Source: Methanobacteriota archaeon (GTDB lineage Archaea > Thermoplasmatota > Poseidoniia > Poseidoniales > Thalassarchaeaceae). From it: a stretch of DNA of 64,000 bases. The stretch is from the NCBI GenBank assembly GCA_018650285.1, contig JABIGF010000001.1, positions 34,072 to 98,071 of the forward strand. Direction: 5' to 3'. The notes beneath the pieces are model-generated. The model did not search any database, was not told where the DNA came from, and worked only from the letters and a program-made list of their open reading frames with translations. Positions 1 through 64,000 of the stretch are shown here, in pieces (position 1 is the first letter of the stretch; the number at the start of each line of letters is the position of its first letter). Position numbers and translations under genes: made by a program.

Positions 1-72
1 CTTCGCCGAGAGCACCCCCCCGGGCGAAATTTGTTTCAAGGCGCTGACCTATTTTTGCGTTGGAATGGATGG

Positions 73-1353
73 ATGAATCGTTTGGCAGGTGGCGGCCCTT
101 TGCCCTATGAAGATAGAGATGAACTAGAACATGTATTGAGGGAACTTGGAGATGGGAGGTATGGTTCTGCTGAGTTTGATTGGGGCACATTAGGGTCGCA
201 TAATCAACCATGGGTTGAGCGTTGGCGCCAAGAATTGAATGAAGGGCAACTGCTTGCCAGCATGCATGATTGGGCCGGTGTTTCTTTGCGAAGTTACCAA
301 GGTCGATTACAGTTGAGAACAATTAAAGAAGGTAAATGGATTTGGTCGCCTTTACCTACATGGCCACGTCTTTGGGCATTACTAGTGAGTTGGGCTATGT
401 CTCCTCCCGCGTCAAAAGAACATGAAAGATTACGTGCAGTGCAATGGTGTTGGCATTCAAATTCTGGGGAATTAATTCCTTCAGAGCCGGAGCGCCGTGC
501 ACTAAATTTATTGAAGGAGATTTGCGAATCAGATGAGAAAATTCAAATCTCATCTGATAATTCTCTAGAGTCCCTAATTATTGTTGAAGGCACATCTGGT
601 TTATTCTATGGCGTTGGCCCGGGCCCTGGTGCCCATAATGCGCGATTTACAGTAACTGGGGCTGAACGCATAGAAGACTTCAACTCAAGAAATGCGAAAG
701 CATTGTGCATTCATGAATCAGGCCAGTTCAATCGTCTTCCAATTGGGGATGTGATATCTAGTGTTATTTTGACTTTAATAGATGATATAACGTCTGCAAA
801 GGAGTTAGAGCCACTTGCTTATTTCATTGCTCAACAAGGAATGAGAGGTCAACATGGAGTTATGGCTGAAGGGGATCCTGATTGGTTACGTCTAGAAAGA
901 CAGCGATTCATGGTGGGTCGAGGGCGTGGTCGAGGCCGCTGGCTAAATTTATTTCCAGCAATATTCAGGGTTATGGTAAATGCGCCAATTGATACCGTTT
1001 TGAGAATACCACAACATGCCCCCAATGAGGTGGTCGTTGAGGATACTTTAGTTGCTTGGATGGCTCAAGATAGAGATGAACTAGAGTTGGTTCGTAGCTT
1101 GGCTCGTTTGACAGGATTCCGCGTGGCAGATGAACAAGATGTCCAAGGATTTGAGTTATTTGAAAGAGTTCTAGTTCCCGTGGAGGGGGTTAGACGAGAA
1201 TTAGTAGAATTATTGGGACCATATGAGCGGCGTCATGGCAGGCCAGGAGAGCCACCTTGGTGGAACCTATTTCCAAATCCAGTCCAACCAATTAATATTG
1301 GGCAAAGGTTACCAAATCATCTTAATATGCCACTTGAGCGTTATTATCATTGA
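73..1353 (+). CDS. hypothetical protein with a GRGRGRGR repeat. The ORF track starts at 31 on a TTG; the first ATG is at 73.
   Basis: Long ORF with no recognisable catalytic motifs. The start is inferred from the first in-frame ATG (MNRLAGGG...). Confidence 0.3.
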   Translation: MNRLAGGGPLPYEDRDELEHVLRELGDGRYGSAEFDWGTLGSHNQPWVERWRQELNEGQLLASMHDWAGVSLRSYQGRLQLRTIKEGKWIWSPLPTWPRLWALLVSWAMSPPASKEHERLRAVQWCWHSNSGELIPSEPERRALNLLKEICESDEKIQISSDNSLESLIIVEGTSGLFYGVGPGPGAHNARFTVTGAERIEDFNSRNAKALCIHESGQFNRLPIGDVISSVILTLIDDITSAKELEPLAYFIAQQGMRGQHGVMAEGDPDWLRLERQRFMVGRGRGRGRWLNLFPAIFRVMVNAPIDTVLRIPQHAPNEVVVEDTLVAWMAQDRDELELVRSLARLTGFRVADEQDVQGFELFERVLVPVEGVRRELVELLGPYERRHGRPGEPPWWNLFPNPVQPINIGQRLPNHLNMPLERYYH

Positions 1354-1432
1354 TTTCAGATTGATGATAATAGATTGTATAGCCAAGCATTCAATCGTTG
1401 GATTAACAGCAAATCACTTGTTCGGGTAGGAT

Positions 1433-2380
1433 ATGCCTAACTGGAAAGCGAAGTTGATAGTCTGCTTGTTTGCCGTGATTTTCGTTTTGCCTACTGTGGT
1501 AGCGGCACCTACTGCCGTTCCTAGTTGGACTGCCGCAAATCACGAACAAGGGATTTTTGGCGGCATCTCTTTGAATGTTTCACATAATGCAACTTCTGTA
1601 GAAATTACAATGGGTGAGTTACCATCTATTGCTGAAGTTTACACTGCTACGTGGTGTGAGAATTGTGTTCCTGCCGAAGAAGGATTGATGGCCGCGATAG
1701 ATGAATCGGGTGTAGATACAACTGTATTGACATTTCACCGTGCTATTGCGGAAGTAGAAGACCCATTCGGCGTTGAAGATGCTGATTACCGGTGGGAGGA
1801 TAGGTATGGTGATGCATCAGCCGCAGTGGTTGGAATCAAGCGAGCCCCACCTACGATGATAATCAATGGTGAATGGTTACACGCTGGAAGTGGCGGCCTT
1901 GAAGGTGAAGGGTTGAAACCATATTATGCCGAATCTTTAGCCAAAGAGCCGATGTTCTCTGCACAAGAAGGCACATCTTTTCTTTCTTGGGAAAGCAATG
2001 ATGGCGCGAATGGTACAATAGAATGGGCATTAAATGCTAGTACCTGGTTACCTAGTTCTACTACCTCTATTTTGTATGTGGTTGAAGGTGCAGCTACTTT
2101 TGAAGAGGGATCAAACCATTTGGGTGTGTACCACGATGTAGTTAGGGCAATGGTGGAGTTGGATGGTAACTCTGGCTCTATGCAATACACTTTGCCTGCC
2201 GCTTGGGACGGGGCTGACCTCTCTCTTGTTCTTGTCCATCAATGGGATGTTCAAAGCGAGGTGATGGTCGAGCCTTCTCCGGATGATGGTTTCCTTGGCC
2301 TTCCTGCAGCAGGAATGTTGCTTATCGTCGTGAGTATTGTAGGCGGGGCTTTAGCCGCCAATCCTCAGCGTAAAGAGTAG
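1433..2380 (+). CDS. secreted, membrane-anchored thioredoxin-like protein (WCxxC motif, signal peptide, C-terminal TM helix)
   Basis: N-terminal hydrophobic signal (LIVCLFAVIFVLPTVVAAP), a TWCENC motif resembling the thioredoxin W-C-x-x-C active site, and a C-terminal hydrophobic anchor (LLIVVSIVGGALAA). Confidence 0.3.
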   Translation: MPNWKAKLIVCLFAVIFVLPTVVAAPTAVPSWTAANHEQGIFGGISLNVSHNATSVEITMGELPSIAEVYTATWCENCVPAEEGLMAAIDESGVDTTVLTFHRAIAEVEDPFGVEDADYRWEDRYGDASAAVVGIKRAPPTMIINGEWLHAGSGGLEGEGLKPYYAESLAKEPMFSAQEGTSFLSWESNDGANGTIEWALNASTWLPSSTTSILYVVEGAATFEEGSNHLGVYHDVVRAMVELDGNSGSMQYTLPAAWDGADLSLVLVHQWDVQSEVMVEPSPDDGFLGLPAAGMLLIVVSIVGGALAANPQRKE

Positions 2381-2390
2381 CCTAGATTAA

Positions 2391-3425
2391 TCAGGCTACG
2401 CCAGTTTCATTATCGAAATCGGTTACAATCTTCTTTTTGGTTGTGCTAGATTGTTTGTTTTTCAATCGGGCATTGACTCCACCTATGGATAGAAGAAAAA
2501 TTTCTTCAGCAATTGATTTCTTTGTCATTTTGACCTTTTTGAACTTTTCAAGGCCGCAGATAGTAATCATTGCAAGTAACATGCGGGGGTTTTCTTGAGC
2601 CATTGGTCCACAGTCTTGTTCATCACCCTCAAGTAACTTTAGTCGGTCAGAAACCCACTGGAGTAATTCATCTGCGCCAACGACATCATTCTTTCTAACG
2701 AACTCTCGTAGTCTTTGTTCAAAGGCATAAAGTTCGTTTTTTCTGGCTTCTTTCATACCAGAGCGGGGGTCGATTGGTGATTTCTGTGCTCGGTATAGTA
2801 AATATAGACGTCTTTTGATAAGGCCAACGGCTCTGTTAATGTCGTTCGGTTCAATGCCGAATCTTTTTGCATCTTGTTGCCAGAATTGGAATGGAATTTT
2901 GCCCATGTCAGACAGAACTCTGAGTGTGGCTAATGCGCACACTCTGATGATGTAGGTTGCATCTTTTTCTTCACCTAGAATGTATCTCATTTGATTGAGA
3001 GGCAGCATCCCATGGCCATCATTTTCACCATTCTTTGTATAACAGTGCTCAAGAATCTTGATTGCTCTTTCTCCTACCGATGATGAACCCGTGATATTTT
3101 TAATTTCACGCAATATCTCATTGCCGCGGATATTGCGTTTTGCATTGTTTCTTTGTTCAGTTCGGAGAAGGTTTCTCTTACCCATCTTGTAAGCTTCTTT
3201 TGCATCAATATAGGTGCGTCTGGTATCTTTGACACCGACAGAGTCATTTCGTGTAGCACTCATATGTGCCTCTTCTCCCACCTGGCCGCTAGGGTGTTCA
3301 GTATCCAACATCTTTTCTTCCAAGACAATACCACATTCGTTACAAACGATTTCACCAAGACTTTCATCATGTTCAACATCGTTGCTGTTACATTCATTAC
3401 ATTTACCACTTTTTTTATTGTTCAT
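2391..3425 (-). CDS. tfb: transcription initiation factor IIB (TFB)
   Basis: N-terminal Zn-ribbon CNECx13CNEC followed by cyclin-fold repeats. The length of 344 aa is typical for archaeal TFB. Confidence 0.8.
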   Translation of the reverse strand: MNNKKSGKCNECNSNDVEHDESLGEIVCNECGIVLEEKMLDTEHPSGQVGEEAHMSATRNDSVGVKDTRRTYIDAKEAYKMGKRNLLRTEQRNNAKRNIRGNEILREIKNITGSSSVGERAIKILEHCYTKNGENDGHGMLPLNQMRYILGEEKDATYIIRVCALATLRVLSDMGKIPFQFWQQDAKRFGIEPNDINRAVGLIKRRLYLLYRAQKSPIDPRSGMKEARKNELYAFEQRLREFVRKNDVVGADELLQWVSDRLKLLEGDEQDCGPMAQENPRMLLAMITICGLEKFKKVKMTKKSIAEEIFLLSIGGVNARLKNKQSSTTKKKIVTDFDNETGVA

Positions 3426-3915
3426 TTTATCGCTTCCTTTTGGTTAGTGACTACCGACTTTGAAAGTTCTTGTTCATTTGATTATCCGTTATGCCAATAA
3501 ACACCATTTTCGTTTTTGCATAGTTTTTATCGCTGTTCATATGACGGATAAACGTTGAATTACACTCTCCAAGCCGATTTCCACAGTCCGGACTCTGTGT
3601 GTGTCTACACCTTTATGAACCCTTGCACAAATGAACATGAATGCTTCTTGATTACAATTTCATTGAATCGCCGTTTTTTGTTTGATTGGTAATGCGGCGC
3701 ATTAATTGCCACCTCACCATTGTAGTCTGTGCCAAAGCCCTCTTACAATTCATGGTCCATAAAGTGTTTGTTTTGCCTCAATGCTAGTATCTATTCTTGG
3801 GGTTCATAAGGGAGGAGAGTAACGACCGTCAAGGAGTCAGGCGGGGATATCGGTTAATCCTTGAATAAGTGTCGTTTTCCAATATGTAAGGTAGAGGTGA
3901 AGATGAGTGGATAAT

Positions 3916-6900
3916 ATGGTAAAGCAACCTTCTTTGACGATGGAGGAAATCCCACCAGGTTACAGTCCTGGATGGTTGCTGAGCCATTTTTTGCATCAAT
4001 CACAAGATCCAAGGTCATTGAATCAGGGTGGTCCATCACAACTTTTGATAATTCATTCAACTGAGGCTTCTAGGAGGGCTACACTAAATCAATTGGCAGG
4101 AGATGCTGATATCGATGGGCCGGTTGATAGAACGAGCCACCATACATTGGATAGTTTAGTAGCATCTCTTCATGCAGAGTTAAGACAACCTCGATTGCTG
4201 CCTGCTAGTGGCCCATTTTCTATTCTACTACACGCGGAATGTAAGAAGGCGGCTCAACGATTAGAGTTCCCATTAATGCATAGTTTACCAGACCACTACT
4301 GGGGGAAAGGCAAAACTCGCGATTTAACTAATTTAAGTAAATCATTGAGAGAAGAGGATGTTGATACCGATTTTTCACCAGATTTGCAATCTTTTCACCG
4401 AATTATCAAAGGAGTGAGTAACCAATTAAATGGCATTCATCCTGATGAACAAATGAAATCATTGGTTAGCATACTTGAGCAGTTGCAATCGGAGGATATT
4501 CCGTTTGGGTTATCTAGCATAGATGGTATTCTCATGCTCGATCATCCACCGACACTTTCGCCACTGCGGCAAAGATTAGTAAATTCATTAGTGAGATTTA
4601 GGCCATTACATATTCTAGCAAATTTTGGAAGTTATCGGCTCGGAGTCCATGGTTTTGTTGCTAATGATATTGCGGCAATTCGTGATGAAGCCTCCCTCCC
4701 CAAATGGATTCCACCACATTCACCTTTTACAGTTGAACAACTAAACAGTTACCAAGAATCGGTAAAGCAACCAATTCGCATGTTAGTTCCTAGAATTGAA
4801 AGGTCAATCGAATCCACCCATGCTCTAATTGACGCGGCATTAGGTTTTGATTCCCCACCAAATTCAATTATGATTATTGACCCATCTGTTGATTCAAATT
4901 ATGAATTATGGTCTTCAATGTTGGATTCTTTTGGGTTTCATTTACCAACACTTTCTGCACCGCTCAAAGAAAGTCCCGGGGTTCATTGGCTCAGCGCGAT
5001 AGTTTCCCTTTCTCATTTTGAAGATGCTTGGTCCCTCCCTCAATTACGAGCGATAGCAATTCAAGGTACACTTCAATTCAACTCTGATTGGTTAATTGGT
5101 GAGCAACACCCAACGCTTGCAGATTTGCGACCAATACCTGATGTTGATGTTCTTGAGGAGGTTTCAAGAGGATTCCATTTACTAGGTGGTCAAGGCGCTC
5201 TATTTCGCTGGTTACATTCATTGGCAAGAAAGCCGATAGCAAATGCATATCAGGATGAAGAAGACCTTTGCCGCCGCCATGAAGCAACTCAATGGTGGCT
5301 TCTCAGTTTAGCGAATAGGCTCAAGCCATTGTTGTCTACAATGGATGCTAGTGTGCTAGAAGATAACATGGTAGCAATTGGATGCTATACAGGGGAGCAA
5401 TTGCCATTACCGCCTGCGGCAAATACAGGTGATGAATGGTTATATCAGTTTGGTGAAATGCTTCAATGGCATTTGTTGACAGCTAAACTTGATGGGCAAA
5501 TGAACCAAACGATTGGTGGCTTGCAACAATTATTCGAATCTCACTTATCATTGCGAACATCACAGCGTCTATTATCTCAGAAGTCGCCCATAAGAGGTAT
5601 GGATTGGGTTGATGAAATTCTCACATTAATTGATTCAACAACTCTAGAAGGAACTAAGATCGCAGATTCTAAATTAAGGCTATTAACTCCAACTGATGCG
5701 TTGGGTTGTCATGCCGATTTAGTGATAATTACAAATTTAGATTCAGAATCTTGGAACACATCTCCAGCATCTATCCCTGGGTTATCTGAGGCTGTTAGAA
5801 CAGAGATAGCAGTATTATCTCCCGATGATAATTTACGTACAGCCCGACACTCTTGGATGCATCTTCTGAATAGTGGTAAAGAGGTGATAATTTTAGATGC
5901 TGATGAAGATGAGTCATCCCAACCTTCAACTCCTCTATCTGAATGGCTAGCATCTGCAATATGGGACCCAATGTCTTCTCCAATAATTCCTAGTTTCATC
6001 AGCCCAGATGAGGTTTTTCGTATAGATGGCGACCATAAATCAAGGTGGGGTTTGTCTTTTCTAAAAAGAGGTAATTTTCCTGTAGCTAGGCCATCAGATG
6101 TAGTCATTGACAATGGTAGTTTTGAGTTGATAGTGACAGGCAGCCATCAACGTGACCAAAGACAGCGTGCTGGAATAGATATGCAACAAGCTAGAAACCC
6201 AATGCAGGGTGCTCTCAATCCAGCAGCCGTTACAATAGCCCTTGATTCATCCCTTATGGAAGATAGGCTCTCTAGACAGCCTAGAATTGGAAGTGAAGAA
6301 ACACCTTATTTGCCAAATTCACTTCACGGAGAAGTTTTGTCTGTTGATGATTTGAAAATCACTCCTGGTTCTACCATGGGTAAAGGAATTTTACCTCGAA
6401 ATTATCCCGCTTGGCCAACAATTGGACTCAAAGTAGGTTCTAGTAAAACTATGACGATAGATCCAAGGCCATTAGTTCCAAACGCAACAGCAATCAAAGA
6501 TTATGACCGTAGGCATGGGTTTGAAGATGGGCCGTCTTCGAAAACAAATATTTGGTCCCCTAGTCGCCTTACACAGTGGCTCTCTTGCCCGCGTAAGGGT
6601 TGGTTACAAAATCGGTTAAGGGCCGAAAGTGAAGATGATGAAGACGATGACGTTGATGTAAGGACTAGAGGTCTTCTCATCCATGAAGTATGGGCGGATT
6701 TCATCTGTGAATTTCTTGAAATGGAGGTTGGTAAAGAGAGAGAAAACCTCGTACCAGCATCATTGGCAACTGCAAATATTGATGAACACATATTACGTCA
6801 AAGATTGCTACAAATTATTGATGAAAAAGCACCTTGGTTACGCCGTTCAGATGCAATTGCAACCGTTAGAAGGTTGGATTTAGTTGGATTAAATTGTGAG

Positions 6901-7698
6901 ATTTATGAAGCAGCTTTGGATGAAGGTGGTGAAATTACAACAGCGGGAAGATTTGGCCGATTACTTGAATCAGAATTGAAACCCAACGCAGGTGCGTTAT
7001 TGGCTGTGGAATGGCCATTAACATCAAAGGAGAGTAAGGGTGTTTTAGTTTCGTTACCTGAAACTGGTGAAGATGTGCTTAAAGGAATCAAATTACGGGG
7101 CACAATTGACCGCGTTGAATTAGTCCCTGTTTTAGATTCATGCTATGTCAACAAAGAAGGCCTTGACGAAGAGTGCCCACTTGACCTAGACTTAGGAGAA
7201 GAATGGCCGGCGCAAAGATTAGTCATTATTCGTGACCTTAAGTCATTAGAGGGGCCAGTTCGCAAAAAGGCTGGCGAGAGGCACAAAAGAGAATTGTTTG
7301 CAGGAGTGCAATTAGCGCTCTACGCCCGTGCTTGGGAAGTAACTCACAAAGGTGATCGCGTGATAGGGGTTGGCATCTCTGAGGTTGGTGAGGAAAGCGG
7401 CCATTACATAGAAGCAGACCCGGAATATTTCGCCCATCTTACTTCATTGAATATCGGGAAAGTTGAATGTAACACTGCTCCACTATTCCGTCGCCCTGGT
7501 GAAGATGGAGAATCACCTCAAAGTAACCCATTCAGGGCATGGATGCGTCATCGTTTGACAGCAGCTTTGCAAATTGGAGAAATGTCTGATAATGGTAATG
7601 TGATTCCAACCCCTAGTGGTATTTCTTGCACCTATTGTTCCGTAAAACAAGCTTGTAATTTAGCACCAACTGTTGGAGGTGATAAAAAATGGACTTGA
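3916..7698 (+). CDS. AddB-like subunit of a helicase-nuclease: an inactivated SF1 helicase-like N-terminal region plus a C-terminal RecB-family PD-(D/E)XK nuclease with a Cx2Cx5C Fe-S-type cysteine cluster
   Basis: C-terminal nuclease motifs GTIDRVELV, IIRDLKS and Q-x-x-x-Y (VQLALY). The terminal CTYCSVKQAC has the same Cx2Cx5C spacing as the AddB/Cas4 Fe-S ligands. No intact Walker A is present: a degenerate P-loop-like LLIIHSTEASRRATL sits near the N-terminus. The gene overlaps the downstream helicase gene by 10 nt (ATGGACTTGA). The ORF track starts at 3907 (GTG); the first ATG is at 3916. Confidence 0.6.
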   Translation: MVKQPSLTMEEIPPGYSPGWLLSHFLHQSQDPRSLNQGGPSQLLIIHSTEASRRATLNQLAGDADIDGPVDRTSHHTLDSLVASLHAELRQPRLLPASGPFSILLHAECKKAAQRLEFPLMHSLPDHYWGKGKTRDLTNLSKSLREEDVDTDFSPDLQSFHRIIKGVSNQLNGIHPDEQMKSLVSILEQLQSEDIPFGLSSIDGILMLDHPPTLSPLRQRLVNSLVRFRPLHILANFGSYRLGVHGFVANDIAAIRDEASLPKWIPPHSPFTVEQLNSYQESVKQPIRMLVPRIERSIESTHALIDAALGFDSPPNSIMIIDPSVDSNYELWSSMLDSFGFHLPTLSAPLKESPGVHWLSAIVSLSHFEDAWSLPQLRAIAIQGTLQFNSDWLIGEQHPTLADLRPIPDVDVLEEVSRGFHLLGGQGALFRWLHSLARKPIANAYQDEEDLCRRHEATQWWLLSLANRLKPLLSTMDASVLEDNMVAIGCYTGEQLPLPPAANTGDEWLYQFGEMLQWHLLTAKLDGQMNQTIGGLQQLFESHLSLRTSQRLLSQKSPIRGMDWVDEILTLIDSTTLEGTKIADSKLRLLTPTDALGCHADLVIITNLDSESWNTSPASIPGLSEAVRTEIAVLSPDDNLRTARHSWMHLLNSGKEVIILDADEDESSQPSTPLSEWLASAIWDPMSSPIIPSFISPDEVFRIDGDHKSRWGLSFLKRGNFPVARPSDVVIDNGSFELIVTGSHQRDQRQRAGIDMQQARNPMQGALNPAAVTIALDSSLMEDRLSRQPRIGSEETPYLPNSLHGEVLSVDDLKITPGSTMGKGILPRNYPAWPTIGLKVGSSKTMTIDPRPLVPNATAIKDYDRRHGFEDGPSSKTNIWSPSRLTQWLSCPRKGWLQNRLRAESEDDEDDDVDVRTRGLLIHEVWADFICEFLEMEVGKERENLVPASLATANIDEHILRQRLLQIIDEKAPWLRRSDAIATVRRLDLVGLNCEIYEAALDEGGEITTAGRFGRLLESELKPNAGALLAVEWPLTSKESKGVLVSLPETGEDVLKGIKLRGTIDRVELVPVLDSCYVNKEGLDEECPLDLDLGEEWPAQRLVIIRDLKSLEGPVRKKAGERHKRELFAGVQLALYARAWEVTHKGDRVIGVGISEVGEESGHYIEADPEYFAHLTSLNIGKVECNTAPLFRRPGEDGESPQSNPFRAWMRHRLTAALQIGEMSDNGNVIPTPSGISCTYCSVKQACNLAPTVGGDKKWT

Positions 7699-10600
7699 AT
7701 AGAGGGCAGACCTTAGGTCTGAATTTAGATATGCACATTGTTCTTGATGCAGGCGCAGGAACAGGAAAGACTGCATGTATTGTTCAAAGAGTGCTCGAAC
7801 ATTATCTTTCAGAGGATCAACGGGCAACGAGATTGTTACCACCGGGTCCAAGAGAGGTTGATTTTGGAGGAGGTTTCCTACAAACTCCAGCAAAGGATAG
7901 AGAAAATCTTCGTCAATGGCGTGGATTATTACCAACTGAAGTTGTTGTTCTAACATTTACTGTCAAGGCTGCTGATGAAATGCGAGACCGGATGCGTAGT
8001 GAACTTGCCCGTTTGAGAGCAGGCCCGCGTGGCGTTAGGAATGGGCTACGTTATGACCCTAGAATTCGTAATGAAGGTTTGATTGAACAGTTGACAATGT
8101 TGCTTGATGAAGCACCTATTGGCACCATTGATTCATTTTTGAATCGGTTGGTGTCATCATACCGAAGTTTGCTTGGCGACCGCCCAACACATGAACAGAT
8201 GTCTGATGCTCAAAGGGCACTCCTGATGGAACGTGCATTGAGTTCGTTATGGCGAATACGTAGTGAAAAACACGCTGGCGATTTGCGAATTATGTCAGTT
8301 TCTCCGGCAGATTTCCTTGCTGCAAGAAATCGGCTTTCACATCAATTAGGGGGGCGTTCTAGAACTCAAAAAATAGTTTCCCAACTTCTTCATAATTCAA
8401 TATTTGTTGATACCGTTAGACGTTCTTTAGAATCTCATTCAGGCCGAGTTGATGCAGAAGCCATTAGAGCAAGTTTTCTCTCACATTTGAGAGCAGATGA
8501 AATTCATGATTTTGCTTTGGAGTTATTTTCAATTTGTGATGATTGGCTCAATGCTGCAAAACAGCGTTCTGAGGAACTTGGTTTGCCTGCAGCGTTACTA
8601 AGTGATACACGTGTAAATGCCTTGGATACACTTGTTGATAATGGAATACCTGATGATTTGTGGGACAAGTTATTGTGGGTATATCATGCAACTTTAGCAA
8701 TATGTAGTAAATCATCAATTGAAAATATTGTTCCCTCTTCTTTCCCACGGGGTCTATTGCCAAATACCGATGGTTGGGCTTCAGGGGTGCAAAAACTCAG
8801 TTCAATCAAAGACAAGGATGTACGGGCTGCAGTAAAAGAGGCGATGGAAGATAGTCAAAATCGTTCAAAGATACTTTTTGGCACTATAAGGGGCATGAGA
8901 ATTAGGTCATGTGCAATGATTTCTAATCTTCTTGACCCACGATTAGGGCCACCATGCTGCCCTACTGATTCGGCAGTACATGTAGTTCGTTTATCTGACC
9001 CATTCCCATCATATATTGATGATGAACCAGTTTCTCTTGAAGCTGAGACAGATGCACGAATTATTGCTGATTTACTTATTGTTCACAAGGCCGCTGAAGA
9101 TGTACTAACTGAATTGAGATTGCAAGAGGGACTTCATGATCATTCAGACGTAACTCAGGCTGCTGAAGATTTGTTGCTTGCGCGGTGCCCTCGAATTTGT
9201 ACTCGTTGGTATCCGCCTGACATCACAGCAGCATTGAATGCAATTGATGATGAACAACCTTGGAGAGATGAACATATTCACGCGGCAATTTCATTGTGTG
9301 GAAACCCAGATGATGGTGAAATTGCTAGACACCATGTTGACTACCCAATGAAATTAGTCAAAGAGGACTTAGAGAGAAGGTATGTGATTTTGAAAACGCT
9401 CAGAAGAAGATTTAGGGCTTTCATTATTGATGAGGCACAAGATAATTCCAATCAACAATGGCGTTTACTCTCTCGTTTGTGGGGTGAGAGAGAAGAGAAA
9501 GAAGGTGACCCCGAGCCACCAAACTCTCCGTGGCAACCGACTGTATGTTGGGTCGGTGACCAAAAACAGAGTATCTATGGGTTTAGACAAGCACAAGTCA
9601 GTGGAATGGCAAGATATACTGTTCATTTGCGGGCTATTAACGAACATGAATATGCAAGTGAACCTCGTCTATTACTGAAGCCTGCATTGCGGCGCCGAGA
9701 TGCAGCACGTGACCCACGATTGTTGGAAATAAAGAACTTCATTACTGGATTAGATTATGTGAATCATCGACCAATTCCAGAAGAGGCTTGGGTAGAATTT
9801 GACCGAGGAGATGATGATAGAAGATTGGACCAATCAGATGTGATTAGGCGCACTCAGGGGCATGTCGATTTGGTGACAAATTATCGTACTTGTAATGATT
9901 TATTGCAAACTATGAACGAGTGGTGGGTTGACCTTTTTGACCCACGCCACCACCTATTCCCTGGCGATTGGTACGCTTATGCAAAGGGCCTTAGAGCACA
10001 TCGAATAGAAGAATCAGGCCAATTAGAATGGTTGTTACCTATCGCAACTGGTGAAACGAGTAATCCGCCATCAGATTTGACTATTCCACTTGATCCGTTC
10101 TCTCTTGGTTCAGCAGCAAAGCAAGTTCATCTTGAACACGAGTTAGTAGCCACTAGAATTCGTTCATTAATTGATGGTGTCCCAGCATCGGTTCTTTCCA
10201 GTGAATTGGAATCAACTATCGTCCCTTCGTCTGATAACATTGAACCTCGTGATATCATGATATTGATGCCATCAAGAACTCATATGCAAGATTTGATTCG
10301 TCGTCTTGATGACCTTGGTATTCCGGCATTAGCCGACCAAGAAGGCGGTCTTCTTGAGCAACCTATTGTAATGGCACTTTCTGCATTATTACAACTAACA
10401 GCAAGACGTTTTGATGTTAGCCGCGCAGCTACTTTGACAAGAACTCCATTAGTTGGATTCAATGATATTGAATTGGAGAAATATATTGCAGATAAAGACG
10501 GCCCCCAAGATTTGTTAGAAAGGTTACAAGACCATGCAATAAGTAAGCCACAGAGAGAATTATTTTGCCGTTGGAAGCAACTTGCAGACTGCAATAGAAT

Positions 10601-12671
10601 TCTCAAAATGCTAGAAGAAACATTAGATTATTCTGATTTACTTCTTGCATATCCTAATCAAGTTGACCGACAGTATGCTGAGCAATTTTTGGCATTAATT
10701 AGGTCCCAAATGGCAGAAGCAGGCGGCGATGTAGTTCTACTTGCAGAGAGAATAAAACGCCTTTCATCAGTGAATGGAAAATTGCTTCCAGGAGAAGCGA
10801 TGCCGCCTTCAAATGCAGTAAGAGTGATGACGATTCATGCTTCAAAAGGTCTGCAATCAAAAGTAGTCGTTGTATGTGGTCTATTTTCAGAAAATCAGAG
10901 TAACCTTGGCCAATCTCTTCGTTCAAACATATTAGTATCTCAACAGATGTTTTCTCCACGAGCGAAACCTTGGAAGAGTAGAGATGCAATTGATAGTGGA
11001 AGTTGGAGGCTATCTACTGAAGTATTGACGTCACAAGTCCAAGCGGAGGCTCGTCGTTTGTTCTATGTTGCTTGTACTAGAGTCAAAGATAAATTGATAC
11101 TTGCGGGGGCTCCTAAGAATTGCAAAATCAACTCTACTTTGGGCGAGATTGAAATCCCTTGGAAATATAAGCCCACACCGCGATTTGGTTGGATGTGGTT
11201 AGAAGCAATTCGCCAGGCTGCTCGAAGAGATGGCCTATTGGAAGCGCCTTGGTTGATTGGAGATGACAGCGATTTGCCAGCACCACTTCCTTTCCGTTCA
11301 AAAGGTACCTTGACCATCTTACCAAATCAAATGATGACTAACCCATCTCTTGCTCCTGGGTTGTTGAATAGTTTGTCTATTTTCCACCATCCAGATTATA
11401 TTCTTCCTTCTCGTGAAATCACCTCACCTTTAGTAAAGTACACCCGTCTACAAGGGAGTGCGAGATTGCCAATTGTCAATGATACAGAATCTCTTTCACT
11501 ACGAAAAGCAAGTCGTAAAATTCGTATTGCTCCTCACATGTTAGATTCGGCGAATAGTTGCATACGTCGACATTGGTTAAAGCAATATGTTGGGATATCA
11601 AGTGAAGCAATTAATCTTCCATTAATCCAACAAAATGAGGGTGAAAATTCTGAAGGAGATTTTGATGAGCCAATTGGTCCAGCAGCGAATGTTCTGGGTT
11701 CACTTTTCCACCGACTTGTTGAACTTGGTATACCAAATCCCGGTGTTGAAAATGGTAAAGCATCAACTCCACTTTCAAGTCAATGGTTTACTCCAACACC
11801 TAACCGTATGTTAGACCAGTCTCTAATTTTCCAAGTGCTGGACGAATTATTGCCTGCAACAGTAGATAGAGATATTACAGCAAAAATGCTACAACGAATG
11901 GCTGAAATATTCATTGAAGGCAAACTTGGTAAACTTGTGAAAGGTGATGCAATTGAAGGCCTTCATGTAGAGGCATTGAGAACCGAATGGCCATTCTTAA
12001 TCAATATCAAGAAGCCCCTTTCAAGCACCTATTCAACTCGTTGGACACCCCAAAAGCAAGAGATTGTAGAAGAGATAGAATCTCTAACATTTGAGTTAGA
12101 TGGTATTGCCGATTTGGTGTTGTGTCAAACCGATGGTAAGTCAAGAAATACGATAAGAGCAATTGACCTAAAAACGACGGGAGCAATGTCTATTCTGAAT
12201 CCTCCTCAGAAGACAGAAGGTACAATTTACGAAATCCCATCAAATCCTGATGATGAAATAATTAGAACAGATGCAGAAGTCGAATTATTGAATCATTATC
12301 GAATCCAACTCTATCTTTACCATCTTTGTCTTGTTAGGCAAGAGAGAATGAGGGCTGAGAGTGGAATCGGTGAAAGAGAAGTTCTACGGCCAGCGATCCT
12401 AGTTGCTACAACTGGCCGATTGATATCTTGGACAGAAGAAGAATTTGCTGTAATTGAAGAAGAATTCAATCAATTAATCAAACAACTGGCAGAAGTGGAG
12501 ATTGAACTTCGTGGTGATGAATCTAATTTCCCAAGAATGCCGATTGAAAACAAAGATATTTGTGATAAATGTCCATATTTCCAAGGAAACATCAAGTTAT
12601 GTGCTCCTCAAGGTATAGCACTTGGAATGGCTCAACAGGGCGAATCTGAAGAAAATGGATTTAAGATTTGA
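7689..12671 (+). CDS. AddA/RecB-like UvrD-family SF1 helicase with a C-terminal RecB-family nuclease domain (1660 aa)
   Basis: SF1 helicase motifs are present: Walker A AGAGTGKT, Ia TFTVKAADEMRDRM, II FIIDEAQD, III VGDQKQSIYGFRQA, IV NYRT, V VMTIHASKGLQSKVVVV and VI RRLFYVACTRVKDKLILAG. The C-terminal nuclease carries the motifs GIADLVLCQTDG, IRAIDLKTTG and Q-x-x-x-Y (IQLYLYH), followed by a terminal CDKCx9C. Confidence 0.8.
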   Translation: MDLNRGQTLGLNLDMHIVLDAGAGTGKTACIVQRVLEHYLSEDQRATRLLPPGPREVDFGGGFLQTPAKDRENLRQWRGLLPTEVVVLTFTVKAADEMRDRMRSELARLRAGPRGVRNGLRYDPRIRNEGLIEQLTMLLDEAPIGTIDSFLNRLVSSYRSLLGDRPTHEQMSDAQRALLMERALSSLWRIRSEKHAGDLRIMSVSPADFLAARNRLSHQLGGRSRTQKIVSQLLHNSIFVDTVRRSLESHSGRVDAEAIRASFLSHLRADEIHDFALELFSICDDWLNAAKQRSEELGLPAALLSDTRVNALDTLVDNGIPDDLWDKLLWVYHATLAICSKSSIENIVPSSFPRGLLPNTDGWASGVQKLSSIKDKDVRAAVKEAMEDSQNRSKILFGTIRGMRIRSCAMISNLLDPRLGPPCCPTDSAVHVVRLSDPFPSYIDDEPVSLEAETDARIIADLLIVHKAAEDVLTELRLQEGLHDHSDVTQAAEDLLLARCPRICTRWYPPDITAALNAIDDEQPWRDEHIHAAISLCGNPDDGEIARHHVDYPMKLVKEDLERRYVILKTLRRRFRAFIIDEAQDNSNQQWRLLSRLWGEREEKEGDPEPPNSPWQPTVCWVGDQKQSIYGFRQAQVSGMARYTVHLRAINEHEYASEPRLLLKPALRRRDAARDPRLLEIKNFITGLDYVNHRPIPEEAWVEFDRGDDDRRLDQSDVIRRTQGHVDLVTNYRTCNDLLQTMNEWWVDLFDPRHHLFPGDWYAYAKGLRAHRIEESGQLEWLLPIATGETSNPPSDLTIPLDPFSLGSAAKQVHLEHELVATRIRSLIDGVPASVLSSELESTIVPSSDNIEPRDIMILMPSRTHMQDLIRRLDDLGIPALADQEGGLLEQPIVMALSALLQLTARRFDVSRAATLTRTPLVGFNDIELEKYIADKDGPQDLLERLQDHAISKPQRELFCRWKQLADCNRILKMLEETLDYSDLLLAYPNQVDRQYAEQFLALIRSQMAEAGGDVVLLAERIKRLSSVNGKLLPGEAMPPSNAVRVMTIHASKGLQSKVVVVCGLFSENQSNLGQSLRSNILVSQQMFSPRAKPWKSRDAIDSGSWRLSTEVLTSQVQAEARRLFYVACTRVKDKLILAGAPKNCKINSTLGEIEIPWKYKPTPRFGWMWLEAIRQAARRDGLLEAPWLIGDDSDLPAPLPFRSKGTLTILPNQMMTNPSLAPGLLNSLSIFHHPDYILPSREITSPLVKYTRLQGSARLPIVNDTESLSLRKASRKIRIAPHMLDSANSCIRRHWLKQYVGISSEAINLPLIQQNEGENSEGDFDEPIGPAANVLGSLFHRLVELGIPNPGVENGKASTPLSSQWFTPTPNRMLDQSLIFQVLDELLPATVDRDITAKMLQRMAEIFIEGKLGKLVKGDAIEGLHVEALRTEWPFLINIKKPLSSTYSTRWTPQKQEIVEEIESLTFELDGIADLVLCQTDGKSRNTIRAIDLKTTGAMSILNPPQKTEGTIYEIPSNPDDEIIRTDAEVELLNHYRIQLYLYHLCLVRQERMRAESGIGEREVLRPAILVATTGRLISWTEEEFAVIEEEFNQLIKQLAEVEIELRGDESNFPRMPIENKDICDKCPYFQGNIKLCAPQGIALGMAQQGESEENGFKI

Positions 12672-12708
12672 CCGGAGATTCAATGTCTAATACCCTTTGG
12701 CGGAAGGT

Positions 12709-14133
12709 ATGACAGCAACCGATGCGATTGATTGGCAGAGCATGGCAGAATTTACAGAATCGTATTGGGAGAACTCAGCGCTTCCAAGTCTTTCAGAATA
12801 CATCAAGATTCCAGCCCTATCTCCAGCATTTGATGTTGAATGGGAAAACAATGGCCACCTAGACGCAACAATTGACCATTTTCTTGGCTGGCTTGCTACT
12901 ATTGAAATCAAAGGATTAACAGCCTCAGTTCACAAAATTGTGGGCAGAACTCCACTACTTCTTCTCAAAGTTGAAGGCAGTGGAAAAGGAAATGTTCTAT
13001 TTTATTCACATCTCGACAAACAGCCAGAATTTACAGGTTGGGACGAAGGAAAGGGGCCTTGGCTTCCTGTTAGAGAAGACCCATGGTTGTATGGCCGAGG
13101 TTCGGTTGACGACGGGTATGGGGGATATTGCAGCCTCATTTCTCTCATGGCACTACAGGCCCAAGGAATCGCACATCCTTCTTGCACATTCATTCTTGAG
13201 ACATGTGAAGAGAGTGGTTCACCTGACCTTCCATTCTATCTTGAAGAGCTGACCGATGAACTAGGGATTCCTGATATGGTTGTCGTACTTGATTCTGGTT
13301 TGGGCGATTATGAACGCGTTTGGGTTACCGAAAGTTTGCGTGGTTTAGTAGGTGGAACATTGACAGTTGCGGTAACTTCTGAAGGTGTCCATTCTGGTAT
13401 GTCAAGTGGAATAATCCCATCATCATTTAGAATTGCACGGCAGATACTTTCCCGCCTTGAAGATGAGAACACTGGTGAAATATTACCTGATTGGTTGCAC
13501 ATTGATATCACTGATCAATTGCGTGCAGATTCAGCAGCGATTGTTGAGGTTTTGGGCGATGCTCTCATCACAGATTTCCCCTTCTTGGAAGGTGTCCAAT
13601 CGCAGCACGAAGACCTTGTTGAAGCATTGTTGGCTCAAAATTGGAGGCCGACACTATCTATCACTGGGGCTGATGGAATACCTGCGATTGCGAATGCGGG
13701 AAATGTTCTTCGAACACATACAACTTTGAAATTAAGTGTTCGAATTCCCCCAGGTGTTGATGCAGAATCGGCCTCTGAAAAATTGCAAGATTTGTTGCAA
13801 TCAAATCCACCACTTGGAGCGCATGTAACTTTCAAGCCTGAAGCGGCTGCTAACGGATTTGCAGCACCACCAATGCCAGCAAACATTGATGCTGCTTTTG
13901 ATGAAGCAAGTAAGAAGACATTCGGTGCAGGTTCAATGCCATTTTACGAAGGCGGAACCATTCCATTCCTTGCGATGATGCAGGAATCATATCCAAAAGC
14001 GTCCTTTTTGGTTACAGGTTGTGCGGGCCCAGGGAACAATGCACATGGTCCGAATGAAAAATTGCATATTCCAACTTTAAAGTCATTAACTCAATGCGTA
14101 GCAGCCGCTTTAGCATCAATGTCTTATGGGTGA
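12709..14133 (+). CDS. M20 family metallopeptidase (CNDP/PepV-like dipeptidase)
   Basis: Metal-binding motifs HLDKQP and LYGRGSVDDGYG are typical of M20 dipeptidases. The ORF track starts at 12697 (TTG); the first ATG is at 12709. Confidence 0.6.
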   Translation: MTATDAIDWQSMAEFTESYWENSALPSLSEYIKIPALSPAFDVEWENNGHLDATIDHFLGWLATIEIKGLTASVHKIVGRTPLLLLKVEGSGKGNVLFYSHLDKQPEFTGWDEGKGPWLPVREDPWLYGRGSVDDGYGGYCSLISLMALQAQGIAHPSCTFILETCEESGSPDLPFYLEELTDELGIPDMVVVLDSGLGDYERVWVTESLRGLVGGTLTVAVTSEGVHSGMSSGIIPSSFRIARQILSRLEDENTGEILPDWLHIDITDQLRADSAAIVEVLGDALITDFPFLEGVQSQHEDLVEALLAQNWRPTLSITGADGIPAIANAGNVLRTHTTLKLSVRIPPGVDAESASEKLQDLLQSNPPLGAHVTFKPEAAANGFAAPPMPANIDAAFDEASKKTFGAGSMPFYEGGTIPFLAMMQESYPKASFLVTGCAGPGNNAHGPNEKLHIPTLKSLTQCVAAALASMSYG

Positions 14134-14300
14134 TATTTGATAGAAATTATTCATTTCTGTTGAAATTATTGCAATTCTTAGGAATAGCATTGAATTAAGT
14201 AAATTGAGTTAATTTACAACTTTCAGACTAGACTTTGACTCGCCCCTACGGGGCGGCGGCTATATCAAGGGCAAGCGAGTGGGCTTGGCAAGTGGTTAGT

Positions 14301-14954
14301 ATGTCAGGAGACGATGAAGGCACAATTACTCCCGAAGTTCGCATCCGTCAAATGGAGGAGGAACTATCTCAGCAGACAGAGCGTGTAACTAAGTTGTACA
14401 GCGCTTTTGAGCAATCAGAGAAGGAAATAGTTCAACTCAAAGCAGAGATTGAAGTTCTTGAAAAAGAGGTAATTGACAAGGAAATTGAGCGGGAAGGGCT
14501 TGAGCAACTTCTAGGTGAGAAAGACCACCGCATTCGTGATTTGGAATTAACTGGTGCAAAGAAGGGCAAGCAAGTAGACCATCTTGAACCAGAACTTGAG
14601 AAGATGGAAGAAAAATTCACTCGTGAAAAAGAGCGTTTAACTCGTGTTTTTGAAATTGCTGAAGAGTTGGATAATGACCTTCGTTTAGCAGTTGCAGAAC
14701 TCAAGGCTCGTGACGATTGGTATGTTGACCACATGCGTGTTTTCGAAGACCTAAACAAGGCTATCAAGAGCCGTTACGAAATGATTGAGAATGCAGTAGA
14801 AGCAGAACGTAAGAGTCAGCACATGCAGCGAGCCATTAACGAAAAGTTAGCTGAAGCGATGGAAGCACGTTCTCAAGAAGCAGATGAAAATACTGCAGCA
14901 GAGAAAACCGCTGCTGAAGTTGAGTCAGCAGTTGAAGTTTCAGAAGAGGAATAA
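14301..14954 (+). CDS. acidic coiled-coil protein (hypothetical)
   Basis: Heptad-rich E/K/L composition throughout. The first ATG is at 14301. The upstream part of the track ORF contains a GC-rich palindrome and is probably non-coding. Confidence 0.35.
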   Translation: MSGDDEGTITPEVRIRQMEEELSQQTERVTKLYSAFEQSEKEIVQLKAEIEVLEKEVIDKEIEREGLEQLLGEKDHRIRDLELTGAKKGKQVDHLEPELEKMEEKFTREKERLTRVFEIAEELDNDLRLAVAELKARDDWYVDHMRVFEDLNKAIKSRYEMIENAVEAERKSQHMQRAINEKLAEAMEARSQEADENTAAEKTAAEVESAVEVSEEE

Positions 14955-14960
14955 CCCTTT

Positions 14961-16088
14961 TTGGAGGGTTTATTTTTGGATTCAACAGAGGAAGAAGAAG
15001 TTGCATCCCCTCAAGTTGACGAAGAAATTGAAGAAGTTATTGAAGAAGTTATTGAAGAAATAGATAATTCTCCTCAAGTAGAAGCGTCAGAAAAGCGTAA
15101 ATTTGTTATGTCAAAAAGACGCAAAATAATGGTTGCCGTTGGTGCCATTTTGTTACTATTACCTCTTGCTGCCTATCTTGCAATTGGTTGGCAAATCTAT
15201 GTGACTTTAGCCCATGCAGACCCAGGGTATGGGGACCAAGAAGGAAATAATCCTGCTCAGTTTAACGTTACTTGGGATGAGCATGTTGCCCTAGACACAT
15301 CCATCTATTTCATGGATAATTATGAGGACATCAATATTTCAAGTCGGACCGAAGGCATCACACTTTCTGGATGGTGGGTAGAAGTAGAGAATGCCACTCA
15401 ACCAGCACCCACGGTTATCATACAGCACGGCATTCGCTCATCAAAAGCAAGTTATCAGACGTTGATGGTTGCGGGAATGTTGAATCGCAATGGATTCAAT
15501 GTAGTGATGATTGATTTACGAGACCATGGGATGAGTACTGTTGAAGATGGCCGAGTAAGTATCGGTACCAAGGAATATATTGACGTAATGTCGCTTGTTG
15601 ATTGGTTGATTGAGAACAAATCAATTCCAGAAGAAAAAATTGGCATGGTGGGGAATTCAATGGGTGCAGGAACAGCAGCAATTTCATTTGGACAAGACAC
15701 TAGAATCCAAGCAGTAGTTCTTGATTCGGGATATCTTAACTTGGATGTAATCGTTAAAGAAGAATTAGAACGGGAAAGTTACCCGCCGTGGCTTTTCAAC
15801 GGCGCCCTTTTTTCAGCATGGCTATTTGGTGGCGAGAGTCTACTTGACCCATCTCCTACAAGTGCCTTTGAAAATGCAGGACAGCGCTCTATTTTCATAA
15901 TTCATGGCACCGCCGATGATAGAGTGGATTCCCACCACTCTGAAGATATGATTTCATTAGCCGAAGATCTCGATGTGAATGCGTCATCTTGGTTTGTAGA
16001 AGATGCTGGCCATGTTGAAGTAAAACTCCTTCATGCAGAAGAATACGAGCAACGGTTAGTTGATTTTTTCACAGCAACTATTGTTTAG
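14961..16088 (+). CDS. membrane-anchored alpha/beta-hydrolase. The start is uncertain: the first ATG is at 15108, just before the TM helix, while an alternative TTG start at 14961 would add an acidic EEVIEEVIEE tail.
   Basis: GNSMGAG nucleophile elbow (GxSxG), a downstream Asp/His (HGTADD), and an N-terminal signal-anchor MSKRRKIMVAVGAILLLLPLAAYL. Confidence 0.45.
   Translation: MEGLFLDSTEEEEVASPQVDEEIEEVIEEVIEEIDNSPQVEASEKRKFVMSKRRKIMVAVGAILLLLPLAAYLAIGWQIYVTLAHADPGYGDQEGNNPAQFNVTWDEHVALDTSIYFMDNYEDINISSRTEGITLSGWWVEVENATQPAPTVIIQHGIRSSKASYQTLMVAGMLNRNGFNVVMIDLRDHGMSTVEDGRVSIGTKEYIDVMSLVDWLIENKSIPEEKIGMVGNSMGAGTAAISFGQDTRIQAVVLDSGYLNLDVIVKEELERESYPPWLFNGALFSAWLFGGESLLDPSPTSAFENAGQRSIFIIHGTADDRVDSHHSEDMISLAEDLDVNASSWFVEDAGHVEVKLLHAEEYEQRLVDFFTATIV
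15021..15061 (+). repeat. tandem 12-nt repeat (gaagaagttatt x2 with degenerate flanks) encoding EEIEEVIEEVIEE
   Basis: Direct repeat visible in the sequence. It lies in frame with the hydrolase ORF upstream of its first ATG. Confidence 0.5.
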
Positions 16089-16099
16089 TTCAATGATGA

Positions 16100-16828
16100 T
16101 TACTCCGGCTTTGAGCCGTCAGCAAGTCGAATACATTGAGCAGGAACTCCGCCCCAAATTTCACCTGCAGGAATTTCAGAATATTTTGTTAGCACCGCAT
16201 TGCCAGCAAGTATCGCCCCATCACCAATTACACATCCTGGCATAATAAGTGAATTAGCACCAATTACGCAACCTTTGCCTATTATTATTGGTGAAAGAAC
16301 CAACTCATCCTTTTCTACAATATGACCGTTTATTTCGGCACTTCCTCCGATAATAGTTTCTTCACCTATTGAAACCATGAAACAGTCATTCACATTTGTT
16401 GAATTAAGTTGCGCCCCACTACCAATTTTGCACCCCATCATTGAGTAGTATACATTGGCAATCCAAGAGGGAATCACCTGTGCCAAAAACGGTTTTGCTA
16501 ACCGGTGAAGAAGTGAAAAAAAGGCCCAACGGATTGTAATCGCCGATTTCAAGGGGACTCTAGCGTCAGGGAGACGAGGTCTGACGATAATACCAAAACT
16601 TCCAATGATTAAGAAAGTGAAGATGCCCCATAAGAGGTAAGCAACCCCGCCCCCTAGTCCAAGAATAATAGCGCGAATCCAAAGTTCTAAACTTGCAGTA
16701 TCTTCAACTAAATAGAGGAGAAAAGCGGCCCCCGGTGCAGCAGCAAGGCCCCAAATTGTGATACACATTACAATAGCAAGAGTAGAGAGTAGATGTTGTA
16801 CAAATGCAAAATTCTTCATATTTCCCAC
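16100..16828 (-). CDS. membrane-anchored hexapeptide-repeat (left-handed beta-helix) acyltransferase
   Basis: N-terminal TM segments followed by the hexapeptide repeats IGKGCVIGANSLIMPGCVIGDGAILAGNAVL. Confidence 0.5.
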   Translation of the reverse strand: MGNMKNFAFVQHLLSTLAIVMCITIWGLAAAPGAAFLLYLVEDTASLELWIRAIILGLGGGVAYLLWGIFTFLIIGSFGIIVRPRLPDARVPLKSAITIRWAFFSLLHRLAKPFLAQVIPSWIANVYYSMMGCKIGSGAQLNSTNVNDCFMVSIGEETIIGGSAEINGHIVEKDELVLSPIIIGKGCVIGANSLIMPGCVIGDGAILAGNAVLTKYSEIPAGEIWGGVPAQCIRLADGSKPE

Positions 16829-16934
16829 CTCAATAGTTGGATATAATTGTGGCGAGGTGGGACCTGATTGTTATCAATGTCGCGCCAGAATATTTTCCCT
16901 AAAATATCGTTTTGATATAGCGGGGGATTCATCA

Positions 16935-18101
16935 ATGGGTGGCGAGCCGCATGAGATGAGAATCGTGACTAAGGACCCAACATCTTGCAGCGCTGGAATC
17001 ATTTCTAGCGGAAGCAAGGCCGTAAAGATTCATCATCTAATCAAGGCGCCTGAAAATAATCCTGGCTCAATTCGTAAGCGCGAATCTTGGGATGCTAATG
17101 AGTTAGCTACTGTTTTCCAATCCCCTGAAAGGCTTCCAGATGGCACATTTTGTGAAGCAACAACTGTGATTTTTAGAACACGTGGTTGCGTCTGGTGGTG
17201 GAATTCAGGTTGCACTTTCTGTGGCTACTTCAACGATGTAAGAGACGATGTTACTGTTGACAACCTGATGGCACAATGGCAGGCTGCTAAAGACCAAACA
17301 AACAATTTTGAAGGTTCGGAAGTAATCAAAGTCTACACATCTGGGACATTTTTTGAGGACCGTGAAAATCCTCCTGAGTGGCAAGAGCATATTTTACGAG
17401 AAACGCACGAGCGAGGCCTTCGTTTGATAGTTGAAGCAAGAGCAGAAATGTGTACGCCTGAAAAGATGGCTTGGGTAGCAGAACGCCATCCTGGATGTGT
17501 CATTGCAATTGGCTTAGAAGCGTATGATGACGAGGTTCTGAAGTTTCATTGCAACAAAGGTTTCTCAATAAAACAGTGGAACCGAGCGGTTGAGGTATTA
17601 CGTGAAAACAAGTTAGAAGTCAAAACCTATCTTTTGTTCAAACCGCCTTTCATGTCTGAGAGTGATTCTTTGACACATTGCATTGAGTGGATCCGTAAGG
17701 TTGGACCACTTTCTGATGAAGTGAGCGTCAATCCGATGAATATCCAACGAAATACGATTGTTGACAGGTTATTCCGTCACCGTGAGTATCGGCCTCCATG
17801 GTTGTGGTCTTTAGTTGAAATGATACGCCTAGTGCATGATGTGCCCGGCCGATTGATAGTTCATCCAACCGCTGCTGGGCGGATACGTGGGGCGCATAAT
17901 TGCGGCAAATGTGACAAGCACGTTGCTGCAGCAATTGAGCGATATTCAGTTTCTGCCGATTTGCGAGAATTTGATGGAATCACTTGTGATTGTGAGAAAA
18001 TCTGGGCTTCTGAAATCGAATTAGATTCCTCAATTCCAGTTCCACTTGGAATCGGAATAGATCGCCGTTTGCCTCCTGAAGATTCGCTAATGTCTCCTTA
18101 A
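16935..18101 (+). CDS. putative Fe-S (radical-SAM-like) enzyme with an atypical Cx7Cx2C motif
   Basis: The TRGCVWWWNSGCTFCGYF cluster and the layout resemble radical SAM/TIM-barrel enzymes, with a later CGKCDKH. The ORF track start at 16758 overlaps the upstream gene; the first plausible ATG (MGGEPHEM) is at 16935. Confidence 0.3.
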   Translation: MGGEPHEMRIVTKDPTSCSAGIISSGSKAVKIHHLIKAPENNPGSIRKRESWDANELATVFQSPERLPDGTFCEATTVIFRTRGCVWWWNSGCTFCGYFNDVRDDVTVDNLMAQWQAAKDQTNNFEGSEVIKVYTSGTFFEDRENPPEWQEHILRETHERGLRLIVEARAEMCTPEKMAWVAERHPGCVIAIGLEAYDDEVLKFHCNKGFSIKQWNRAVEVLRENKLEVKTYLLFKPPFMSESDSLTHCIEWIRKVGPLSDEVSVNPMNIQRNTIVDRLFRHREYRPPWLWSLVEMIRLVHDVPGRLIVHPTAAGRIRGAHNCGKCDKHVAAAIERYSVSADLREFDGITCDCEKIWASEIELDSSIPVPLGIGIDRRLPPEDSLMSP

Positions 18102-18179
18102 TTTTGCATCATGGCTTCGCCCAATGCTTAAGGACAACTTTCATTTCGGGAAGATTGCCTATAGGCAATCTGTGGTGAA

Positions 18180-18446
18180 GTGATGAGTGAACTACCTGAA
18201 ATGGTGCAAGGTGATGGAGAACCTGGGGCATCAACAACTGTTTGGACATTGAGTATAGTGGGTGCCTTAGCATTCATGATATTATACGGCGTTTTGTACC
18301 CTGGAAGCCCTTTCCCAGGCTTAGGAGATATTATTCCTCTATTCAGTGAACTTGGCAATAGTCTTGTTTGGTTCTTTATCGCAGGAATTATTCTTGGTAT
18401 GGGGATGTTAGTGGTTATGCTTGTTGGGGAGTCCATTGCGGAGTGA
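18180..18446 (+). CDS. small two-TM membrane protein
   Basis: Two hydrophobic helices. It lies immediately upstream of the large membrane protein. Confidence 0.3.
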   Translation: MMSELPEMVQGDGEPGASTTVWTLSIVGALAFMILYGVLYPGSPFPGLGDIIPLFSELGNSLVWFFIAGIILGMGMLVVMLVGESIAE

Positions 18447-18455
18447 GGTGATATT

Positions 18456-20291
18456 ATGGAAATTAGAACACTATTCATTACATACATTCTCTGGTTACTA
18501 ATTGTCAGATTCATGACTGCACGTGGACTTGGCCCATTTGGCTCATTTGCTCGTGATTTGTCAGGTTTCATGCTTGGAAAGGGACTTGGTCCAGCAGCTG
18601 ATTTGATGGAAGACAAAGATGGAGGGGCAGCAAAGACTTGGTTTGCTCACGGTATCTTTTGGTTCATAATCGCAGCAACTCTTTCATTCCTTGGAATGTG
18701 GACAGCATACGAGCCCACAGCATTGGATTCGCTTAGTGCGATTGGATATTCACCAACAGAAGCACAATCTATTGCTGCAGTTCACGTCGTTACCGCTTTT
18801 GGTGCACTTTCAATGGTGCTGATGGCTGGTGGCTTTGCAGTTCAGAGTAAATTATCCAACGGTCGCATGGCTAACGAATCAACGACAGCCCTGCTAGCAT
18901 TTGTTTGGAGCGCAGTGGTGGGAGCAGGATTGATTCTTGCTCACACTGATTTAATCGGAACAAGTCTATGGTTTGAATTACCTCCAATTTACTACATGTT
19001 GCTTTCATTGTTAGCACTGCCTCTGTTCGCTAATCATCTATTGACGATGGCTCGTTCTAACTCGGTTGTTATGATCCCACAATGGTTCATTGTCATGGGA
19101 TATGCAGCATTTATCTGGTTAGGATTCCAATCAATGTTCCTTCTAGGTGGCGAAAACCACACACTATCGTGGCTACTCGTCAAGGTATTGTTTGGTGGAT
19201 GGTTGTTCTCACAAGCATTGGGTATTGCTCACCATGTAATACCAGCAAAACTTGGAACTCCTCTTTGGAGCCGTTCATTAGCCAATCTTGCACTACTAGG
19301 GACATTCTTGACCTTCTCTCCACTTGGGGCAGAAGCGACAGTCCCTGAAGCAGGTGACTTCCAAAGAGCGGTTGTAGCAATTCTATTATCACTCTCTTTG
19401 CTACCTATTATTGCAACAGTTGTTAATCTAACAAAGACTGCTAGTGGGCGTGCAATGGAATCGTATGGCGTCAAGTTCACACTAGTTGGTACCATTTTGC
19501 TTGTACCGATTGCACTTGGAAGCATGTTTGCATCAGTATCAGCATTTGGTGGCGGTAATGAGTTAGCACATATTTCTAGCACATTTGATATGATGGCTAT
19601 GTGGGGTGTTATCGGAATGATCGCTCTAGGTGGCGTCCACCTTCTTTTCCCTGAAGTTAGTGGTAGAGAATTGTTTAGCAGTTGCAAGACCAAATTGACT
19701 TTTTGGTTTGCAACAATTGGTATAATTGGATTTAGTTCAGCGCAATTAATTGCTGACTATGTCAATAATTCAATCAACGCACCTGATGTTGTATTGGCGT
19801 TAGAAGATGCTGGTGTTTCAGCAACTGGTGCAGGAGATGTACAAATATTTGCAGCAATGATGTTCTATGGGGTTGCTCTTGCAGGTATTTTTGCAGCACA
19901 AAATATGCTACAAGGTTCATTCCGTGGCAATCTCTTCTCAGATGCTGCGCCATCAGTGGATAGTGTACCTAGTCAAATGGACATTAGTGGAACAACATCG
20001 ATTCGCAGCCTACTTGCAGCAGGCGCAGGCGCTGATACAATTCTAACAGTTGAGAGTGGTTCATCCGTTGGCCGAATTTCATTAGCAGACATTACCCCAA
20101 CAGAAGAACCTGAAGAGGTTGAAGAAGTTGCAGAGACGGTTGAAGAACAAGTAGAAGAAGAGGCTGTAGAAATCCCTGCAAACCTTTCATCATTGTTGAA
20201 GGTTGAACTTGTTAACCTAGCAAACGACTTGGGTATTTCGTCAAAAGGAACAAAAGCGGCCCTCATTGAACGAATCAATTCAGTGAACTGA
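18456..20291 (+). CDS. polytopic (at least 12 TM) membrane protein with an acidic C-terminal tail ending in a SAP-like motif
   Basis: Many hydrophobic helices. The C-terminal LSSLLKVELVNLANDLGISSKGTKAALIERINSV matches the SAP/Rho-N helix-extended-helix motif. No confident family assignment. Confidence 0.4.
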   Translation: MEIRTLFITYILWLLIVRFMTARGLGPFGSFARDLSGFMLGKGLGPAADLMEDKDGGAAKTWFAHGIFWFIIAATLSFLGMWTAYEPTALDSLSAIGYSPTEAQSIAAVHVVTAFGALSMVLMAGGFAVQSKLSNGRMANESTTALLAFVWSAVVGAGLILAHTDLIGTSLWFELPPIYYMLLSLLALPLFANHLLTMARSNSVVMIPQWFIVMGYAAFIWLGFQSMFLLGGENHTLSWLLVKVLFGGWLFSQALGIAHHVIPAKLGTPLWSRSLANLALLGTFLTFSPLGAEATVPEAGDFQRAVVAILLSLSLLPIIATVVNLTKTASGRAMESYGVKFTLVGTILLVPIALGSMFASVSAFGGGNELAHISSTFDMMAMWGVIGMIALGGVHLLFPEVSGRELFSSCKTKLTFWFATIGIIGFSSAQLIADYVNNSINAPDVVLALEDAGVSATGAGDVQIFAAMMFYGVALAGIFAAQNMLQGSFRGNLFSDAAPSVDSVPSQMDISGTTSIRSLLAAGAGADTILTVESGSSVGRISLADITPTEEPEEVEEVAETVEEQVEEEAVEIPANLSSLLKVELVNLANDLGISSKGTKAALIERINSVN

Positions 20292-20344
20292 AATTGCGAA
20301 ATCGCCTTAGCCAACACCCCCATTCCATTTTACGAGGAATTGAG

Positions 20345-21619
20345 ATGCGTATCGGCTTAGTCGGGAAACCAAATGTGGGAAAATCAACGACATTTTCTGC
20401 ATTAACCGAAACCGTAGTTGACATAGCAAATTATCCATTTACGACAATTGATGCAAATGTTGGTGTCACATATTTGGCAGCAAATTCTCAATGTGCTTGC
20501 AAAGAATTAGTAGCGCGCCAAACAGAGAGTGGAAGGTCTGTAGAATTATCAGAGGAGCGAAAGGGCAGCATTTGCCAACCTAGAACTGGTGCATGCAACG
20601 CTCATGTGCGTCTTGTGCCTGTCACTTTAGTAGACGTGGCGGGATTGGTTCCTGGTGCCCACCAAGGGCGTGGGAGAGGTAATCAATTTCTTTCAGACCT
20701 TGCTAGTTGTGACGCATTGATTCAGGTAGTTGATGCTTCAGGAGGAACTGATATTGAGGGTAATCCAACCGGGCCAGGCGGTTCAAAACCAGAAGAGGAA
20801 TACGAATTCTTAGTGGAGGAATTAGCCGCTTGGATTGATGGTATCATCTCAAACGGGTGGTCAAAAGCAGTTCGCCGTATTCAATCAGAAGGAGAATCTG
20901 GATTAACAAATTTTGTTTATGATCAATTGACAGGTATCGGTGCAACTCTCTTAGATATTGGAATAGCACTGGATTCATTTCGCAGAGCCAATCCCGATAT
21001 ACCATCAATTTCAGTATGGGGTGATGAAGAAAGAAGAATACTTTCGGACGTTCTTCGCCGCCAACTATTCCCATTGTATGTGGCTGCGAACAAGGCTGAT
21101 TTGGCTGAAAAAAAGGTATATTCTACATTACAAAAGCAGGTGCAATCAGCTGGTGGCCTTTTTGTAACTTGTAGCGCTGAAACTGAATTGGCACTGCGCA
21201 GGGCTTCAAAGGCGGGCGCTATTATCTATACACCAGGTGAATCGACGTTCAATGTTAATCTTGAAAGTGAGTTGAACGATGCGCAAAGAAGAGGGTTGTC
21301 TGAACTTCATGATAGAATTTCTAGAATGGATGGGACTGGATTGAATGAACTATTGAATGCGGTAGTTTTTGACCGTTTGGAACAAATAGTTGCTTACCCT
21401 GTACAAGACGAAACTCATTGGGCAGACGGAGATGGGCGAACCCTTCCTGATGCACTTTTGGTGTCTCGTGGTACGACCGCCAAAGGACTGGCGTATGCGG
21501 TTCACTCAGATTTAGGTGATGGATTCATCAAAGCACTTGATGCGAGAACAGGGCGAGTTATTGGCGCTGACCAAGAACTTGAGGACAATGATGTCATCAA
21601 GATTCACGCGAAAACCTGA
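20345..21619 (+). CDS. YchF/OLA1-like Obg-family GTPase with a C-terminal TGS-like domain and a 4-Cys insertion
   Basis: G1 motif GLVGKPNVGKST, then NYPFTTID, VDVAGLVPGAHQGRGRGNQF, a C-terminal HSDLGDGFIKA... region and DNDVIKI. A Cys-containing insert (CACKEL...CQPRTGAC) sits between G2 and G3. Confidence 0.65.
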   Translation: MRIGLVGKPNVGKSTTFSALTETVVDIANYPFTTIDANVGVTYLAANSQCACKELVARQTESGRSVELSEERKGSICQPRTGACNAHVRLVPVTLVDVAGLVPGAHQGRGRGNQFLSDLASCDALIQVVDASGGTDIEGNPTGPGGSKPEEEYEFLVEELAAWIDGIISNGWSKAVRRIQSEGESGLTNFVYDQLTGIGATLLDIGIALDSFRRANPDIPSISVWGDEERRILSDVLRRQLFPLYVAANKADLAEKKVYSTLQKQVQSAGGLFVTCSAETELALRRASKAGAIIYTPGESTFNVNLESELNDAQRRGLSELHDRISRMDGTGLNELLNAVVFDRLEQIVAYPVQDETHWADGDGRTLPDALLVSRGTTAKGLAYAVHSDLGDGFIKALDARTGRVIGADQELEDNDVIKIHAKT

Positions 21620-21627
21620 GGTTTAAC

Positions 21628-22686
21628 TTACTCTAGGCTGTCAAAATCTGGTGCGGCTGGTAGATCATCGGCTGGAATAGTTGATGCTTCTTCAACAACT
21701 GGTGCTTCTTCGATTGTCTCTACAACTTCTTTTTCAATAACTGAATGAAGGTCAGCATCAGATTCGAGTAGGTCATCAGCATCGATGATTGATAAATTTT
21801 CAAGGTATGCATCATTTTCTTCATCGGTGAAATCATTTTTTGCATTTTTGCCCGTGCCACCTAACCTACCATAGTCGTAAGGCAGTACTAGTGAAATTAG
21901 TGTATGTTGTTCCATTCCTAGTTCGCCAACGGTTTGTAGGCGACGCAATTCGAGAAGTTCTGGGTTCTGTGCTAGTGTATTTGCTGCGTGTGCTAGATTC
22001 TTGACAGCCTCTACCTCACCTTCTGCACGGCGGAGACGTGCTTTACGCTCTCTCTGTGCTTCTGCTTCACGAGCAATTGCTCTCTGCATGTCTGTTGGAA
22101 TTACTACATCTGTAATGTCAATGCGAGTAATATCAATCCCCAGTGGTAGTGAGAAGGTATCTAGAATGTGCTCCATACGGTTAGCGATAGTCTCTCTCTT
22201 GGAAAGAAGTTCATCAAGTGTAAATTCTCCAATAACAACGCGTAGAGCTGACATTGTTGCTTGCCGAATGACAGTTGCAGGGTCTGATACCGCTAGAACT
22301 GAAGTCATTGGGTCAATAACCTTCCAATAGACGACACCATCCACTTTGATACTAACATTGTCTCTTGTGATGCAAATTTGTCCAGGGACGTTCTCTGGAC
22401 GGTCACGAATATCAACAGCCAAAAACTCATCAATTATTGGCCAGCGGAAACCAAGTCCTACCGGATTCACCTTCACTGGCTTTCCGAAGCGGAACTTGAT
22501 ACCTCTCTCATATTGGTCAAAGACGGTAATCCATCCACGTCGTGGCCAAGTACCTCTTGGTGGGTATGCAGTTGGTTCTCCACCAGATGCAGCAAACATC
22601 CCACCAGCGGCTTTCAATCCAAGAATGATAAGTGCTCCAATTAAACCTAAGGCGGCACCGCAAAACAATTCAACAATAATTGCCAT
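21628..22686 (-). CDS. SPFH/band-7 (stomatin/prohibitin-like) protein
   Basis: N-terminal TM helix, an SPFH core and a coiled-coil with an EA-rich region (AREAEAQRERKARLRRAEGE). Confidence 0.6.
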   Translation of the reverse strand: MAIIVELFCGAALGLIGALIILGLKAAGGMFAASGGEPTAYPPRGTWPRRGWITVFDQYERGIKFRFGKPVKVNPVGLGFRWPIIDEFLAVDIRDRPENVPGQICITRDNVSIKVDGVVYWKVIDPMTSVLAVSDPATVIRQATMSALRVVIGEFTLDELLSKRETIANRMEHILDTFSLPLGIDITRIDITDVVIPTDMQRAIAREAEAQRERKARLRRAEGEVEAVKNLAHAANTLAQNPELLELRRLQTVGELGMEQHTLISLVLPYDYGRLGGTGKNAKNDFTDEENDAYLENLSIIDADDLLESDADLHSVIEKEVVETIEEAPVVEEASTIPADDLPAAPDFDSLE

Positions 22687-23465
22687 TATTTACCGCCCCC
22701 TGAAAGGAATTCACCAAGAGGACCAGAACTGAAGTCTAGTAAAGTATCTGGTAACATCATGATGCGGGTTGCATTGTTTTCTGCACCCACTTCTGAAAGC
22801 ACTTGAAGTCGGCGTAGTTCCATCAATGCTGGGAAGCGAGCAAACAATTCCTCTGCTTCTGCTAACTTGCTTGCCGATTCACGCTCTGCACTTGCCTTGA
22901 TGACTCTAGAACGTGCCTCTCTGTCCGCTTCTGCTTCTTTGGCCATTGCTCGAGTTAAATCGTGAGGAAGTTGCATGTCTGTTAATTCAACATGACGTAC
23001 ATCAATTCCCCATGGGTCTGTGGCGTCATCAAGATTGGTTCTAATTCTCTCAGCAACCTGTTCTCTTTCTTGAAGAACTTCGTCAAGTGGAACTGAACCA
23101 AACACATCTCGAAGGGCACCCATTGCTGCCATTCCAATAGATGCTCGTGCGTTTGTCACCTTGTTGACAGCATCACCAGGGTCTCGTACGCGATAGAAGA
23201 TAACGGCGTCAATAGTCAATGAAATGTTATCCTTTGTAACCACTGATTGTCCTGGTACGTCATTAATGAGTAGGCGCATATCCCATCTCACTAAACGGTC
23301 AAAGAATGGGACTACAAATCTAATTCCTGGTTTCAATATTCCACGATAAGTTCCAAGTCGGAATACAACAGCCCCTTCCCAATGTTTGATGATTTTGAGA
23401 AAACTCCCAAAAAACATTGCCAATACAAAAGTTACGATACCAACGAAGAAGAAGGTGACTGCCAT
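22686..23465 (-). CDS. SPFH/band-7 protein (second paralog, in tandem)
   Basis: N-terminal TM helix, an SPFH core and a coiled-coil (AMAKEAEADREARSRVIKASAERE). Confidence 0.6.
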   Translation of the reverse strand: MAVTFFFVGIVTFVLAMFFGSFLKIIKHWEGAVVFRLGTYRGILKPGIRFVVPFFDRLVRWDMRLLINDVPGQSVVTKDNISLTIDAVIFYRVRDPGDAVNKVTNARASIGMAAMGALRDVFGSVPLDEVLQEREQVAERIRTNLDDATDPWGIDVRHVELTDMQLPHDLTRAMAKEAEADREARSRVIKASAERESASKLAEAEELFARFPALMELRRLQVLSEVGAENNATRIMMLPDTLLDFSSGPLGEFLSGGGK

Positions 23466-23556
23466 GTACCGGTGGCAATTATTCTATGATATGAGCATAT
23501 CCCCGACATTCTTCAAAATTAATAATTAGGCGATATAGCAAATTAATAAATTGTTA

Positions 23557-24300
23557 TCAAATGTTGAATAATAGCCATTCAATTGCCTGTTTCATAAACA
23601 ACAAATTATCGCCTTGTTCAATGTAGCCATTTGCCGCAATGTTGCTATCTCCGACGACTAACAAACGGCCATTCAGTTCACTAGCTGCGGCTATTGGTAA
23701 TTCGCCTTGTACTTCATCATCATCTAATGTAGAATCTAAATCAACATCACCAAATGATGTTGCGAAAGTTGATGCCAATGCAACTGCATCGTCTTTTACA
23801 CGAAGTGAACAGCCAGAGAAGTAGATAATTTCGTCAAGACCCTCGGTCACAGGATGGTTAGCGAAATTTTGGATACGCACATAATGAGGAATCGCCTGTT
23901 CTCCAAGAACTACGCCTCCAAGTTCTACTTTTTGAGTCACATGTTCTTCATGATCGGTCACTCGGTCTTTTTGCAATTCAATACCAAAAGGAATTGTAAG
24001 TTGGTTGAGGTAATCAATATGGCCATACAAATCTCCCCACTCTGCTAGCAGAAATACAGATTTTCCATCACGCAAATGTGTTTGAAGCGCCATCATTTCT
24101 TCAACTGAAAATTTATGCTTTGGAAATGGAATAATGATAACATCCCATGGAAGATTTTGAGTGACATCATACTCACTGTTGATAATTTCTAATGTGTGGT
24201 CTTCTTTTTCAAGAAGGCTTGCTAAAGAAGTTAGGCCATCCGCATCAGGGTTTGCCATAGAAGGACCCATGTGGTATTCATCGAATCCGATGAGCCCCAT
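23557..24300 (-). CDS. hypothetical protein (possibly a DUF4350/GldG-like fold)
   Basis: ORF only; there is a weak resemblance to amidotransferase-like folds. Confidence 0.25.
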   Translation of the reverse strand: MGLIGFDEYHMGPSMANPDADGLTSLASLLEKEDHTLEIINSEYDVTQNLPWDVIIIPFPKHKFSVEEMMALQTHLRDGKSVFLLAEWGDLYGHIDYLNQLTIPFGIELQKDRVTDHEEHVTQKVELGGVVLGEQAIPHYVRIQNFANHPVTEGLDEIIYFSGCSLRVKDDAVALASTFATSFGDVDLDSTLDDDEVQGELPIAAASELNGRLLVVGDSNIAANGYIEQGDNLLFMKQAIEWLLFNI

Positions 24301-24310
24301 CCATTCACCT

Positions 24311-25024
24311 TCAGATGTCCTCTGCTACGGCTGTGATTTCAAGGGTGTAAAGGACAGCACGCCATGATACTGTGACGTCTTCATCATTATCTAATTCAAG
24401 GGGGTTTAATACACCCCCAAGGTTCTGTACATTGAGTGTTACAGAAGTCAACCATTCACCGGTTCCATTGCCACCATCTGTCCATTGCGCCTCAATGTCA
24501 TTCTTGCTAACGCCATCAGCGATGTAGGATGCGCCATCCCATGCGGGTGTGATTTGAATTGTGAAACTCACAGCATCTCCATTACAAGAGCCGCTACCGG
24601 ATTCATCATCAGGAGTTCCTTCAACTTCAGAAAAATCAGTTTGTACATCAACAGAATCAGTTGCCCCAGGGCCTGGTTCATCATTGTCATTGCAACTGAC
24701 AGTGATTTCGACATATCCAATCATCATGTCACCAGAATCTAGGTCAAAGAAGAAATCACCTTGTTCGCCATCACCAAGATTCATTGTTTCATCAGAGGTG
24801 AGATTATCTTGAATGAAATCGACATTCCATTTTCCCTTTGCTCCAACCGCTCCGCCACCGGCAGCATCAGATGTTGATGCCATGAATGAAAAATAGGCTG
24901 GGAATACAATTGCGAAAACAATTGAAACAACCAATATTGTGATTGCTCTTTGAGAGCCAAATAATTTGTCTGACAACGACACGCCCACGCCTCCAACAAT
25001 TGGTGGGGGCCCTTGTTTTATCAA
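24311..25024 (-). CDS. secreted acidic protein with an N-terminal TM/signal anchor
   Basis: N-terminal hydrophobic helix followed by a D/E/G/T-rich ectodomain. Confidence 0.3.
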   Translation of the reverse strand: MIKQGPPPIVGGVGVSLSDKLFGSQRAITILVVSIVFAIVFPAYFSFMASTSDAAGGGAVGAKGKWNVDFIQDNLTSDETMNLGDGEQGDFFFDLDSGDMMIGYVEITVSCNDNDEPGPGATDSVDVQTDFSEVEGTPDDESGSGSCNGDAVSFTIQITPAWDGASYIADGVSKNDIEAQWTDGGNGTGEWLTSVTLNVQNLGGVLNPLELDNDEDVTVSWRAVLYTLEITAVAEDI

Positions 25025-25041
25025 TGTGCCACCGGAGGGTG

Positions 25042-25560
25042 TTATTCTTCTTCATCAGGAAGTAGCCAATTATTGGGTGGCCAACTTGGCAAATTTTGGT
25101 CGGGCCAACTACCTTTTTTGACTTCAACTCCCTGGTTTCTAAAAGTCTTCTTTGACCTCCCCCAAACAGGCAACAGGAAGCCAATTGTGGAGCGTTCACC
25201 AAATGACCATTTCCATGGGCAACGAGGAAGTCGTGAGGACCATTGTGCGAAAAGTTTCCGCCATTCGTCTTCTAATTCATTTGGAATTAACCATTCAACA
25301 ATCGTTAGTGAGCCAGCAGCACCTTGGACATGACTGTAAGCTTCCATAGCCACTTCTTTGAGAGGCCCATTTTCTATGACCATGCCAATTGTCCTTGCAC
25401 CTTGTGCCAATGGGACAATAACAGCCCATCTATCGACAAGACGACTACCATGGATTCTACGAGCAGACCAATTTGCTTCAATGATTAATTGTCGAAAAGC
25501 CCTGACAGCGTCAGTTGGTGAGATACAAGTCTCAACCTTGAGGTGTCGTGGTGCGGCCAT
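25042..25560 (-). CDS. hypothetical protein
   Basis: ORF of 172 aa with an acidic C-terminus. No recognisable motifs. Confidence 0.25.
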   Translation of the reverse strand: MAAPRHLKVETCISPTDAVRAFRQLIIEANWSARRIHGSRLVDRWAVIVPLAQGARTIGMVIENGPLKEVAMEAYSHVQGAAGSLTIVEWLIPNELEDEWRKLFAQWSSRLPRCPWKWSFGERSTIGFLLPVWGRSKKTFRNQGVEVKKGSWPDQNLPSWPPNNWLLPDEEE

Positions 25561-25703
25561 ATCTATCGCTCACGCTCCTTAGTGATAATCGATTGCACTA
25601 ATTTGTTGTGGTGAAGTACTAAGTGAATTGCTGTGTTGTTGAGCATTCGCACTAGATAGCATACCGCGTAGGCGGCGAGCAAAGTTCAGTCGTTGTTTAC
25701 AAC

Positions 25704-26018
25704 TCAGCCGAATAGAGAGCCAAGACCCTCGAATTCAGCGCCGTCGTCCTCATCTTCCTCTGCAGCAGCTTCCTCTTCAGGAGCAGCTTCAGCGGCAGTA
25801 GAACCACCAGCAGCTGGTGCGGCAACCGGTGCAGCGACAGCAGCGCTCATCGCTTCTCCGATGTCAACGTCACTTAGGCTAGCAACGAGCGCTTTTACGC
25901 GCGCGTCGTCAGCAGAGACGCCAGCGGCCTTTAGGACCGCACCGACATTCTTTTCGTTGATCTCATTCTCAGCCGAGTGCAACAACATTGCAGTATATAC
26001 ATATTCCATTTTTTTCAC
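25704..26018 (-). CDS. rpl12: 50S ribosomal stalk protein P1 (aL12)
   Basis: [19 protein letters not shown]... followed by an Ala/Glu-rich hinge and the conserved C-terminus [15 protein letters not shown]. Confidence 0.9.
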
Positions 26019-26024
26019 TTCCTT

Positions 26025-27035
26025 TTAACCAAATAGGTCACCGAGGCCATCAAAGGCCCCTTCTTCTTCTTCCGGCTCGGCTTCTTCAGCAGCGGCTTCA
26101 GGAGCCGCTGCCTCAGTAGGTGCAGCGGCAACGGCTGTTGCTGCTGAACCGAGCATACTCGATAGTTCATCATCGAGTGCGGAAGAATCTAGTTGGCCCG
26201 CAAGGGCCATTGCACGCGCATTTGCACGAGCGATGAATAGAGGCACAGTTTCACTGTTAGTGACACCAGCCTCGACAGCGACAGAGAGCGCCTCGCTCTT
26301 TGCCTTTGATAGGAGTACGGGCATTGTTTCTGGTGTGAACCAGCGTACATTGCAAGCAACATTGAATGAGCCTGATACAGCTTGTGCAATTTTGTTGCGG
26401 AATCCATCAAGGTCAAGGTCAAGGTCTTCAGTAGGCATCAAGATTCCATCTTGAATTGCACCACAGAGAATAATTCCGATTTCAATCGGCTTGATTCCAA
26501 GTTTGTCAAGCATTAGACCAAGGTCACCAGGAATTGAGTCACCTGCATTTACAACAGTAACCGTTTTTTGAATCATTACCTTACCTTTGTCAATCTTTGC
26601 AGGAATACCGACTGCTGAAAGTTCTCCAACAATTGGTCCAGGTGCGAAATCAGTTACACCTTCTTCAACAATAATGTCTTGTGGTGCGATATCACCTTCT
26701 TTTGCAGAGCGACCAGTTCGGGTCTTTTCGAGTTCGTTGAATAATTGAAAAGCATTCAATTGCGATGTATGGACAAGTACAGGTTGATCAGCCTTTGCCA
26801 TCATCTCTTCTAGCATAGCATCGTCCAAACCAACCTCTTTCCATGCTATACGGAAGAGTGTCTTCTTTGCCATTGTTAGAGTCATATCGCTCTTTCGTAG
26901 TTCTGCACGCATTCCTAGCATTGCAGTTGCTGGGACTCCAGTAGTATCAACGATTCCAAGAACTCCATCCTTCTTGAGAAGATCAGTAAGGTCAGACACG
27001 CGGTCTCTTTTCCAGCCCATGACTTTTGGAATCAT
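26025..27035 (-). CDS. rpl10: 50S ribosomal protein P0 (uL10)
   Basis: Stalk-type C-terminus EEEGAFDGLGDLFG. The start is at the internal ATG (MIPKVMGWKRDR...), overlapping the L1 stop by 4 nt (ATGA). The ORF track extension to 27140 uses a GTG. Confidence 0.85.
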   Translation of the reverse strand: MIPKVMGWKRDRVSDLTDLLKKDGVLGIVDTTGVPATAMLGMRAELRKSDMTLTMAKKTLFRIAWKEVGLDDAMLEEMMAKADQPVLVHTSQLNAFQLFNELEKTRTGRSAKEGDIAPQDIIVEEGVTDFAPGPIVGELSAVGIPAKIDKGKVMIQKTVTVVNAGDSIPGDLGLMLDKLGIKPIEIGIILCGAIQDGILMPTEDLDLDLDGFRNKIAQAVSGSFNVACNVRWFTPETMPVLLSKAKSEALSVAVEAGVTNSETVPLFIARANARAMALAGQLDSSALDDELSSMLGSAATAVAAAPTEAAAPEAAAEEAEPEEEEGAFDGLGDLFG

Positions 27036-27679
27036 CCGCCTTCCACCTCCACTTTGATAGAAGGACCCATGCTGGTTTTGATGTATAGTGAACGAATGTT
27101 TCCTACACCACGTTCCAATTTGGATGTTACACGCTTCCACATTTCAATGGCATTTGCTGTAATGTTTTCTTCAGATTGTGTACGGGAACCAACAATTGTG
27201 TGGAAAGTAACTCTATCACGGCTACGGATAATTGCTGTGCTCTGTAGACCAGAAGCAATCATGCCAGGGTCAACATTTGGTGGGACTGGGCGAGGCATTT
27301 TACCACGTGGACCTAGAACAATACCGAGGTATCGTCCGATGGTCGCCATGTGAGGTACTTCAGAGAGGAAGAAGTCGTGCCTTTTTGCTAATTTTCGAGC
27401 CTTCTGACGGTTACCACCCAAATCTTCAATTTGACTTGGATCAATAACGACTAAGCCAGCTTCTTTTGCTTTGGTAGCCATTTCACCACCAGCAAAGATT
27501 GCGATGCTGATTTCTTTACCGCGCCCGTGTGGGAGACGTACATTTTCTTCAATTCTGTTTGAAGGATTCTTCAAATCAACATCTTTGATGGTAAAAGCCA
27601 TCTCAATGCTTTCAACGAACTTGCGCTCAGGAGCCATTTCTAGCGCCTTTTTTATTGCTTCATTAATTTTGTTTTCCAT
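27032..27679 (-). CDS. rpl1: 50S ribosomal protein uL1
   Basis: L1 fold sequence (MENKINEAIKKALEMAPERKF..., GRGKEISIAIFA...). GGTGA lies upstream of the ATG at 27679. It sits at the conserved L11-L1-L10-L12 cluster position. Confidence 0.85.
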   Translation of the reverse strand: MENKINEAIKKALEMAPERKFVESIEMAFTIKDVDLKNPSNRIEENVRLPHGRGKEISIAIFAGGEMATKAKEAGLVVIDPSQIEDLGGNRQKARKLAKRHDFFLSEVPHMATIGRYLGIVLGPRGKMPRPVPPNVDPGMIASGLQSTAIIRSRDRVTFHTIVGSRTQSEENITANAIEMWKRVTSKLERGVGNIRSLYIKTSMGPSIKVEVEGG

Positions 27680-27732
27680 TTTTCTCACCTCTGCGGTAAA
27701 CGAGGTTTCCCTCTCCCGCAATTCGTGGTTGT

Positions 27733-28038
27733 TTAATTGAATCTGCTATCATGTTCTCCTGCTTTTACTTGCTTGATGAAATCTTTTGGCACGATGCCTT
27801 CGATATGGCAGCGCATTGATACGCATGTTCCCATGACTTCTAATGAACGCTGCTTGACACCTACGCCTGTCAAATCATCCGCCTTCTCTTTTGAAATTGT
27901 AATAATTTGGTCGAGTGTAATGTTGTGAACTTCTGGGTCTGAGCCGGTATCAGTTTCACCTTCCCATGAGCCATTGAATTTCTTACCCTTGCCAATAACG
28001 GCGGTGCGAATGCGTCTTGCTGTCCAGTTGTCTGACAT
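27733..28038 (-). CDS. rpl11: ribosomal protein uL11, C-terminal rRNA-binding domain only (101 aa); the N-terminal domain is not encoded
   Basis: The sequence aligns to the archaeal L11 C-terminal domain (LDQIITISKEKADDL...LEVMGTCVSMRCHIEGIVPKDFIKQVKAGEHD). The ATG at 28038 is preceded by GGTGA. An in-frame TGA lies 3 codons upstream, and the spt5 stop is 66 nt upstream. Confidence 0.65.
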   Translation of the reverse strand: MSDNWTARRIRTAVIGKGKKFNGSWEGETDTGSDPEVHNITLDQIITISKEKADDLTGVGVKQRSLEVMGTCVSMRCHIEGIVPKDFIKQVKAGEHDSRFN

Positions 28039-28103
28039 TGATTCACCTCACTATTTTGGTTTCGGCCGACCTGCTTCCCCTATTTAACCGCCGCGAGTTA
28101 CTC

Positions 28104-29036
28104 TCAGTTGACGCGCTCCGTAACATGCACATTATCAGCACGCATTGTAATTGGGATTGGTATTGCAGCATCGAACAACTCAACAGTGACTTCTTCTTTG
28201 CCTTCTTCAACACCTGTTACGCGTGCTCGGTTGCCCTTGAAATGACCAACTCTAATTTCCACAATACTTCCAACTTGAATGCCAGCAGTTGCAGATTTAG
28301 GTTCTAGATAATTGGAAACAACAGCGAGTGGTGCTTCACCAGGCAATACCTTTGCAGCTCCTCTCATTCGTGTAGTGTCATTTCCAGCGACTCCAATTAA
28401 TTTCTCAACATGGTGTTTTGCGCTTGCTTCAACGAAAATATATCCGCGCATGAGGCGTGGGTGAATTACAGAAAATACTTCGCCTTGAACATCTCTCAAA
28501 GATCCTGTTCCTGAAAGGCGAGCACGCACCTCATTTGCAATCTTCTGTTCTTGACCAATTGTGGTCTTTAGCATGTAAAGGAAACCAGCAACGTCACCAT
28601 ACATATCACCAAGTTGTGAAACGGTGGGCCGTGGTTGCATAGAACTGATATCATCAGCATCTTCAATCTCATCTGGGCTCAATACATTGAGAAAACCGGG
28701 GTCAATCCACATTGCCTCTTCGTAGAGAGTTCTTGGCTCCATGACATTGGTGTCACTAATCATTAGAATTGGAGTGACTTCGTTTAGGCGGTTTCCAAAC
28801 TCAATACCACGTGCAGCACCCTTGCGGACAAAAGTTAACGATTCCTGAGTGATACCAGTTGAATCTTCAATTCTCATGTAAACATCATCTAGGTCACCTT
28901 CTAGGTTTCCAACACCATAGATGCCGTCCCAAGAGTTTGCAAAATCTGCAACGCCTTCACTGCGTTTTAGCAATAGCAATTTATCCTCGAAGCGAATGAA
29001 TACAATAAATCCATCAGACATTTTTTTATCCCCCAT
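28104..29036 (-). CDS. spt5: transcription elongation factor Spt5 (NGN + KOW) with a roughly 135-aa N-terminal degenerate Nudix-like extension
   Basis: NGN region GFLYMLKTTIGQEQKIANEV...RGYIFVEA and a KOW region GSIVEIRVGHFKGNRARVTGVEE. The N-terminal part has a Nudix-like fold pattern (DGFIVFIRFEDKLLLLKRSEG...WDGIYGVGNLEGDLDDVYMRIEDSTGI) but lacks the canonical REUxEE. Confidence 0.7.
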   Translation of the reverse strand: MGDKKMSDGFIVFIRFEDKLLLLKRSEGVADFANSWDGIYGVGNLEGDLDDVYMRIEDSTGITQESLTFVRKGAARGIEFGNRLNEVTPILMISDTNVMEPRTLYEEAMWIDPGFLNVLSPDEIEDADDISSMQPRPTVSQLGDMYGDVAGFLYMLKTTIGQEQKIANEVRARLSGTGSLRDVQGEVFSVIHPRLMRGYIFVEASAKHHVEKLIGVAGNDTTRMRGAAKVLPGEAPLAVVSNYLEPKSATAGIQVGSIVEIRVGHFKGNRARVTGVEEGKEEVTVELFDAAIPIPITMRADNVHVTERVN

Positions 29037-29048
29037 CCCACAAAAGTT

Positions 29049-29312
29049 TCAGCCGATTAACCAACCGAAGAACTTTGGTAATTCAGTATCCATTAACCAC
29101 AGCATTACGAAGCCGATGAAACCAAGAACAAACATACCGATTCCACAAACCCAAACGGTTTGTCTAAATTCTGCCTTGGTTGGTTTGCGTGCCATTCGAA
29201 TAATTCGAGCCCATGAACCGCGACCAAAACTGCGCACCCATGTTTCAAACTGGTCTTGCCGAGCCTGAACTCGGTCTTCAAAGGACTTGCTGACAGAGTC
29301 ATCACTGGACAT
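29049..29312 (-). CDS. secE: preprotein translocase subunit SecE (Sec61 gamma)
   Basis: Small protein with a single C-terminal TM helix (VWVCGIGMFVLGFIGFVMLWLM). It lies between ftsZ and spt5. Confidence 0.7.
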   Translation of the reverse strand: MSSDDSVSKSFEDRVQARQDQFETWVRSFGRGSWARIIRMARKPTKAEFRQTVWVCGIGMFVLGFIGFVMLWLMDTELPKFFGWLIG

Positions 29313-29373
29313 AACTGAACCCCTTTAGGGTTCATGCCGACATGGGGGCCCTCTTTAACATCAACGCTTCAAA

Positions 29374-30510
29374 TTAATTGATGAATTCAAGACTACGATT
29401 GCGCATTGACTGCATTTGTTGGTGTGCTGTAGCGCCAAAAATTTGTTGACTCTTGACACCCGTTAAAACTAGCAATACTCGCAATTCGTTGCCCATATCG
29501 GGGTCAACAGTAGCACCCCAAATGATGCGTGCATAAGGGTTGATTCTCTCTCGTATTTCTTGGGCACAACGTTCTGCTTCTCCCAGTGTAAGGGATGGAC
29601 CGCCGACAACATTCACAAGTGCGCCGCGAGCGTCTGAAACATCGATGTCCAATAGTGGAGACGAAAGCGCTTGACTGGTTGCATCAACTGCTCGGTCAGT
29701 TCCAGTGCCTTCTCCTAGACCAATCATTGCCATTCCACCGCCATTGAGCATGACACTTCGTAGGTCTTCAAAGTCAAGATTGACCAAACCTTCCTTGGTG
29801 ATCATTTCAGTGACGCCAGCGATTGAACGCATGAGAAGTTCATCAGCAACACGGAACGCTGCTTCAATTGGTAAATCTTTGACACCTTCAACCTCGAGTA
29901 ATTTTTCATTTGGTAGAACTACGACAGTGTCGCAAACTTCGCGTAATCTCTCTAATCCCCATTCCGCATTTTGCCGGCGTAATGTTCCTTCAGATGCAAA
30001 TGGATAGGTAACTACTGCGATAGTAAGTGCACCAGCCGCTTTTGCTAATCTAGCCATGACATGGGCTGAACCAGTTCCAGTTCCGCCGCCAAGTCCGGCA
30101 GTGACGAAAGCTAGGTCACAATCATCAACAATGTTGTTGAGAGTTCTTTCGGATTCGTATGCTGCTTTCTCACCTTTCTCAGGGTCTCCACCAGCACCGC
30201 GGCCACGGGCAGTTCGTCCAATCAGAATTTTTGTTTCAATATTGGAACGAAGCAAATGTTGTGCGTCCGTGTTAACAGCGTAGCCAGAAATATGGTCGCC
30301 TTTGAGCAATCCTTCATCATGAAGCCGTTGAACGGTGTTACAACCACACCCTCCGCATCCAAATACACGGATACGTGGGGCTAAACTAGCGAGCAATTCC
30401 ACCAATTCTTCGTCACCAGGAGTGATTTTGGCATCAAAATCTTCACTTTCATCTTCAGCGACAATTTCGCTTTCTTGCAATTCTAAAACGCGGTCAATCA
30501 AATGGCGCAT
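29374..30510 (-). CDS. ftsZ: cell division GTPase FtsZ
   Basis: Tubulin signature GGGTGTGSAHVMA and N-terminal VFGCGGCGCNTV (compare M. jannaschii VVGCGGAGNNTI). There is strong overall collinearity with archaeal FtsZ1. Confidence 0.9.
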   Translation of the reverse strand: MRHLIDRVLELQESEIVAEDESEDFDAKITPGDEELVELLASLAPRIRVFGCGGCGCNTVQRLHDEGLLKGDHISGYAVNTDAQHLLRSNIETKILIGRTARGRGAGGDPEKGEKAAYESERTLNNIVDDCDLAFVTAGLGGGTGTGSAHVMARLAKAAGALTIAVVTYPFASEGTLRRQNAEWGLERLREVCDTVVVLPNEKLLEVEGVKDLPIEAAFRVADELLMRSIAGVTEMITKEGLVNLDFEDLRSVMLNGGGMAMIGLGEGTGTDRAVDATSQALSSPLLDIDVSDARGALVNVVGGPSLTLGEAERCAQEIRERINPYARIIWGATVDPDMGNELRVLLVLTGVKSQQIFGATAHQQMQSMRNRSLEFIN

Positions 30511-30670
30511 ATGGCTAGCCTCACTAAAGCCGCCTTAACCTTGACGATGGCAATGGGAGGCTTGGAGCGGGTTATCGCACCCATCCGCAATAGCCGAAAA
30601 GGAGAATCTCCTCCCTTAGGGAGGACAAATAGCCCGAAGTTCAAAGTGCAAGGGGTTGTCTGTCGGGCTG

Positions 30671-33600
30671 ATGAAGTACAAGCCAATGTTGTTAGTGATT
30701 ATTTTTTTAACCGCTTCTTTGCAGGTTTTTGCAGCACCTGAAAGCGTGCTTGAAGAAGAATCACCTATTGCTAGTACTAGTGCTAGTCAATGGGAAATGG
30801 CAGATGGGCCAGAAATACAATCGGGATGGTCTCCAAATGTATGGCAACCAGATTCAAAAAGTGCATTTTGGGAGATGGATTTTAGCCCTGATGGCAGCAA
30901 ATTAGCGGCTGTTGAAATATCTGATAACCGCCTTTTTGTTTGGAATGTTGACGACGGAAGAGTTCTATTGTGGATACACCATGATGCGGCAATTGTCGAT
31001 GTAGTTTGGCTATCAAACGAGTGGGTGCTTGTAGCAGATGGAGGAATCAATTGGTATTCATATCAAGTGATGGACAATGGTACATCATCCCCTCAATCCT
31101 CTACATTGATGCGCTCTGGACAATGGACTGATTCACTTACTGGAACTTATCCAGGGTGGTTATGGGGTTTAGACGCTTCTGTAAACAACTCAAAAGTAGC
31201 ATTTTGTGGAGATATTGACCAGATGAATATGGGTGGCGAAGTGGTTGTTGCTAACCTAAATCACTTCATTGACGGCTCGCCGGCAAATGCCCAACACTTT
31301 TTCCCACAATATTGGGTTACTGATTGTGCAATTTCTCCCAATGGTGGCACGGTAGCTGCCTTGGGTCGAAATGTGACCTACTACCCTGATGGGAATGTCA
31401 CTTATCGTGATGTAGTCTATGGTGTTGAAGTAGCAACTGGTGCTCTCTCTTGGAGTCGTTTTGTAGGCGGCGACAATTCTTCAGCATGGGCTGTTACTTG
31501 GGAGCCTGGTGGTGGCAGTTACACTGTTGGATATAATCACCCAAAACCAAGCCAACCATCTGTTTGGGAAGGTGTTGTTACGGCTTTTGCAGAGGTCGAT
31601 GGGTCAATTTTTTGGTATTCAACAATTCCTCAGAATTTGAGTAGTATACGTTGGTTACCAGATGGCTCATATCTAGGGGTTGGATTGTATGACCCCGGTA
31701 GAATATCATTCATCAATACAGCGGGCCAGATTCAAACAGATTTTGGTTGGCATTCGGTTCGTTCAGGTTCAACAACAATTCCAGAAGATGTTACCGCTGT
31801 TGCAACAACTACTATTCCAGCAACAACAACAGCAAACCAATTGATGGCATCGGCAGGAAAAGATGGTGGAATTGAGATTTGGAATATTGATGTTTCAACT
31901 TTTGAAATAGTCCCATATCGAAGATTTGGGCCCTCTATAATGAGAGAAATTGCAGTTCACCCTAACCAAGATTTAGTAGCGATTGCTGAATCATCAGGTG
32001 TTCTAACAGTTCGCTCAGGAATCAATGGTTCAATTGTTTCACAATGTTTCCACCCTGAATTTGGTCAGTTAGTCTATGAGATTCCATTTGCAAAATCTGT
32101 CGAATGGATGAATGGTGAAGCGGTAGCTGGATTTAGTGATGGAGTAATATTTTCATGCAACGAATTTAATAAATTCTCTTGGACTTTTGATTTAAGAAAT
32201 TTTCAGACAGTTGGCTCTTTCGGTAGAGTTGCAGTCCAACCCAACAGCAATCACATTGCAATTTCTTGGTCGTCAAATACAACGAATAACACACGTGATG
32301 GACATGTGGCAATTATTGACCCTATGTCGGGCCAATTTTTCAAAGAGTGGCAATATGCCGAAACTCATTGGACATTAGATTTCAATGACTTTGGTACAAA
32401 ATTAGCTTCAGTTGGTCAATCTGGTGGGGTCAGATTATGGAATACTAGCGATCCGAACCCAGCAAATTGGATAGACGATGGCTCACCATATTCTCACACC
32501 GGCTATGTTGGCGTTACACAATGGATGCCTGGTGCAGATTTATTGGTCACAGCCGGCTGGGACAAACAACTCATTTTTTGGGATGTTCAATCACAAATGT
32601 CGATGATGCAATTAACATTGCAATACGAAGCATTTGCTTTTGCTGACTTGATGGCTCAAGGACTTGCAGTTGTTGCAACCGGAGATTCATCAACATCTCA
32701 AGTTGGTCAATTAGAGTTTTATGATATTCAAAATAGTACTCTTGACTCAACATATCAACTGAATCATATTCCTCGTGGATTGGGTGTTCTTCCCATTGAA
32801 CAATCTTTGGTTGTGGTGAACCATACTGGTACTCTTCTAATCCTCAAGAAGGATGCGGATGGAGATGGCTGGGCGGATGATGTAGACGCCCTCCCCAATG
32901 ACCCTACTCAACATTTGGATAACGATGGGGATGGATGGGGTGATGACCAGACTCAAGTTACAGGAGATGCTTGCATCTCAATTCAAGGCACTAGTCATGA
33001 AGATAGAAATGGCTGCCCTGATAGCGATGGAGATGGTTACAGCGATGCTGATGCAACTTGGCTCGCTCACCCTGTAGGAAATGCAGATGCCTTCCCGAGC
33101 AACCCCTCACAATGGCGAGATAGTGATGGTGATGGATATGGTGATATCTATTCATATTCTGTTGACGCACAAGGCCTTCGCACAGGTGAAGTAGGAGATG
33201 CATTCGCTAATGATGGTGCACAATATCGTGATTTAGATGGTGATGGTTGTGGTGACAATTATTCTTACGGCGATGATAACGGAATGAGAATTAATGAAGC
33301 CGGTGATGCATTTATTTCAGATCCTACTCAGTGCAACGATTTTGATGGTGATGGATATGGTGATAATTACACCTATGTGAATAATTTTAATGGATTGCGT
33401 GAAGAGAATGGCGACGCATTTCCAACAGATTATCTTGCTTGGTCAGATGTTGATGGTGATGGTTGTCCAACAAATTCTGCTACCGGATTAACGATTGACC
33501 TTTATCCAACAGATGGCCAATATTGTGATGAAGATTTACCATTTTGGTTGCCTATTAATTTACAGACAGTAATTACCAACGGCGTAAATCTTTGGAATAT

Positions 33601-34333
33601 TCAGATGTCTTGGGACTCTGCCGCAAATAATACAGACATGCTTCGTTTGGAAGTGGCTTTGAGTAATAATACAACAATGCCAATAGATGATGAATACACA
33701 ACATTGCAAGTATGGACTACAATCGGTGCGGTAAGCGAGGACGTTTCTGTAGACCCTGTGGAGGGTAACGAAATTCTTCATCTACGATTTACAGCTATCC
33801 CTGATGATGGCGCATTATTAAGTAGAAATTGGTCTGCAGTATGGGTTGCAAATGAAACAGAAATCGTGGATAATTCTTCAAATGATAATTCTTCAAATGA
33901 TAATTCTTCAAATAACGACTCGGATGGTGATGGAGTAATAGATTCTGAAGATAACTGTCCAAATGATTTTGGCACACCAGAAAATTATGGTTGTGTTTCT
34001 AATACATCTAATCAGACAGGAAGTGACGAAAATAATGATGAATTTGGTGAAACATCGTCATTGTGGTATGTTGGAATTGGAATTGGTTTGTTTATCGTTG
34101 TGATTCTTGGATTTATGGGTATTCGATACAATCGTAAGACAGACACTATCGCAGAAGGCGTCTATACCATGGGTCAAGCAAGTCATGCCCCTCCATCAAT
34201 ACCCCCTACACCAATAATGCACCCACCATGCAAGGATTGTGGCGGTTTTGTTCAAGAGGTAATCAATCAAAATGATCGTTGGACATGGTGCCCTTCGTGT
34301 CGTGAATGGCAAGAGTTCCTTGGTAAGAGTTAA
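30671..34333 (+). CDS. giant cell-surface protein with a signal peptide, beta-propeller-like repeats, thrombospondin-type-3-like Ca-binding repeats, a C-terminal TM helix and a cytoplasmic Zn-ribbon tail
   Basis: Signal peptide MKYKPMLLVIIFLTASLQVFAAP. Numerous W/G-rich propeller-like blades. A run of D-x-D-G-D-G-x-x-D repeats (e.g. DADGDGWADDVDALPNDPTQHLDNDGDGWGDDQ). A TM helix (LWYVGIGIGLFIVVILGFMGI), then CKDCGG...CPSC. Confidence 0.55.
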   Translation: MKYKPMLLVIIFLTASLQVFAAPESVLEEESPIASTSASQWEMADGPEIQSGWSPNVWQPDSKSAFWEMDFSPDGSKLAAVEISDNRLFVWNVDDGRVLLWIHHDAAIVDVVWLSNEWVLVADGGINWYSYQVMDNGTSSPQSSTLMRSGQWTDSLTGTYPGWLWGLDASVNNSKVAFCGDIDQMNMGGEVVVANLNHFIDGSPANAQHFFPQYWVTDCAISPNGGTVAALGRNVTYYPDGNVTYRDVVYGVEVATGALSWSRFVGGDNSSAWAVTWEPGGGSYTVGYNHPKPSQPSVWEGVVTAFAEVDGSIFWYSTIPQNLSSIRWLPDGSYLGVGLYDPGRISFINTAGQIQTDFGWHSVRSGSTTIPEDVTAVATTTIPATTTANQLMASAGKDGGIEIWNIDVSTFEIVPYRRFGPSIMREIAVHPNQDLVAIAESSGVLTVRSGINGSIVSQCFHPEFGQLVYEIPFAKSVEWMNGEAVAGFSDGVIFSCNEFNKFSWTFDLRNFQTVGSFGRVAVQPNSNHIAISWSSNTTNNTRDGHVAIIDPMSGQFFKEWQYAETHWTLDFNDFGTKLASVGQSGGVRLWNTSDPNPANWIDDGSPYSHTGYVGVTQWMPGADLLVTAGWDKQLIFWDVQSQMSMMQLTLQYEAFAFADLMAQGLAVVATGDSSTSQVGQLEFYDIQNSTLDSTYQLNHIPRGLGVLPIEQSLVVVNHTGTLLILKKDADGDGWADDVDALPNDPTQHLDNDGDGWGDDQTQVTGDACISIQGTSHEDRNGCPDSDGDGYSDADATWLAHPVGNADAFPSNPSQWRDSDGDGYGDIYSYSVDAQGLRTGEVGDAFANDGAQYRDLDGDGCGDNYSYGDDNGMRINEAGDAFISDPTQCNDFDGDGYGDNYTYVNNFNGLREENGDAFPTDYLAWSDVDGDGCPTNSATGLTIDLYPTDGQYCDEDLPFWLPINLQTVITNGVNLWNIQMSWDSAANNTDMLRLEVALSNNTTMPIDDEYTTLQVWTTIGAVSEDVSVDPVEGNEILHLRFTAIPDDGALLSRNWSAVWVANETEIVDNSSNDNSSNDNSSNNDSDGDGVIDSEDNCPNDFGTPENYGCVSNTSNQTGSDENNDEFGETSSLWYVGIGIGLFIVVILGFMGIRYNRKTDTIAEGVYTMGQASHAPPSIPPTPIMHPPCKDCGGFVQEVINQNDRWTWCPSCREWQEFLGKS
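33871..33915 (+). repeat. 15-nt tandem repeat x3 (taattcttcaaatga) encoding NSSND repeats inside the surface protein
   Basis: Perfect or near-perfect direct repeats visible in the sequence. Confidence 0.6.
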
Positions 34334-34354
34334 CCAACGTAGATTGAGGGCAAA

Positions 34355-35140
34355 TCAGCGGCTTGATTGAGAATATTCATGGTAATCAACTACTGGTTGA
34401 AGTGAATCGATAGCAGTTTGAAGGCGAGCATTAGCGGCTTGTTCGCCGCTTTCAATTGCAGCGATTTGCTTTTGGAGAGATTGCAGGCGTTCATTCAAAC
34501 TACTTGCTATTGCGTGATTCAATCCTGATGTTGGTTGAATCCATCTTTGGATACATGTTACAATTTTGTCAACCGAAGTTGTCATACCATTATTAGAAAT
34601 GAGAATGAATTCATTATTTTCTCTGTTCACAGGGCCGACTTTAGTCAACGCTGCAACCAATTTTTTGGCAACCTTTCCGGCCTTTTTCAGTGAACCTTTG
34701 CAGACTTCATATGCTTCAATAGATAGGACATGTGCTTCAACGTGGCCTTGTTTTGCTGGCATTGAAAAATTGTTGAGAGCCTTTTTCAAGTTTCCAAGTT
34801 GAATATGTATGCGGCCTATTTGCATACAATCTTCAATGATAATTTTTGCATCTGCATCATTGCCAACAACCTTTTCTTTTACTTTCATTTTTCGAAGGGT
34901 TGAGGATTCAGTTCCTAATTTTTTGGCGGCCTTTAAACTCAATTTCCATTTATTCCGAATTTCAAGAATGTTGGCATAGTCACGAAGTGCGAGTACTAGG
35001 ATTTCTTGGCGTTGTAGCGTCCTTTTCTTTTCTGAAAGAAGCATTGTAGTCAATTCATCAACCATGTGTTCAGCAATTTCAAGGCGGCCGTCGGTGACAT
35101 AATTGCGCAATTGATTGAGCACCTTTACGGGGTCGTCCAT
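34355..35140 (-). CDS. hypothetical alpha-helical protein
   Basis: ORF of 261 aa. No recognisable motifs. Confidence 0.25.
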   Translation of the reverse strand: MDDPVKVLNQLRNYVTDGRLEIAEHMVDELTTMLLSEKKRTLQRQEILVLALRDYANILEIRNKWKLSLKAAKKLGTESSTLRKMKVKEKVVGNDADAKIIIEDCMQIGRIHIQLGNLKKALNNFSMPAKQGHVEAHVLSIEAYEVCKGSLKKAGKVAKKLVAALTKVGPVNRENNEFILISNNGMTTSVDKIVTCIQRWIQPTSGLNHAIASSLNERLQSLQKQIAAIESGEQAANARLQTAIDSLQPVVDYHEYSQSSR

Positions 35141-35264
35141 GCCAAACAGTGTCCCACCTCATCATGTGAGAGAGGGGCATCACGCATTACCGCTCCTATT
35201 GTTCGTCTCTCTCTTCAAGGTATGCAAGCAGCAATTTAATCAACAAACAAAGAGTAGTAAAAAA

Positions 35265-38200
35265 TCAACTCTTGCGCTTAACAGCTCTTCGTTTTGCAGC
35301 CTTCTTTGGACGGCGCTTCTTTTCTTTCTTCTTTGGCGCATCATCTTCATCGTCGCCCCATTCATCATCGGAATCGTCGTCATCATCAAAATCGTCGTCA
35401 TCAACTTCTTCAACAACATCTTTTGATTTCTTGCGGCGCTTCTTTTCAGTGGTATCGGTTGCGAATGGGTCGCCTTCATCATCTAATTGCTTTGTTTCCT
35501 TTGGCTTTGATTCAAGTTCAGCGAGGCCAGCATCTGCAGCATCTGCAGAACCAGCATCACCGCCCATGAATTCCATCATCCACTCGTCGTCTTCGTCGTA
35601 ATCTTCATCTCCACCCTTTTTCTTCTTAGATGGGTCTTGAGCAGCAAATACTCCCATTGTGATGGCGAGTAGTAATAGAAGCAGATTGAAGGCTACAACT
35701 GCAAGGATGATGATGTAGGGAGGGCTAGTCAATGTTATTGCTGCGGCTGTTTCCTCTTCTTCTGTAGTAAATGGCGAGTCGCCACTTGCACAGAGAGTTA
35801 GTCCACTCAGATTCTCAAAACAGTGGTCCACATAGAATGATGTAGTGAACGATTTTTGATTTCCAGCAGTATCGATTGCTACGATTTCAACACGGTGATC
35901 GCCTGGCCACTCAAAGGTTGATGCCGGTTCTTTCATGCTGAAAACAATAGTATTTTCTGGAGCATCATTTGGAGTGATGTCTGTCACATTTTCCCATTCA
36001 AATTCAGTTCTAATGAATTCTCCAAAATGGGTGAAACGGTACTTTACTTGAAGGAGTGCCACATCATCACTAACAACTCCATGAACTGTGATTTCATCCC
36101 CGTAGAGATACTTACTTTCGTAGGACGGAGAGAATAACTCAATGGTTGGTGATTCAGCATCTATCGACCAATTGATTATTGTTACATCTTGCGAATTACC
36201 GACCATATCTATCAGATTCGCTGTGACTGAAAGGTTCGTAGTATCCATGCCGGCAGGGATAGGGAAATCCCATACATAGTGAGTATTAGAACTAAGGAAT
36301 GGTGTAGCGCGAGTAATTTCGCTCTCTGGGGTGAAGGTTGTTCCAACTCCCAAATCTACATTGTAATCATCTGAAGAAACATGTATCAGAGGGAACTCTT
36401 GAAGTGGTTCATTACTGTAAATATGTAATCTGTAATCGCCACTCATCAAAGCGCCTTCACTCATTTCATCTAGACCTGATTGTGCGATAGTAATTTCAGC
36501 ATCAGGCGCTGTTGTATCTTCATGAACATACCAAGCATTTGAGCGATTAGTAAGAGAGTCTCGTGAGTTGCCCCAAATATCTGCAATTGTAAGTGCATAC
36601 CAAGTGTATCGATTCAATCCCTCTTCTAAGTATATTTCACGTAATACAGTGGTTTCTGCAGAGTGTGCTTCATAATTTTCTATTTGAATTTCCCACCCTG
36701 CACTATCAGAAATATTTCCTGTTTCATTGTTAGTGAAAGGAGTTCCTAAGTGGCGCCAAATGGTATAGGTCTCATTCTCTTCAGCAAGAGAATTCATCCA
36801 CGAAAGAAGCACCGTCTTTTGGCTACCTTGAAGCATTGGTTGAGCGAGTTGAATTGGTGCTGGTGCAAGTGTATCTTCACGTACAGGCAAGATCACACAG
36901 TTTTGCTGGAAACGTGTATCTTCATAGGTAGCATTCAAGTGATTGTAGCGAGTTACTGAAGTAATACAGTAGTAAGAGAGCACGTCTTTTGCATCTTCCA
37001 CAGGCACGATTACGGTTTGAACGCCGTCTGGCACAGTTGCAACTAGAGTTGCTTCTAATGATAGATTACTTGATGCGGATAGTCTTGTCCATGAATGCCA
37101 GATATGGTAGTATTCACCTTCTGCACCCATTTGGTCAGACCAAGTGACTTCGGTTTGTGCATTCTCAATATATTCTGCTTGTACATTAGTTGGTTCAGCA
37201 ACCCATGGGTCAAATGCGTTTTCCATGATTGGTCCGGCAATTGCAGATGGTAGTACAGATGCGTTATGGTTACCACGGGAATCAGATGCTGTGACGGCAT
37301 AGTAAGCGTATCCGAGGGTTCCTCTTTCAACTTCGTATCGGTACTCGCCAACTCCAGTTTGGATCGCCGCGATGTGTTCTACGGATGGGTTGGTGGTATT
37401 ATTGAAAGGACTACCAGATCTCCAAATGTGATAGACCGCATTACTCTCACCTGAAATATCAGTCCACGCTATTGTGGTGTTTCCAGTTCCACCACTAGAC
37501 TCAGCGATGAATGATGCAATGACACCTTCTACATCCAATGGTGCGACATTGTCTTCTTTGACAGGAAATTCTTCATCCATGGTATTGACGCCACCGATGA
37601 AGCGAGCATCTTCGTAACTGAGATATTCGTAAGTCACAGAGTAGTAAGCATCAACGTCAGTGTTTGGGGGAACATCAAAAGAAGTTGTTGAAACGCCAGC
37701 GGGTTCTATAGCTACGAGTTGTTTATCCATTGCTGGCCAAGTGATTCTAGATGCGGGGTTAAGGTGGCGGTATATTTTCGAGACATAGGCATTTGGCCCA
37801 GTTTCAAGCAGTGTTCCTGGTTGTAATTGATTGAGGTTAATCCAATCAATTTTGGTTTTGCTTGTTTCAGGGAAGAAAGTGGCATTCACCGAAAATGGTG
37901 CGGTTATGTCGTGAGTGAATTCCATGATAGGTTGTCCCGTTTGTGAAACATCCATTTCCATAAATGCTCTAATTGAACCATCATCTAATTGTGTTGCAAT
38001 ACCGTAGAAAAATGTGCCATTAACTCCTGGTGGGAGAGGATGGGTGATGGAATGTTGTTGGCTAGGGCAGGTGACAACATTTCCAGTACAGGCAGAAATA
38101 TTTGCGATGTATGGGATTGTACCATTTTCAATAATGCTCATATTCATTTGAGCATCACTGCGATAAACCAAGTAACGACTTGCCTGCAACATTTGTGCGA

Positions 38201-38387
38201 TAGTTAGATTTTGAGTACCAATATTCTCCCACATAATATCGGTGGATTCTGAATATTGGTTAAATTGGGCTGCGATATTTTGTGCTTGCATATCGGTGGG
38301 TGACGATTGATCTGCGGCTACTGCAGGAACCAAAGGTGCCAATGACATCATTAGCAAAATAGCAGTGAGTAGTAGTGTTTTTCCCAT
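35265..38387 (-). CDS. large secreted cell-surface protein with multiple Ig/fibronectin-like beta domains, a C-terminal TM helix and a highly charged K/D/E-rich cytoplasmic tail
   Basis: Signal peptide MGKTLLLTAILLMMSLAPLVPAVAADQ and a Thr/Ser/Asn-rich beta-rich ectodomain. A TM helix (IIILAVVAFNLLLLLLAITMGVFAA) is followed by a tail (KKKKGGDEDYDEDDEW...KKRRPKK). Confidence 0.5.
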   Translation of the reverse strand: MGKTLLLTAILLMMSLAPLVPAVAADQSSPTDMQAQNIAAQFNQYSESTDIMWENIGTQNLTIAQMLQASRYLVYRSDAQMNMSIIENGTIPYIANISACTGNVVTCPSQQHSITHPLPPGVNGTFFYGIATQLDDGSIRAFMEMDVSQTGQPIMEFTHDITAPFSVNATFFPETSKTKIDWINLNQLQPGTLLETGPNAYVSKIYRHLNPASRITWPAMDKQLVAIEPAGVSTTSFDVPPNTDVDAYYSVTYEYLSYEDARFIGGVNTMDEEFPVKEDNVAPLDVEGVIASFIAESSGGTGNTTIAWTDISGESNAVYHIWRSGSPFNNTTNPSVEHIAAIQTGVGEYRYEVERGTLGYAYYAVTASDSRGNHNASVLPSAIAGPIMENAFDPWVAEPTNVQAEYIENAQTEVTWSDQMGAEGEYYHIWHSWTRLSASSNLSLEATLVATVPDGVQTVIVPVEDAKDVLSYYCITSVTRYNHLNATYEDTRFQQNCVILPVREDTLAPAPIQLAQPMLQGSQKTVLLSWMNSLAEENETYTIWRHLGTPFTNNETGNISDSAGWEIQIENYEAHSAETTVLREIYLEEGLNRYTWYALTIADIWGNSRDSLTNRSNAWYVHEDTTAPDAEITIAQSGLDEMSEGALMSGDYRLHIYSNEPLQEFPLIHVSSDDYNVDLGVGTTFTPESEITRATPFLSSNTHYVWDFPIPAGMDTTNLSVTANLIDMVGNSQDVTIINWSIDAESPTIELFSPSYESKYLYGDEITVHGVVSDDVALLQVKYRFTHFGEFIRTEFEWENVTDITPNDAPENTIVFSMKEPASTFEWPGDHRVEIVAIDTAGNQKSFTTSFYVDHCFENLSGLTLCASGDSPFTTEEEETAAAITLTSPPYIIILAVVAFNLLLLLLAITMGVFAAQDPSKKKKGGDEDYDEDDEWMMEFMGGDAGSADAADAGLAELESKPKETKQLDDEGDPFATDTTEKKRRKKSKDVVEEVDDDDFDDDDDSDDEWGDDEDDAPKKKEKKRRPKKAAKRRAVKRKS

Positions 38388-38519
38388 CTGATTACAGCGC
38401 ACGCTCAATGCCTCCGTAGGGGTTGGTGGTAATGAAGCGGTTATGAGGCTGACGCAGAATGAGTGGCTAATGCGTCAAATCTGGGCGATAATAATTATCA
38501 TCATCGCCTTTATCGCCCC

Positions 38520-39197
38520 CTAAGGGGCGGTGCTATCCGAAAGTAATTCTTTACTAGCTGAAATAAATCGTGTCAAAAAGGTGTAAACACCACCAAGAAG
38601 TGTGATAACTAAAACAACCGTTAAAGCGTTGATTTTAACACCAAAAAAAGGTATTTCGCCATAATCTGATACACCTGAAAATGCTTGCCATGAAGCAACT
38701 AATGCACCTGCAAAAGTGACGATCATGCGGTCCGCCCTTCCAAAGCCACGATAGTTTCTCCCTAAGCCAACGGATTGTGCTTGTGTGCCCATGTACGAAC
38801 CCATCAAAGTTGCCAGACCCGCAATATAGCCTAAATGGGGGGTTGAAACCCATGAAACATTGATTCCAATAGCAACAATAATGCCAACATCAACAATTCT
38901 GTCAATCGTATGGTCAAGATAATCTCCATAAGCAGAATCTTTGCCATGTTTTCTTGCAATTTGACCATCAAGGCCATCACATAATGCTGCAAAAGCGTAT
39001 AGGATTGTTGCAATTAAGATATTCATACCGCCACTAGCATCTGCAGTAGCAGTAGCGAAAAGCCAAGCAGAAATTGCTGCAATAAAAAGACTGAACCAAG
39101 AAATATAGTTTGGATTTACCCAACCTAGTTTTGCTACAAATGGGTCTAGTAATGCTGTAATTCGAGGTCGGAGTTGGTCAAGCGCCATGCTATTCAC
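38520..39197 (-). CDS. CDP-alcohol phosphatidyltransferase family protein (archaetidyl-serine/inositol-phosphate synthase-like)
   Basis: Motif DGLDGQIARKHGKDSAYGDYLDHTIDRIVD matches D-G-x2-A-R...G-x3-D-x3-D. The protein is multi-TM. Confidence 0.7.
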   Translation of the reverse strand: MNSMALDQLRPRITALLDPFVAKLGWVNPNYISWFSLFIAAISAWLFATATADASGGMNILIATILYAFAALCDGLDGQIARKHGKDSAYGDYLDHTIDRIVDVGIIVAIGINVSWVSTPHLGYIAGLATLMGSYMGTQAQSVGLGRNYRGFGRADRMIVTFAGALVASWQAFSGVSDYGEIPFFGVKINALTVVLVITLLGGVYTFLTRFISASKELLSDSTAP

Positions 39198-39792
39198 CGT
39201 GAAGGACTGCTATCCAGTCAATGCGCTGGTCTGGGGCTTTAGGCTTGAAACCATCTCTCATCCATGACTCAATTTGGGCAAAAAGTGACTCAGTGGTTGA
39301 TGCGGTTGAATCTAATTCCAAAATGGGAATGTCAGACCATTCATGAGAATCATTCCATGCGCTGCCGATTAGTTCCCACTCGACGTTTTCTTCAATTTTT
39401 GATTCGTGGTAGTCACGACCGCCCATGCGTATGCGAAGCGTGTCAGGGTGGCAACGGATAATGACAATGGCATCAACAGGGAGATGGTGAGAAAGGTGTC
39501 CATCTACCAAAATAATAGAATTCGGGGATTGAGTCCATTCTCTTCTCAGATCTTCTGCTAATGCATCTACATCTATTGGCTGTGCGCCGTCGTTTTCGTC
39601 AACGTCACCAAGATGGCCAAATTTTTTTGCTAGTTCTTTAACGGTTTGAATATTAAGATTCCAGTCGATTTTTTGAGAATGGTTAGCGGCGAAATCAGTG
39701 AGACTTGTTTTTCCACACCCTGGTGTGCCGGTGATGGCAATACGGCATGCGTTCAACCCGCTCATTGTTTGGGGGTTCGTTGTCTTAGTCAT
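39190..39792 (-). CDS. P-loop kinase, Fap7/adenylate-kinase-6-like; the start is uncertain
   Basis: Walker A IAITGTPGCGKTSL close to the N-terminus. The first ATGs are at 39792 and 39765. The ORF track extends to 39864. Confidence 0.45.
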   Translation of the reverse strand: MTKTTNPQTMSGLNACRIAITGTPGCGKTSLTDFAANHSQKIDWNLNIQTVKELAKKFGHLGDVDENDGAQPIDVDALAEDLRREWTQSPNSIILVDGHLSHHLPVDAIVIIRCHPDTLRIRMGGRDYHESKIEENVEWELIGSAWNDSHEWSDIPILELDSTASTTESLFAQIESWMRDGFKPKAPDQRIDWIAVLHGE

Positions 39793-39873
39793 CAAGGTGG
39801 TGGCGCTTTTGCAGAATATTGATGTGAATAGTTTATACGAAGAGACCTCACTACAATAATACAAGGAGACCTA

Positions 39874-40137
39874 ATGATGAAACCAACAACAGAAGCAACG
39901 GCGATTGTACTAATTGTCGCAGAACCTGGTAGAGAAACTGAAGTGTATAATGAATTGCAAGCAATATCGGAGGTTGCTGAACAGATGTTGCTGTTTGGTG
40001 AGTATGACTTGTATGTGAAGATAGTATGTGAGGACTATACTTTGCTTGGTAGTGTTGTAATAAACAGAATTAGGGCAATAGACGGTGTAGATTCGACCAA
40101 AACCTTGACTGCCGCCCCTATGATTAATTCACGATAA
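39874..40137 (+). CDS. stand-alone Lrp/AsnC-type RAM (ligand-binding) domain protein
   Basis: 87 aa with an ACT/RAM-like beta-alpha-beta-beta-alpha-beta pattern (IVLIVAEPGRETEVYNELQAI...YDLYVKIVCED). AAGGAG lies upstream of the ATG. Confidence 0.45.
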   Translation: MMKPTTEATAIVLIVAEPGRETEVYNELQAISEVAEQMLLFGEYDLYVKIVCEDYTLLGSVVINRIRAIDGVDSTKTLTAAPMINSR

Positions 40138-40221
40138 TAATAATTCAATTGCACAAAACACTAGTGTTGTTCGGTATTATTGGGCGCAGGTTTGACTTAG
40201 TATCAATTATTCGAACCGGTC

Positions 40222-41406
40222 ATGACGGATGCGGCGAGTAGCGAAGAAGGCCTTAGCTCGGAGCAATTATCTAGTGAAGATATTAGTTGGAACGCGGTTG
40301 TTGAATTACTCAATCCAGCAAAGACAAAACTATCAATAATGCTTATTTTCGTACCTTTAGCAATATATTTTGGTAGTGTAGGCCATAATACTCCCTTGGC
40401 ATTCGCGACATCAATAGCAGCAATTATGCCGCTGGCATACCTTATGGGTGAAGCAACTGAACAAATTGCTTTGAAAACAAATGAGTCAATAGGTGGATTA
40501 TTGAATGCAACTTTTGGTAATGCTGCTGAAATGATAATTGCAATTTTTGGTGTTTTGGCAGCGGCAACAGCGATTAAAGAAGGAGATTCACAAACTGCTG
40601 AGACAATGATAAATGTCGTTCAAGCATCACTTATTGGTTCAATTCTGGGTAATCTTCTCCTAGTTCTAGGGATTGCTTTTGTTTGGGGGGGTATTCATCA
40701 CAAAGTACAGAAATTTTCTCGCACTCAGGTTGGAGCTAATGGTTCACTTCTTTTCTTGGCAGTAATTGCTCTTATTCTCCCTTCAATGTTTGAGTTTTCT
40801 AGAAATGATAGTCAAGAAGCGGTGACTACACTTTCCCATCTCACAGCAGTTGTTTTGTTGGCTGTATATGGGCTATTCTTGTTATTTCAATTACGTACTC
40901 ATAATGACCTTTTTGCCACTGATGTTCATCATGGAAGTGAGGACGCTGTTATGGGTAAAAAACAGGCGTTGACATTACTGATTGGCTCAACAATAATGGT
41001 TGCTTGGATGGCGGAAATAATGGTTCATTCAATTGAGTCTGCCGCGGACGAATGGGGATTACCAACTCTGTTTATCGGTATCATATTGTTACCATTATTT
41101 GGCAATGCGGCAGAGCATTTCACCGCGGTGAATGTGGCTCGCAAAAATAAGATGGACTTGGCATTTTCAATTGCAGTTGGCTCAAGTACTCAAATCGCAG
41201 TATTTGTCGCTCCAGCAGTAGTTCTTTTTGCATGGTGCTTAGGAGTTCCACTAACTTTCCAATTTGGTTTATTTGAGACGATTGCAGTATTTTTGGCAGT
41301 ACTCATCACCAATACAATTGCTTCAGATGGAAAGTCAAATTGGTTGGAAGGGGCACTATTGCTTGCCACGTATATTGTATTAGCAATGGCTTTCTTTTTC
41401 TATTAA
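40222..41406 (+). CDS. Ca2+/H+ antiporter (CaCA/CAX family)
   Basis: Two alpha-repeat signatures, GNAAEMIIAIF and GNAAEHFTAVNVA, with about 11 TM helices. Confidence 0.75.
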   Translation: MTDAASSEEGLSSEQLSSEDISWNAVVELLNPAKTKLSIMLIFVPLAIYFGSVGHNTPLAFATSIAAIMPLAYLMGEATEQIALKTNESIGGLLNATFGNAAEMIIAIFGVLAAATAIKEGDSQTAETMINVVQASLIGSILGNLLLVLGIAFVWGGIHHKVQKFSRTQVGANGSLLFLAVIALILPSMFEFSRNDSQEAVTTLSHLTAVVLLAVYGLFLLFQLRTHNDLFATDVHHGSEDAVMGKKQALTLLIGSTIMVAWMAEIMVHSIESAADEWGLPTLFIGIILLPLFGNAAEHFTAVNVARKNKMDLAFSIAVGSSTQIAVFVAPAVVLFAWCLGVPLTFQFGLFETIAVFLAVLITNTIASDGKSNWLEGALLLATYIVLAMAFFFY

Positions 41407-41408
41407 TT

Positions 41409-42401
41409 TCAGAGAGATTCAAGCAGTGCTGAAGTGCAACCCATTGGGGCTATTAGAGGATTACAGCGTACAGGCCCATCAGGTATCCAGATAGCGTAAT
41501 CGATTGTTTCATCGTTACCTGGGAAATCTGTAGATATCATGTGAGCGCCACTTGTGAGTGCTGCTTCAAACCGAGTGTAATTTCCTTCCTCTGCTTCTAC
41601 GGTATCTGAATCAGGTCTTGTGCGGACAATGAATCCACTTTCAACCGCGTTTTTCAGTACATCTTGTTTGGAGATGGGTTGAGTCCAAGAGATTAATGCA
41701 GCCGCAGGGTGTTCTTGGTCAACAATTGCAAACATTGTGGCATTAATGAGTCCATCATGGCGTTCTAGGTAGGCGTCGCGAATCCCATCTTTATCAATTA
41801 GAGCGAAGGCTGCTTTACCTCTTACATCATCTAATAATGGCCATCCATTCTCTGTTACAGCACGGCGCAGAGTAGCCCTCTCGCCTCTTACATCATCAGG
41901 TTCAACTCGTCGCTCTTGCGGCCAAACAGAATCAATATCAGATTCAATTTCAGCAAACAGGTCAATACCATCAACAATCCAATCCAAGTCTTTTGGTTCA
42001 ATCAGGATCCATAGTGGGATGTGAGATGGGTTTTCATCAGACCAGTTTTTCAAATCATTTAGACAGTCGGTGAATGCTACACAAGTGGTGCGTGAATCGT
42101 ATAGGTTGTGATATACTCTCAATCCAACCCCTGGGATATACCACACATCAAGTTCAAATTGCCTTACACCAAACTGTTCGGCTTGTTCAGCGAGGGGGGC
42201 GTGAGTGTAATTGTAATTTGAGAGATAGTCGCTCCCAAGTGGTCGCATGTGATACGAATTGTGACTACCCTTGGCTTGCACATGATTCATACGAAGTTCA
42301 GGAAGAGGCTCTTCTTTGACATCATCTTCTGAAAAGAGACAACCTGAAAATGAGGTAATGAGTATGATGCTGGCGAGGAGCAAGGCTGACAGCGTTCGCA
42401 T
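41409..42401 (-). CDS. secreted PLC-like phosphodiesterase (PI-PLC X-domain-like), possible lipoprotein
   Basis: Signal peptide plus a Cys (SFSGCLF), and a GSHNSYH motif typical of PLC-like TIM-barrel phosphodiesterases. Confidence 0.4.
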   Translation of the reverse strand: MRTLSALLLASIILITSFSGCLFSEDDVKEEPLPELRMNHVQAKGSHNSYHMRPLGSDYLSNYNYTHAPLAEQAEQFGVRQFELDVWYIPGVGLRVYHNLYDSRTTCVAFTDCLNDLKNWSDENPSHIPLWILIEPKDLDWIVDGIDLFAEIESDIDSVWPQERRVEPDDVRGERATLRRAVTENGWPLLDDVRGKAAFALIDKDGIRDAYLERHDGLINATMFAIVDQEHPAAALISWTQPISKQDVLKNAVESGFIVRTRPDSDTVEAEEGNYTRFEAALTSGAHMISTDFPGNDETIDYAIWIPDGPVRCNPLIAPMGCTSALLESL

Positions 42402-42477
42402 CTAGACCGAAAGGGGTGTATGTCTTGAATCAGACGCTATTGAAAGTATAGTGAAGCAATATTGTTTGATGCCTTTC

Positions 42478-43773
42478 TTACCCTTGTGGCGGGTCAATTC
42501 CGTCGTAATATTCTGCAACAGCCTCTTCAAGTTTGAGAGCAATTTGTTGTTCATCAAGGGTTTTGGTGGTGCCATTTTGGCGAATAATGTTACCATCTAC
42601 AATGACATCAAGACAGTCGCTATTGGAGTAGAGTAAATTGGCAAGTAGTCGGCGATTTTTGATGCCGCGGGGTCGCATGCGGATATCGTTTAGATTCCAT
42701 GCGACCCAATCGTTGGAATCTTTTGTTGCAAGTTTCCAAGCCTCCTTTGGAGGCAAAATGGTAGAATCCCAGTGGTCATGACGCTGAATTAGTGAGGCGG
42801 CTTTTGCTTCTGCCCTCATATCAAGCGAGTTGTTTGATGCGGCACCATCGGTTCCAAGTCTAACATCAACTCCCGCTTCTATCATTGCTGGATATGAAAG
42901 AGTTCCACCAGTTGCTAATTTTTGATTACTAACGGGGCAGTGAACCGCGTGAGCACCGTGAGATGCAAGAATTCTCATTTCCCGTTTGGTTACCCAGCCG
43001 CAGTGGGCGCAAACAGTTCGGTCTGTGAAATAATCTAGAGAATCAAGGTATTCTATTGGATACATCCCATGCTTTTCGTGGCATTGGGCAACTTCTGCTC
43101 GTGTTTCCGATGTGTGAATATGTAGTAACGCCTCATATTTTCGGCTCATTTCACTAGCTCTTCGCAGTACTTCTTCAGAGCAGGTGTAAACAGCGTGTGT
43201 TGCAATCCCATATTCAACGCGTCCCTCAGCAAGCGTTCCTCCACGAATTAAATTCTCAAGTTCGTTGAGAACTCGAGTGTCCTCATTTTCAGCATCATGT
43301 TCAGGGGGGGGCCAAGCGGTTGTTGGACCACAAACAATACCGCGAATTCCAGCATCGGCTAACACAGGTGCAATGGATGCAGGATAATGATACATATCAC
43401 AAGCAAATGTAGTACCAGATGAGATCAACTCAGCGACGCCTGCAAGTGTACCAGTCTTGACAAAGTCTGTAGTGACTCTAGTTTCAGTGGGGAAGATATT
43501 CTTCTCTAACCAATCCCCTAGTGTGAGCCCTTCACCCATTCCTCGGTTTAGCACCATAGGTAGGTGAGTGTGCCAATTTTGTAGAGAGCGCGTAATTACT
43601 CGATTACTTCCATCAATTGTGGTTTGTACATCTTCGTCGCCGTTTGAAGCAGTCCAAGAGCCATCTCGATGTAGAATGAAATCGCCTGAGTGCAATTTGC
43701 ATTCATCATCAATAATATGACTTGATGTGTAGCGGGTTGAGCCGCTAGAATCGTCTCCCGAACCACCAGTCAT
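42478..43773 (-). CDS. amidohydrolase-superfamily deaminase (MTA/SAH or guanine deaminase-like)
   Basis: Metal-ligand motifs NWHTHLP (HxH) and LLHIHTSET, and a later Asp. The start is set at the internal ATG (MTGGSGDD...); the ORF track extends to 43926. Confidence 0.55.
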   Translation of the reverse strand: MTGGSGDDSSGSTRYTSSHIIDDECKLHSGDFILHRDGSWTASNGDEDVQTTIDGSNRVITRSLQNWHTHLPMVLNRGMGEGLTLGDWLEKNIFPTETRVTTDFVKTGTLAGVAELISSGTTFACDMYHYPASIAPVLADAGIRGIVCGPTTAWPPPEHDAENEDTRVLNELENLIRGGTLAEGRVEYGIATHAVYTCSEEVLRRASEMSRKYEALLHIHTSETRAEVAQCHEKHGMYPIEYLDSLDYFTDRTVCAHCGWVTKREMRILASHGAHAVHCPVSNQKLATGGTLSYPAMIEAGVDVRLGTDGAASNNSLDMRAEAKAASLIQRHDHWDSTILPPKEAWKLATKDSNDWVAWNLNDIRMRPRGIKNRRLLANLLYSNSDCLDVIVDGNIIRQNGTTKTLDEQQIALKLEEAVAEYYDGIDPPQG

Positions 43774-43858
43774 AGCCTTCGCCTGTAATCTGCTGTATTG
43801 ACATTTGACATCATGGTTTTGATGGCGGGGTTGAAGTGAGTCGGCGTTTTCCAACAGT

Positions 43859-44836
43859 TTGGATATGTCTGAGGACCCATACCGGACTCTGGGCGTTTCG
43901 CCCGATGCGACAGATGCTGAAATCAAGCGCGCCTATCGCAAGTTAGCGCGTCAACACCATCCTGATAGAAACCCAGGAGATGCAGCGGCCGAAGGCCGTT
44001 TCAAAGAAATTCAAGGTGCTTATGATAAAATTGAAACACCGGATAAACGCAAGAAATTCGATGAACAAAAGCGTATGGCCAACATGTTCGGGGGTGGCCG
44101 TGGTGGTGATTTTGGCAATGCGGAATTCAATTTTGGCGGCGGTGGAATTGAAGATATTCTTGCCTCTTTCATGGGTAACCGCGGTGGCAATCCATTCAGT
44201 GGTGGCAGCAGTGGGACAATTTTTGAGCAAGGAGGCCAACCTCGACGTGCTCAGAAAAGACCAGCCCAACCTCAAAAGGGCGCAGATATAGAGGCGCCAT
44301 TGGACCTAACTCTTGAGGAGGCACAATCTGGTGTTCAAAAGCCGTTCACAATTGGGCGGCGCAAGCGATGTGATAGTTGCAAAGGTAGGGGTTGTGGCAC
44401 ATGTGGTACTCAAGGCGTAGTTCGTAAAACTAGTCAAATCACCGTGAAAGTACCTCCCGGGGCTGAACACGCTTCGGTAATGAGGCTCAAAGGAATGGGG
44501 CATGAATCAGTAAATGGATTAGCAGGTGATTTACTATTGACTGTTAGAATAGACGCTGATGAAGGCAGGCATTGGGAAGGCGGCCGCCTGATTCAGACTG
44601 TTGAGATTTCATACAGCACGATGATGCTTGGAGGTAAGGTGAGAATCCATACTCCCGCCGGAAAAATTGTTGAAGTTGAAGTCCCCCCAAATTCTCGTTC
44701 TGGTGACCGCCGTCGACTAAGAGGTCAAGGATACAACGGTGGTCCTTTAGATGTTGAACTAGAATTGCAGGAATCAGGTGATTTGACAGCAGAGCAGCAA
44801 GCCGCTTTGAACGCGTTGCGTGATAGCGGACTTTGA
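43859..44836 (+). CDS. dnaJ: DnaJ-like chaperone (J-domain, G/F-rich region, a single CxxCxGxG-CxxC zinc centre, then a C-terminal beta domain)
   Basis: J-domain DPYRTLGVSPDATDAEIKRAYRKLARQHHPDRNPGD. A G/F-rich linker (FGGGRGGDFGNAEFNFGGGG) and CDSCKGRGCGTCGTQG. Confidence 0.7.
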   Translation: MDMSEDPYRTLGVSPDATDAEIKRAYRKLARQHHPDRNPGDAAAEGRFKEIQGAYDKIETPDKRKKFDEQKRMANMFGGGRGGDFGNAEFNFGGGGIEDILASFMGNRGGNPFSGGSSGTIFEQGGQPRRAQKRPAQPQKGADIEAPLDLTLEEAQSGVQKPFTIGRRKRCDSCKGRGCGTCGTQGVVRKTSQITVKVPPGAEHASVMRLKGMGHESVNGLAGDLLLTVRIDADEGRHWEGGRLIQTVEISYSTMMLGGKVRIHTPAGKIVEVEVPPNSRSGDRRRLRGQGYNGGPLDVELELQESGDLTAEQQAALNALRDSGL

Positions 44837-44840
44837 TTTC

Positions 44841-45557
44841 TTAGTTTCCTTTAGGCCAGAATGGGATTAGGTTTGAAGCCAGGCTTCCGAGATTACGAGT
44901 CTGAATCCATACAGTCCCTTCACCAGAGAAGTGCATGACTAATCCTTCACCACCAAAGGCTAGTGACTTCATTCCTCCAACCTTTCCGACATTATACTGA
45001 ACGCCGTTAGTGAAAGCAACTACGTGGCCTGTGTCAACAGTGATGGTTTGTCCCTGCTGAATCTGCATCGCTTTGACAGCCCCATACGAATTGTAGTAGA
45101 CTCGACCAGCATTTGCTTGAGTTGTAGCATGAATGAAGAACATGCTTTCGCCACTAAAAAGACCCTTCATTCCTTGGAATTTTGTGTCAGTTTCAACATT
45201 TGTTGTGCACGCAAGGAATGAACCACCTTGTATGAATAAAGGTTGATTTGGTTGTATATCAAACCACGCAATGTCTCCAGGAAGTCCCGGTGCTAGGCTA
45301 ACCCAACCACCACTCGGGTCTGCTGTGAATGTGTTTAGGAAGAATGATTCTCCGCCGACCGCAGCTTTCATGATTCCCTTGAAGAATCCACCTACGCCTC
45401 CGCCACCACTTCCCTTTGTTTGCATTTGTACTCCTGCTTGGGCCACCATGGCTCCAGGTTCTGCTTTGATTGCCTCACCCGGATCAAGACTGATAGTCAG
45501 CATTGAAAAGCTCGGGTTGAATTCTAATTGTTCTTGCATAGTGCTGGGAAATAGCAA
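44841..45557 (-). CDS. AIM24/DUF124-family protein
   Basis: A Gly-rich beta protein of about 238 aa whose motifs (GGSFLACTT..., GGEGLVMHFSGEGTVWIQ) resemble the AIM24 family. Confidence 0.4.
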   Translation of the reverse strand: MLFPSTMQEQLEFNPSFSMLTISLDPGEAIKAEPGAMVAQAGVQMQTKGSGGGGVGGFFKGIMKAAVGGESFFLNTFTADPSGGWVSLAPGLPGDIAWFDIQPNQPLFIQGGSFLACTTNVETDTKFQGMKGLFSGESMFFIHATTQANAGRVYYNSYGAVKAMQIQQGQTITVDTGHVVAFTNGVQYNVGKVGGMKSLAFGGEGLVMHFSGEGTVWIQTRNLGSLASNLIPFWPKGN

Positions 45558-45701
45558 TTTGTTTTGATTCTTTGCTAATCAAAATAAGTTCAAGATTATT
45601 CTATACTTGATTTTTATTCATCGGATGGATTCTTGAAGGGAGAGCGAGTCGGAGGTTTGCAATCGGCCGGTTTCCCCGTTCGGTGGCATTGGGGCCGTCC
45701 C

Positions 45702-47174
45702 ATGTCTAAAGATGAGAATAACGAAGAAGAGGATTGGAGCAAATTTGCTTCGGCCGGTTACGAAAGTGCTTATGACCCATGGGCCGACCTAGTTCCCCAA
45801 GAAGAGTCCGAAGAATTTCTAGATGATGATATTGATTTTGAAGACTTCTCCTCTATTCGCCCACCACCCGCTGAAGAAGGTTTAGATTATCTTGTGAAAA
45901 TGGGTACTTGTAACCATTGCATGGCACGTTTATCAGGTAAATCATTCAATTGGGAAAGTGCTGAAGAAGTTGGTATTTCAATACGTATATCTTGTGAAGA
46001 AAGGGGGGTAATGAAAGATGATGATATTGAGTATTGTCCTTATTGTGAAGACCTTTTTGTTGACCTTGATATTCTAGTTGAAGTGATGAAAAATGAATTG
46101 GATGGCGTTGAATTCAAGAAGATGCAATTAGGTGCACATTTTGCCAAAGACCATGTTGCAAAAGAGGATGATTTGCGTACTCGCCACGGGGCTACCGGCA
46201 GTCAAGCATTGAAAGCAGCTTTCAACGATGCACTTGGATTCAAATTTAGCAAAGAAATGGGTGAGATTGAACTTGTCAAAGACCAGCCAGAAGTAATGGT
46301 ATTGATTGATACACTTACCTTTGATGTAACTGCAGATTTGCGTTCATTATATCTCTATGGCAGATATAGAAAATTAGAGCGAGGCATCCCACAAACCCGT
46401 TGGCCGTGCCGCGTATGTAAGGGTAGAGATGGAGGTTGTGAAACTTGTAATGAAACTGGTTTACAATACCCGACGAGTGTTCAAGATCAGATAGGTGAGC
46501 CACTTCGCGCCGCTTTCCAAGCAAAAAACACCGCATTTCATGGGATGGGACGAGAGGATATTGATGTTCGTTGCCTTGGTCGAGGTCGCCCGTTTGTAAT
46601 TGAGATGAAGTCACCAATTCGTAGGTATGCAGACCTTTCAGAATTAACGGAATTGGTTAATGCAACCTCTGCTGGGCGAGTTGAAATCAGTGAGTTGCGT
46701 GCATCACGTCGCTCTGAGGTTGCTAGAATTAAGGGGACAGCCGCAGAAAAATCATACACTATTCGTTTCAAATATGGCCCTGAACAACATTGCCCACCAG
46801 TCAAAATTGATGGTGAAGAAGAGAGTCAATCAGAAGATGTGGCAGAGGTAGTTCAAGAGAATCCACCTGAGTGGACAGCAGAACAAGTGACTGAATTGTG
46901 TATGTCTCTTGAAGGGGTGACATTAGCCCAACAGACGCCTCAAAGAGTAGCTCATCGTAGAGCAGATAAAGTGCGTGAGAGACAAGTAGTCAGCATTTCA
47001 GATATTGTTGTTGAAGGCGATGAAGTAGAGATGACAGTTCGTTGTGAAAGCGGCACTTACGTCAAAGAATTGGTTCATAGTGATGAAGGAAGAACAGTAC
47101 CAAGTGTGGCTGAAAAACTTGGATTAGTTTGTGAAGTCACATGGCTTGATGTCAATGATGTACATGCAGATTGA
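45702..47174 (+). CDS. pus10: tRNA pseudouridine synthase Pus10
   Basis: N-terminal Zn-ribbon (CNHC...CPYCE), a THUMP-like middle region, and the catalytic motif GREDIDVRCLGRGRPFVIE typical of Pus10. Confidence 0.7.
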   Translation: MSKDENNEEEDWSKFASAGYESAYDPWADLVPQEESEEFLDDDIDFEDFSSIRPPPAEEGLDYLVKMGTCNHCMARLSGKSFNWESAEEVGISIRISCEERGVMKDDDIEYCPYCEDLFVDLDILVEVMKNELDGVEFKKMQLGAHFAKDHVAKEDDLRTRHGATGSQALKAAFNDALGFKFSKEMGEIELVKDQPEVMVLIDTLTFDVTADLRSLYLYGRYRKLERGIPQTRWPCRVCKGRDGGCETCNETGLQYPTSVQDQIGEPLRAAFQAKNTAFHGMGREDIDVRCLGRGRPFVIEMKSPIRRYADLSELTELVNATSAGRVEISELRASRRSEVARIKGTAAEKSYTIRFKYGPEQHCPPVKIDGEEESQSEDVAEVVQENPPEWTAEQVTELCMSLEGVTLAQQTPQRVAHRRADKVRERQVVSISDIVVEGDEVEMTVRCESGTYVKELVHSDEGRTVPSVAEKLGLVCEVTWLDVNDVHAD

Positions 47175-47183
47175 ATCTGAATA

Positions 47184-47507
47184 TTATTCATCAGCACAAG
47201 ATTTTGCTATTGAATGAAGAAGGTCAAAGCCAAATATTCCACTATTACAACCACTTCCATCCCACTTGAATTGAAGTCCGAAATGTCCTGATTTTTCGAT
47301 TGATGGCTTTTCATTTCTTTGAAGTTGAACTTCTGCTTCAAATTCTGTTAAACGTCCTTCAGTATCTCGGCGTGGGTCACAATTTGCACAAGGACAGCGT
47401 AGCCTTAGTGTGATGTAATCAACAATATATTCAGTATCATCCGCATAGCGAAGAATCATGTCAGTTTCTCTTCTTTCTAATTCTTTGAGCGAGGGGAGAC
47501 TAGTCAT
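47184..47507 (-). CDS. DUF971 family protein
   Basis: LRYADDTEYIVDYITLRLRCPCANCDP... matches the DUF971 pattern (W/Y..LR..C.CA.C). The start is at the internal ATG, one nucleotide from the stop of the downstream RND gene. Confidence 0.45.
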   Translation of the reverse strand: MTSLPSLKELERRETDMILRYADDTEYIVDYITLRLRCPCANCDPRRDTEGRLTEFEAEVQLQRNEKPSIEKSGHFGLQFKWDGSGCNSGIFGFDLLHSIAKSCADE

Positions 47508-47508
47508 T

Positions 47509-50500
47509 TCAAACACCACCTGTGCGAGCCTCTGTGATAACACTACGATATGATATCGTGCCAAGCATTCCACAGGCAATAATTAGTGATGCAATTAGGG
47601 AAAAGAAAATCATTGCAGCGGAAAATGTGCCAAATAGAGAGAAGAATCCCATTGGTGAGAAAGAAATCACTAGGAATCCAAGAATATCAGATGCGGCTGA
47701 ACCAATCAAAGCGACTCCAGATGCGCCACCTACAGCAATGATACTTGTCAGAACAGTTTGGCGTTTTTCACGCTCTTCACGGAATCGTTCAATCACGTGA
47801 ATCACATAGTCGATTCCAACTCCAAGTGAAAGTGTTGCAATTGCTACAGTCACCATGTTTAATCCATAACCAAGTGTGGCAATTAATCCGTATAACCAAA
47901 TCACCACAAGCAATATTGGCGCAGTTGTAAGAAGTGACATGGCGAGTGAATCACCACCCCAAGCAAATGTTCCATATGCAGCGATGACGGCTATAGCCAA
48001 GGCAATTGTTGGCGATGCGATGAGCCCAGTTGTAACCCAAGCGATCATTCCTACTGCGAGTGGTGCGTAGAATAGTGAGAGGAATGACCAAGCAGAACCA
48101 CTTTCTAAATTGTGTGCAATCCGTTTTTTATTATCTTCACTAGTTGGCCTAAAGCCCCACCACAAAGTGATGATGCAGAAAAATACGCCAAGGGTTAGTG
48201 TTGCCTGCATTTCATTTTGCAAAGATGAGGCAGCGACATAGCGTGCCACAGGTGAACCAGTGGCTATTACCCATGTTACTGGATATTCTTCATTGGTGAA
48301 AGCGGATTCTAAGTCACCTTGTGTTTTCATATCGCCTTCCGTGAGATTTGCAAATGGCGACATATCGCGATAGAGTTCAGCAAGAGCTTGCTCTACAATA
48401 GGGAATTGTTCTGGCTGGCGCAATCCAAATCTGAGTAACATTCTCTCGTAACGAGGCGTGCTCCCATCTAAGGCAAGCATTGGATTTTGTGGGTCTAATG
48501 GCCTATCAGGAGCGATGTACAGAGCCATAATTGATGGTGGCAATTGAGGAGTTGAATTTGTTGCTGGGATTCCATAAACTGAAATAAATCCGACGAGGAA
48601 TCTCAAACACTCTTCATCATTAGTCATTGGTAATCCAATGTTTGAACGGTCACAACCAACCCCTCCTTCTGAATCAGTTGGGTCCCAGCCAGCATTCATG
48701 AATGGGGTGACATTGTTAATCATAGCAAGCATGGCGAGATTAACGAAATCATCGTATCCGCTGATATCTACAGTCCCGTCAGCAATAACTGTGAATTTAT
48801 TGGGGTCATCAGGGCCATGAATATTCATATTGGCTCTTGTTTCAGCAATTGCCAAGTATACACGTGGATTTATCACATCGCCTTCAATTAGAATTTCACC
48901 AGGTTCACCCTCTGAATAAAATCGTTCATTGACAAGAGATACTACGGTGGCGAAGTCAGACTTTTCATCAAAGAAGTCTTCTGTTTTGAAGTCACCTTCA
49001 AGCCCCATCATCAATGGTGTTGCATAGGCTGAAAGAATAAGCGCGGCAATAATGACGATTGGCCCAGCAATGGATGAAGTCTTTGCGACATTAGCAAGCC
49101 AATGACTTGGAACAAGGTGTATTTTTTCATCATCTTCTTCTAGAAGTTTACCGCGTTTTTCAAGCCATAAGTCGATGTCTAATCTAACTAATGGCGCCCA
49201 TAATCCGGTGAGAATAAATGCTGAACCTACGCCAAGTGCAGCCTCAATTCCAAATGAGCGAAGAGCCGGAATATCAGAGACGAGATTTGCAGAAAAAGCA
49301 GCCATCGTAGTCATTGATGTGAGCATTATTGCTCGGCCAACTCTAGTAAGTGAAATAGAGGCAGACTCCATTGGGACTAGGCCATTTTTCCGCTCTTCTT
49401 TGTAGCGGTGTAATACGTGTAGGCTGTCGTCAATTCCCAGTGCAAGAATCAAAATAGGCAGCAAATTTGAGAATTGACTTCTCTCAATTAATGGGTGATT
49501 AAGCATTAGGCTACCTTGACCGACCCATCCAATTAATCCGTACATCCAAACGAGGCTTAGCCCTAGTCCAGCAGAGACAATACCAACATCGGACCAACGC
49601 CGAAGGCTAGCCCATAATAGAAATGTCACAATAATTGCCATTCCAGCAAGTAGAGATGCGCTCTCTTGCAGTTCACGATTAACTTCAATGTTAATTCCCT
49701 CTGCAACAGCAATTGTTAGTGTAAGGTCATCATATTCTCGCATTGAATGTTCAACAGAGATAATTGACCATTCCCAAGAACAAGGTCCATCGTCAGAAGC
49801 AATAGAATTTGTACAGAATTCTGAATCTCGGGATGGTGGCGTAGTCACTAGGTGTAATCCATCCCACTCGTATCCTTGCTCGGCGCGGGCTTTAGTCCAT
49901 TCAAAGGTCCACCCCGCCTCTTCAGCAGCACCGCGGTCAATCTGTATCATCAACCAAGTTGAACTAGCAGACCAGCGGCCACGTTCCCATGTTGCATTTT
50001 TCCAACTTCCATCTGGGGATAGTTCACCGTTGACAGGGCCAACAATACCATCATCAGATGCGTGAAAGCCTCTGTCAAGAGAAAGCCATCTTAGGAATCT
50101 ACCACTGCTTCCTTCCACAATTCTTTGAGCGGCTAAATCAATGTGTGCTTGAGTTAGCCCCTCATCATCAAAAGTAAGGCACTCAAGTTCACCACAATCG
50201 GTCCAATTTGTGCTTGGTGGTAATGGCACTCCGTATGGGCTAATTGATGATTGGGTAAGTAGTGATTCTTGCGCCATGAATGAGCGTATTTGGTCTGTAA
50301 GGGTGAGTACCCCATTATACTGAACTTTGGTGACATCTGAAACAATTGGCCGGTAAAATTCTGAAATCGGGTCGGCTCTAGCTGCTGCTGCTTTATCATC
50401 AATTTCATGCAAAACGCTGAGGTTTAGGATCCCTCCAACAGGTGTTTCAACACCATTATAGTCGCCGTTATATGGCGCGATTTCGTCGGCATAAATATTG

Positions 50501-50757
50501 CTTGGATTTTGACCAACTAGCGATTGGTCACGAATTATTATTGCAAAACCAGTGACGATTTCGTTGGCAGGATATTCATTTTCAATAACATCGAGAGCGT
50601 CAAGTTCTGGAGAGTCAAGATTGTATGATTCCATGTCTATTGGAGTGAGCGCCCACATCACCCCTGGTAGCATTAGAATGGTGACGAAAATTATCAAAAT
50701 GTGGAACTTTTTTCGGTGTGGTACTAGCACCTCTGAGACCCGAGTGAAATCACGCAT
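47509..50757 (-). CDS. RND-superfamily exporter (MMPL/COG1033-like; 2 x 6 TM with two large extracytoplasmic domains)
   Basis: 1082 aa with two TM bundles separated by large soluble loops. The architecture is typical of archaeal predicted RND exporters. Confidence 0.6.
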   Translation of the reverse strand: MRDFTRVSEVLVPHRKKFHILIIFVTILMLPGVMWALTPIDMESYNLDSPELDALDVIENEYPANEIVTGFAIIIRDQSLVGQNPSNIYADEIAPYNGDYNGVETPVGGILNLSVLHEIDDKAAAARADPISEFYRPIVSDVTKVQYNGVLTLTDQIRSFMAQESLLTQSSISPYGVPLPPSTNWTDCGELECLTFDDEGLTQAHIDLAAQRIVEGSSGRFLRWLSLDRGFHASDDGIVGPVNGELSPDGSWKNATWERGRWSASSTWLMIQIDRGAAEEAGWTFEWTKARAEQGYEWDGLHLVTTPPSRDSEFCTNSIASDDGPCSWEWSIISVEHSMREYDDLTLTIAVAEGINIEVNRELQESASLLAGMAIIVTFLLWASLRRWSDVGIVSAGLGLSLVWMYGLIGWVGQGSLMLNHPLIERSQFSNLLPILILALGIDDSLHVLHRYKEERKNGLVPMESASISLTRVGRAIMLTSMTTMAAFSANLVSDIPALRSFGIEAALGVGSAFILTGLWAPLVRLDIDLWLEKRGKLLEEDDEKIHLVPSHWLANVAKTSSIAGPIVIIAALILSAYATPLMMGLEGDFKTEDFFDEKSDFATVVSLVNERFYSEGEPGEILIEGDVINPRVYLAIAETRANMNIHGPDDPNKFTVIADGTVDISGYDDFVNLAMLAMINNVTPFMNAGWDPTDSEGGVGCDRSNIGLPMTNDEECLRFLVGFISVYGIPATNSTPQLPPSIMALYIAPDRPLDPQNPMLALDGSTPRYERMLLRFGLRQPEQFPIVEQALAELYRDMSPFANLTEGDMKTQGDLESAFTNEEYPVTWVIATGSPVARYVAASSLQNEMQATLTLGVFFCIITLWWGFRPTSEDNKKRIAHNLESGSAWSFLSLFYAPLAVGMIAWVTTGLIASPTIALAIAVIAAYGTFAWGGDSLAMSLLTTAPILLVVIWLYGLIATLGYGLNMVTVAIATLSLGVGIDYVIHVIERFREEREKRQTVLTSIIAVGGASGVALIGSAASDILGFLVISFSPMGFFSLFGTFSAAMIFFSLIASLIIACGMLGTISYRSVITEARTGGV

Positions 50758-50944
50758 GTTCTCTTCCTCAAACCGCTTGGGCGGGGGTCCCCGTTTTCAA
50801 TCAACGCCTCTATTGATTTCCGATAATTCTTGAATAGTGTTATTTCTATGAATGGGTAAATCTGAATTGGCATAATGTATTCATCAAAATGTTGTTTTTT
50901 TGCTCTATTCAGTGGATAAAAAACATTGGAAGAATCCGACGCGC

Positions 50945-50952
50945 TTAATTAG
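50945..50952 (+). promoter_or_regulatory. TATA-like box (CTTAATTA) upstream of rpl21e
   Basis: AT-rich octamer about 50 nt upstream of the rpl21e ATG, followed by GGAGG at 8 nt from the ATG. Confidence 0.35.
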
Positions 50953-51001
50953 GGGCGGTAGGTCGCCGAGTTCCCCATAGGGGAACAATGGAGGCATAGC
51001 A

Positions 51002-51292
51002 ATGCGCCGAACACATGGAACACGTCAAGGAACTCGCACAATCGCAAGTCGTAGCAAGAGCGATCGTGGCCGTCTATTCATTAGGCGAGTCATGTATCCG
51101 TATGAAGACGGTGAAAAGGTTGCAATCGTTATTGACGGCGGGCAGCAGAAAGGTATGCCTCATCGCAGATTCCAGGGTAAGACCGGAACCATTACCGGAA
51201 AGCAAGGTCGTGCATACGTCATTGCTGTAAAAGATGGAAACATGGCCAAGACGGTAGTTGCACTACCAGAACACTTGCGCCCTTTAGAATGA
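51002..51292 (+). CDS. rpl21e: 50S ribosomal protein L21e
   Basis: The motif QQKGMPHRRFQGKTGTITG matches L21e (KGMP...HGKTG). The length of 96 aa is typical. Confidence 0.8.
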   Translation: MRRTHGTRQGTRTIASRSKSDRGRLFIRRVMYPYEDGEKVAIVIDGGQQKGMPHRRFQGKTGTITGKQGRAYVIAVKDGNMAKTVVALPEHLRPLE

Positions 51293-51293
51293 G

Positions 51294-51665
51294 GTGAATA
51301 TAATGGGAGAAAAAACATACATTGATTATGCAACTGTTAGAGATGCATTGCTACAGGCTCAAGAACGCCGTGGCGAGTTATCTTATGAGCAAAATATGGC
51401 ACTAAACCACGCAATGTGGGCTGCTAGTGACGCTCGTAACGGTATTGAAACCGAAACAAAAGTATTCGATGATTTGTTGAAAGCTCTTACTGAAGTCGAT
51501 AAGTTGGCAGCAGCACCCGATATTGCAGCAAAAATCGCAGAAATTATTCCAGTGACAGGACAGGCTGTTAAGGCAATCCTTGCCTCAAAGAGAGTTGTTA
51601 TGGATGACTCTGAAATAGAGCACGTAGTAACTCTTGTACGCCAACATGTTGGCTATGAAGGATAA
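51294..51665 (+). CDS. rpoF: DNA-directed RNA polymerase subunit F (Rpb4 homolog), by conserved position
   Basis: A small helical protein (123 aa) immediately after rpl21e and before DUF655/ksgA, which is the conserved archaeal gene order. The sequence is compatible with the Rpb4/RpoF HRDC-like fold. Confidence 0.5.
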   Translation: MNIMGEKTYIDYATVRDALLQAQERRGELSYEQNMALNHAMWAASDARNGIETETKVFDDLLKALTEVDKLAAAPDIAAKIAEIIPVTGQAVKAILASKRVVMDDSEIEHVVTLVRQHVGYEG

Positions 51666-51720
51666 AGATGCTATTGTGCGGGACCTTATTTGATAGAACC
51701 CGTCTCGCCGAGTTGATAAC

Positions 51721-52311
51721 ATGCAGGGAGATAGACCAAGAGATGGCCGCGGCGGTGATGAGCCGGACTGGTCAAATGAGACACATTGTCGCGTTCTTTC
51801 ACAAGAAGGAAGTGGTAGTGGCGGTGGTGTAATTCACTGCATTACTGAGAAACATCTTCATCTAATCAAAGTAAGAGCAAATCCTGGTTGTGGAATTCTT
51901 GCACCGAGTCAAAAATTAGAGTTGCCGATTGAGGGTGAGAGTGAGAAAATTTCTATTGTGCTAGGAAAAGGCCGTCACAAAGAACTTCCTAATACCGCGC
52001 AAATGGTGCTTCTTGATGTCATCAAAGACATCCTTACTGAAAATCCAAAGCCAAGTTTGACTTTTTACAATCGCGCGGGACCAGTTTCTTTGAAGTTCCA
52101 CGCTTTCCAATTACTACCCGGTATTGGGGTTAAAAAGGCAAAAAAGATGATGCAAAGTCGAACAAGCATGGGTTGGTTTTCATTTGAAGAAGTTGATGAA
52201 GCGTGTGAAATTGATTCATTACAACTTATTTCAGAGAGATTGGTTGAAGAATTGGAAGACCCAAAGATAGTGCCCAGTCTCATACAAAATGTGGTGCGCG
52301 TAGCGGAATAG
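51721..52311 (+). CDS. DUF655-family HhH RNA/DNA-binding protein
   Basis: HhH motif LLPGIGVKKAKKM. The conserved position is between rpoF and ksgA. Confidence 0.55.
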   Translation: MQGDRPRDGRGGDEPDWSNETHCRVLSQEGSGSGGGVIHCITEKHLHLIKVRANPGCGILAPSQKLELPIEGESEKISIVLGKGRHKELPNTAQMVLLDVIKDILTENPKPSLTFYNRAGPVSLKFHAFQLLPGIGVKKAKKMMQSRTSMGWFSFEEVDEACEIDSLQLISERLVEELEDPKIVPSLIQNVVRVAE

Positions 52312-52318
52312 TGGAAAC

Positions 52319-53269
52319 ATGTCGGGTGGCGAGCCGGACGCAGAGGTCGTGCATGAGTTAGTTGACCTATTACTTGACCATGGTCGGGCTGACAAAGAGT
52401 TAGGACAACATTTCTTGATAAATGCTAAGACGCTCAAAAAAACCGTGCAATTATCACAAGTGGATAGTACCTCTCATGTTCTTGAAGTGGGCCCAGGCCC
52501 AGGTACATTGACTCATTTTTTGCTAGAAACAGGGGCACAAGTGACGGCAATTGAAATTGATGAAAGAGCAATTGCTCACCTACATCGTGTTCATGGTGAA
52601 GCGATAGAAAGTGGACAACTTAATTTGATTGAAGGCGATGCTTTGAGGGTTGCATGGCCTGATGATTTGACGGCAGTTGTTTCTAACCCGCCTTATCAGA
52701 TTTCAAGTCCGTTAATAGCAAAAATAGATCATTGGCAAGAGAATGCTAGAAGAGATGGAAGGGGTAGAATTTCAGCTGTAATTTTGTTATTACAAGACGA
52801 ATTTGCAAGCCGTTTGGCAATGGAATTTGGCTTGGCATCTCGTGGCCCATTAGGAATTAATACTGCATTGAATTGGCAGGTAGAATTAGAGATGAAAGTC
52901 CCTCCACATTTCTTTTCCCCACATCCTGAAGTGAATAGTAGAGTAGTGAGCATGTTCCCTCATGATTTGGGCGAAGAACTCGAAATAGTTGTTGAGTCAC
53001 GACTAGTTAAGAGAATGGTAGACCATGCCTTTGCTGAAAGGCGGAAAAAATTGAGGAACAGACTCAAAGGGATTCCAAGAAAGATAGAGAGGGTGCCAAA
53101 CTGGAATAGAAAGCGGTGGCAAGCCTCAACAAAAATCCTCCTTTCTGATGAAAATAACGATATTTTAGAACTGGGTTGGCAAGATTTCCGCCCAGAAGAT
53201 TTAGAAGTTGAAGAGTGGCTTATTTTGGCTGAAAAACTAGAGCAGATCAATGAAGAACTCGGCGAATAA
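52319..53269 (+). CDS. ksgA: 16S rRNA (adenine1518/1519-N6)-dimethyltransferase KsgA/Dim1, with an acidic C-terminal extension
   Basis: SAM-binding motif VLEVGPGPGTLT and catalytic motif SNPPYQISSP. Confidence 0.85.
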   Translation: MSGGEPDAEVVHELVDLLLDHGRADKELGQHFLINAKTLKKTVQLSQVDSTSHVLEVGPGPGTLTHFLLETGAQVTAIEIDERAIAHLHRVHGEAIESGQLNLIEGDALRVAWPDDLTAVVSNPPYQISSPLIAKIDHWQENARRDGRGRISAVILLLQDEFASRLAMEFGLASRGPLGINTALNWQVELEMKVPPHFFSPHPEVNSRVVSMFPHDLGEELEIVVESRLVKRMVDHAFAERRKKLRNRLKGIPRKIERVPNWNRKRWQASTKILLSDENNDILELGWQDFRPEDLEVEEWLILAEKLEQINEELGE

Positions 53270-53347
53270 TTGGCTTAGCAGTTTTTATTGAAAAACGGCG
53301 GGTTCAAAGCAGACCCGTGGCTCCGAAGGTGCCGGAGGGGATGCCAC

Positions 53348-54436
53348 ATGGCAAAGAAGGACACCTATCTAGCATTACTGAGAAGAGGGGTTGACGAGGT
53401 TACAGCCCAAACTTTGGCAGATGCGGGATTGACAATTGGTAAACTCAAAGACATCACAGAAGAGCAATTAGTTGGGAACTATGGCTTGAAGAAAAAGATT
53501 GCAGATTCTGTAATTGAAGTCATCAAATCTGGCCCTAGTGGTGCCGGCTCTGAGAAGTATCTCTCAAAGGTACTTTCTACACCTAAAAAACTTGACCGAA
53601 TCGACAAGCAACGTCTGCGCCGACAGCAGAAGGATTACTTGGCTGAGATTATTGAGCAGAAGGAAAGAATCCGGGAAGCTAAAGTTGAGGCTTTTAGGAG
53701 CAAAAAACTGGTAATGATTCGCCTTGGAAAAAGCATTGAACTCATCTGTAAATTGGAGAACAATTTAGATGAAGAGGGTAAAAATGAGATGCGCTCAAAA
53801 ATCAATGACCAACTTGAGACAAGAGGTCTAGAAGCAGCGCGTGACCACGAACTTCTTGATTTGGCTGGCACACCACAAGATATTGCAGATTTCCGACGTA
53901 AGATAGTTCCAGTTCTTTGCCTCTATGCTTGCCCAGAGTGTGGTGAAGAGATTGACCCTGTTGGCGGCAATATCAATCAGGATGACCCAGAAGGTTGGAG
54001 TTACATTTGTTGGGATTGTGAGACGCCGTTTAGCGCTCCAATGGTAGACCGTGTTGAAACATTCTTGAGTAATGGCAAGCACATTACGATTGATGATAAT
54101 AAAGGTCCAAGAATACCCATGGCTTTCAAGCCGAAAGAAAAGAAAACAGGCACCGTCGATGATTTATTGCGGGCTGACCCTGAGATGACTGGTGTTGAAG
54201 CAGAGTTGCTTGAAGCAGCAGTAACTGAGAGTAAGTTGACAGGTGGATTGATGGACATCAATGATTGGATTGACCAGACGCTTGCGGCTAAAGGATACAT
54301 TCAGGCTCAAGAAGATCGTGAAGATTTCATTGTCGCTACTGGAGCCGGTGCAACTAAATTCAACAAGTGGATGAAGAAGGCCGGCCTTGTATTCAACAAG
54401 CAAACAGGCCGTTGGACTCGTTGGTCAGACCGTTAA
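53348..54436 (+). CDS. HhH-containing protein with an internal Zn-ribbon (hypothetical nucleic-acid-binding protein)
   Basis: N-terminal HhH (GNYGLKKKIADSVI) and CPECGEEx...CWDCE. GGAGGGG lies upstream of the ATG at 53348. Confidence 0.35.
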   Translation: MAKKDTYLALLRRGVDEVTAQTLADAGLTIGKLKDITEEQLVGNYGLKKKIADSVIEVIKSGPSGAGSEKYLSKVLSTPKKLDRIDKQRLRRQQKDYLAEIIEQKERIREAKVEAFRSKKLVMIRLGKSIELICKLENNLDEEGKNEMRSKINDQLETRGLEAARDHELLDLAGTPQDIADFRRKIVPVLCLYACPECGEEIDPVGGNINQDDPEGWSYICWDCETPFSAPMVDRVETFLSNGKHITIDDNKGPRIPMAFKPKEKKTGTVDDLLRADPEMTGVEAELLEAAVTESKLTGGLMDINDWIDQTLAAKGYIQAQEDREDFIVATGAGATKFNKWMKKAGLVFNKQTGRWTRWSDR

Positions 54437-54504
54437 ACTTCTGAGCGTAGCACAACGCTGCTCTGCTAGGGTAAGAAGAAGAACCTAATGCCAATAGTGA
54501 AACC

Positions 54505-54747
54505 ATGGGTGTAATACAGAAGTGGTTTGGATTCAACGGATGGAAAGCCCTATCCACAAGCGGGCGAGTAGGGGCAACAATTCTCTATCGTGTTTTGTTT
54601 GTAGCAGGTTTAGCTGCAGCCATAATCGCTTACTCTTACATTTCAGGAAGTGAAGACCCATCAATCATTTGGATTGCAGTTGTTGGATTTATTTGGTTCC
54701 TAATGTTTCAATTTTTCATTAATCTGATATTTGTAAACAGTTCTTAA
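54505..54747 (+). CDS. small two-TM membrane protein
   Basis: Two hydrophobic helices. Confidence 0.3.
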   Translation: MGVIQKWFGFNGWKALSTSGRVGATILYRVLFVAGLAAAIIAYSYISGSEDPSIIWIAVVGFIWFLMFQFFINLIFVNSS

Positions 54748-54780
54748 TCAGTAAATACAAATGCAGAAGGGGGGAAGAAA

Positions 54781-55140
54781 ATGGACAAAATTAATTTAAA
54801 GAATAAATTATCAATGTTTTCTGAACATTGGTCGCCAAAAATAATTGCGGAAATGAATGATTATCAATTTAAATTGGTTAAGATTCAAGGTGAATTTGTA
54901 TGGCATAACCATGAGGATACTGATGAAACATTTATCGTTATTGAAGGCAAGATGAAAATTGAATTTGAGGATAAGACCGTAGAATTGAATGAAGGTGAAA
55001 TGTATGTGGTACCCAAGGGAGTTAACCACAAACCGTTTGCTGAAGAAGAATGCAAAATTATGATTATTGAGCCAAGCGGAGTTGTAAATACAGGTGGCAC
55101 AGAAAGTGAATTAACAGCCTCTAATGATGTTTGGATATAG
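54781..55140 (+). CDS. cupin-domain protein
   Basis: Cupin-like motifs ([27 protein letters not shown]). Confidence 0.45.
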
Positions 55141-55259
55141 GGGCATGTACCGTTGTACAGGACTGCAGTAGGATTGGTCTTACCTTGTAACAATGTGGTT
55201 AGGAATTCGCAGATTAGGGCAACCTAATCCTTATAGGTAGAACGAATTACGGCCGGTTT

Positions 55260-56126
55260 ATGATTGAAGACATTTGGACCGGTGGTCTCATTGGATTTCG
55301 AGAAGCATTAGAAGCCACATTAATTGTGGTAATCTTCATGCTAATTTTGAAGAAATCTGAGCGTCCTGAACTGATAAATAGCATTTGGAAAGGTGTTGGA
55401 TTAGGGGTCATAGCGAGTATTGTCACAGCCCTAGTATTCCAATTCATTATTGGAGGATTTGCTGCAAATGAGGCGTGGTTTGAAGGTATCCTAATGTTGT
55501 TATCTGCGGTATTAATCGCCGTGGTAGTCTTCCATTTAATCAAACATCATTCTAGAGCTGAATTAGAAAAAGTGGCACAAGATGCAGTATCAGATATTGA
55601 TGGAGGGGCAAAAACACTCTCGGCTATTGCATTTCTTTCTGTGTGGAGAGAGGGTTCTGAAACAGTGGTGTTTATGTCAGCAGGAACCGAAACTATGTGG
55701 GCATTACTTGGATTATTGGTAGGTATTAGCGCTGCTGTATTCATTGGTTGGTTGATACACTCTAGAGGGGCGAAAGTAAATGTAAAGAAATTATTTACTT
55801 CTACCACATTGTTGTTGATTTTCGTAGGTGCTGGGTTGGCTGCTCATGGAGTTCATGAATTGCAGGCGGATAATGTGGGCTTAATCCCAGTATTTGATGA
55901 TGAATTATGGAATGTAAATCCCGATTGGGATGGCACAGGAGATGCTCCTGTATTACATGACAAGGGTTTGATTGGTGGGATGTTGAGAGCGACTATAGGG
56001 TGGAATGGCGATCCAACAATGCTTGAGTTCTTTACTTGGGTTGGTTATCTTGTGGCTATGGGATTTCTATACAAAAGAGATACCGATGCCCATTCACCAG
56101 CAGAAGAAACAGAGCCGTTGAATTGA
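55260..56126 (+). CDS. FTR1/EfeU-family high-affinity iron permease
   Basis: Two RExxE motifs (REALEAT and REGSETV) in TM helices 1 and 4, with 7 TM helices. Confidence 0.65.
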   Translation: MIEDIWTGGLIGFREALEATLIVVIFMLILKKSERPELINSIWKGVGLGVIASIVTALVFQFIIGGFAANEAWFEGILMLLSAVLIAVVVFHLIKHHSRAELEKVAQDAVSDIDGGAKTLSAIAFLSVWREGSETVVFMSAGTETMWALLGLLVGISAAVFIGWLIHSRGAKVNVKKLFTSTTLLLIFVGAGLAAHGVHELQADNVGLIPVFDDELWNVNPDWDGTGDAPVLHDKGLIGGMLRATIGWNGDPTMLEFFTWVGYLVAMGFLYKRDTDAHSPAEETEPLN

Positions 56127-56204
56127 CACAAAGGGTAGTTTGCATTTCAATATGATACGGTATTTTGGCACTATTATCAAGAGAGATAACCGATTGGCGG
56201 AAGC

Positions 56205-56492
56205 ATGGCGCTTCTCCGCTTCTTTCGAAATGGCGTCATAGTTGGTAGTGCAGAGAATCAAGAAGGAGTGCCAATATTAGATATTGCAGAAGATGCAGGA
56301 ATAGATATTCCAAGAGGTTGCAGTTCAGGAACATGTGGGACTTGTTTAATCAAATTATTATCCGGTTCTGTCCCAATGCCTGTTCCATTACCTCCTGGTT
56401 TAGATGATGATTTAGTTGCAGAAGGTTGTATCTTAGGTTGCATTGGAATTGCAGAAGGTGCTTGTGATATTGAAATCAACCCCCCATTATGA
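56205..56492 (+). CDS. 2Fe-2S ferredoxin-like protein
   Basis: Cys cluster GCSSGTCGTC (Cx4Cx2C) plus a downstream CILGC. Confidence 0.55.
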   Translation: MALLRFFRNGVIVGSAENQEGVPILDIAEDAGIDIPRGCSSGTCGTCLIKLLSGSVPMPVPLPPGLDDDLVAEGCILGCIGIAEGACDIEINPPL

Positions 56493-56501
56493 GGTGAAAA
56501 A

Positions 56502-56678
56502 ATGGATAAATTATTGGTGGGATTCATTCTATTTGACGTAATAGCATTATACTATATTTATCGATTTATGATAAATAAACTCAATTCTAAATTGGCTATT
56601 GTTGAAGAGCGCCAGCGGGCAAGATGGGCAAGAGACGAAGGTAAATTGAAAACGGCTTTTGCCACTGAAGAAGAGTGA
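56502..56678 (+). CDS. small (58 aa) single-TM protein, not in the ORF track
   Basis: ATG preceded by GAGGTGA. It encodes MDKLLVGFILFDVIALYYIYRFMINK...; it lies between the ferredoxin gene and corA. Confidence 0.3.
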   Translation: MDKLLVGFILFDVIALYYIYRFMINKLNSKLAIVEERQRARWARDEGKLKTAFATEEE

Positions 56679-56685
56679 AATTGCA

Positions 56686-57687
56686 TTATCGTTTGCCGAT
56701 ATATCCTTTCACATAGAACCACAATAGAATACCTACTCCAATAGCGCTCATGATTCCTAATATTGTCATCAAATCAAATGGGCCATTACCTGCCTCAAAT
56801 GCTTGAACATTCATGCCAAAAATGCTTGCAATAGCAGTAATTGGTAGCATTATTGTTGCAATTATTGTCAATAGGCGCATAACCTCTGCCGCTTCTGCTT
56901 GCGATTCAGCAAGTCTCATGGAGGTTTGAGAAATATAGGTGTCACGAGTTGAGGCTGCACCAGAACTGTAGTTTTCAACTCTAGTTACAATCGCACGAGT
57001 CAAATCTGCCAAGTCACGATAGTAGAGATTTGTGGCATCTGTTACAAACTCATCATTTGAGCGTAGCATTCCTCGCACAACTTCGTCAAGAGGTGTGGTG
57101 GATTTAGCAATCTCACGTAGGTCACCCTTCAATTCGTGCAGATCTTCAAGAAGATTAGGATGTTTTTGATTTGGGTCAAAGACTCGGTCTTCTAATTCGT
57201 CCAAACGTTCAGATTTGCGAATCAATATTTTTGTCCAATCGTCAGCAACCGAATCAAGAAGTTGATAGAGCAAATATTCTGCTTTCATCATTCCGTCTTT
57301 CATGAAATCTTTCGATTTTATACGCTTTCTAAACTCACCAATTCCTGGCATATGTGCATGACGTACTGTGATTAGCCAACCGTCGTGAAGGAATGAACGA
57401 AGATATTCGGTGTCTAGTTCGCGGTCAGCATCACGTGCTTTGAAAGTAGTAAATTTGTGGTCACCATAAACGAAATTTCTGCTTGCAGGCTCTTCAAAAC
57501 AGTCATCAACAGCAAGATGGTGAAACATCATTTTTCCTTGCAAGAATTCACGGGTCTCTTCCTCTTTAGGTTGGAAGATGTCAATCCATCCTCCATTGTT
57601 ATTTGACATGAATTTTGGTAGGTCTTGGAGAGTAGTGTCAAGCATCTCCGCATTAACTTCGCCAGTGTGGACTCTCACGCGGGTCAT
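56686..57687 (-). CDS. corA: Mg2+/Co2+ transporter CorA
   Basis: GMN motif (IFGMNVQAF) before two C-terminal TM helices. Confidence 0.8.
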   Translation of the reverse strand: MTRVRVHTGEVNAEMLDTTLQDLPKFMSNNNGGWIDIFQPKEEETREFLQGKMMFHHLAVDDCFEEPASRNFVYGDHKFTTFKARDADRELDTEYLRSFLHDGWLITVRHAHMPGIGEFRKRIKSKDFMKDGMMKAEYLLYQLLDSVADDWTKILIRKSERLDELEDRVFDPNQKHPNLLEDLHELKGDLREIAKSTTPLDEVVRGMLRSNDEFVTDATNLYYRDLADLTRAIVTRVENYSSGAASTRDTYISQTSMRLAESQAEAAEVMRLLTIIATIMLPITAIASIFGMNVQAFEAGNGPFDLMTILGIMSAIGVGILLWFYVKGYIGKR

Positions 57688-57796
57688 GCAGTTCCCTCAA
57701 ACTTGCGGGCTTTGCCTCTCTCTTTAACTGCGACGGGTCAAATATTGAGTGATAAATAACCCGATTTTTCGGCTAATTAATTGATATTGTCTGTAA

Positions 57797-58099
57797 TCAT
57801 TCATTAATTGAAGAAGTCCAACGATGGACATCAGGTATGTCAACAACTTCTATGAATACTGCAGTAATTTTCCTTTTCTCAATCAATTTTGCTCTCAAAT
57901 CAATTAGGTCTAGGAGGCAGCAAGGGCAATGTGCACGGGCTGGCGTTACCCGAATTTTGACAGAGCCATCATCGTTGACCTGCATCGCCTTAAGCACTGA
58001 ACTTTTTGCCAATGTACCAGAGCCATGTGGTTCCTGCCAAGAAGAAAGAACATCAAGAAGTTGGCGTTGTGCTGCCTTCTGTGCCCTGCTCGTCATCAT
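57797..58099 (-). CDS. DUF59/MIP18-like Fe-S assembly protein
   Basis: VKIRVTPARAHCPCC resembles the DUF59 T-x-x-x-CP motif. Confidence 0.35.
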   Translation of the reverse strand: MMTSRAQKAAQRQLLDVLSSWQEPHGSGTLAKSSVLKAMQVNDDGSVKIRVTPARAHCPCCLLDLIDLRAKLIEKRKITAVFIEVVDIPDVHRWTSSINE

Positions 58100-58136
58100 T
58101 CATCGCTAGCGGTGTTTGGTTTTCGGTGTTGCCCTT

Positions 58137-59015
58137 TCAAACATCAATGCTTAGCACATGTTCAATGGTAATTGAGCGCGAGCCGTTTTCTTTTGCTCGA
58201 TGCTCAGCCAATTCAAGGGTGCGCTTGATAAAACCCATTTTTGCTAATTCATCTAATTTTTCCAATGCGGGAGCGAAATCTGCTGGATTACCGCCAGTAA
58301 GTGATGTTTTCATCTCATGTTGAATGGTTCCAGCCTGGTCGTAATAGAGTTCAAGAATTTCTTCTAAAGCATCATTTTCAACTTTCATTCCTGAGAATTG
58401 TTTTGCTAGTTGGCGCAAAATAGCCGGGGTGATGATGCCAGCACCTCCGCCAACAAGTGCATCAAGTGAATCGACTTGAGAATTAGTTACAACTGGAATA
58501 TTTTCTGCCGCTTCAGTAGGGAGACTAACTCCAAGATTGGAGAGCGCCTCCTCAAGATGACGTGGTTTGATAGTTCCCATGCGCTGGTTTGTGCAAACTG
58601 TTTCACACGCACGTAACACACTTCGAAGATAATTTTCTAATTCTTCGCAAGCAGCAGTAACAGCCGCCGCCCCAACTGAGTCAACCTGTTCAATTCGCTC
58701 AATCATTAGGCCGCGAGTTCTACTGAATCCCAAACGAGTTCGTCGCGGGTCGTCTAGAGTTTTACGTTCTGCATCTTGGCCAAGAGTTTCTTGCTCCATT
58801 CGTGGGACAACATCATCTAACTTTGCAACAAGAATATCAACAAGTTCACTTTTTACAGCACCTGAAATCCGTAAGTCAGTGTATGCAGTTGCAACGGTTG
58901 CAACATGAGAAGGAGACCACGGTTTCGCACCCATAATGCTCTCTGTCTGCGGGACACCCATGAACTTGACGGCGATAGAGTGAGGTCTTGAGAATTGAAA
59001 ATCAATCCTTCTCAT
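58137..59015 (-). CDS. protein with two tandem histone-fold-like domains
   Basis: Two segments resemble the archaeal histone alpha2-L2-alpha3 (compare HMfB ...ARHAGRKTIKAEDIELA). These are ...CTNQRMGTIKPRHLEEAL and ...AEHRAKENGSRSITIEHVLSI. Confidence 0.4.
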   Translation of the reverse strand: MRRIDFQFSRPHSIAVKFMGVPQTESIMGAKPWSPSHVATVATAYTDLRISGAVKSELVDILVAKLDDVVPRMEQETLGQDAERKTLDDPRRTRLGFSRTRGLMIERIEQVDSVGAAAVTAACEELENYLRSVLRACETVCTNQRMGTIKPRHLEEALSNLGVSLPTEAAENIPVVTNSQVDSLDALVGGGAGIITPAILRQLAKQFSGMKVENDALEEILELYYDQAGTIQHEMKTSLTGGNPADFAPALEKLDELAKMGFIKRTLELAEHRAKENGSRSITIEHVLSIDV

Positions 59016-59056
59016 CCAAGAGGAGAATTTTGATTATTTGTTAAGCGGATTGAAAG

Positions 59057-60376
59057 TTACCACTCTTGATGCAACGGAATCAAGTCTCCAGCAGTTAAGC
59101 ATTCCATTCCGTTTTCAGTTCTTACCCAACTGTCTTCGACACCTATTGCGCCATCAGGATAGATCACTTTTGGTTCAATTGCCATCGTTCCACCAATAGG
59201 GAGAGGCTGCGGGAATCCGCGCGCAACTACTGGTGTTTCGTCAAGGTGTAGTCCAATTGAGTGCCCTAAGAAACGAGCTTGGTCTGGTGGCATTCCCATT
59301 AGGTGCTTGTCATAACCTAACTCTCGTGCGATTTTCATACCCCCTTCGTAAGCCATCTCGCAAGTATCTCCTTTCGCAAGGCTTGTGACTACTGATGAAC
59401 TAATTTCTACCATGCTCTCAAGTCGTTGTGTCCATTCGTCATTTAGTGGCCCGACACTGAACATTCTAGTACAATCCGAGACATAACCGCGGTGGCAATG
59501 AACTATGTCAACAAGGACAGGTTCACCAATTTTTATGCGGTGGAATCCTGCTCCTAATGATGCGAATGGATGAGGCCCAGTGCCGCCAATTGCAGAATCA
59601 AAGTAGGATGGTACTGCGCCGGAATGGCCTGCTGCAATCACGACGCGGTCGCAATTCATTGGCCATTTTCTCATCATTATGTGGCCACCAAATCCGGCTG
59701 CACGGCTGACAGAATCCGCGGCAGCGGCGAGTTCTATCTCAGAGACACCTTCGCCCCCCTCATCATAAATCGCTTCAAACATCCAGCGGTTTACTTCTCC
59801 ACTGGCACGCATTTGTTCAATTTCCCAGAGACTCTTACTTTCGCGTAGAGAGTAGAGAAGACGAGTACAATCAGATGATTCACCAATAATATCGTGATAA
59901 AAAGTTGCTTGATTATGAGGCATTTTTCCATGTTGCATTGCAGGTGTCGTGGTACATCCACGTTGCTTTAATTCATCATCAAGAGATTTTGTGGATGGAT
60001 GTGATGCCAATTCGAATGGCGCCGCATCTCCTCCTGCTTCCCATCGGGCGCGGTCTAGGCTTGCTCGAACCCAATAAACCGAATCAACATCTGATTCCGA
60101 ACTACCAACCAACAAGGTTCCATTTTGGCGGCCCCCAGTTAACCAATAAAGGTCAACAGGGTCGTGAACTAACATTGATTCAATACCTGCTTCAGAGAGT
60201 GCTGTTGCTGCCTGAGTCATGCGTTGAGCCAACTCACCAGCAGGTACTCGCCAATCATCTCCTTGTGGCCCCTCTATCGCCGAGACGTCCCACTCCATGT
60301 GTCTCCGAAGTGGTAACCCGTCTAATGTATTCGCGTCAATTTCATTGACAAAATATAGTCTCCACCCATTTTTCAC
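59057..60376 (-). CDS. M24-family Xaa-Pro aminopeptidase/prolidase-like
   Basis: Pita-bread metal ligands (HCHRGYVSDCTRMF, GHSIGLHLDE). Confidence 0.65.
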   Translation of the reverse strand: MKNGWRLYFVNEIDANTLDGLPLRRHMEWDVSAIEGPQGDDWRVPAGELAQRMTQAATALSEAGIESMLVHDPVDLYWLTGGRQNGTLLVGSSESDVDSVYWVRASLDRARWEAGGDAAPFELASHPSTKSLDDELKQRGCTTTPAMQHGKMPHNQATFYHDIIGESSDCTRLLYSLRESKSLWEIEQMRASGEVNRWMFEAIYDEGGEGVSEIELAAAADSVSRAAGFGGHIMMRKWPMNCDRVVIAAGHSGAVPSYFDSAIGGTGPHPFASLGAGFHRIKIGEPVLVDIVHCHRGYVSDCTRMFSVGPLNDEWTQRLESMVEISSSVVTSLAKGDTCEMAYEGGMKIARELGYDKHLMGMPPDQARFLGHSIGLHLDETPVVARGFPQPLPIGGTMAIEPKVIYPDGAIGVEDSWVRTENGMECLTAGDLIPLHQEW

Positions 60377-60426
60377 GTTTGTGAAATGTTCTGATTGTAA
60401 CCTTCTAAATTAAATAAGTCATTCAA

Positions 60427-60963
60427 TTGGCCCAAAACATGCTAGAAAATCCAGTTACAAGTGGAGAGAAAGATAGGCTAAAGCACGCATTGAAATTGAA
60501 ACAAGTGGTTAGAGCAGGATGGACGAGGTTCAATATTGAAAATCCTGAAACAGTTGCATCACATTGTTGGGGGATGGGATTAGCCGCACTACTCTATTGT
60601 CCAGAAGAATTAGATCGGGAGAAGGTCATTACCCTAGCGTTAATTCATGATTTAGCCGAAGTAATCGTAGGTGATAAAACTCCATATGATAACATTTCTA
60701 AGGAAGATAAGCGAACTGCAGAAGAGAGCGCCCTTGCAGTAATGCTAGAGGGTCATCCACGAGGCGAAGAGTTGCAGAATTGGTGGCAAGAATTTGAAGA
60801 CCGAACATCTCCTGAAGGGAGATATGTTGCTGACCTTGATAAGTTAGATATGGGTTTACAGGCAGAAAATTATGAGATAGATTCTGGTGAAGATTTAAGC
60901 GAATTTACTAATGCTTCTAGGAGAATGGTAAAAGATTCATATCTATTCAAATTCATAGAATAA
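60427..60963 (+). CDS. HD-domain phosphohydrolase (YfbR-like 5'-deoxynucleotidase)
   Basis: HCWGMG...LIHDLAEVIVGDKTP (the H...HD...D motif). Confidence 0.65.
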   Translation: MAQNMLENPVTSGEKDRLKHALKLKQVVRAGWTRFNIENPETVASHCWGMGLAALLYCPEELDREKVITLALIHDLAEVIVGDKTPYDNISKEDKRTAEESALAVMLEGHPRGEELQNWWQEFEDRTSPEGRYVADLDKLDMGLQAENYEIDSGEDLSEFTNASRRMVKDSYLFKFIE

Positions 60964-60976
60964 TGAATTATGTCAC

Positions 60977-62212
60977 TCAAGCAAATTTTTCTGCTGCTAG
61001 TTTTAATGCTTCAACTGCTGGCATTTTCTTTCCAGAAAGTAGTGTCAAACATGCACCTCCACCAGTGCTATTGTGTCCGATTTTTTCGCTGGCGCCACGT
61101 TGGTTCACAAGAGTGCTAGTGTGCCCCCCGCCAATAATAACGAAGGCATCGGTTTCAACACAAGTATTGAGAATTTCAATGGTGCCAAAAGCAAACTTTG
61201 ACTTTTCAAAATAAGACGCCGGCCCATTCCACAGAACACATTTTGCACCCATGATTGCAGGCCCAATGTTCATCAAAGATGCAATTCCAATGTCATATAT
61301 TGGATATTCAGTGGGCAAATTTCTAACTGAGAGCGGAGCTCTTTCGCCATCAATCTCAATAGCTAAATCAGAAGGTAATATCAGTTTGTCAGAATGATTA
61401 CTGCAGACCCATTGAGCCATTTCCCAAGTTCTATCAAACGCATCTCCAAGTTCGTTTCGAATAAAATTCTCATTGAGGTTGCCTAACTCTTTTCCATCGG
61501 CCCAAACCATCAGATTTCCTACAACTCCAACAGGAATAATTGTGTCAACAACATCGCGTTCAAGAAGATTAACTGCGATATCAAGGGAATCATCACATTT
61601 TATTCCACCTAAAACAACAACGTACGGTCGTTGTGGATTTTCAACAGCAGAACCTAATGTTTCCAATTCTTGTTGCAACAATACTCCTGCATAAGAAGGT
61701 AAAACAAGACCAAATCCAGATATTGTTGGAGAATTCCTATGTGCACAAGCAAAGGCGTCATTAACAAAAGCATCAGCAATGCTTGATAATTTTTGAACAA
61801 TTTCAGTTGCTGCCAACTCTTCAAAAGTGGCATTCTTCATCGAAGTCTCTTCACTCCAGCCACGAACATTGTCTAAGAAAATCATCTCTCCATTATTCAT
61901 TTCACTAATGGCAGCAAGTGCAACGTCTCCACAAATATCAGGTACGAAGGTGATCGTTCTACCAAGCAGAACACCGAGTAATTCAGCATGTCTTTCCATT
62001 GTGGTAAAGTCTGATTTTCCTGGCCGTGACTGGTGTGCAAGAAGTACTACTTTTGAATTTCCTAGACGGCGGAGAGTAGGCATTATTCCACGTAATCGTG
62101 AATCATCAAGAAATTCGCCGGTGATTGGATTTAATGGTGAATTTACATCAACACGGACAAGCACGGTCTTGCCCGCGAGGTCTGCATCACTCAAGGTGAG
62201 GAGCGACACCAT
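60977..62212 (-). CDS. pgk: phosphoglycerate kinase
   Basis: The length of 411 aa is typical, and the PGK signatures (VRVDVNSP..., GGGACLTLLSGKKMPAVEAL) are present. Confidence 0.85.
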   Translation of the reverse strand: MVSLLTLSDADLAGKTVLVRVDVNSPLNPITGEFLDDSRLRGIMPTLRRLGNSKVVLLAHQSRPGKSDFTTMERHAELLGVLLGRTITFVPDICGDVALAAISEMNNGEMIFLDNVRGWSEETSMKNATFEELAATEIVQKLSSIADAFVNDAFACAHRNSPTISGFGLVLPSYAGVLLQQELETLGSAVENPQRPYVVVLGGIKCDDSLDIAVNLLERDVVDTIIPVGVVGNLMVWADGKELGNLNENFIRNELGDAFDRTWEMAQWVCSNHSDKLILPSDLAIEIDGERAPLSVRNLPTEYPIYDIGIASLMNIGPAIMGAKCVLWNGPASYFEKSKFAFGTIEILNTCVETDAFVIIGGGHTSTLVNQRGASEKIGHNSTGGGACLTLLSGKKMPAVEALKLAAEKFA

Positions 62213-62348
62213 TGGTTCTGCGACTTGACGCCTACCTTTTATTCAAGCGGTCCCATAATTGTAGAAATTGGATAGTATCCATCTTCATTTGCCCGCTTTG
62301 CGATTCATTCATAGGGGGACAGCGAACCTCGCGTTAACTGGGGCTGGG

Positions 62349-63311
62349 ATGCCAAAGAAGGGAAGTAGTAAGGCGAATGCTGGTGAAAAATCAGTTGACG
62401 CGCGCGCAGTAGCACGAACAGGTGCTACGAAGCGCAATGGTACCAAAACATCTGACTTCGGCGTTTCTAAGCGAGAGAGCCATGATGCGACCCAGTTTTA
62501 CGGTTCAGCGATGTATCGTGGCTTGCCAAAGGAATCAGATACTGGAGATGTGGGAGTTTTACCAGATGATTTGCATAATCAAGTGATTTGTGGAGATGCG
62601 CGTGATATGCGTAATATCCCTGATAATTCAGTTCACATGATGGTCACTTCCCCACCATATAATGCCTCCAAAACTTACGATGATGACCTTGCACTTTCTG
62701 AATATCTTGACCTATTGAGAGGGGTGTTTGATGAGTGCTATCGTGTGCTTGTTCCTGGTGGAAGGGCTTGTATTAATGTTGCAAACCTTGGGCGCAAGCC
62801 GTACATTCCACTAGCATCTTTCATCAATCAGATTATGATTGAAATCGGATTTTTGCCACGGGGTGAAATCATTTGGAATAAGGCAGCAAGTGCGGGCGTA
62901 TCATGCGCTTGGGGTTCGTGGAAATCTGCATCCAACCCAACATTGAGAGATGTTCATGAATACATTCTTATTTTTTCAAAGGGGCAGTTTAAGTTACCAC
63001 GTTCACGTTCTGAAAAAGAAGAGGGGCGCGAAGATTCAATTGGCAAAAAAGAGTTCATTGAATGGACTAAGTCAATCTGGACGTTCCCTACTGTGAGTGC
63101 AAAGAGAGTGGGGCACCCAGCCCCATTCCCAGTGGAATTACCACGTCGTTGTATGGAGATGTATACTTTTGTCGGAGATATTGTTCTTGACCCATTTGGT
63201 GGGTCTGGAACGACAGGAATCGCTGCAAAGCAAAATGGTCGCAAATATCTCTTGTTTGATATCAGTGAAGAGTATTGTGAGTTGGCAGAAAAGAGAATTG
63301 CTGACAATTAA
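62349..63311 (+). CDS. beta-class DNA methyltransferase (N4-cytosine/N6-adenine type), solitary
   Basis: Motif IV VTSPPYN precedes motif I DIVLDPFGGSGTTGIAA, which is the beta-class order. No adjacent restriction endonuclease gene. The first ATG is at 62349; the ORF track start at 62268 is a non-ATG start codon. Confidence 0.75.
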   Translation: MPKKGSSKANAGEKSVDARAVARTGATKRNGTKTSDFGVSKRESHDATQFYGSAMYRGLPKESDTGDVGVLPDDLHNQVICGDARDMRNIPDNSVHMMVTSPPYNASKTYDDDLALSEYLDLLRGVFDECYRVLVPGGRACINVANLGRKPYIPLASFINQIMIEIGFLPRGEIIWNKAASAGVSCAWGSWKSASNPTLRDVHEYILIFSKGQFKLPRSRSEKEEGREDSIGKKEFIEWTKSIWTFPTVSAKRVGHPAPFPVELPRRCMEMYTFVGDIVLDPFGGSGTTGIAAKQNGRKYLLFDISEEYCELAEKRIADN

Positions 63312-63383
63312 GCCACCGGAGAGATTTGAACTCTCGACCGCCTGATTACGAATCAGGTGCTCTACCAGCTAAGCCACAGTGGC
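63312..63383 (-). tRNA. tRNA-Thr (anticodon CGU), no encoded CCA
   Basis: Reverse complement GCCACTGTGGCTTAGCTGGTAGAGCACCTGATTCGTAATCAGGCGGTCGAGAGTTCAAATCTCTCCGGTGGC folds as a cloverleaf. It has a 7-bp acceptor stem, a D-arm, anticodon stem-loop CCTGA-TTCGTAA-TCAGG and a T-arm GAGAG-TTCAAAT-CTCTC. Confidence 0.85.
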
Positions 63384-63403
63384 AACAAGGCCACCGAGTG
63401 ACC

Positions 63404-63415
63404 AATTAAGCATAA
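63404..63415 (-). promoter_or_regulatory. TATA-like box (TTATGCTTAATT on the minus strand), about 26 nt upstream of the tRNA-Thr 5' end
   Basis: The position and AT-rich sequence match archaeal tRNA promoters. Confidence 0.35.
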
Positions 63416-63422
63416 GAGAGCC

Positions 63423-63442
63423 GGTAACGGAGTTACCTTTTT
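63423..63442 (+). terminator. hairpin GGTAAC-GGA-GTTACC followed by T5, a possible plus-strand terminator
   Basis: Inverted repeat plus a T-tract visible in the sequence. Archaeal terminators are T-rich. Confidence 0.2.
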
Positions 63443-63519
63443 GGGGAGGGAATCACACATTTTCACATTCACAATCGTTAGTCTATGTGGAGAGTTTGAT
63501 GAGGGAGGAAGGTGGCCCA

Positions 63520-64000
63520 ATGGTTATGGGCGGCGCGAGAAGTAACCCGTTGTTCCGCCGTATTTTTGGAGATGCATTCCCCTCAACGTCAGCTTTAGCA
63601 ATTGACCTTTGTAATCGAGGTGAGGTAAACAACGCTTCTCAAATGATTCATTTAGGCTCTGGAATGGGTAGTGTTTCATCGCTTATTTCTGGGCGCTTTG
63701 GTTGTACTATTTCAGGTGTTGAATCGTTGCCAATAATGGTCGAAAATGCCAATGCTGACTGGGCTAAAGATTCAGTTGAATTTCAATGCTCACCGTTACA
63801 CTCAGCGCCATTTCCAGATGCTTGGGCAACTCATCTGTTAACCGAATCCCGTCTTTCAGTTAGCCGCCAACCTGAAACAATACTTGCAGAAGCCCGACGG
63901 CTATTATGCGATGGCGGCATATTGATGAATTCTGAACTTGTAATTAGCGATTCTTCACTGCTTGAAGATAAGGTGAAGTTGTTCATGGACAATATTTTCG
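63520..64000 (+). CDS. class I SAM-dependent methyltransferase-like protein (partial, runs off the window)
   Basis: ATG preceded by GAGGAAGGTGG. A glycine-rich motif LGSGMGSV (GxGxG-like) is present, and the ORF is open to the window end. Confidence 0.35.
   Translation, partial: MVMGGARSNPLFRRIFGDAFPSTSALAIDLCNRGEVNNASQMIHLGSGMGSVSSLISGRFGCTISGVESLPIMVENANADWAKDSVEFQCSPLHSAPFPDAWATHLLTESRLSVSRQPETILAEARRLLCDGGILMNSELVISDSSLLEDKVKLFMDNIF

What the first reader, a model, noticed from the sequence alone, without database searches (positions are those of the whole stretch)
3916..12671. Bacterial-type AddB-like/AddA-like helicase-nuclease pair in an archaeal context
Two overlapping genes (a 10-nt ATGGACTTGA overlap, consistent with translational coupling) encode 1263-aa and 1660-aa proteins. 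The second has all seven UvrD/RecB SF1 helicase motifs plus a C-terminal RecB-family nuclease domain. The first has a RecB-family nuclease domain with a Cx2Cx5C cluster and no active P-loop, which is the AddB/RecC-type arrangement. End-resection in archaea is normally carried out by HerA-NurA-Mre11-Rad50, so an AddAB/AdnAB-type machine embedded among core archaeal genes (TFB upstream, an M20 peptidase downstream) is unexpected. It could be a horizontally acquired recombination/repair system, or an anti-phage DNA-degrading module.
Basis: partly seen in the sequence, partly recalled or inferred. Interest (0 to 1): 0.75.

Follow-up and report, generated by a model that had tools for sequence, protein, structure and literature searches.

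The report
AddAB-type DNA-end processing enzyme in marine archaea
Two overlapping genes in this Marine Group II (Poseidoniales) archaeal genome encode a very divergent version of the bacterial AddAB machine that chews back broken DNA ends, and the pair is inherited throughout this abundant ocean lineage, which goes against the common statement that archaea lack such enzymes.

Summary
ORF1 (3916-7698, 1260 aa) and ORF2 (7689-12671, 1660 aa) overlap by ATGGACTTGA, and a GGAGGTGA ribosome-binding site lies 6 nt before the ORF2 start.

ORF2 is an SF1A helicase. Every motif is invariant in 120 relatives, and its closest family and closest solved structure are AddA. Its C-terminal PD-(D/E)XK nuclease carries four cysteines.

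The window is archaeal (Poseidoniales). At least 197 species genomes encode an ORF1 relative. In 79 of 81 fetched loci the ORF2 homologue follows directly, in conserved housekeeping synteny. Composition is unremarkable.

So this is an anciently fixed, vertically inherited one-motor, two-nuclease AddAB-type enzyme. It is not a recent transfer or a defence island.

It differs from canonical AddAB in three ways: both nucleases have four-cysteine (probable Fe-S) sites, the AddB-like subunit has lost the nucleotide site, and neither protein reaches the curated AddA/AddB thresholds.

Archaeal addAB was reported in 2009, so this is a new variant, not a new kind.

The parts
3894..3900 (+). Shine-Dalgarno-like GAGGTGA upstream of ORF1. 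It lies 6 nt before GTG 3907 and 15 nt before ATG 3916, so the true start could be either.
   Evidence: Read directly from the sequence. Database homologues are called from the ATG.
3916..7698 (+). ORF1, the AddB-like subunit (1260 aa from ATG 3916; 1263 aa from GTG 3907).
3916..6213 (+). ORF1 residues 1-766: an inactivated SF1 helicase-like scaffold with no Walker A. Inferred to be the channel that scans the 3' strand.
6214..6555 (+). ORF1 residues 767-880: a linker predicted to be disordered in isolation, yet holding invariant residues (D783, R784, R787, R828, W833, P834, D849, R851, P852, L853). Inferred to be an inter-subunit or DNA contact.
   Evidence: pLDDT below 50. Invariant columns.
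6556..7695 (+). ORF1 residues 881-1260: a PD-(D/E)XK (RecB/Cas4-type) nuclease with four cysteine ligands. C891 is at nt 6586-6588, C1238 at 7627-7629, C1241 at 7636-7638 and C1247 at 7654-7656. Catalytic D1065 is at 7108-7110, D1107 at 7234-7236 and K1109 at 7240-7242.
   Evidence: Pfam PDDEXK_1 7.9e-13. Weak Cas4 hits. All listed residues are invariant in 31 of 31.
7675..7682 (+). GGAGGTGA Shine-Dalgarno sequence for ORF2, inside the 3' end of ORF1.
   Evidence: conserved in relatives.
7689..7698 (+). 10-nt overlap ATGGACTTGA (ORF2 start to ORF1 stop). Consistent with translational coupling.
   Evidence: The same overlap occurs in 26 of 41 parsed relatives and a 1-nt overlap in 11.
7689..12671 (+). 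ORF2, the AddA-like motor-nuclease subunit (1660 aa).
7689..11123 (+). ORF2 residues 1-1145: SF1A UvrD/AddA-type helicase core. Walker A is at nt 7749-7772, motif II DEAQD at 9429-9443 and motif III at 9552-9590. A large insertion lies between motifs Ib and II (about aa 150-560).
   Evidence: Pfam UvrD-helicase 1.5e-30, UvrD_C and AAA_19. addA_Gpos 1.7e-40. PDB: AddA 3u44_A is best for the single sequence and for the profile, 127 bits. Motifs are invariant in 120 sequences.
11526..12623 (+). ORF2 residues about 1280-1645: a PD-(D/E)XK nuclease with a four-cysteine cluster. C1291 is at nt 11559-11561, C1625 at 12561-12563, C1628 at 12570-12572 and C1638 at 12600-12602. The catalytic residues are H1341, D1475, D1493, K1495, Q1540 and Y1544.
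2391..3425 (-). Divergently transcribed TFB-like gene (context only, not part of the system).
   Evidence: Pfam TFIIB Zn-ribbon 1.2e-07. Upstream only in the closer relatives.
12697..14133 (+). M20 peptidase gene 25 nt downstream. Its position is conserved after the pair in most relatives, and co-transcription is possible. No functional link is shown.
   Evidence: Pfam Peptidase_M20 and M20_dimer. Synteny.

Best explanation
ORF1 and ORF2 encode the two subunits of an AddAB-type (one motor, two nucleases) helicase-nuclease. It is a core, vertically inherited gene pair of Marine Group II archaea (Poseidoniales).

Inferred mechanism, by analogy with B. subtilis AddAB:
1. The heterodimer binds a double-stranded DNA end.
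2. The ORF2 SF1A motor hydrolyses ATP and translocates 3' to 5' on the 3'-terminated strand, unwinding the duplex.
3. That strand is fed through the dead helicase-like scaffold of ORF1, which is the place where AddB and RecC read Chi. It then reaches the ORF2 nuclease.
4. The displaced 5' strand is cut by the ORF1 nuclease, whose four-cysteine (Fe-S) subdomain sits at the fork.
5. The product is a 3' single-stranded tail for the archaeal recombinase. The same activity would also destroy linear foreign DNA.

Shown here: both reading frames are intact and coupled. The domain architecture, conservation of every catalytic and ligand residue, AddA-closest sequence, AddB-closest fold, archaeal host and order-wide synteny are all established.

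For: - Overlap and SD.
- ORF2 helicase: all SF1A motifs are invariant in 120 relatives.
- ORF2 family placement: NCBIfam ranks AddA above RecB, and both above PcrA and UvrD. PDB best hit is AddA for the single sequence, and for the family profile it is 127 bits against 72 or less for PcrA, AdnB, UvrD and RecB.
- ORF2 motif III: it reads KQSIYGFR, the K-Q form seen in the AddA alignment.
- ORF1 C-terminal domain: Pfam PDDEXK_1, with invariant catalytic residues and C...Cx2Cx5C.
- Gene order: the AddB-like gene precedes the AddA-like gene.
- Linkage: the pair is adjacent in 79 of 81 loci, and the other two are cut by a contig end.
- Distribution: 197 GTDB species genomes have an ORF1 relative, and the 78 loci returned carry Poseidoniales, MGII or generic archaeal names, apart from one SAG labelled Deltaproteobacteria.
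- Synteny: the same housekeeping neighbours surround the pair at 31-37% protein identity.
- Composition: no anomaly.
Against: - Scores are far below the curated equivalog cut-offs: addA_Gpos 138.8 against 707.65, and addB_alphas 22.9 against 486.5.
- The ORF1 helicase-like region has no detectable sequence similarity to any solved AddB, RecC or AdnA. The AddB assignment therefore rests on a predicted structure with 9-11% identity.
- ORF1 lacks the Walker A site that B. subtilis AddB keeps and that stabilises its Chi complex (PMC3321194).
- The window's own ORF2 nuclease domain gets no Pfam or PDB sequence hit.
- There are no biochemical data. No Chi-like word could be identified in 64 kb.
- Whether these archaea also carry HerA-NurA and Mre11-Rad50 was not testable here.
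Confidence: 0.8

Rival explanations
1. A dedicated anti-virus or anti-plasmid defence module: a helicase-nuclease whose main job is to degrade invading linear DNA, not to repair the chromosome.
For: ORF2 hits the UvrD-like GajB profiles of Gabija in PADLOC (best 3e-18). Bacterial RecBCD and AddAB do degrade foreign linear DNA (established knowledge). Cas4-like nuclease signatures are present.
Against: The GajB hits are generic UvrD-helicase matches and are much weaker than AddA. No GajA or other defence partner is present. The neighbours are housekeeping genes: TFB, M20 peptidase, radical SAM, a YGR210 GTPase, ribosomal P0/L1, FtsZ and Spt5. The locus keeps the same position in relatives down to 31% identity and occurs in at least 197 species. 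That is the opposite of the patchy, island-borne pattern of defence systems. Composition is native.
Confidence: 0.08
2. An AdnAB-type or RecBC(D)-type machine instead of an AddAB-type one. Either ORF1 is a second ATP-binding motor-like subunit (as in AdnA), or it is a nuclease-dead RecC-like scaffold working with a RecD encoded elsewhere.
For: RecC and AdnA are the second and third best structural matches of ORF1. Like RecC, ORF1 has no nucleotide-binding motif (PMC3321194). AdnB is a close second to AddA in the single-sequence PDB search.
Confidence: 0.07
3. Two independently acting proteins that merely sit side by side: a stand-alone UvrD-Cas4-like fusion helicase of the kind described in mesophilic archaea, plus an unrelated large Cas4-like nuclease.
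For: The Cas4 phylogenomics paper describes UvrD-like helicase/Cas4-like nuclease fusions in 'many bacteria and mesophilic archaea', mostly stand-alone (PMC5704561). By sequence alone ORF1 is only a PD-(D/E)XK protein.
Against: Linkage is strict in 79 of 81 loci, with overlapping stop and start codons and an internal SD. ORF1 carries a 766-residue AddB/RecC-type dead-helicase scaffold, and the top structural matches are all partners of a motor subunit. ORF1 has invariant residues in a linker that is disordered on its own, as expected for an interface.
Confidence: 0.05

Closest known systems
AddAB (RexAB) helicase-nuclease of Bacillus subtilis and other bacteria (PDB 3U44, 4CEH)
   Same: - Two adjacent genes, with the AddB-like gene first.
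- One active SF1A 3'-5' motor subunit with a C-terminal RecB-family nuclease.
- A partner made of an inactivated helicase scaffold plus an active nuclease with a C...Cx2Cx5C site.
- AddA is the best sequence match of ORF2, and AddB is the best fold match of ORF1.
   Different: - Sequence identity is only about 9-11% for ORF1, and both proteins are far below the equivalog cut-offs.
- ORF1 lacks the Walker A site that B. subtilis AddB retains (PMC3321194).
- The ORF2 nuclease also has a four-cysteine cluster, and its fold is closest to Dna2 and AdnA, not to AddA. To my knowledge AddA has no such cluster.
- ORF2 is about 430 residues longer than AddA, with a large insertion between motifs Ib and II.
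- The host is an archaeon whose recombinase would be RadA, not RecA.
RecBCD (E. coli exonuclease V; PDB 1W36)
   Different: RecC's C-terminal domain is not an active nuclease, whereas ORF1's is intact with a Cys cluster. No RecD second motor is encoded nearby. RecB scores lower than AddA in the family-profile search against PDB.
AdnAB of mycobacteria (PDB 6PPJ, 9NP6)
   Same: It is a heterodimer in which both subunits have nuclease domains. The Fe-S cluster subdomain of the non-motor subunit AdnA sits at the fork (PMC13000450). AdnA is the third-best fold match of ORF1 and the second-best of the ORF2 nuclease.
   Different: AdnA keeps Walker A and B and binds nucleotide, and ORF1 does not. The AdnB motif III pawl is Trp, whereas ORF2 has the AddA/RecB-like KQSIYGF form with an invariant Phe.
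UvrD-like helicase/Cas4-like nuclease fusions of bacteria and mesophilic archaea (pfam12705 branch, PMC5704561), and the eukaryotic/bacterial Dna2 nuclease
   Different: Those fusions are described as mostly stand-alone. ORF2 is strictly paired with an AddB-like partner. Dna2 has the nuclease N-terminal to an SF1B motor.
HerA-NurA with Mre11-Rad50 (the canonical archaeal end-resection system)
   Same: The presumed cellular task is the same: making 3' tails at DNA ends.
   Different: The proteins and architecture are unrelated (a hexameric FtsK-like ATPase plus a NurA dimer). None of them is encoded in this window. Whether they are present elsewhere in the genome was not testable.

Membership tests
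AddAB-type helicase-nuclease (architecture-level class) | The motor subunit is an SF1A UvrD-like helicase with the full motif set (Q, I, Ia, II, III, IV, V, VI). | tested here: met
   Pfam UvrD-helicase, UvrD_C and AAA_19. Motifs are invariant in 120 relatives.
AddAB-type helicase-nuclease (architecture-level class) | The motor subunit carries a C-terminal RecB-family PD-(D/E)XK nuclease with intact catalytic residues. | tested here: met
AddAB-type helicase-nuclease (architecture-level class) | The second subunit has an N-terminal inactivated helicase-like scaffold (AddB/RecC type). | tested here: met
AddAB-type helicase-nuclease (architecture-level class) | The second subunit has an active C-terminal nuclease with the four-cysteine (4Fe-4S) 'iron staple', C...Cx2Cx5C. 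| tested here: met
   Pfam PDDEXK_1 7.9e-13. C891, C1238, C1241, C1247 and the catalytic residues are invariant in 31 of 31. Metal occupancy was not testable.
AddAB-type helicase-nuclease (architecture-level class) | The two genes are adjacent and co-oriented (operon), with addB before addA. | tested here: met
   10-nt overlap plus SD. Adjacent in 79 of 81 loci. Junctions are conserved.
AddAB-type helicase-nuclease (architecture-level class) | Stable heterodimer, ATP-dependent unwinding and degradation from dsDNA ends, and regulation by a Chi sequence. | not testable with these tools
   No multimer prediction or biochemistry was available. An exploratory search for skewed words in 64 kb was uninformative.
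AddA equivalogs (NCBIfam TIGR02785 addA_Gpos, TIGR02784 addA_alphas) | Whole-protein score at or above the curated cut-off (707.65 and 860.75 bits). | tested here: not met
   138.8 and 116.2 bits. These are the best families hit, but at only about one fifth and one seventh of their cut-offs.
AddB equivalogs (NCBIfam TIGR02786 addB_alphas; related TIGR03623) | Whole-protein score at or above the curated cut-off (486.5 and 299.6 bits). | tested here: not met
   22.9 and 24.5 bits, covering only aa 506-674. No PDB AddB hit by sequence or by profile.
B. subtilis-type AddB | A retained Walker A (motif I) nucleotide-binding site in the dead helicase domain. | tested here: not met
   No [AG]x4GK[ST] in 30 of 31 family members. 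The single hit lies in a non-homologous insertion. The feature is described in PMC3321194.
RecBCD | A RecC partner with a degenerate (inactive) nuclease-like C-terminal domain, and a third subunit, RecD (an SF1B motor). | tested here: not met
   The ORF1 nuclease is intact. No RecD-like gene is in the window. The rest of the genome was not searched.
AdnAB | The non-motor subunit AdnA retains Walker A and B and binds nucleotide. | tested here: not met
   The feature is described in PMC3321194 and PMC13000450.
Gabija (GajA-GajB) defence system | A GajB UvrD-like helicase paired with a GajA ATPase-TOPRIM nuclease. | tested here: not met
   Only generic GajB helicase hits, 3e-18 or weaker. ORF1 hits no GajA model.

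The most novel reading that the evidence does not exclude
Poseidoniales, among the most abundant planktonic archaea, process DNA ends with a lineage-specific AddAB derivative in which both nucleases carry iron-sulfur clusters. Its dead-helicase subunit reads an as-yet-unknown archaeal Chi-like sequence and hands the 3' tail to RadA. This would be the first Chi-regulated recombination pathway in Archaea, possibly replacing HerA-NurA in this order.
Probability: 0.3. Interest if true: 0.8.

Novelty: new variant of a known kind. Interest (0 to 1): 0.55.

Why it matters
Recent work still states that RecBCD and AddAB 'are not present in archaea' and that Chi sites have not been identified in archaeal genomes (bioRxiv 10.64898/2026.05.08.723854). 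An older survey had already noted archaeal addAB genes (Cromie 2009, as cited in PMC2887965).

Here an entire, ecologically dominant archaeal order carries an intact, strongly conserved AddAB-type pair as a core gene. That raises several testable questions:

- How does a bacterial-type resection machine cooperate with the archaeal RadA recombinase and with archaeal replication?
- Does an archaeal Chi exist?
- Did this machine displace HerA-NurA?
- Does it feed CRISPR adaptation, or restrict the viruses of these uncultured archaea?

The AddB-like subunit is annotated only as 'hypothetical' or 'PD-(D/E)XK nuclease family', because it cannot be recognised by sequence. Genome surveys based on HMMs would therefore miss the system.

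The double four-cysteine architecture and the redistribution of cysteine ligands between sub-clades are also natural material for studying what Fe-S clusters do in these nucleases.

Tried and rejected
1. Sequence searches of ORF1 against solved structures. The single sequence and the 28-sequence profile gave only a marginal Cas4 hit. The AddB relationship is visible only through the predicted fold.
2. Exhaustive phmmer of ORF1 aa 1-1200 against 1.84 billion representatives. It returned only 171 hits, all from the same family or fragments of it. No bacterial outgroup was reached, so no donor could be proposed.
3. A phylogeny against bacterial AddA, RecB and AdnB. This was not possible because no reference sequence sets were available. 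I used HMM and PDB score ranking instead.
4. A census of herA, nurA, mre11 and rad50 in the same genome. This was not possible. Only 64 kb plus +/-10 kb loci can be read, none of these genes is in the window, and no paper links MGII with them.
5. A Chi-like motif search using strand-skewed 5-8-mers in the window. The best were GACAG (59:17) and GCGAG (58:18). These are confounded by gene orientation and codon use in only 64 kb, so I treat them as uninformative.
6. A PDB sequence search with the ORF2 nuclease domain alone found nothing.
7. The recent-HGT idea. I rejected it. GC is 0.424 and 0.417 against 0.439+/-0.022 for the window's genes, GC3 is within about 1.6 SD, and codon distance is like that of other long genes. 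Synteny is order-wide.
8. The bacterial-contig idea. I rejected it.
9. A search of the AlphaFold database for other-taxon homologues of the ORF1 fold. The library was unavailable.
10. Cromie 2009 could not be read. Its content is quoted only through a citing paper and my own recollection.
Full report
**Observation.** The window holds two long co-directional reading frames. ORF1 runs from 3907 (GTG) or 3916 (ATG) to 7698, and ORF2 from 7689 to 12671. The sequence 7689-7698 is ATGGACTTGA, so the ORF2 start overlaps the ORF1 stop by 10 nt. A perfect GGAGGTGA lies at 7675-7682, 6 nt before the ORF2 ATG. The finding's '1263 aa' belongs to the GTG start, and its coordinate 3916 gives 1260 aa. This is a trivial discrepancy. 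My script could parse 41 junctions in related loci. Of these, 26 have the same 10-nt overlap and 11 have a 1-nt overlap, nearly always behind a GGAGG-type SD.

**ORF2.** Pfam finds UvrD-helicase (1.5e-30), UvrD_C and AAA_19. NCBIfam ranks addA_Gpos (1.7e-40, 138.8 bits), addA_alphas (1.6e-33) and recB (3.9e-30) well ahead of PcrA, UvrD and Rep. All are far below the equivalog cut-offs of 707, 861 and 696 bits. Among solved structures the best single-sequence match is B. subtilis AddA (3u44_A, 1.6e-11), followed by AdnB. With a 33-sequence family profile the ranking becomes clear: AddA 127 bits (4e-36), PcrA 72, AdnB 70, UvrD 68 and RecB 58.

In an alignment of 120 full-length relatives the following motifs are invariant:
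- Q7
- Walker A AGAGTGKT (21-28)
- LTFT (88-91)
- TIDS (146-149)
- DEAQD (581-585)
- VGDQKQSIYGFRQ (622-634)
- NYRT (731-734)
- MTIHASKGL (1047-1055)
- EARRLFYVACTR (1120-1131)

Motif III has the KQSIY.FR form that also appears in the AddA alignment. AdnB, by contrast, uses a Trp pawl (PMC13000450).

C1291, C1625 and C1628 are invariant, and C1638 is present in 84 of 120 (pattern Cx2Cx9C). In 25 sequences that lack C1638 a cysteine appears at 1294, giving CxxC ... CxC. The remaining 11 have other four-Cys layouts such as CxCxxC. Keeping the number of ligands while moving them argues that a metal cluster is functionally required.

**ORF1.** By sequence only the C-terminal PD-(D/E)XK domain is visible (Pfam 7.9e-13). 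There are also faint hits to addB_alphas and TIGR03623 over aa 506-674, and to Cas4. C891, C1238, C1241 and C1247 (Cx2Cx5C) are invariant in 31 of 31 relatives, as are H923, D1065, D1107, K1109, Q1132 and Y1136. Neither the sequence nor a 28-member profile finds AddB, RecC or AdnA in the PDB.

An AlphaFold model of aa 1-880 built on that alignment is confident (pLDDT 80.9, pTM 0.75), apart from aa 767-880, which are predicted to be disordered.
- Foldseek independently puts five AddB chains on top (E 1.5e-15 to 6.6e-14, TM 0.49).

These three proteins are exactly the non-motor, strand-scanning subunits of the three bacterial end-resection machines. ORF1 has no Walker A pattern in 30 of 31 family members. 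B. subtilis AddB retains that motif, RecC has none, and AdnA keeps both Walker A and B (PMC3321194).

ORF1 is therefore an AddB-type protein, a dead helicase plus an active Fe-S-type nuclease, whose nucleotide site has decayed as far as in RecC.

**Host and inheritance.** The neighbours are archaeal housekeeping genes: a TFIIB Zn-ribbon protein, ribosomal P0 with the L10P insertion domain, L1, Spt5-NGN, FtsZ, a YGR210-type GTPase, archaeal Pus10, DUF655 and KsgA. ORF2 has more than 200 full-length relatives at 36-75% identity, and the named ones are Thalassarchaeaceae, Poseidoniaceae or 'Euryarchaeota'.

An exhaustive HMMER pass of ORF1 over 1.84 billion representative proteins finds only 171 hits. 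All are family members or fragments. Even the most divergent one (27% identity) is from Poseidoniales.

A scan of one genome per GTDB species finds 197 genomes with an ORF1 relative. The 78 loci returned carry Poseidoniales, MGII, Thalassarchaeaceae, Poseidoniaceae or generic archaeal names. The one exception is a SAG labelled Deltaproteobacteria, whose contig also carries the archaeal TFB.

In 79 of 81 loci the ORF2 homologue follows ORF1 directly, and the other two end at a contig edge. An M20 peptidase follows in most. At 31-37% identity the same neighbourhood persists (M20 peptidase, hexapeptide transferase, radical SAM, GTPase, ribosomal P1/P0/L1; MCM nearby) on 1.5-Mb and 3.0-Mb contigs.

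GC (0.424 and 0.417 against 0.439+/-0.022), GC3 and codon usage are unremarkable. The pair is thus a vertically inherited core trait of the order. Any transfer from bacteria must predate the split of MGIIa and MGIIb.

**Mechanism (inferred).** The architecture is one active SF1A motor, two intact nucleases and one dead-helicase scaffold. This is the AddAB solution, not the RecBCD one (one nuclease, two motors) or the AdnAB one (two nucleotide-binding motor domains). By analogy with the AddAB-DNA structures (PMC3321194) and with AdnAB (PMC13000450), the sequence of events would be:
1. ORF2 pulls the 3' strand.
2. ORF2 passes it through the ORF1 scaffold, the locus of Chi recognition in AddB and RecC, and on to the ORF2 nuclease.
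3. The 5' strand is cut by the ORF1 nuclease, whose Cys-cluster subdomain sits at the fork.

Complex formation, Fe-S occupancy, strand assignment, Chi-like control and the in-vivo role are all inferences.

**Rivals.**
- A pure defence role is disfavoured by the fixed housekeeping synteny and near-universal presence. The PADLOC hits are generic GajB helicase matches without a GajA partner.
- AdnAB- or RecBC-type membership fails on defined features: Walker motifs for AdnA, and an inactive nuclease plus RecD for RecBCD.
- 'Two unrelated neighbours' is contradicted by strict linkage, the coupled junction and the nature of the ORF1 fold.

[quoted passage not shown] An earlier survey (Cromie 2009, not held; cited in PMC2887965) proposed transfer of addAB 'even into the archaea'. 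The Cas4 phylogenomics study noted UvrD/Cas4-like fusions in mesophilic archaea. I found no paper connecting Marine Group II or Poseidoniales with AddAB, RecB or end resection. Database names for ORF1 are 'hypothetical' or 'PD-(D/E)XK nuclease family protein'.

**Verdict.** It is not a categorically new system. It is a strongly diverged, lineage-wide archaeal variant of AddAB with three distinctive traits:
- Cys clusters on both nucleases;
- an AddB-like subunit without a nucleotide site, recognisable only by fold;
- a much enlarged motor subunit.

I rate interest as moderate (0.55). It corrects a common generalisation and makes an 'archaeal Chi' and AddAB-RadA cooperation testable. However, the kind of machine and its occasional presence in archaea were already known, and the function is inferred only.

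**Not resolved.** The donor lineage, the co-existence with HerA-NurA and Mre11-Rad50, and any Chi sequence remain open.

Noticed in passing
ORF2 family; window 11559-11570 (C1291/R1294) and 12561-12602 (C1625, C1628, C1638): The four cysteine ligands of the AddA-like nuclease are redistributed between sub-clades. 84 of 120 have C...Cx2Cx9C, 25 of 120 have CxxC...CxC (C1638 lost, C1294 gained), and 11 of 120 have other four-Cys layouts such as CxCxxC at the extreme C-terminus. The number of ligands is kept, but their positions are not.
   Followed up: partly
window 6214-6555 (ORF1 aa 767-880): This segment is predicted to be disordered (pLDDT below 50), yet it contains ten invariant residues (D783, R784, R787, R828, W833, P834, D849, R851, P852, L853). 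It probably folds only against ORF2 or DNA.
   Followed up: no
window 12697-14133: An M20 peptidase gene lies 25 nt downstream of ORF2. It keeps this position in most relatives, including those at 31-37% identity. There is no obvious functional link to DNA processing, so it may simply be co-transcribed.
   Followed up: partly
window 45633-57687: Pus10 (45633-47174), DUF655 (51721-52311) and KsgA (52319-53269) lie on the + strand, and corA (56686-57687) lies on the - strand. PMC10877094 describes this conserved Poseidoniales cluster with corA at its tail, and its title attributes the emergence of brackish Poseidoniaceae to a gene inversion. Here corA is on the opposite strand to the cluster.
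   Followed up: no
L067 (JAOMAZ010000031.1): A single-cell assembly labelled 'Deltaproteobacteria bacterium AH-558-G13' carries the full archaeal arrangement of TFB, AddB-like, AddA-like and M20 genes. The record is probably mislabelled or contaminated with Poseidoniales DNA.
   Followed up: partly
window 30656-38408 and 47509-50757: Three very large genes are present: a 1225-aa WD40/beta-propeller protein (30656-34333, +), a 1047-aa protein with only a marginal DUF4625 hit (35265-38408, -), and a 1082-aa MMPL/sterol-sensing-domain transporter (47509-50757, -).
   Followed up: no
window 62268-63383: An N6/N4 DNA methyltransferase gene (62268-63311, +; Pfam 1e-50) ends exactly where a convergent tRNA-Thr(CGT) gene lies (63311-63383, -). 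No restriction partner was seen among the ORFs scanned.
   Followed up: no
window 41409-42401: A Ca2+-dependent phosphoinositide-specific phospholipase C homologue (PI-PLC-C1, 2.1e-66) is an unusual enzyme to find in an archaeon.
   Followed up: no
whole window: The 5-mers GACAG (59 on + against 17 on -) and GCGAG (58 against 18) are the most strand-skewed words. Cumulative GC skew rises across most of the window, with a dip between about 22 and 30 kb. There is too little sequence to tell a Chi-like signal from codon and gene-orientation effects.
   Followed up: partly

Follow-up and report, generated by a model that had tools for sequence, protein, structure and literature searches.

Bacteria, archaea and eukaryotes are all considered to have the N-terminal domain (NTD) of ribosomal protein uL11 in the GTPase-associated centre of their ribosomes. 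The C-terminal domain (CTD) of the protein binds tightly to H43/H44 of 23S rRNA and stabilises this centre; the NTD by itself touches the rRNA at few points and stays on the ribosome through a loose tether to the CTD. The NTD moves during the elongation cycle and reaches EF-G/eEF2/aEF2, the ternary complex and release factors by way of its helix 1; the pocket in which thiostrepton, nosiheptide and micrococcin bind is made up of the NTD and A1067/A1095. In the 64-kb stretch of DNA analyzed here (the window), the rpl11 gene encodes a protein of only 101 aa, and a first-pass annotation made from the sequence proposed that just the rRNA-binding CTD is left. Is this a genuine uL11 of a ribosome that has dispensed with the NTD, is the missing domain encoded elsewhere, or is the gene a secondary or damaged copy?

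Gene order and expression signals at the rpl11 locus

Pfam and NCBIfam assignments gave the gene order ftsZ, secE, spt5, rpl11, L1, L10 (P0) and L12 (P1), all on the minus strand. The 101-aa ORF occupies the orthologous genomic position secE-spt5(nusG)-rpl11-rpl1-rpl10-rpl12, and both the ORF and its neighbours agree with the spt5-rpl11-rpl1-rpl10-rpl12 placement made in the first-pass annotation. The features of the locus, in the direction of transcription, are as follows.

28104-29036, minus strand: spt5 (NusG homologue), 310 aa (PF03439 and PF00467; TIGR00405 over residues 154-307)
28039-28103, minus strand: spt5-rpl11 spacer, 65 nt, with a TATA-like box, leader, Shine-Dalgarno site and in-frame stops
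27733-28038, minus strand: uL11 (rpl11), 101 aa, C-terminal rRNA-binding domain only (ORF, PF00298, PRK01143, AlphaFold2)
27032-27679, minus strand: uL1, 215 aa from the ATG at 27679 (PF00687, E = 2.7e-43; PRK04203, 257 bits, above cut-off)
26025-27035, minus strand: uL10 (P0), 336 aa (PF00466 and PF17777; EXT/insertion domain kept)
25704-26018, minus strand: P1/aL12 stalk protein (PF00428, E = 5e-13)

The ATG start codon of rpl11 (28038-28036) is preceded by a Shine-Dalgarno sequence, GAGGTGA (28049-28043), in line with the good start context described previously. The in-frame stop that had been noticed three codons upstream of the ATG is actually a pair of successive stops, TAG (28053-28051) and TGA (28050-28048), which together span 28053-28048. 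The spt5 stop codon (28106-28104) lies upstream where it had been placed; the spacer between the two genes is 65 nt long rather than the 66 nt first given. Across 75 loci, the distance from the spt5 stop to the rpl11 start was 62 to 86 nt, compared with a coding length of approximately 210 nt for an NTD, and the argument that no room is left for the domain at this position therefore extends well beyond the window.

The spacer contains a BRE/TATA-like box, TTAAATA (28087-28081, minus strand). In an alignment of eight loci from the window's subfamily, the segment TCGCGGCGGTTAAATAGGGGAAGCAGGTCGGCC (28054-28096, minus strand), which is followed by the Shine-Dalgarno site, was nearly invariant, though the uL11 proteins of those loci share only 76-93% identity. 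Judging from its resemblance to the archaeal TATA consensus, the TTAAATA box probably acts as a BRE/TATA promoter, and TCGCGGCGGTTAAATAGGGGAAGCAGGTCGGCC could represent this box together with a conserved 5' leader, making it a candidate regulatory RNA element. In locus L087, which has a 93-aa uL11 (P0281 type), two extra ORFs of 161 and 129 aa are found between spt5 and rpl11 (5008-5884). We considered them as possible L11-related genes and rejected them, as they gave no confident Pfam match and none was L11-related. Locus L086, which is otherwise like L087, is without these extra ORFs.

The 101-aa protein is a complete uL11 C-terminal domain

Pfam analysis of the 101-aa ORF returned PF00298 alone (profile positions 26-67 of 69, E = 8.7e-6), and the score of 26.5 bits exceeded the gathering score of 21.4, assigning the protein to the uL11 CTD family. 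The L11 N-terminal domain, PF03946, which carries the PPLGPxLG helix-1 motif, had no match in the 101-aa protein. The archaeal L11 equivalog model of NCBIfam (PRK01143) was covered only at positions 92-158 of 164 and scored 53.6 bits, below its cut-off of 162. Likewise, uL11 chains from the PDB (M. jannaschii, H. marismortui, P. furiosus and eukaryotes) aligned with the protein from approximately residue 82-95 to their C-termini, the best of these sequence matches having E-values down to 2e-9. On all three lines of comparison, the gene encodes the rRNA-binding CTD only, as the first-pass annotation had proposed.

When aligned with full-length archaeal uL11, the 101-aa protein begins a few residues before the first CTD helix, at the canonical 'TPP' inter-domain hinge. 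In the commoner 92-aa form of the protein, MSARNETPHKVIQ-LG aligns with the canonical GTPPxxxLIxKELG. In the 101-aa form of the window, the stretch matching the canonical hinge and first helix is MSDNWTARRIRTAVIG, and WTARRIRTAV is placed opposite the canonical AASLILKE, just past the hinge. The CTD is complete, with its first helix, loop, second helix, recognition helix and C-terminal extension. The following elements were delimited.

27997-28026, minus strand: first CTD helix, residues 5-14, corresponding to canonical alpha3 'PPTxxLIKKELG' (AlphaFold2 and alignment)
27925-27996, minus strand: loop, residues 15-38, with an N-G-(S)-W motif and a 10-aa insertion (alignments)
27814-27858, minus strand: recognition helix, residues 61-75, E-V-M-G-T-C-V-S-M-R, canonical GTCxSMG (alignments and AlphaFold2)
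27736-27789, minus strand: C-terminal extension, residues 84-101, PKDFIKQVKAGEHDSRFN (aligned to the C-termini of 5col_A and 1s72_I)

Within the loop, columns N21, G22 and W24 were invariant (alignment A1), and N, G and W are conserved in the MGIIb alignments; in the P0281 type, M replaces the W of the N-G-(S)-W motif. The insertion, GETDTGSDPE, is specific to the 101-aa subfamily and missing from the 92-aa types. The columns of the recognition-helix motif E-V-M-G-T-C-V-S-M-R were invariant or nearly so and align with the recognition helix of M. jannaschii and H. marismortui, and archaeal uL11 chains have the C-terminal extension PKDFIKQVKAGEHDSRFN as well. With 20 homologues as input, AlphaFold2 gave a model with a mean pLDDT of 77 and helices at residues 5-14, 42-51, 61-75, 84-92 and 97-100, the last two within the C-terminal extension; local pLDDT was low (55-70) in the loop of residues 15-38. 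Foldseek comparison of the model with the PDB ranked uL11 chains at the top, including 5d8h_C, 4v9f_I and 1mms_B (the T. maritima L11-RNA complex), with aligned lengths that fit the C-terminal part. The match to 4v9f_I had a TM-score of 0.71 normalised to the query and an rmsd of 2.9 Å over 96 columns. Since the protein starts at the hinge, contains the whole CTD and matches the uL11 fold, it corresponds to a clean excision of the NTD and not to a random truncation. The window gene is a genuine syntenic rpl11 orthologue that encodes the whole CTD, a three-helix bundle, without canonical residues ~1-68.

Conservation of the short uL11 across Poseidoniales

We scanned one genome per GTDB species, obtained 208 confirmed matches and studied the best 80 of these 208 loci. 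All 80 were from metagenome-assembled genomes (MAGs) of Poseidoniales (Marine Group II, MGII), which originated from many independent studies, and an ORF of 92-101 aa with an upstream stop was found in every one of them (80/80). Marine Group II archaea are among the most abundant archaea of the surface ocean. Every genome name checked among these loci (L001-L080) is listed as MGIIb (Thalassarchaeaceae) in Supplementary Data 1 of Tully et al. (2019). A profile search of 5.8 billion proteins returned 437 clusters from marine metagenomes. Nearly all of the best 120 of these 437 clusters were exactly 92 aa long; some clusters were present on >100 contigs, and some on contigs >1.5 Mb. The ftsZ-secE-spt5-L11-L1-L10-L12 synteny was kept on related contigs of up to 384 kb. 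Comparison with orthologous loci, suggested as a check in the first-pass annotation, revealed the identical CTD-only architecture in every related locus examined, a recurrence well past what chance could produce.

The dN/dS ratio, calculated by the Nei-Gojobori method for pairs with 0.1 < dS < 1.5, had a median of 0.066 over 458 pairs, with representative pairs at 0.02-0.16. Taken together, the conservation, the spacer elements and the dN/dS values indicate that the gene is intact, has its own predicted expression signals and is under strong purifying selection.

In an exhaustive HMMER search of 1.84 billion cluster representatives, three subfamilies were distinguished in Poseidoniales, namely a 92-aa form (P0080), the 101-aa window type (P0001) and a 93-aa form (P0138/P0281). 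The 93-aa type, named 'Candidatus Poseidoniales archaeon', was found on 316 contigs with identical synteny. Its L1 is ~67% identical to the L1 of the 92- and 101-aa types, about the distance that separates these two from one another; its GC content did not discriminate between MGIIa and MGIIb. Among the carriers of a full-length uL11 that came to light, the nearest (P0142, locus L088) shares just 45-48% L1 identity with MGII, which argues that the NTD was lost before the radiation of the sampled Poseidoniales.

Search for an N-terminal domain elsewhere

We searched for the missing domain in all six frames of the 64-kb window and of 95 loci (6-10 kb on each side), for a total of 0.98 Mb. No NTD was found in this material with a profile HMM that combined seven archaeal NTDs, five of them taken from database proteins (best E ~1), nor by tblastn with four NTDs, those of M. 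jannaschii, H. marismortui, T. maritima and yeast (best E 0.06). The HMM readily detected the positive controls L088 (E = 1.7e-39), whose NTD was in the training set, and L095 (E = 3e-36), which was outside it. A tblastn match at 7821-7967 (E = 0.059) falls inside a 1660-aa ORF (7689-12671) and was attributed to chance. With its positive controls working, the six-frame profile scan also led us to reject an NTD read in a different frame, located in the spacer, or forming a fusion with spt5, L1, P0 or P1.

Searching the 5.8-billion-protein database with the NTD profile returned 880 short proteins, of which the best 120 were viewed. Nearly all of these 120 were singletons, and no stand-alone NTD family with large MGII-style clusters was seen among them. 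None of the source-named matches among the best 120 of 880 came from Poseidoniales or Thalassarchaeaceae. All 12 short NTD proteins that were inspected (12/12) turned out to be truncated or frameshifted full-length L11 genes. One of the short NTD proteins, P0366 from locus L095, is followed 84 nt downstream by a CTD ORF and thus represents a broken gene.

The first-pass annotation had also raised a split gene. In that case the NTD would be encoded at another genomic position, as a small gene of its own or as part of a different protein, and would join the ribosome in trans. This explanation is weakened by the searches, and we regard it as unlikely. Archaeal metagenomes do contain L11 genes that are broken or split, as seen in L095, and our scan covered the window and 95 loci. 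However, the two halves are adjacent in that sole example, and neither the window, in any of its frames, nor the 6-10 kb on either side of the gene in the 95 loci contained an NTD. No abundant stand-alone NTD family emerged among the best 120 of 880 matches, even though this database groups MGII proteins into large clusters. Moreover, a free NTD would be expected to bind poorly, given that so few rRNA contacts are its own and that the tether to the CTD is what keeps it in place.

Even less probable, in our opinion, is a paralogue, with a full-length rpl11 located elsewhere and the short gene persisting in the old locus as a specialised or regulatory CTD-only copy. In favour of such a copy are the label 'hypothetical protein' that the NCBI pipeline gives to the short protein and the scope of the scan, namely the window and 95 loci. 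On the other hand, the short gene is the one found at the canonical orthologous position, with its own putative promoter and Shine-Dalgarno site in every genome examined, and strong purifying selection acts on its RNA-recognition helix, which hardly varies. The lack of any source-named NTD-bearing match from Poseidoniales or Thalassarchaeaceae (best 120 of 880) also speaks against it. To our knowledge, two rpl11 genes are very rare in archaea. Finally, an assembly deletion (the other alternative raised by the first-pass annotation), a frameshift or a decaying gene on the window contig, for which the unusual length alone would speak, can be safely dismissed, since the same start, length and unbroken frame recur in 80/80 independent assemblies and in hundreds of metagenome clusters (>400), the start context is conserved, and a dN/dS of ~0.07 shows no relaxation of selection.

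We infer from these results that the short protein is the uL11 incorporated into the ribosome and that the NTD is absent genome-wide. We estimate at roughly three in four the probability that the Poseidoniales ribosome carries an NTD-less uL11.

CTD-only uL11 proteins in other archaea

Approximately 20 of the 150 best representatives from the HMMER search start with M and have a complete CTD at the N-terminus without an NTD. Outside Poseidoniales, CTD-only uL11 genes were located in five contexts.

L084/L085, 6001-6417: Aenigmarchaeota (P0150), with secE-spt5-L11 abutting, then pyrB
L089, 6001-6282: Micrarchaeota (P0201), after L29 in an S10-type cluster
L091, 8001-8285: after a 261-aa spt5
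L092/L093, 8001-8270: low-GC marine lineage (P0417), overlapping the spt5 stop, on 141 contigs
L094, 6001-6303: Aigarchaeota MAG (P0165)

Another CTD-only uL11, P0179 of 'Candidatus Tiddalikarchaeum anstoanum', is known by name only. The lineages with these other apparent losses are several DPANN groups, an Aigarchaeota and the low-GC marine lineage. Four of the five genes directly follow spt5, the Micrarchaeota one being the exception, and no NTD was found in the flanks of the five. These proteins resemble those of MGII in their M start and in consisting of the CTD only, but their sequences are unrelated to them and are without the NGSW motif. In several of them the C-terminal tail is rich in Lys, Glu and Ala. 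L092 and MGII share only 27% identity in L1. The CTD-only proteins outside Poseidoniales apparently represent independent losses of the NTD.

A different arrangement was observed in P0146 (139 aa, NCBI, on a 5.9-kb contig), in which the first ~25 NTD residues, MAKQTVETLIEGGKATAAPPLGPAL, are joined straight to the CTD, which is followed by a charged tail. This internal deletion may be an intermediate stage of NTD reduction. Given P0146 and the five contexts without a flanking NTD, the uL11 NTD seems to have been lost or reduced repeatedly in archaea. On balance, we lean towards the view that the NTD was discarded naturally and permanently by the order Poseidoniales and that at least five further lineages of archaea lost it on their own; the P-stalk and the sarcin-ricin loop would then be sufficient in its place.

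Other features of the locus

Poseidoniales Spt5 proteins are 299-310 aa long, not ~150 aa, and have a conserved extension of ~150 aa before the NGN and KOW domains. In the window Spt5, these two domains occupy residues 153-307, behind an uncharacterised N-terminal extension of ~150 aa encoded at 28590-29036 (minus strand). The other long spt5 genes are at 9005-9904 in L081, 4904-5818 in L086 and 6962-7747 in L091. Residues 1-149 of the window protein had no Pfam match, and a single-sequence AlphaFold2 model of the extension reached a pLDDT of 44. By eye, its beta-beta-beta-alpha pattern and the motif 'RIEDSTGI' recall a degenerate Nudix fold. We considered the extension as a relocated or analogous NTD and rejected this idea, as there was no sequence similarity. 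A long Spt5 (261 aa) is also present in L091, another carrier of a CTD-only L11, and the Aenigmarchaeota, Aigarchaeota and L092 carriers have a normal Spt5 of 149-153 aa.

Downstream of rpl11, the spacer to rpl1 (53 nt, 27680-27732, minus strand) contains GCGGGAGAGGGAAACCUCGUUUACCGC, for which a hairpin is possible by eye. Archaeal L1 autoregulatory mRNA sites are located where this spacer sits; Rfam gave no match within 27680-27732 at gathering thresholds. The ATG of uL10 (P0) overlaps the L1 stop, and the identical 4-nt overlap is found in L081. On the other side of the cluster, two very large ORFs, at 30656-34333 (plus strand, 1225 aa) and 35265-38408 (minus strand, 1047 aa), lie between ftsZ and the CDP-alcohol phosphatidyltransferase/AAA_18 genes, from which ftsZ is separated by only 114 nt in the relative L081. 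By eye, DxDGDGxxD (thrombospondin type 3-like) repeats are numerous in the 1225-aa protein, which has a membrane anchor at its C-terminus. The region of these two ORFs looks like a strain-variable surface-protein insertion. No 23S rRNA gene is present in the 64-kb window.

Predicted function of a uL11 without the N-terminal domain

In the mechanism that we propose, the CTD of Poseidoniales uL11 would dock on 23S rRNA H43/H44 beside uL10 (P0) and stabilise the folded GTPase-associated centre, a role common to all uL11 CTDs. With the mobile NTD missing, its usual contacts with aEF2, aEF1A and release factors would be missing as well, leaving the P0-P1 stalk tails and the sarcin-ricin loop to recruit factors and activate their GTPases. 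The P0-P1 stalk is intact at the locus (P0 with PF17777, P1 present). Since half of the thiopeptide pocket would be missing, intrinsic insensitivity to thiostrepton-class thiopeptides is predicted.

A published summary of uL11 function assigns rRNA binding to the CTD and contact with the factors to the NTD (PMC9122527). In yeast, G-to-A/P changes in the helix-1 GPLG motif cut poly-Phe synthesis to 9-32%, and cells without uL11 are viable and slow (PMC9122527). With helix-1 mutants so strongly affected, one would not expect a free-living organism that responds fast to lose the NTD completely, unless the loss is compensated. We speculate that the N-G-S-W loop and the Arg that replaces Gly where the recognition helix ends, both identified by alignment, are candidate compensatory contacts.

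Comparison with known systems and implications for annotation

Canonical archaeal uL11 proteins (M. jannaschii 5COL/5D8H, H. marismortui 1S72 chain I) are 30-42% identical to the window protein in the CTD and have in common with it the GTCxSM recognition helix, the C-terminal extension and the spt5-L1-L10-L12 position. The window protein differs from them by being without the ~70-aa NTD (PF03946), including the PPLGPALG helix-1 motif, by its lineage-specific N-G-S-W loop, and by an Arg for the final Gly of GTCxSMG. The nearest precedents of an NTD-less uL11 are laboratory ones, that is L11-C76 constructs, rplK mutants and yeast rpl12 deletions. Engineered bacterial L11 CTD fragments (L11-C76; PDB 1HC8, 1Y39) have the same domain content as the window uL11, and 1hc8, 1y39 and 1mms_B were among the Foldseek matches to its model. 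These fragments fold alone and bind the 58-nt H43/H44 (GAC) RNA. They are laboratory constructs, whereas the MGII truncation is the natural, selected state of a whole lineage.

Thiopeptide-resistant Bacillus and Staphylococcus rplK mutants, which have lost L11 or carry NTD deletions or frameshifts, as well as the yeast rpl12a/b double deletion indicate that ribosomes can work without the uL11 NTD (PMC11731312, PMC9122527). In B. subtilis, loss-of-function changes in rplK (frameshifts, deletion of Pro22) confer complete thiopeptide resistance at a growth cost (PMC11731312). Insensitivity to the thiostrepton class is thus a property of these mutants that is likewise predicted for the MGII ribosome. 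However, the mutants are costly, slow-growing laboratory forms, whereas the MGII form is ancient and fixed, with its CTD under purifying selection.

Searches of the open-access full-text literature brought up no description of an archaeal uL11, from MGII or otherwise, that naturally lacks the NTD, and L11 went unmentioned in the MGII genome papers that they listed. NCBI names the Poseidoniales protein 'hypothetical protein' (P0028, P0032, P0043, P0050, P0440 and others), a label explained by its failure to reach the L11 equivalog cut-off (PRK01143), and JGI names it 'ribosomal protein L11'. The annotation of a universal ribosomal protein thus has a systematic gap. Poseidoniales uL11 will be mis-scored by pipelines that annotate by domain, and marker sets that use the L11 N-terminal domain are expected to underestimate the completeness of Poseidoniales genomes.

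For the biology of Poseidoniales, the loss carries a predicted intrinsic insensitivity to thiopeptides. If the NTD has indeed been lost independently in several archaeal lineages, a recurrent selective force would be at work, for example thiopeptide-like compounds or toxins acting at the cleft between the uL11 NTD and H43-H44, or genome streamlining. If the Poseidoniales ribosome truly functions without this domain, it would be a natural evolutionary 'knock-out' that shows what the NTD is needed for in archaeal/eukaryote-type translation, and what compensates for it.

Follow-up and report, generated by a model that had tools for sequence, protein, structure and literature searches.

The window, by which we mean the whole 64,000-nucleotide stretch of archaeal DNA analysed here, carries an spt5 gene on its minus strand in which a Nudix-fold domain precedes the usual elongation factor. 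The open reading frame list holds a continuous 310-codon frame at 28104..29036, closed by a stop codon at 28104..28106 (minus). An initial annotation had described a continuous 310-aa product; the frame is indeed uninterrupted, but it lies on the minus strand and its probable start gives 305 aa. Orthologues of 299-306 aa begin at MSDGF, which makes the second ATG, at 29021, the probable start and gives a CDS of 305 codons at 28104..29021; an alternative in-frame ATG lies at 29036. A Shine-Dalgarno-like GGGGGAT, read directly from the sequence at 29028..29034 (minus), lies 6 nt 5' of the ATG at 29021 and may act as its ribosome-binding site.

The gene sits in the canonical cluster ftsZ-secE-spt5-L11-L1-L10-L12, and the order secE-spt5(nusG)-L11-L1-L10-L12 expected of archaeal Spt5 is found at this locus. 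Directly 5' lies secE (29049..29312, minus), separated by 27 nt from the ATG at 29021; its product matches Pfam SecE at E 1.4e-4, slightly below the cutoff. The same neighbour stands directly 5' of spt5 in 79 of 80 Poseidoniales loci, and the one remaining locus breaks off at a contig end 71 nt 5' of spt5. We show that the window gene, which lies within the secE-spt5-L11 cluster, is the organism's canonical Spt5.

The downstream operon neighbour, the ribosomal protein L11 gene (27733..28038, minus), encodes 101 aa that correspond to the C-terminal domain only (Pfam, NCBIfam), aligning to residues ~82-158 of archaeal L11 in the PDB. An L11 without its N-terminal domain is seen in the window and in all 73 of the 80 loci where the frame is measurable, at 91-104 aa by first ATG. 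Phmmer searches of the window and 83 loci (~6-64 kb per genome) found no L11 N-terminal domain with M. jannaschii and E. coli queries, and no Spt4 with M. jannaschii and P. furiosus queries.

Judged by profile matches, residues ~146-305 are an ordinary archaeal Spt5, with an NGN and a KOW domain. The NGN domain (residues 146-235; 28317..28586, minus) matches Pfam Spt5-NGN, PF03439, at E 8e-10, above the cutoff. The linker and KOW domain follow (residues 236-305; 28107..28316, minus), with AlphaFold strands at 253-302; Pfam KOW, PF00467, aligns at 250-281 with 19.1 bits, slightly short of its 22.3 cutoff, and matches 29 of 34 orthologues. Both domains are covered by TIGR00405, the NCBIfam Spt5 equivalog, over ORF residues 154-307 (E 2e-31; 108.7 bits, cutoff 69.95). 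Additionally, Foldseek, which also supports the NGN assignment, matched the Spt5 structures of P. furiosus, T. kodakarensis and M. jannaschii at E 5e-15 to 6e-12, with P. furiosus at 5e-15.

Profile comparison and a predicted structure confirm residues 1-145 as a Nudix-fold domain. The initial annotation had placed a Nudix-like domain in the first ~135 residues; its fold assignment stands, and the peptide it cited is present in the translation, but the module extends to about residue 145. It opens with a Nudix core (residues 1-108; 28698..29021, minus; AlphaFold pLDDT 81-95), continues with a variable acidic insert at 109-135 and closes with the final Nudix helix at 136-145. In the core, predicted strands at 4-11, 14-20 and 34-37 are followed by a helix at 45-55 and strands at 62-67, 71-75, 78-89 and 100-106. 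Structure prediction and profile comparison of this segment had been set beforehand as the test, and the Nudix fold was recovered. The N-domain model has pLDDT 85.5 and pTM 0.79, with confidence over the Nudix domain of about 85-90. Foldseek returned 284 PDB matches at E<=1e-3; the best 50 of these 284 are all Nudix (TM 0.51-0.67) and include RppH, M. mazei MutT, Ap4A hydrolases and NrtR, the rank of RppH over the others being marginal, with E-values all within about one log.

At the sequence level, hhalign aligned the N-domain profile to a canonical Nudix protein with 98% probability (E 3e-13 over 108 columns), and hmmsearch with this profile matched canonical Nudix proteins at E 1e-12 to 1e-9. 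Across 1.84 billion proteins the profile gave 291 matches. Among 20 distant matches checked, 17 are Pfam NUDIX above cutoff (10/10 and 7/10), one (P0215) is Spt5-NGN plus KOW, and two (P0195 and P0213) have no Pfam family. Pfam NUDIX itself matches 9 of 34 orthologues, with a best E of 2.7e-6; the window N-domain alone had no Pfam match at E<=1 and no PDB sequence match at E<=10. A 29-sequence profile searched against the PDB gave marginal matches only, to NudC at E 0.18 and to a flagellin at E 0.081, the latter judged spurious. Both marks of the Nudix superfamily, the alpha/beta/alpha fold and significant profile similarity to PF00293 members, are found here, and we show that throughout Poseidoniales the domain derives from a small archaeal-type Nudix hydrolase.

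The fusion is present throughout the order Poseidoniales (Marine Group II), in both families. All 80 species-level genomes examined encode it as a single ORF of 285-306 aa, the only apparent exception (L061) having a run of Ns inside spt5, and the same architecture recurs in hundreds of protein clusters, in many metagenome assemblies and in Poseidoniaceae-named (MGIIa) proteins. This is far beyond chance. The orthologues had been singled out as a place to look for the extension, and it proved common to them; a frameshift or a separate upstream gene was also looked for, and neither was found at the 80 loci. Profile searching of proteins found no standalone copies of the N-domain except fragments at contig ends. 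Databases label these proteins simply 'Spt5' or 'NusG', and our literature search for an Spt5-Nudix fusion in archaea or Marine Group II returned nothing relevant. Some subclades carry further modules upstream of the Nudix domain, namely SAP (Pfam, E 3.9e-13) and C2H2-like zinc fingers. No viral relatives came out of IMG/VR scans with either the family alignment or the divergent P0215, BFVD gave separate Nudix and NusG matches only, and a word-indexed search with P0215 returned P0215 alone.

The N-domain is under strong purifying selection. Its dN/dS is 0.075, beside 0.039 for NGN and 0.018 for KOW; with dS close to saturation (~1.5), these values are approximate. Column conservation averages 0.74 in the N-domain and 0.79 in NGN and KOW. 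The part most free to vary is the acidic insert (28617..28697, minus), with a majority-residue conservation of 0.49, a dN/dS of 0.14 and pLDDT of 63-81; it is missing or shorter in many orthologues.

The Nudix box is degenerate. In the window it lies at residues 33-57 (28851..28925, minus) and reads GIYGVGNLEGDLDDVYMRIEDSTGI, as identified by translation, by alignment to NudC and canonical Nudix proteins and by column counts. Relative to the canonical motif E7 has become N, R15 M, E16 R, E19 D and E20 S. The initial annotation had noted that the REUxEE glutamates were replaced, and they are: the window has MRIEDS, and the GX5EX7REUXEEXGU box required of active Nudix hydrolases is degenerate in all 81 family sequences tabulated. 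The position of E16 holds Arg in 78 and Cys in three, and that of E20 holds A, C, T, S, V or I and Glu in 0/81. R15 varies among T, A, M, S and K. At the E19 position 56 sequences have E, 21 have D and four have Q, so that an acidic residue is kept in 77 of 81, and the E7 position is D in 73. A downstream Glu of active relatives, in 'SEN', is also absent from the Spt5 N-domain in the alignment. The alignment and the structural model together show that the fold is kept and that the Nudix-box residues for metal binding and catalysis are gone. Because the catalytic residues are lost, the N-domain most likely binds something rather than cleaving it.

The junction helix (residues 136-145, QLGDMYGDVA; 28587..28616, minus) contains the invariant Y141-G142-D143-V144 and aligns with the C-terminal helix of canonical Nudix relatives, that is, the last Nudix helix. 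It continues into NGN strand 1 within about two residues, so that no flexible linker separates the two domains, and its pLDDT is about 90 in the full-length model against about 66 in a model of the N-domain alone. Invariant residues of the N-domain outside the box include R10, R20, R66, R71, R78, F27, W31, Y100 and W105. The hairpin R71-G72...G76-N77-R78-L79 is invariant, family-specific and absent from active relatives. The domain has a pI of 4.3 and a net charge of about -10. Histone or DNA mimicry is only weakly suggested by this acidity, as the whole proteome is acidic, with a median pI of 5.1.

Our best explanation, offered tentatively and at somewhat less than an even chance, is that the domain is a pseudo-enzyme carried by Spt5, which would bind a ligand without hydrolysing it and through that ligand modulate elongation. 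NGN docks on the clamp coiled-coil of RNA polymerase, and in M. jannaschii Spt5 the N-terminal NGN strand is part of the docking surface; from this docking we deduce that the Nudix module would sit immobile next to the clamp and the DNA cleft while the polymerase elongates. In the mechanism we prefer, the old active-site cleft would retain a phosphate-bearing ligand without turnover. The predicted cleft would combine the Arg at the Mg-binding Glu site with the invariant Arg and aromatic residues listed above. Candidate ligands are a nucleotide-type metabolite and a DNA or RNA nucleotide that lies exposed; occupancy of the cleft could modulate the grip of Spt5 on the clamp and so alter pausing or processivity. 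Non-catalytic Nudix precedents (NrtR, TRPM2 NUDT9-H and CFIm25) count for this proposal, NrtR being also a structural match. Broad nucleic-acid binding is disfavoured by the strong acidity of the domain, yet that acidity has to be read beside that of the proteome; the invariant hairpin could equally be a protein-protein surface; and the residues that are invariant outside the box are mostly common to active relatives and may have a purely structural role.

A docking or scaffold role, in which the dead Nudix domain supplies additional protein surface and takes no small-molecule ligand, is a possibility that we take seriously while thinking it doubtful. Such a surface might stabilize NGN instead of or together with Spt4, add contacts to the clamp, or present the insert and the SAP and zinc-finger modules to chromatin or upstream DNA, the last likened to the acidic N-terminal region of eukaryotic Spt5. 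The rigid NGN junction, whose helix is modelled with confidence only together with NGN, fits this, as do the family-specific RG..GNRL hairpin and the acidity of both N-domain and insert. Modules of DNA-binding type, SAP and C2H2-like fingers, also occur at the N-terminus in some subclades, which suggests that this end faces DNA. Against it, six invariant Arg in an otherwise acidic domain, and a change of Glu to Arg exactly at the metal site, look rather like a phosphate-binding cleft.

The suggestion of the initial annotation, that the N-domain may couple elongation to a nucleotide-derived signal, is plausible as a hypothesis, but the domain could about as probably serve for docking to protein or nucleic acid. 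The specific form in which the domain is a sensor on the elongating polymerase, binding ADP-ribose, NAD, Np4N, an alarmone or a flipped-out non-template base and tuning pausing or processivity, we consider unlikely.

Residual hydrolase activity is very improbable. It would serve co-transcriptional processing of nascent RNA 5' ends (RppH-like pyrophosphate removal, or NAD/Np4A decapping) or cleaning of the local nucleotide pool, and it draws on RppH and Ap4A hydrolases being the closest structural neighbours among the best 50 of 284 matches, on the acidic residues kept at the E19 and E7 positions, and on the recruitment of 5'-end processing enzymes by eukaryotic Spt5. The ranking of RppH is marginal, however, and E16 is Arg or Cys throughout, E20 is never acidic, R15 is not conserved and the extra Glu of active relatives is lost as well. 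Additionally, in RNAP-Spt4/5 structures the RNA exit lies near KOW rather than near NGN. That a short Nudix gene and an ordinary spt5 of 150 aa were fused artificially, by an assembly or sequencing frameshift or a lost stop, has the unusual length for an archaeal Spt5 as its sole point and is refuted by one ORF in 80 of 80 independent species-level genomes and many metagenome assemblies, the invariant YGDV junction, the lack of a stop between the parts and the confinement of standalone N-domains to contig-end fragments.

Among transcription factors, only Spt5/NusG is known to be conserved across all domains of life, and its archaeal form is regarded as a minimal NGN-KOW protein. A strongly constrained pseudo-enzyme domain on NGN across an entire order indicates that this core factor can gain regulatory modules in archaea too. 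Nudix-Spt5 is a concrete candidate for metabolite- or nucleic-acid-dependent control of elongation and, as a small protein, is suited to recombinant study. Marine Group II archaea are very abundant in the ocean, uncultured and ecologically dominant. Were the sensor proposal true, no earlier member of the Spt5/NusG family would have had a module for sensing small molecules or reading bases built into it; the module would have arisen in one of the ocean's most abundant archaeal groups, and its SAP and zinc-finger extensions in some lineages would form an archaeal parallel to the elaborate eukaryotic Spt5 N-terminus.

Compared with solved archaeal Spt5 proteins (TIGR00405; P. furiosus 3P8B, M. 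jannaschii 4ZN3), the window protein shares NGN and KOW, has its gene likewise between secE and L11, and is 33-34% identical over ~160 columns. The canonical form, ~150 aa long, starts at NGN strand 1, whereas Poseidoniales Spt5 adds ~145 folded N-terminal residues and, in some subclades, SAP or zinc-finger modules as well. Within the Nudix superfamily (PF00293), the closest relatives are small archaeal and DPANN Nudix proteins of ~130-140 aa and Nudix domains fused to IF-2B/e2b2-like isomerases. These share with the Spt5 N-domain the fold, the order of secondary structure and the motifs LLLKRS..V.DF...W.G..G,.P.LF.S and W.DP, and one of them (P0153) is 31% identical to it. Unlike Nudix hydrolases, the Spt5 domain does not conserve the box, lacks the downstream Glu and has an acidic loop inserted ahead of its final helix, and its partner in the fusion is NGN.

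NrtR of bacteria, an ADP-ribose sensor with a catalytically impaired Nudix domain, offers an analogy of principle. A degenerate Nudix box fused to a transcription-related domain is found in both, with a structural match at E 2e-5, and we found no specific sequence relationship between NrtR and the Spt5 N-domain. NrtR is a winged-helix DNA-binding repressor acting at initiation, whereas the partner here is an elongation factor, with NGN and KOW in place of a C-terminal winged helix. The Nudix fold is also reused as a binding module in CFIm25/NUDT21, which binds RNA (UGUA) and also acts in co-transcriptional RNA processing, in TRPM2 NUDT9-H, which binds ADP-ribose, and in the MutY C-terminal domain, which binds a damaged base; these belong to eukaryotic or bacterial contexts and serve as analogies only. 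The N-terminal region of eukaryotic Spt5 is likewise N-terminal and acidic, but it is disordered and has no Nudix fold, and Thermotoga and Aquifex NusG (1M1G, 2LQ8) carry an extra domain II of a different fold inserted inside NGN. Eukaryotic Spt5 and these bacterial NusG proteins thus both bear lineage-specific modules on an NGN-KOW core, as does the Spt5 of Poseidoniales.

We have found on a canonical Spt5 of the Poseidoniales a real, order-wide and strongly constrained Nudix-fold domain that is, by its sequence, catalytically disabled. The window spt5 (28104..29036, minus strand) is a single ORF of 310 codons, as the initial annotation held. Its cluster is of the classic archaeal type with every gene on the minus strand, running from ftsZ (29374..30510) through secE (29049..29312) and spt5 to L11 (27733..28038), L1 (27032..27721), L10/P0 (26025..27140) and L12/P1 (25704..26018). 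In the C-terminal half of the product, Pfam recognises Spt5-NGN (E = 8e-10) and KOW, and the NCBIfam archaeal Spt5 equivalog TIGR00405 matches ORF residues 154-307 at 108.7 bits (cutoff 69.95); every testable defining feature of the Spt5 family is present in the predicted protein. Because orthologues are 299-306 aa long and begin with MSDGF, translation most likely begins at the second ATG (29021), which follows GGGGGAT and a 6-nt spacer, and residues are numbered here in the resulting 305-aa protein. The neighbouring FtsZ is extended at its N-terminus by an acidic stretch of ~45 residues, its Pfam tubulin/FtsZ GTPase match beginning at residue 47.

Four concordant lines of evidence identify the N-terminal domain (core residues 1-108, insert 109-135, last helix 136-145) as belonging, in both fold and homology, to the Nudix superfamily, bearing out its initial annotation as Nudix-like. 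As a single sequence, the first ~150 residues gave no match in Pfam at E<=1 or among PDB sequences at E<=10. Among orthologues, Pfam NUDIX matched 9 of 34 (best E = 2.7e-6), some of them above the cutoff (P0026, 22.2 bits against a gathering score of 21.1). In an HMMER search of 1.84 billion representative proteins, a profile of 29 such domains yielded 291 matches at E<=1e-3. Outside the Spt5 family, the whole-domain matches at E = 1e-12 to 1e-9 were bona fide Nudix proteins, above the Pfam NUDIX cutoff in 10 of 10 tested, and included archaeal/DPANN proteins of ~130-140 aa and Nudix domains fused to IF-2B/e2b2-like isomerases. Ten lower-ranked matches, taken as a second batch, comprised seven with Pfam NUDIX, one with Spt5-NGN and KOW (P0215) and two without a Pfam family. 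Aligned by hhalign to the canonical Nudix protein P0153, the profile reached 98% probability (E = 3e-13, 108 columns, 31% identity). AlphaFold2 models were confident for the full-length protein (pLDDT 84.2) and similar for the domain alone (pLDDT 85.5, pTM 0.79). Foldseek matched the domain model to 284 PDB entries at E<=1e-3, the top 50 all being Nudix (TM-scores 0.51-0.67), with RppH at E = 5e-7, Methanosarcina mazei MutT (3GRN) at E = 9e-7 (rmsd 2.8 over 109 columns, 23% identity), and Ap4A hydrolases, NudI, NudC, MutT and NrtR as other neighbours; the full-length model matched archaeal Spt5 best (E = 5e-15), followed by Nudix proteins.

Many of the closest active relatives (P0154, P0160, P0214, P0206, P0175, P0199 and others) carry their Nudix domain fused to an IF-2B/e2b2-like domain of the ribose-1,5-bisphosphate or MTR-1-P isomerase type. 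These fusions suggest a ribose-phosphate or a nucleotide as the substrate of the ancestral Nudix.

The register of the Nudix box GX5EX7REUXEEXGU (residues 33-57 of the window protein) was taken from alignments to NudC, from canonical relatives with E. coli MutT and RppH, and from hhalign, and all three agree. In 81 sequences (the window, 78 species genomes and two divergent members), box position E16 is Arg in 78 and Cys in three, and E20 is Ala, Cys, Thr, Ser, Val or Ile and never acidic. Every member thus lacks two of the three metal-binding glutamates, and the replacement of the REUxEE glutamates first noticed in the window extends to all of them. R15 is Thr, Ala, Met, Ser or Lys, with Arg in only three sequences; E19 is Glu in 56, Asp in 21 and Gln in four; E7 is Asp in 73 and Asn in seven, including the window. 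In place of the (R/K)E(I/V)xEETGI of active relatives, the window has MRIEDSTGI, and a further conserved Glu of those relatives ('SEN') aligns in hhalign to Leu. Judged by these residues, the domain lacks the motif that defines active Nudix hydrolases, and we therefore call it a Nudix-like pseudo-enzyme domain rather than a hydrolase.

The initial annotation left open whether orthologues share the extension, and they do. Among 5.8 billion proteins we found 645 relatives of the window protein. Nearly all of the top 120 measure ~290-305 aa; these 120 cover 97-100% of the query at identities down to 54%, and come from MAGs named Thalassarchaeaceae, Thermoplasmatota or 'Euryarchaeota', in other words Marine Group II. 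Scanning one genome per GTDB species with the N-terminal domain alone matched 181 genomes, and in the best 80 of these the lineage label, wherever present, was Poseidoniales or Thalassarchaeaceae. In 79 of the 80, a single unbroken ORF of 285-306 aa encodes the domain and NGN-KOW in the same frame; two of these ORFs run off a contig end, and two loci (L020, L022) have longer in-frame N-terminal extensions besides the full ORF. The sole exception (L061) has a 693-base N run within spt5, both halves being otherwise intact. Directly upstream lies secE in 79 of 80 loci, the contig of the remaining one (L019) stopping 71 nt upstream. Additionally, a search seeded with a divergent member recovered ~304-aa 'Candidatus Poseidoniaceae archaeon' proteins of identical architecture, which places the fusion in both Poseidoniales families, MGIIa and MGIIb.

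In three further loci (L081-L083, contigs with the P0127-type protein P0271), secE-spt5 is kept and is followed by unrelated opposite-strand genes instead of L11-L1-L10-L12, so the ancient cluster is broken in this clade; the related P0312, P0325 and P0327 are named Poseidoniaceae. The window L11, just downstream of spt5, has only 101 aa, aligns only with the C-terminal RNA-binding domain (residues ~82-158 of the 161-aa archaeal L11) and is without the N-terminal factor-binding domain. Short L11 (91-104 aa by first ATG) occurs in 73 of 73 Thalassarchaeaceae loci with a measurable reading frame among the 80 species-level genomes; in the other seven, L11 is non-adjacent, is encoded on the other strand, or is missing because of a contig end or N run. 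Neither the window nor the 83 loci, which cover about 6-64 kb per genome, yielded an L11 N-terminal domain; if truly lost, this would be remarkable for the ribosomal GTPase-associated centre. The window also encodes, by ORF translation, a 1225-aa secreted or membrane-anchored protein (30656..34333, plus strand) with WD/beta-propeller-like repeats, then many calcium-binding, thrombospondin-type-3-like DxDGDGxGD repeats, and finally a transmembrane segment near the C-terminus with a Cys-rich tail. Its sole tRNA gene in 64 kb is tRNA-Thr (CGT; 63311..63383, minus strand).

Some MGIIb subclades add an N-terminal SAP domain (Pfam E = 3.9e-13) through an acidic low-complexity linker (SAP-bearing or N-terminally extended orthologues are P0011, P0017, P0019-P0024 and P0058), and others have just an acidic tail. 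In an MGIIa-related clade, P0134 and P0310 have two or three C2H2-like zinc fingers (CxxC...HxxxxH seen in sequence; weak in Pfam, 19.6 bits against a cutoff of 27), also with an acidic low-complexity linker. The N-terminus of Poseidoniales Spt5 seems to be a hotspot for gaining DNA-binding-type modules. The very divergent P0215 (275 aa; one 4.7-kb contig, JGI metagenome 3300042731) is collinear with the window protein across Nudix-like, NGN and KOW parts (25% identity full length, E = 2e-26), and its Nudix box is also degenerate. In place of secE/L11, the genes around it encode an intein-containing ThyX, a 66-aa Anti-TRAP-like zinc protein and NADAR. P0215 is a singleton without detectable relatives, and its source may be a virus, a mobile element or a lineage not yet sampled.

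Conservation of the Nudix core comes close to that of the Spt5 part (mean majority fraction 0.74 versus 0.79). Nei-Gojobori dN/dS over 136-179 orthologue pairs, rough since dS (~1.5) nears saturation, was 0.075 for the core, 0.14 for the insert, 0.039 for NGN and 0.018 for KOW. Invariant residues (>=97% of sequences) are R10, R20, D26, F27, W31, D32, G33, G36, G38, T55, R66, R71, G72, G76-N77-R78-L79, P84, L86, Y100, W105 and D107 in the core and Y141-G142-D143-V144 at the junction; R50, at box position E16, falls just below (78/81, 96%). LLLKR, F27, W31, P84, L86 and W105 are common to active relatives, whereas D32, Y35, R50, the RG..GNRL hairpin, Y100 and YGDV are specific to the Spt5 domain. 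The insert is a variable acidic loop that many orthologues lack, and the last helix (about 137-144) aligns with the C-terminal helix of canonical Nudix proteins. Since this helix ends within about two residues of NGN strand 1 (147-153), the two domains are predicted to be joined without a flexible linker. Its pLDDT is ~90 in the full-length model versus only ~66 in the domain-only model, a difference suggesting that it packs on NGN. In the model, the domain is thus rigidly attached to the N-terminal edge of NGN. The domain is acidic (pI 4.26; 20 D/E, 10 K/R) and NGN-KOW neutral (pI 7.2); acidity is general in the window proteome (median pI 5.1).

The docking site of NGN is the clamp coiled-coil above the DNA cleft, and a mutational study of M. 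jannaschii Spt5 reportedly puts residue A4 of strand 1 within the docking surface. Because the strand 1 edge is part of that surface, the domain would sit beside the clamp and cleft. We tentatively favour, with somewhat less than even confidence, a regulatory module that binds a ligand or nucleotide. The ligand would be phosphate-bearing and held metal-independently at the former active site, where Arg replaces a Mg-binding Glu and five other invariant Arg accompany aromatics in an otherwise acidic domain, the pattern expected of such binding. Non-catalytic Nudix precedents, which also favour this reading, are well established: NrtR and TRPM2 sense ADP-ribose, and CFIm25 binds RNA. Nearly as likely, and a serious possibility, is a pure docking or scaffold role in which the domain may replace or supplement Spt4, or face upstream DNA and chromatin, a possibility hinted at by the added SAP and zinc-finger modules. 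An active RppH-like enzyme is unlikely for a domain with this box. An artefactual fusion or frameshift, a concern at initial annotation, is excluded by the single ORF in 79 of 80 genomes, the N run behind the exception and the Poseidoniaceae copies.

Database entries name these proteins plainly Spt5 or NusG, and we found no published mention of a Nudix-Spt5 or Nudix-NusG fusion in the literature. Since Spt5 of archaea is seen as the minimal version of the factor, the fusion is notable for transcription specialists, its role being one that we infer. The putative binding module would resemble NrtR-type pseudo-Nudix sensors, NrtR being a structural neighbour, in its mode of action by analogy only.
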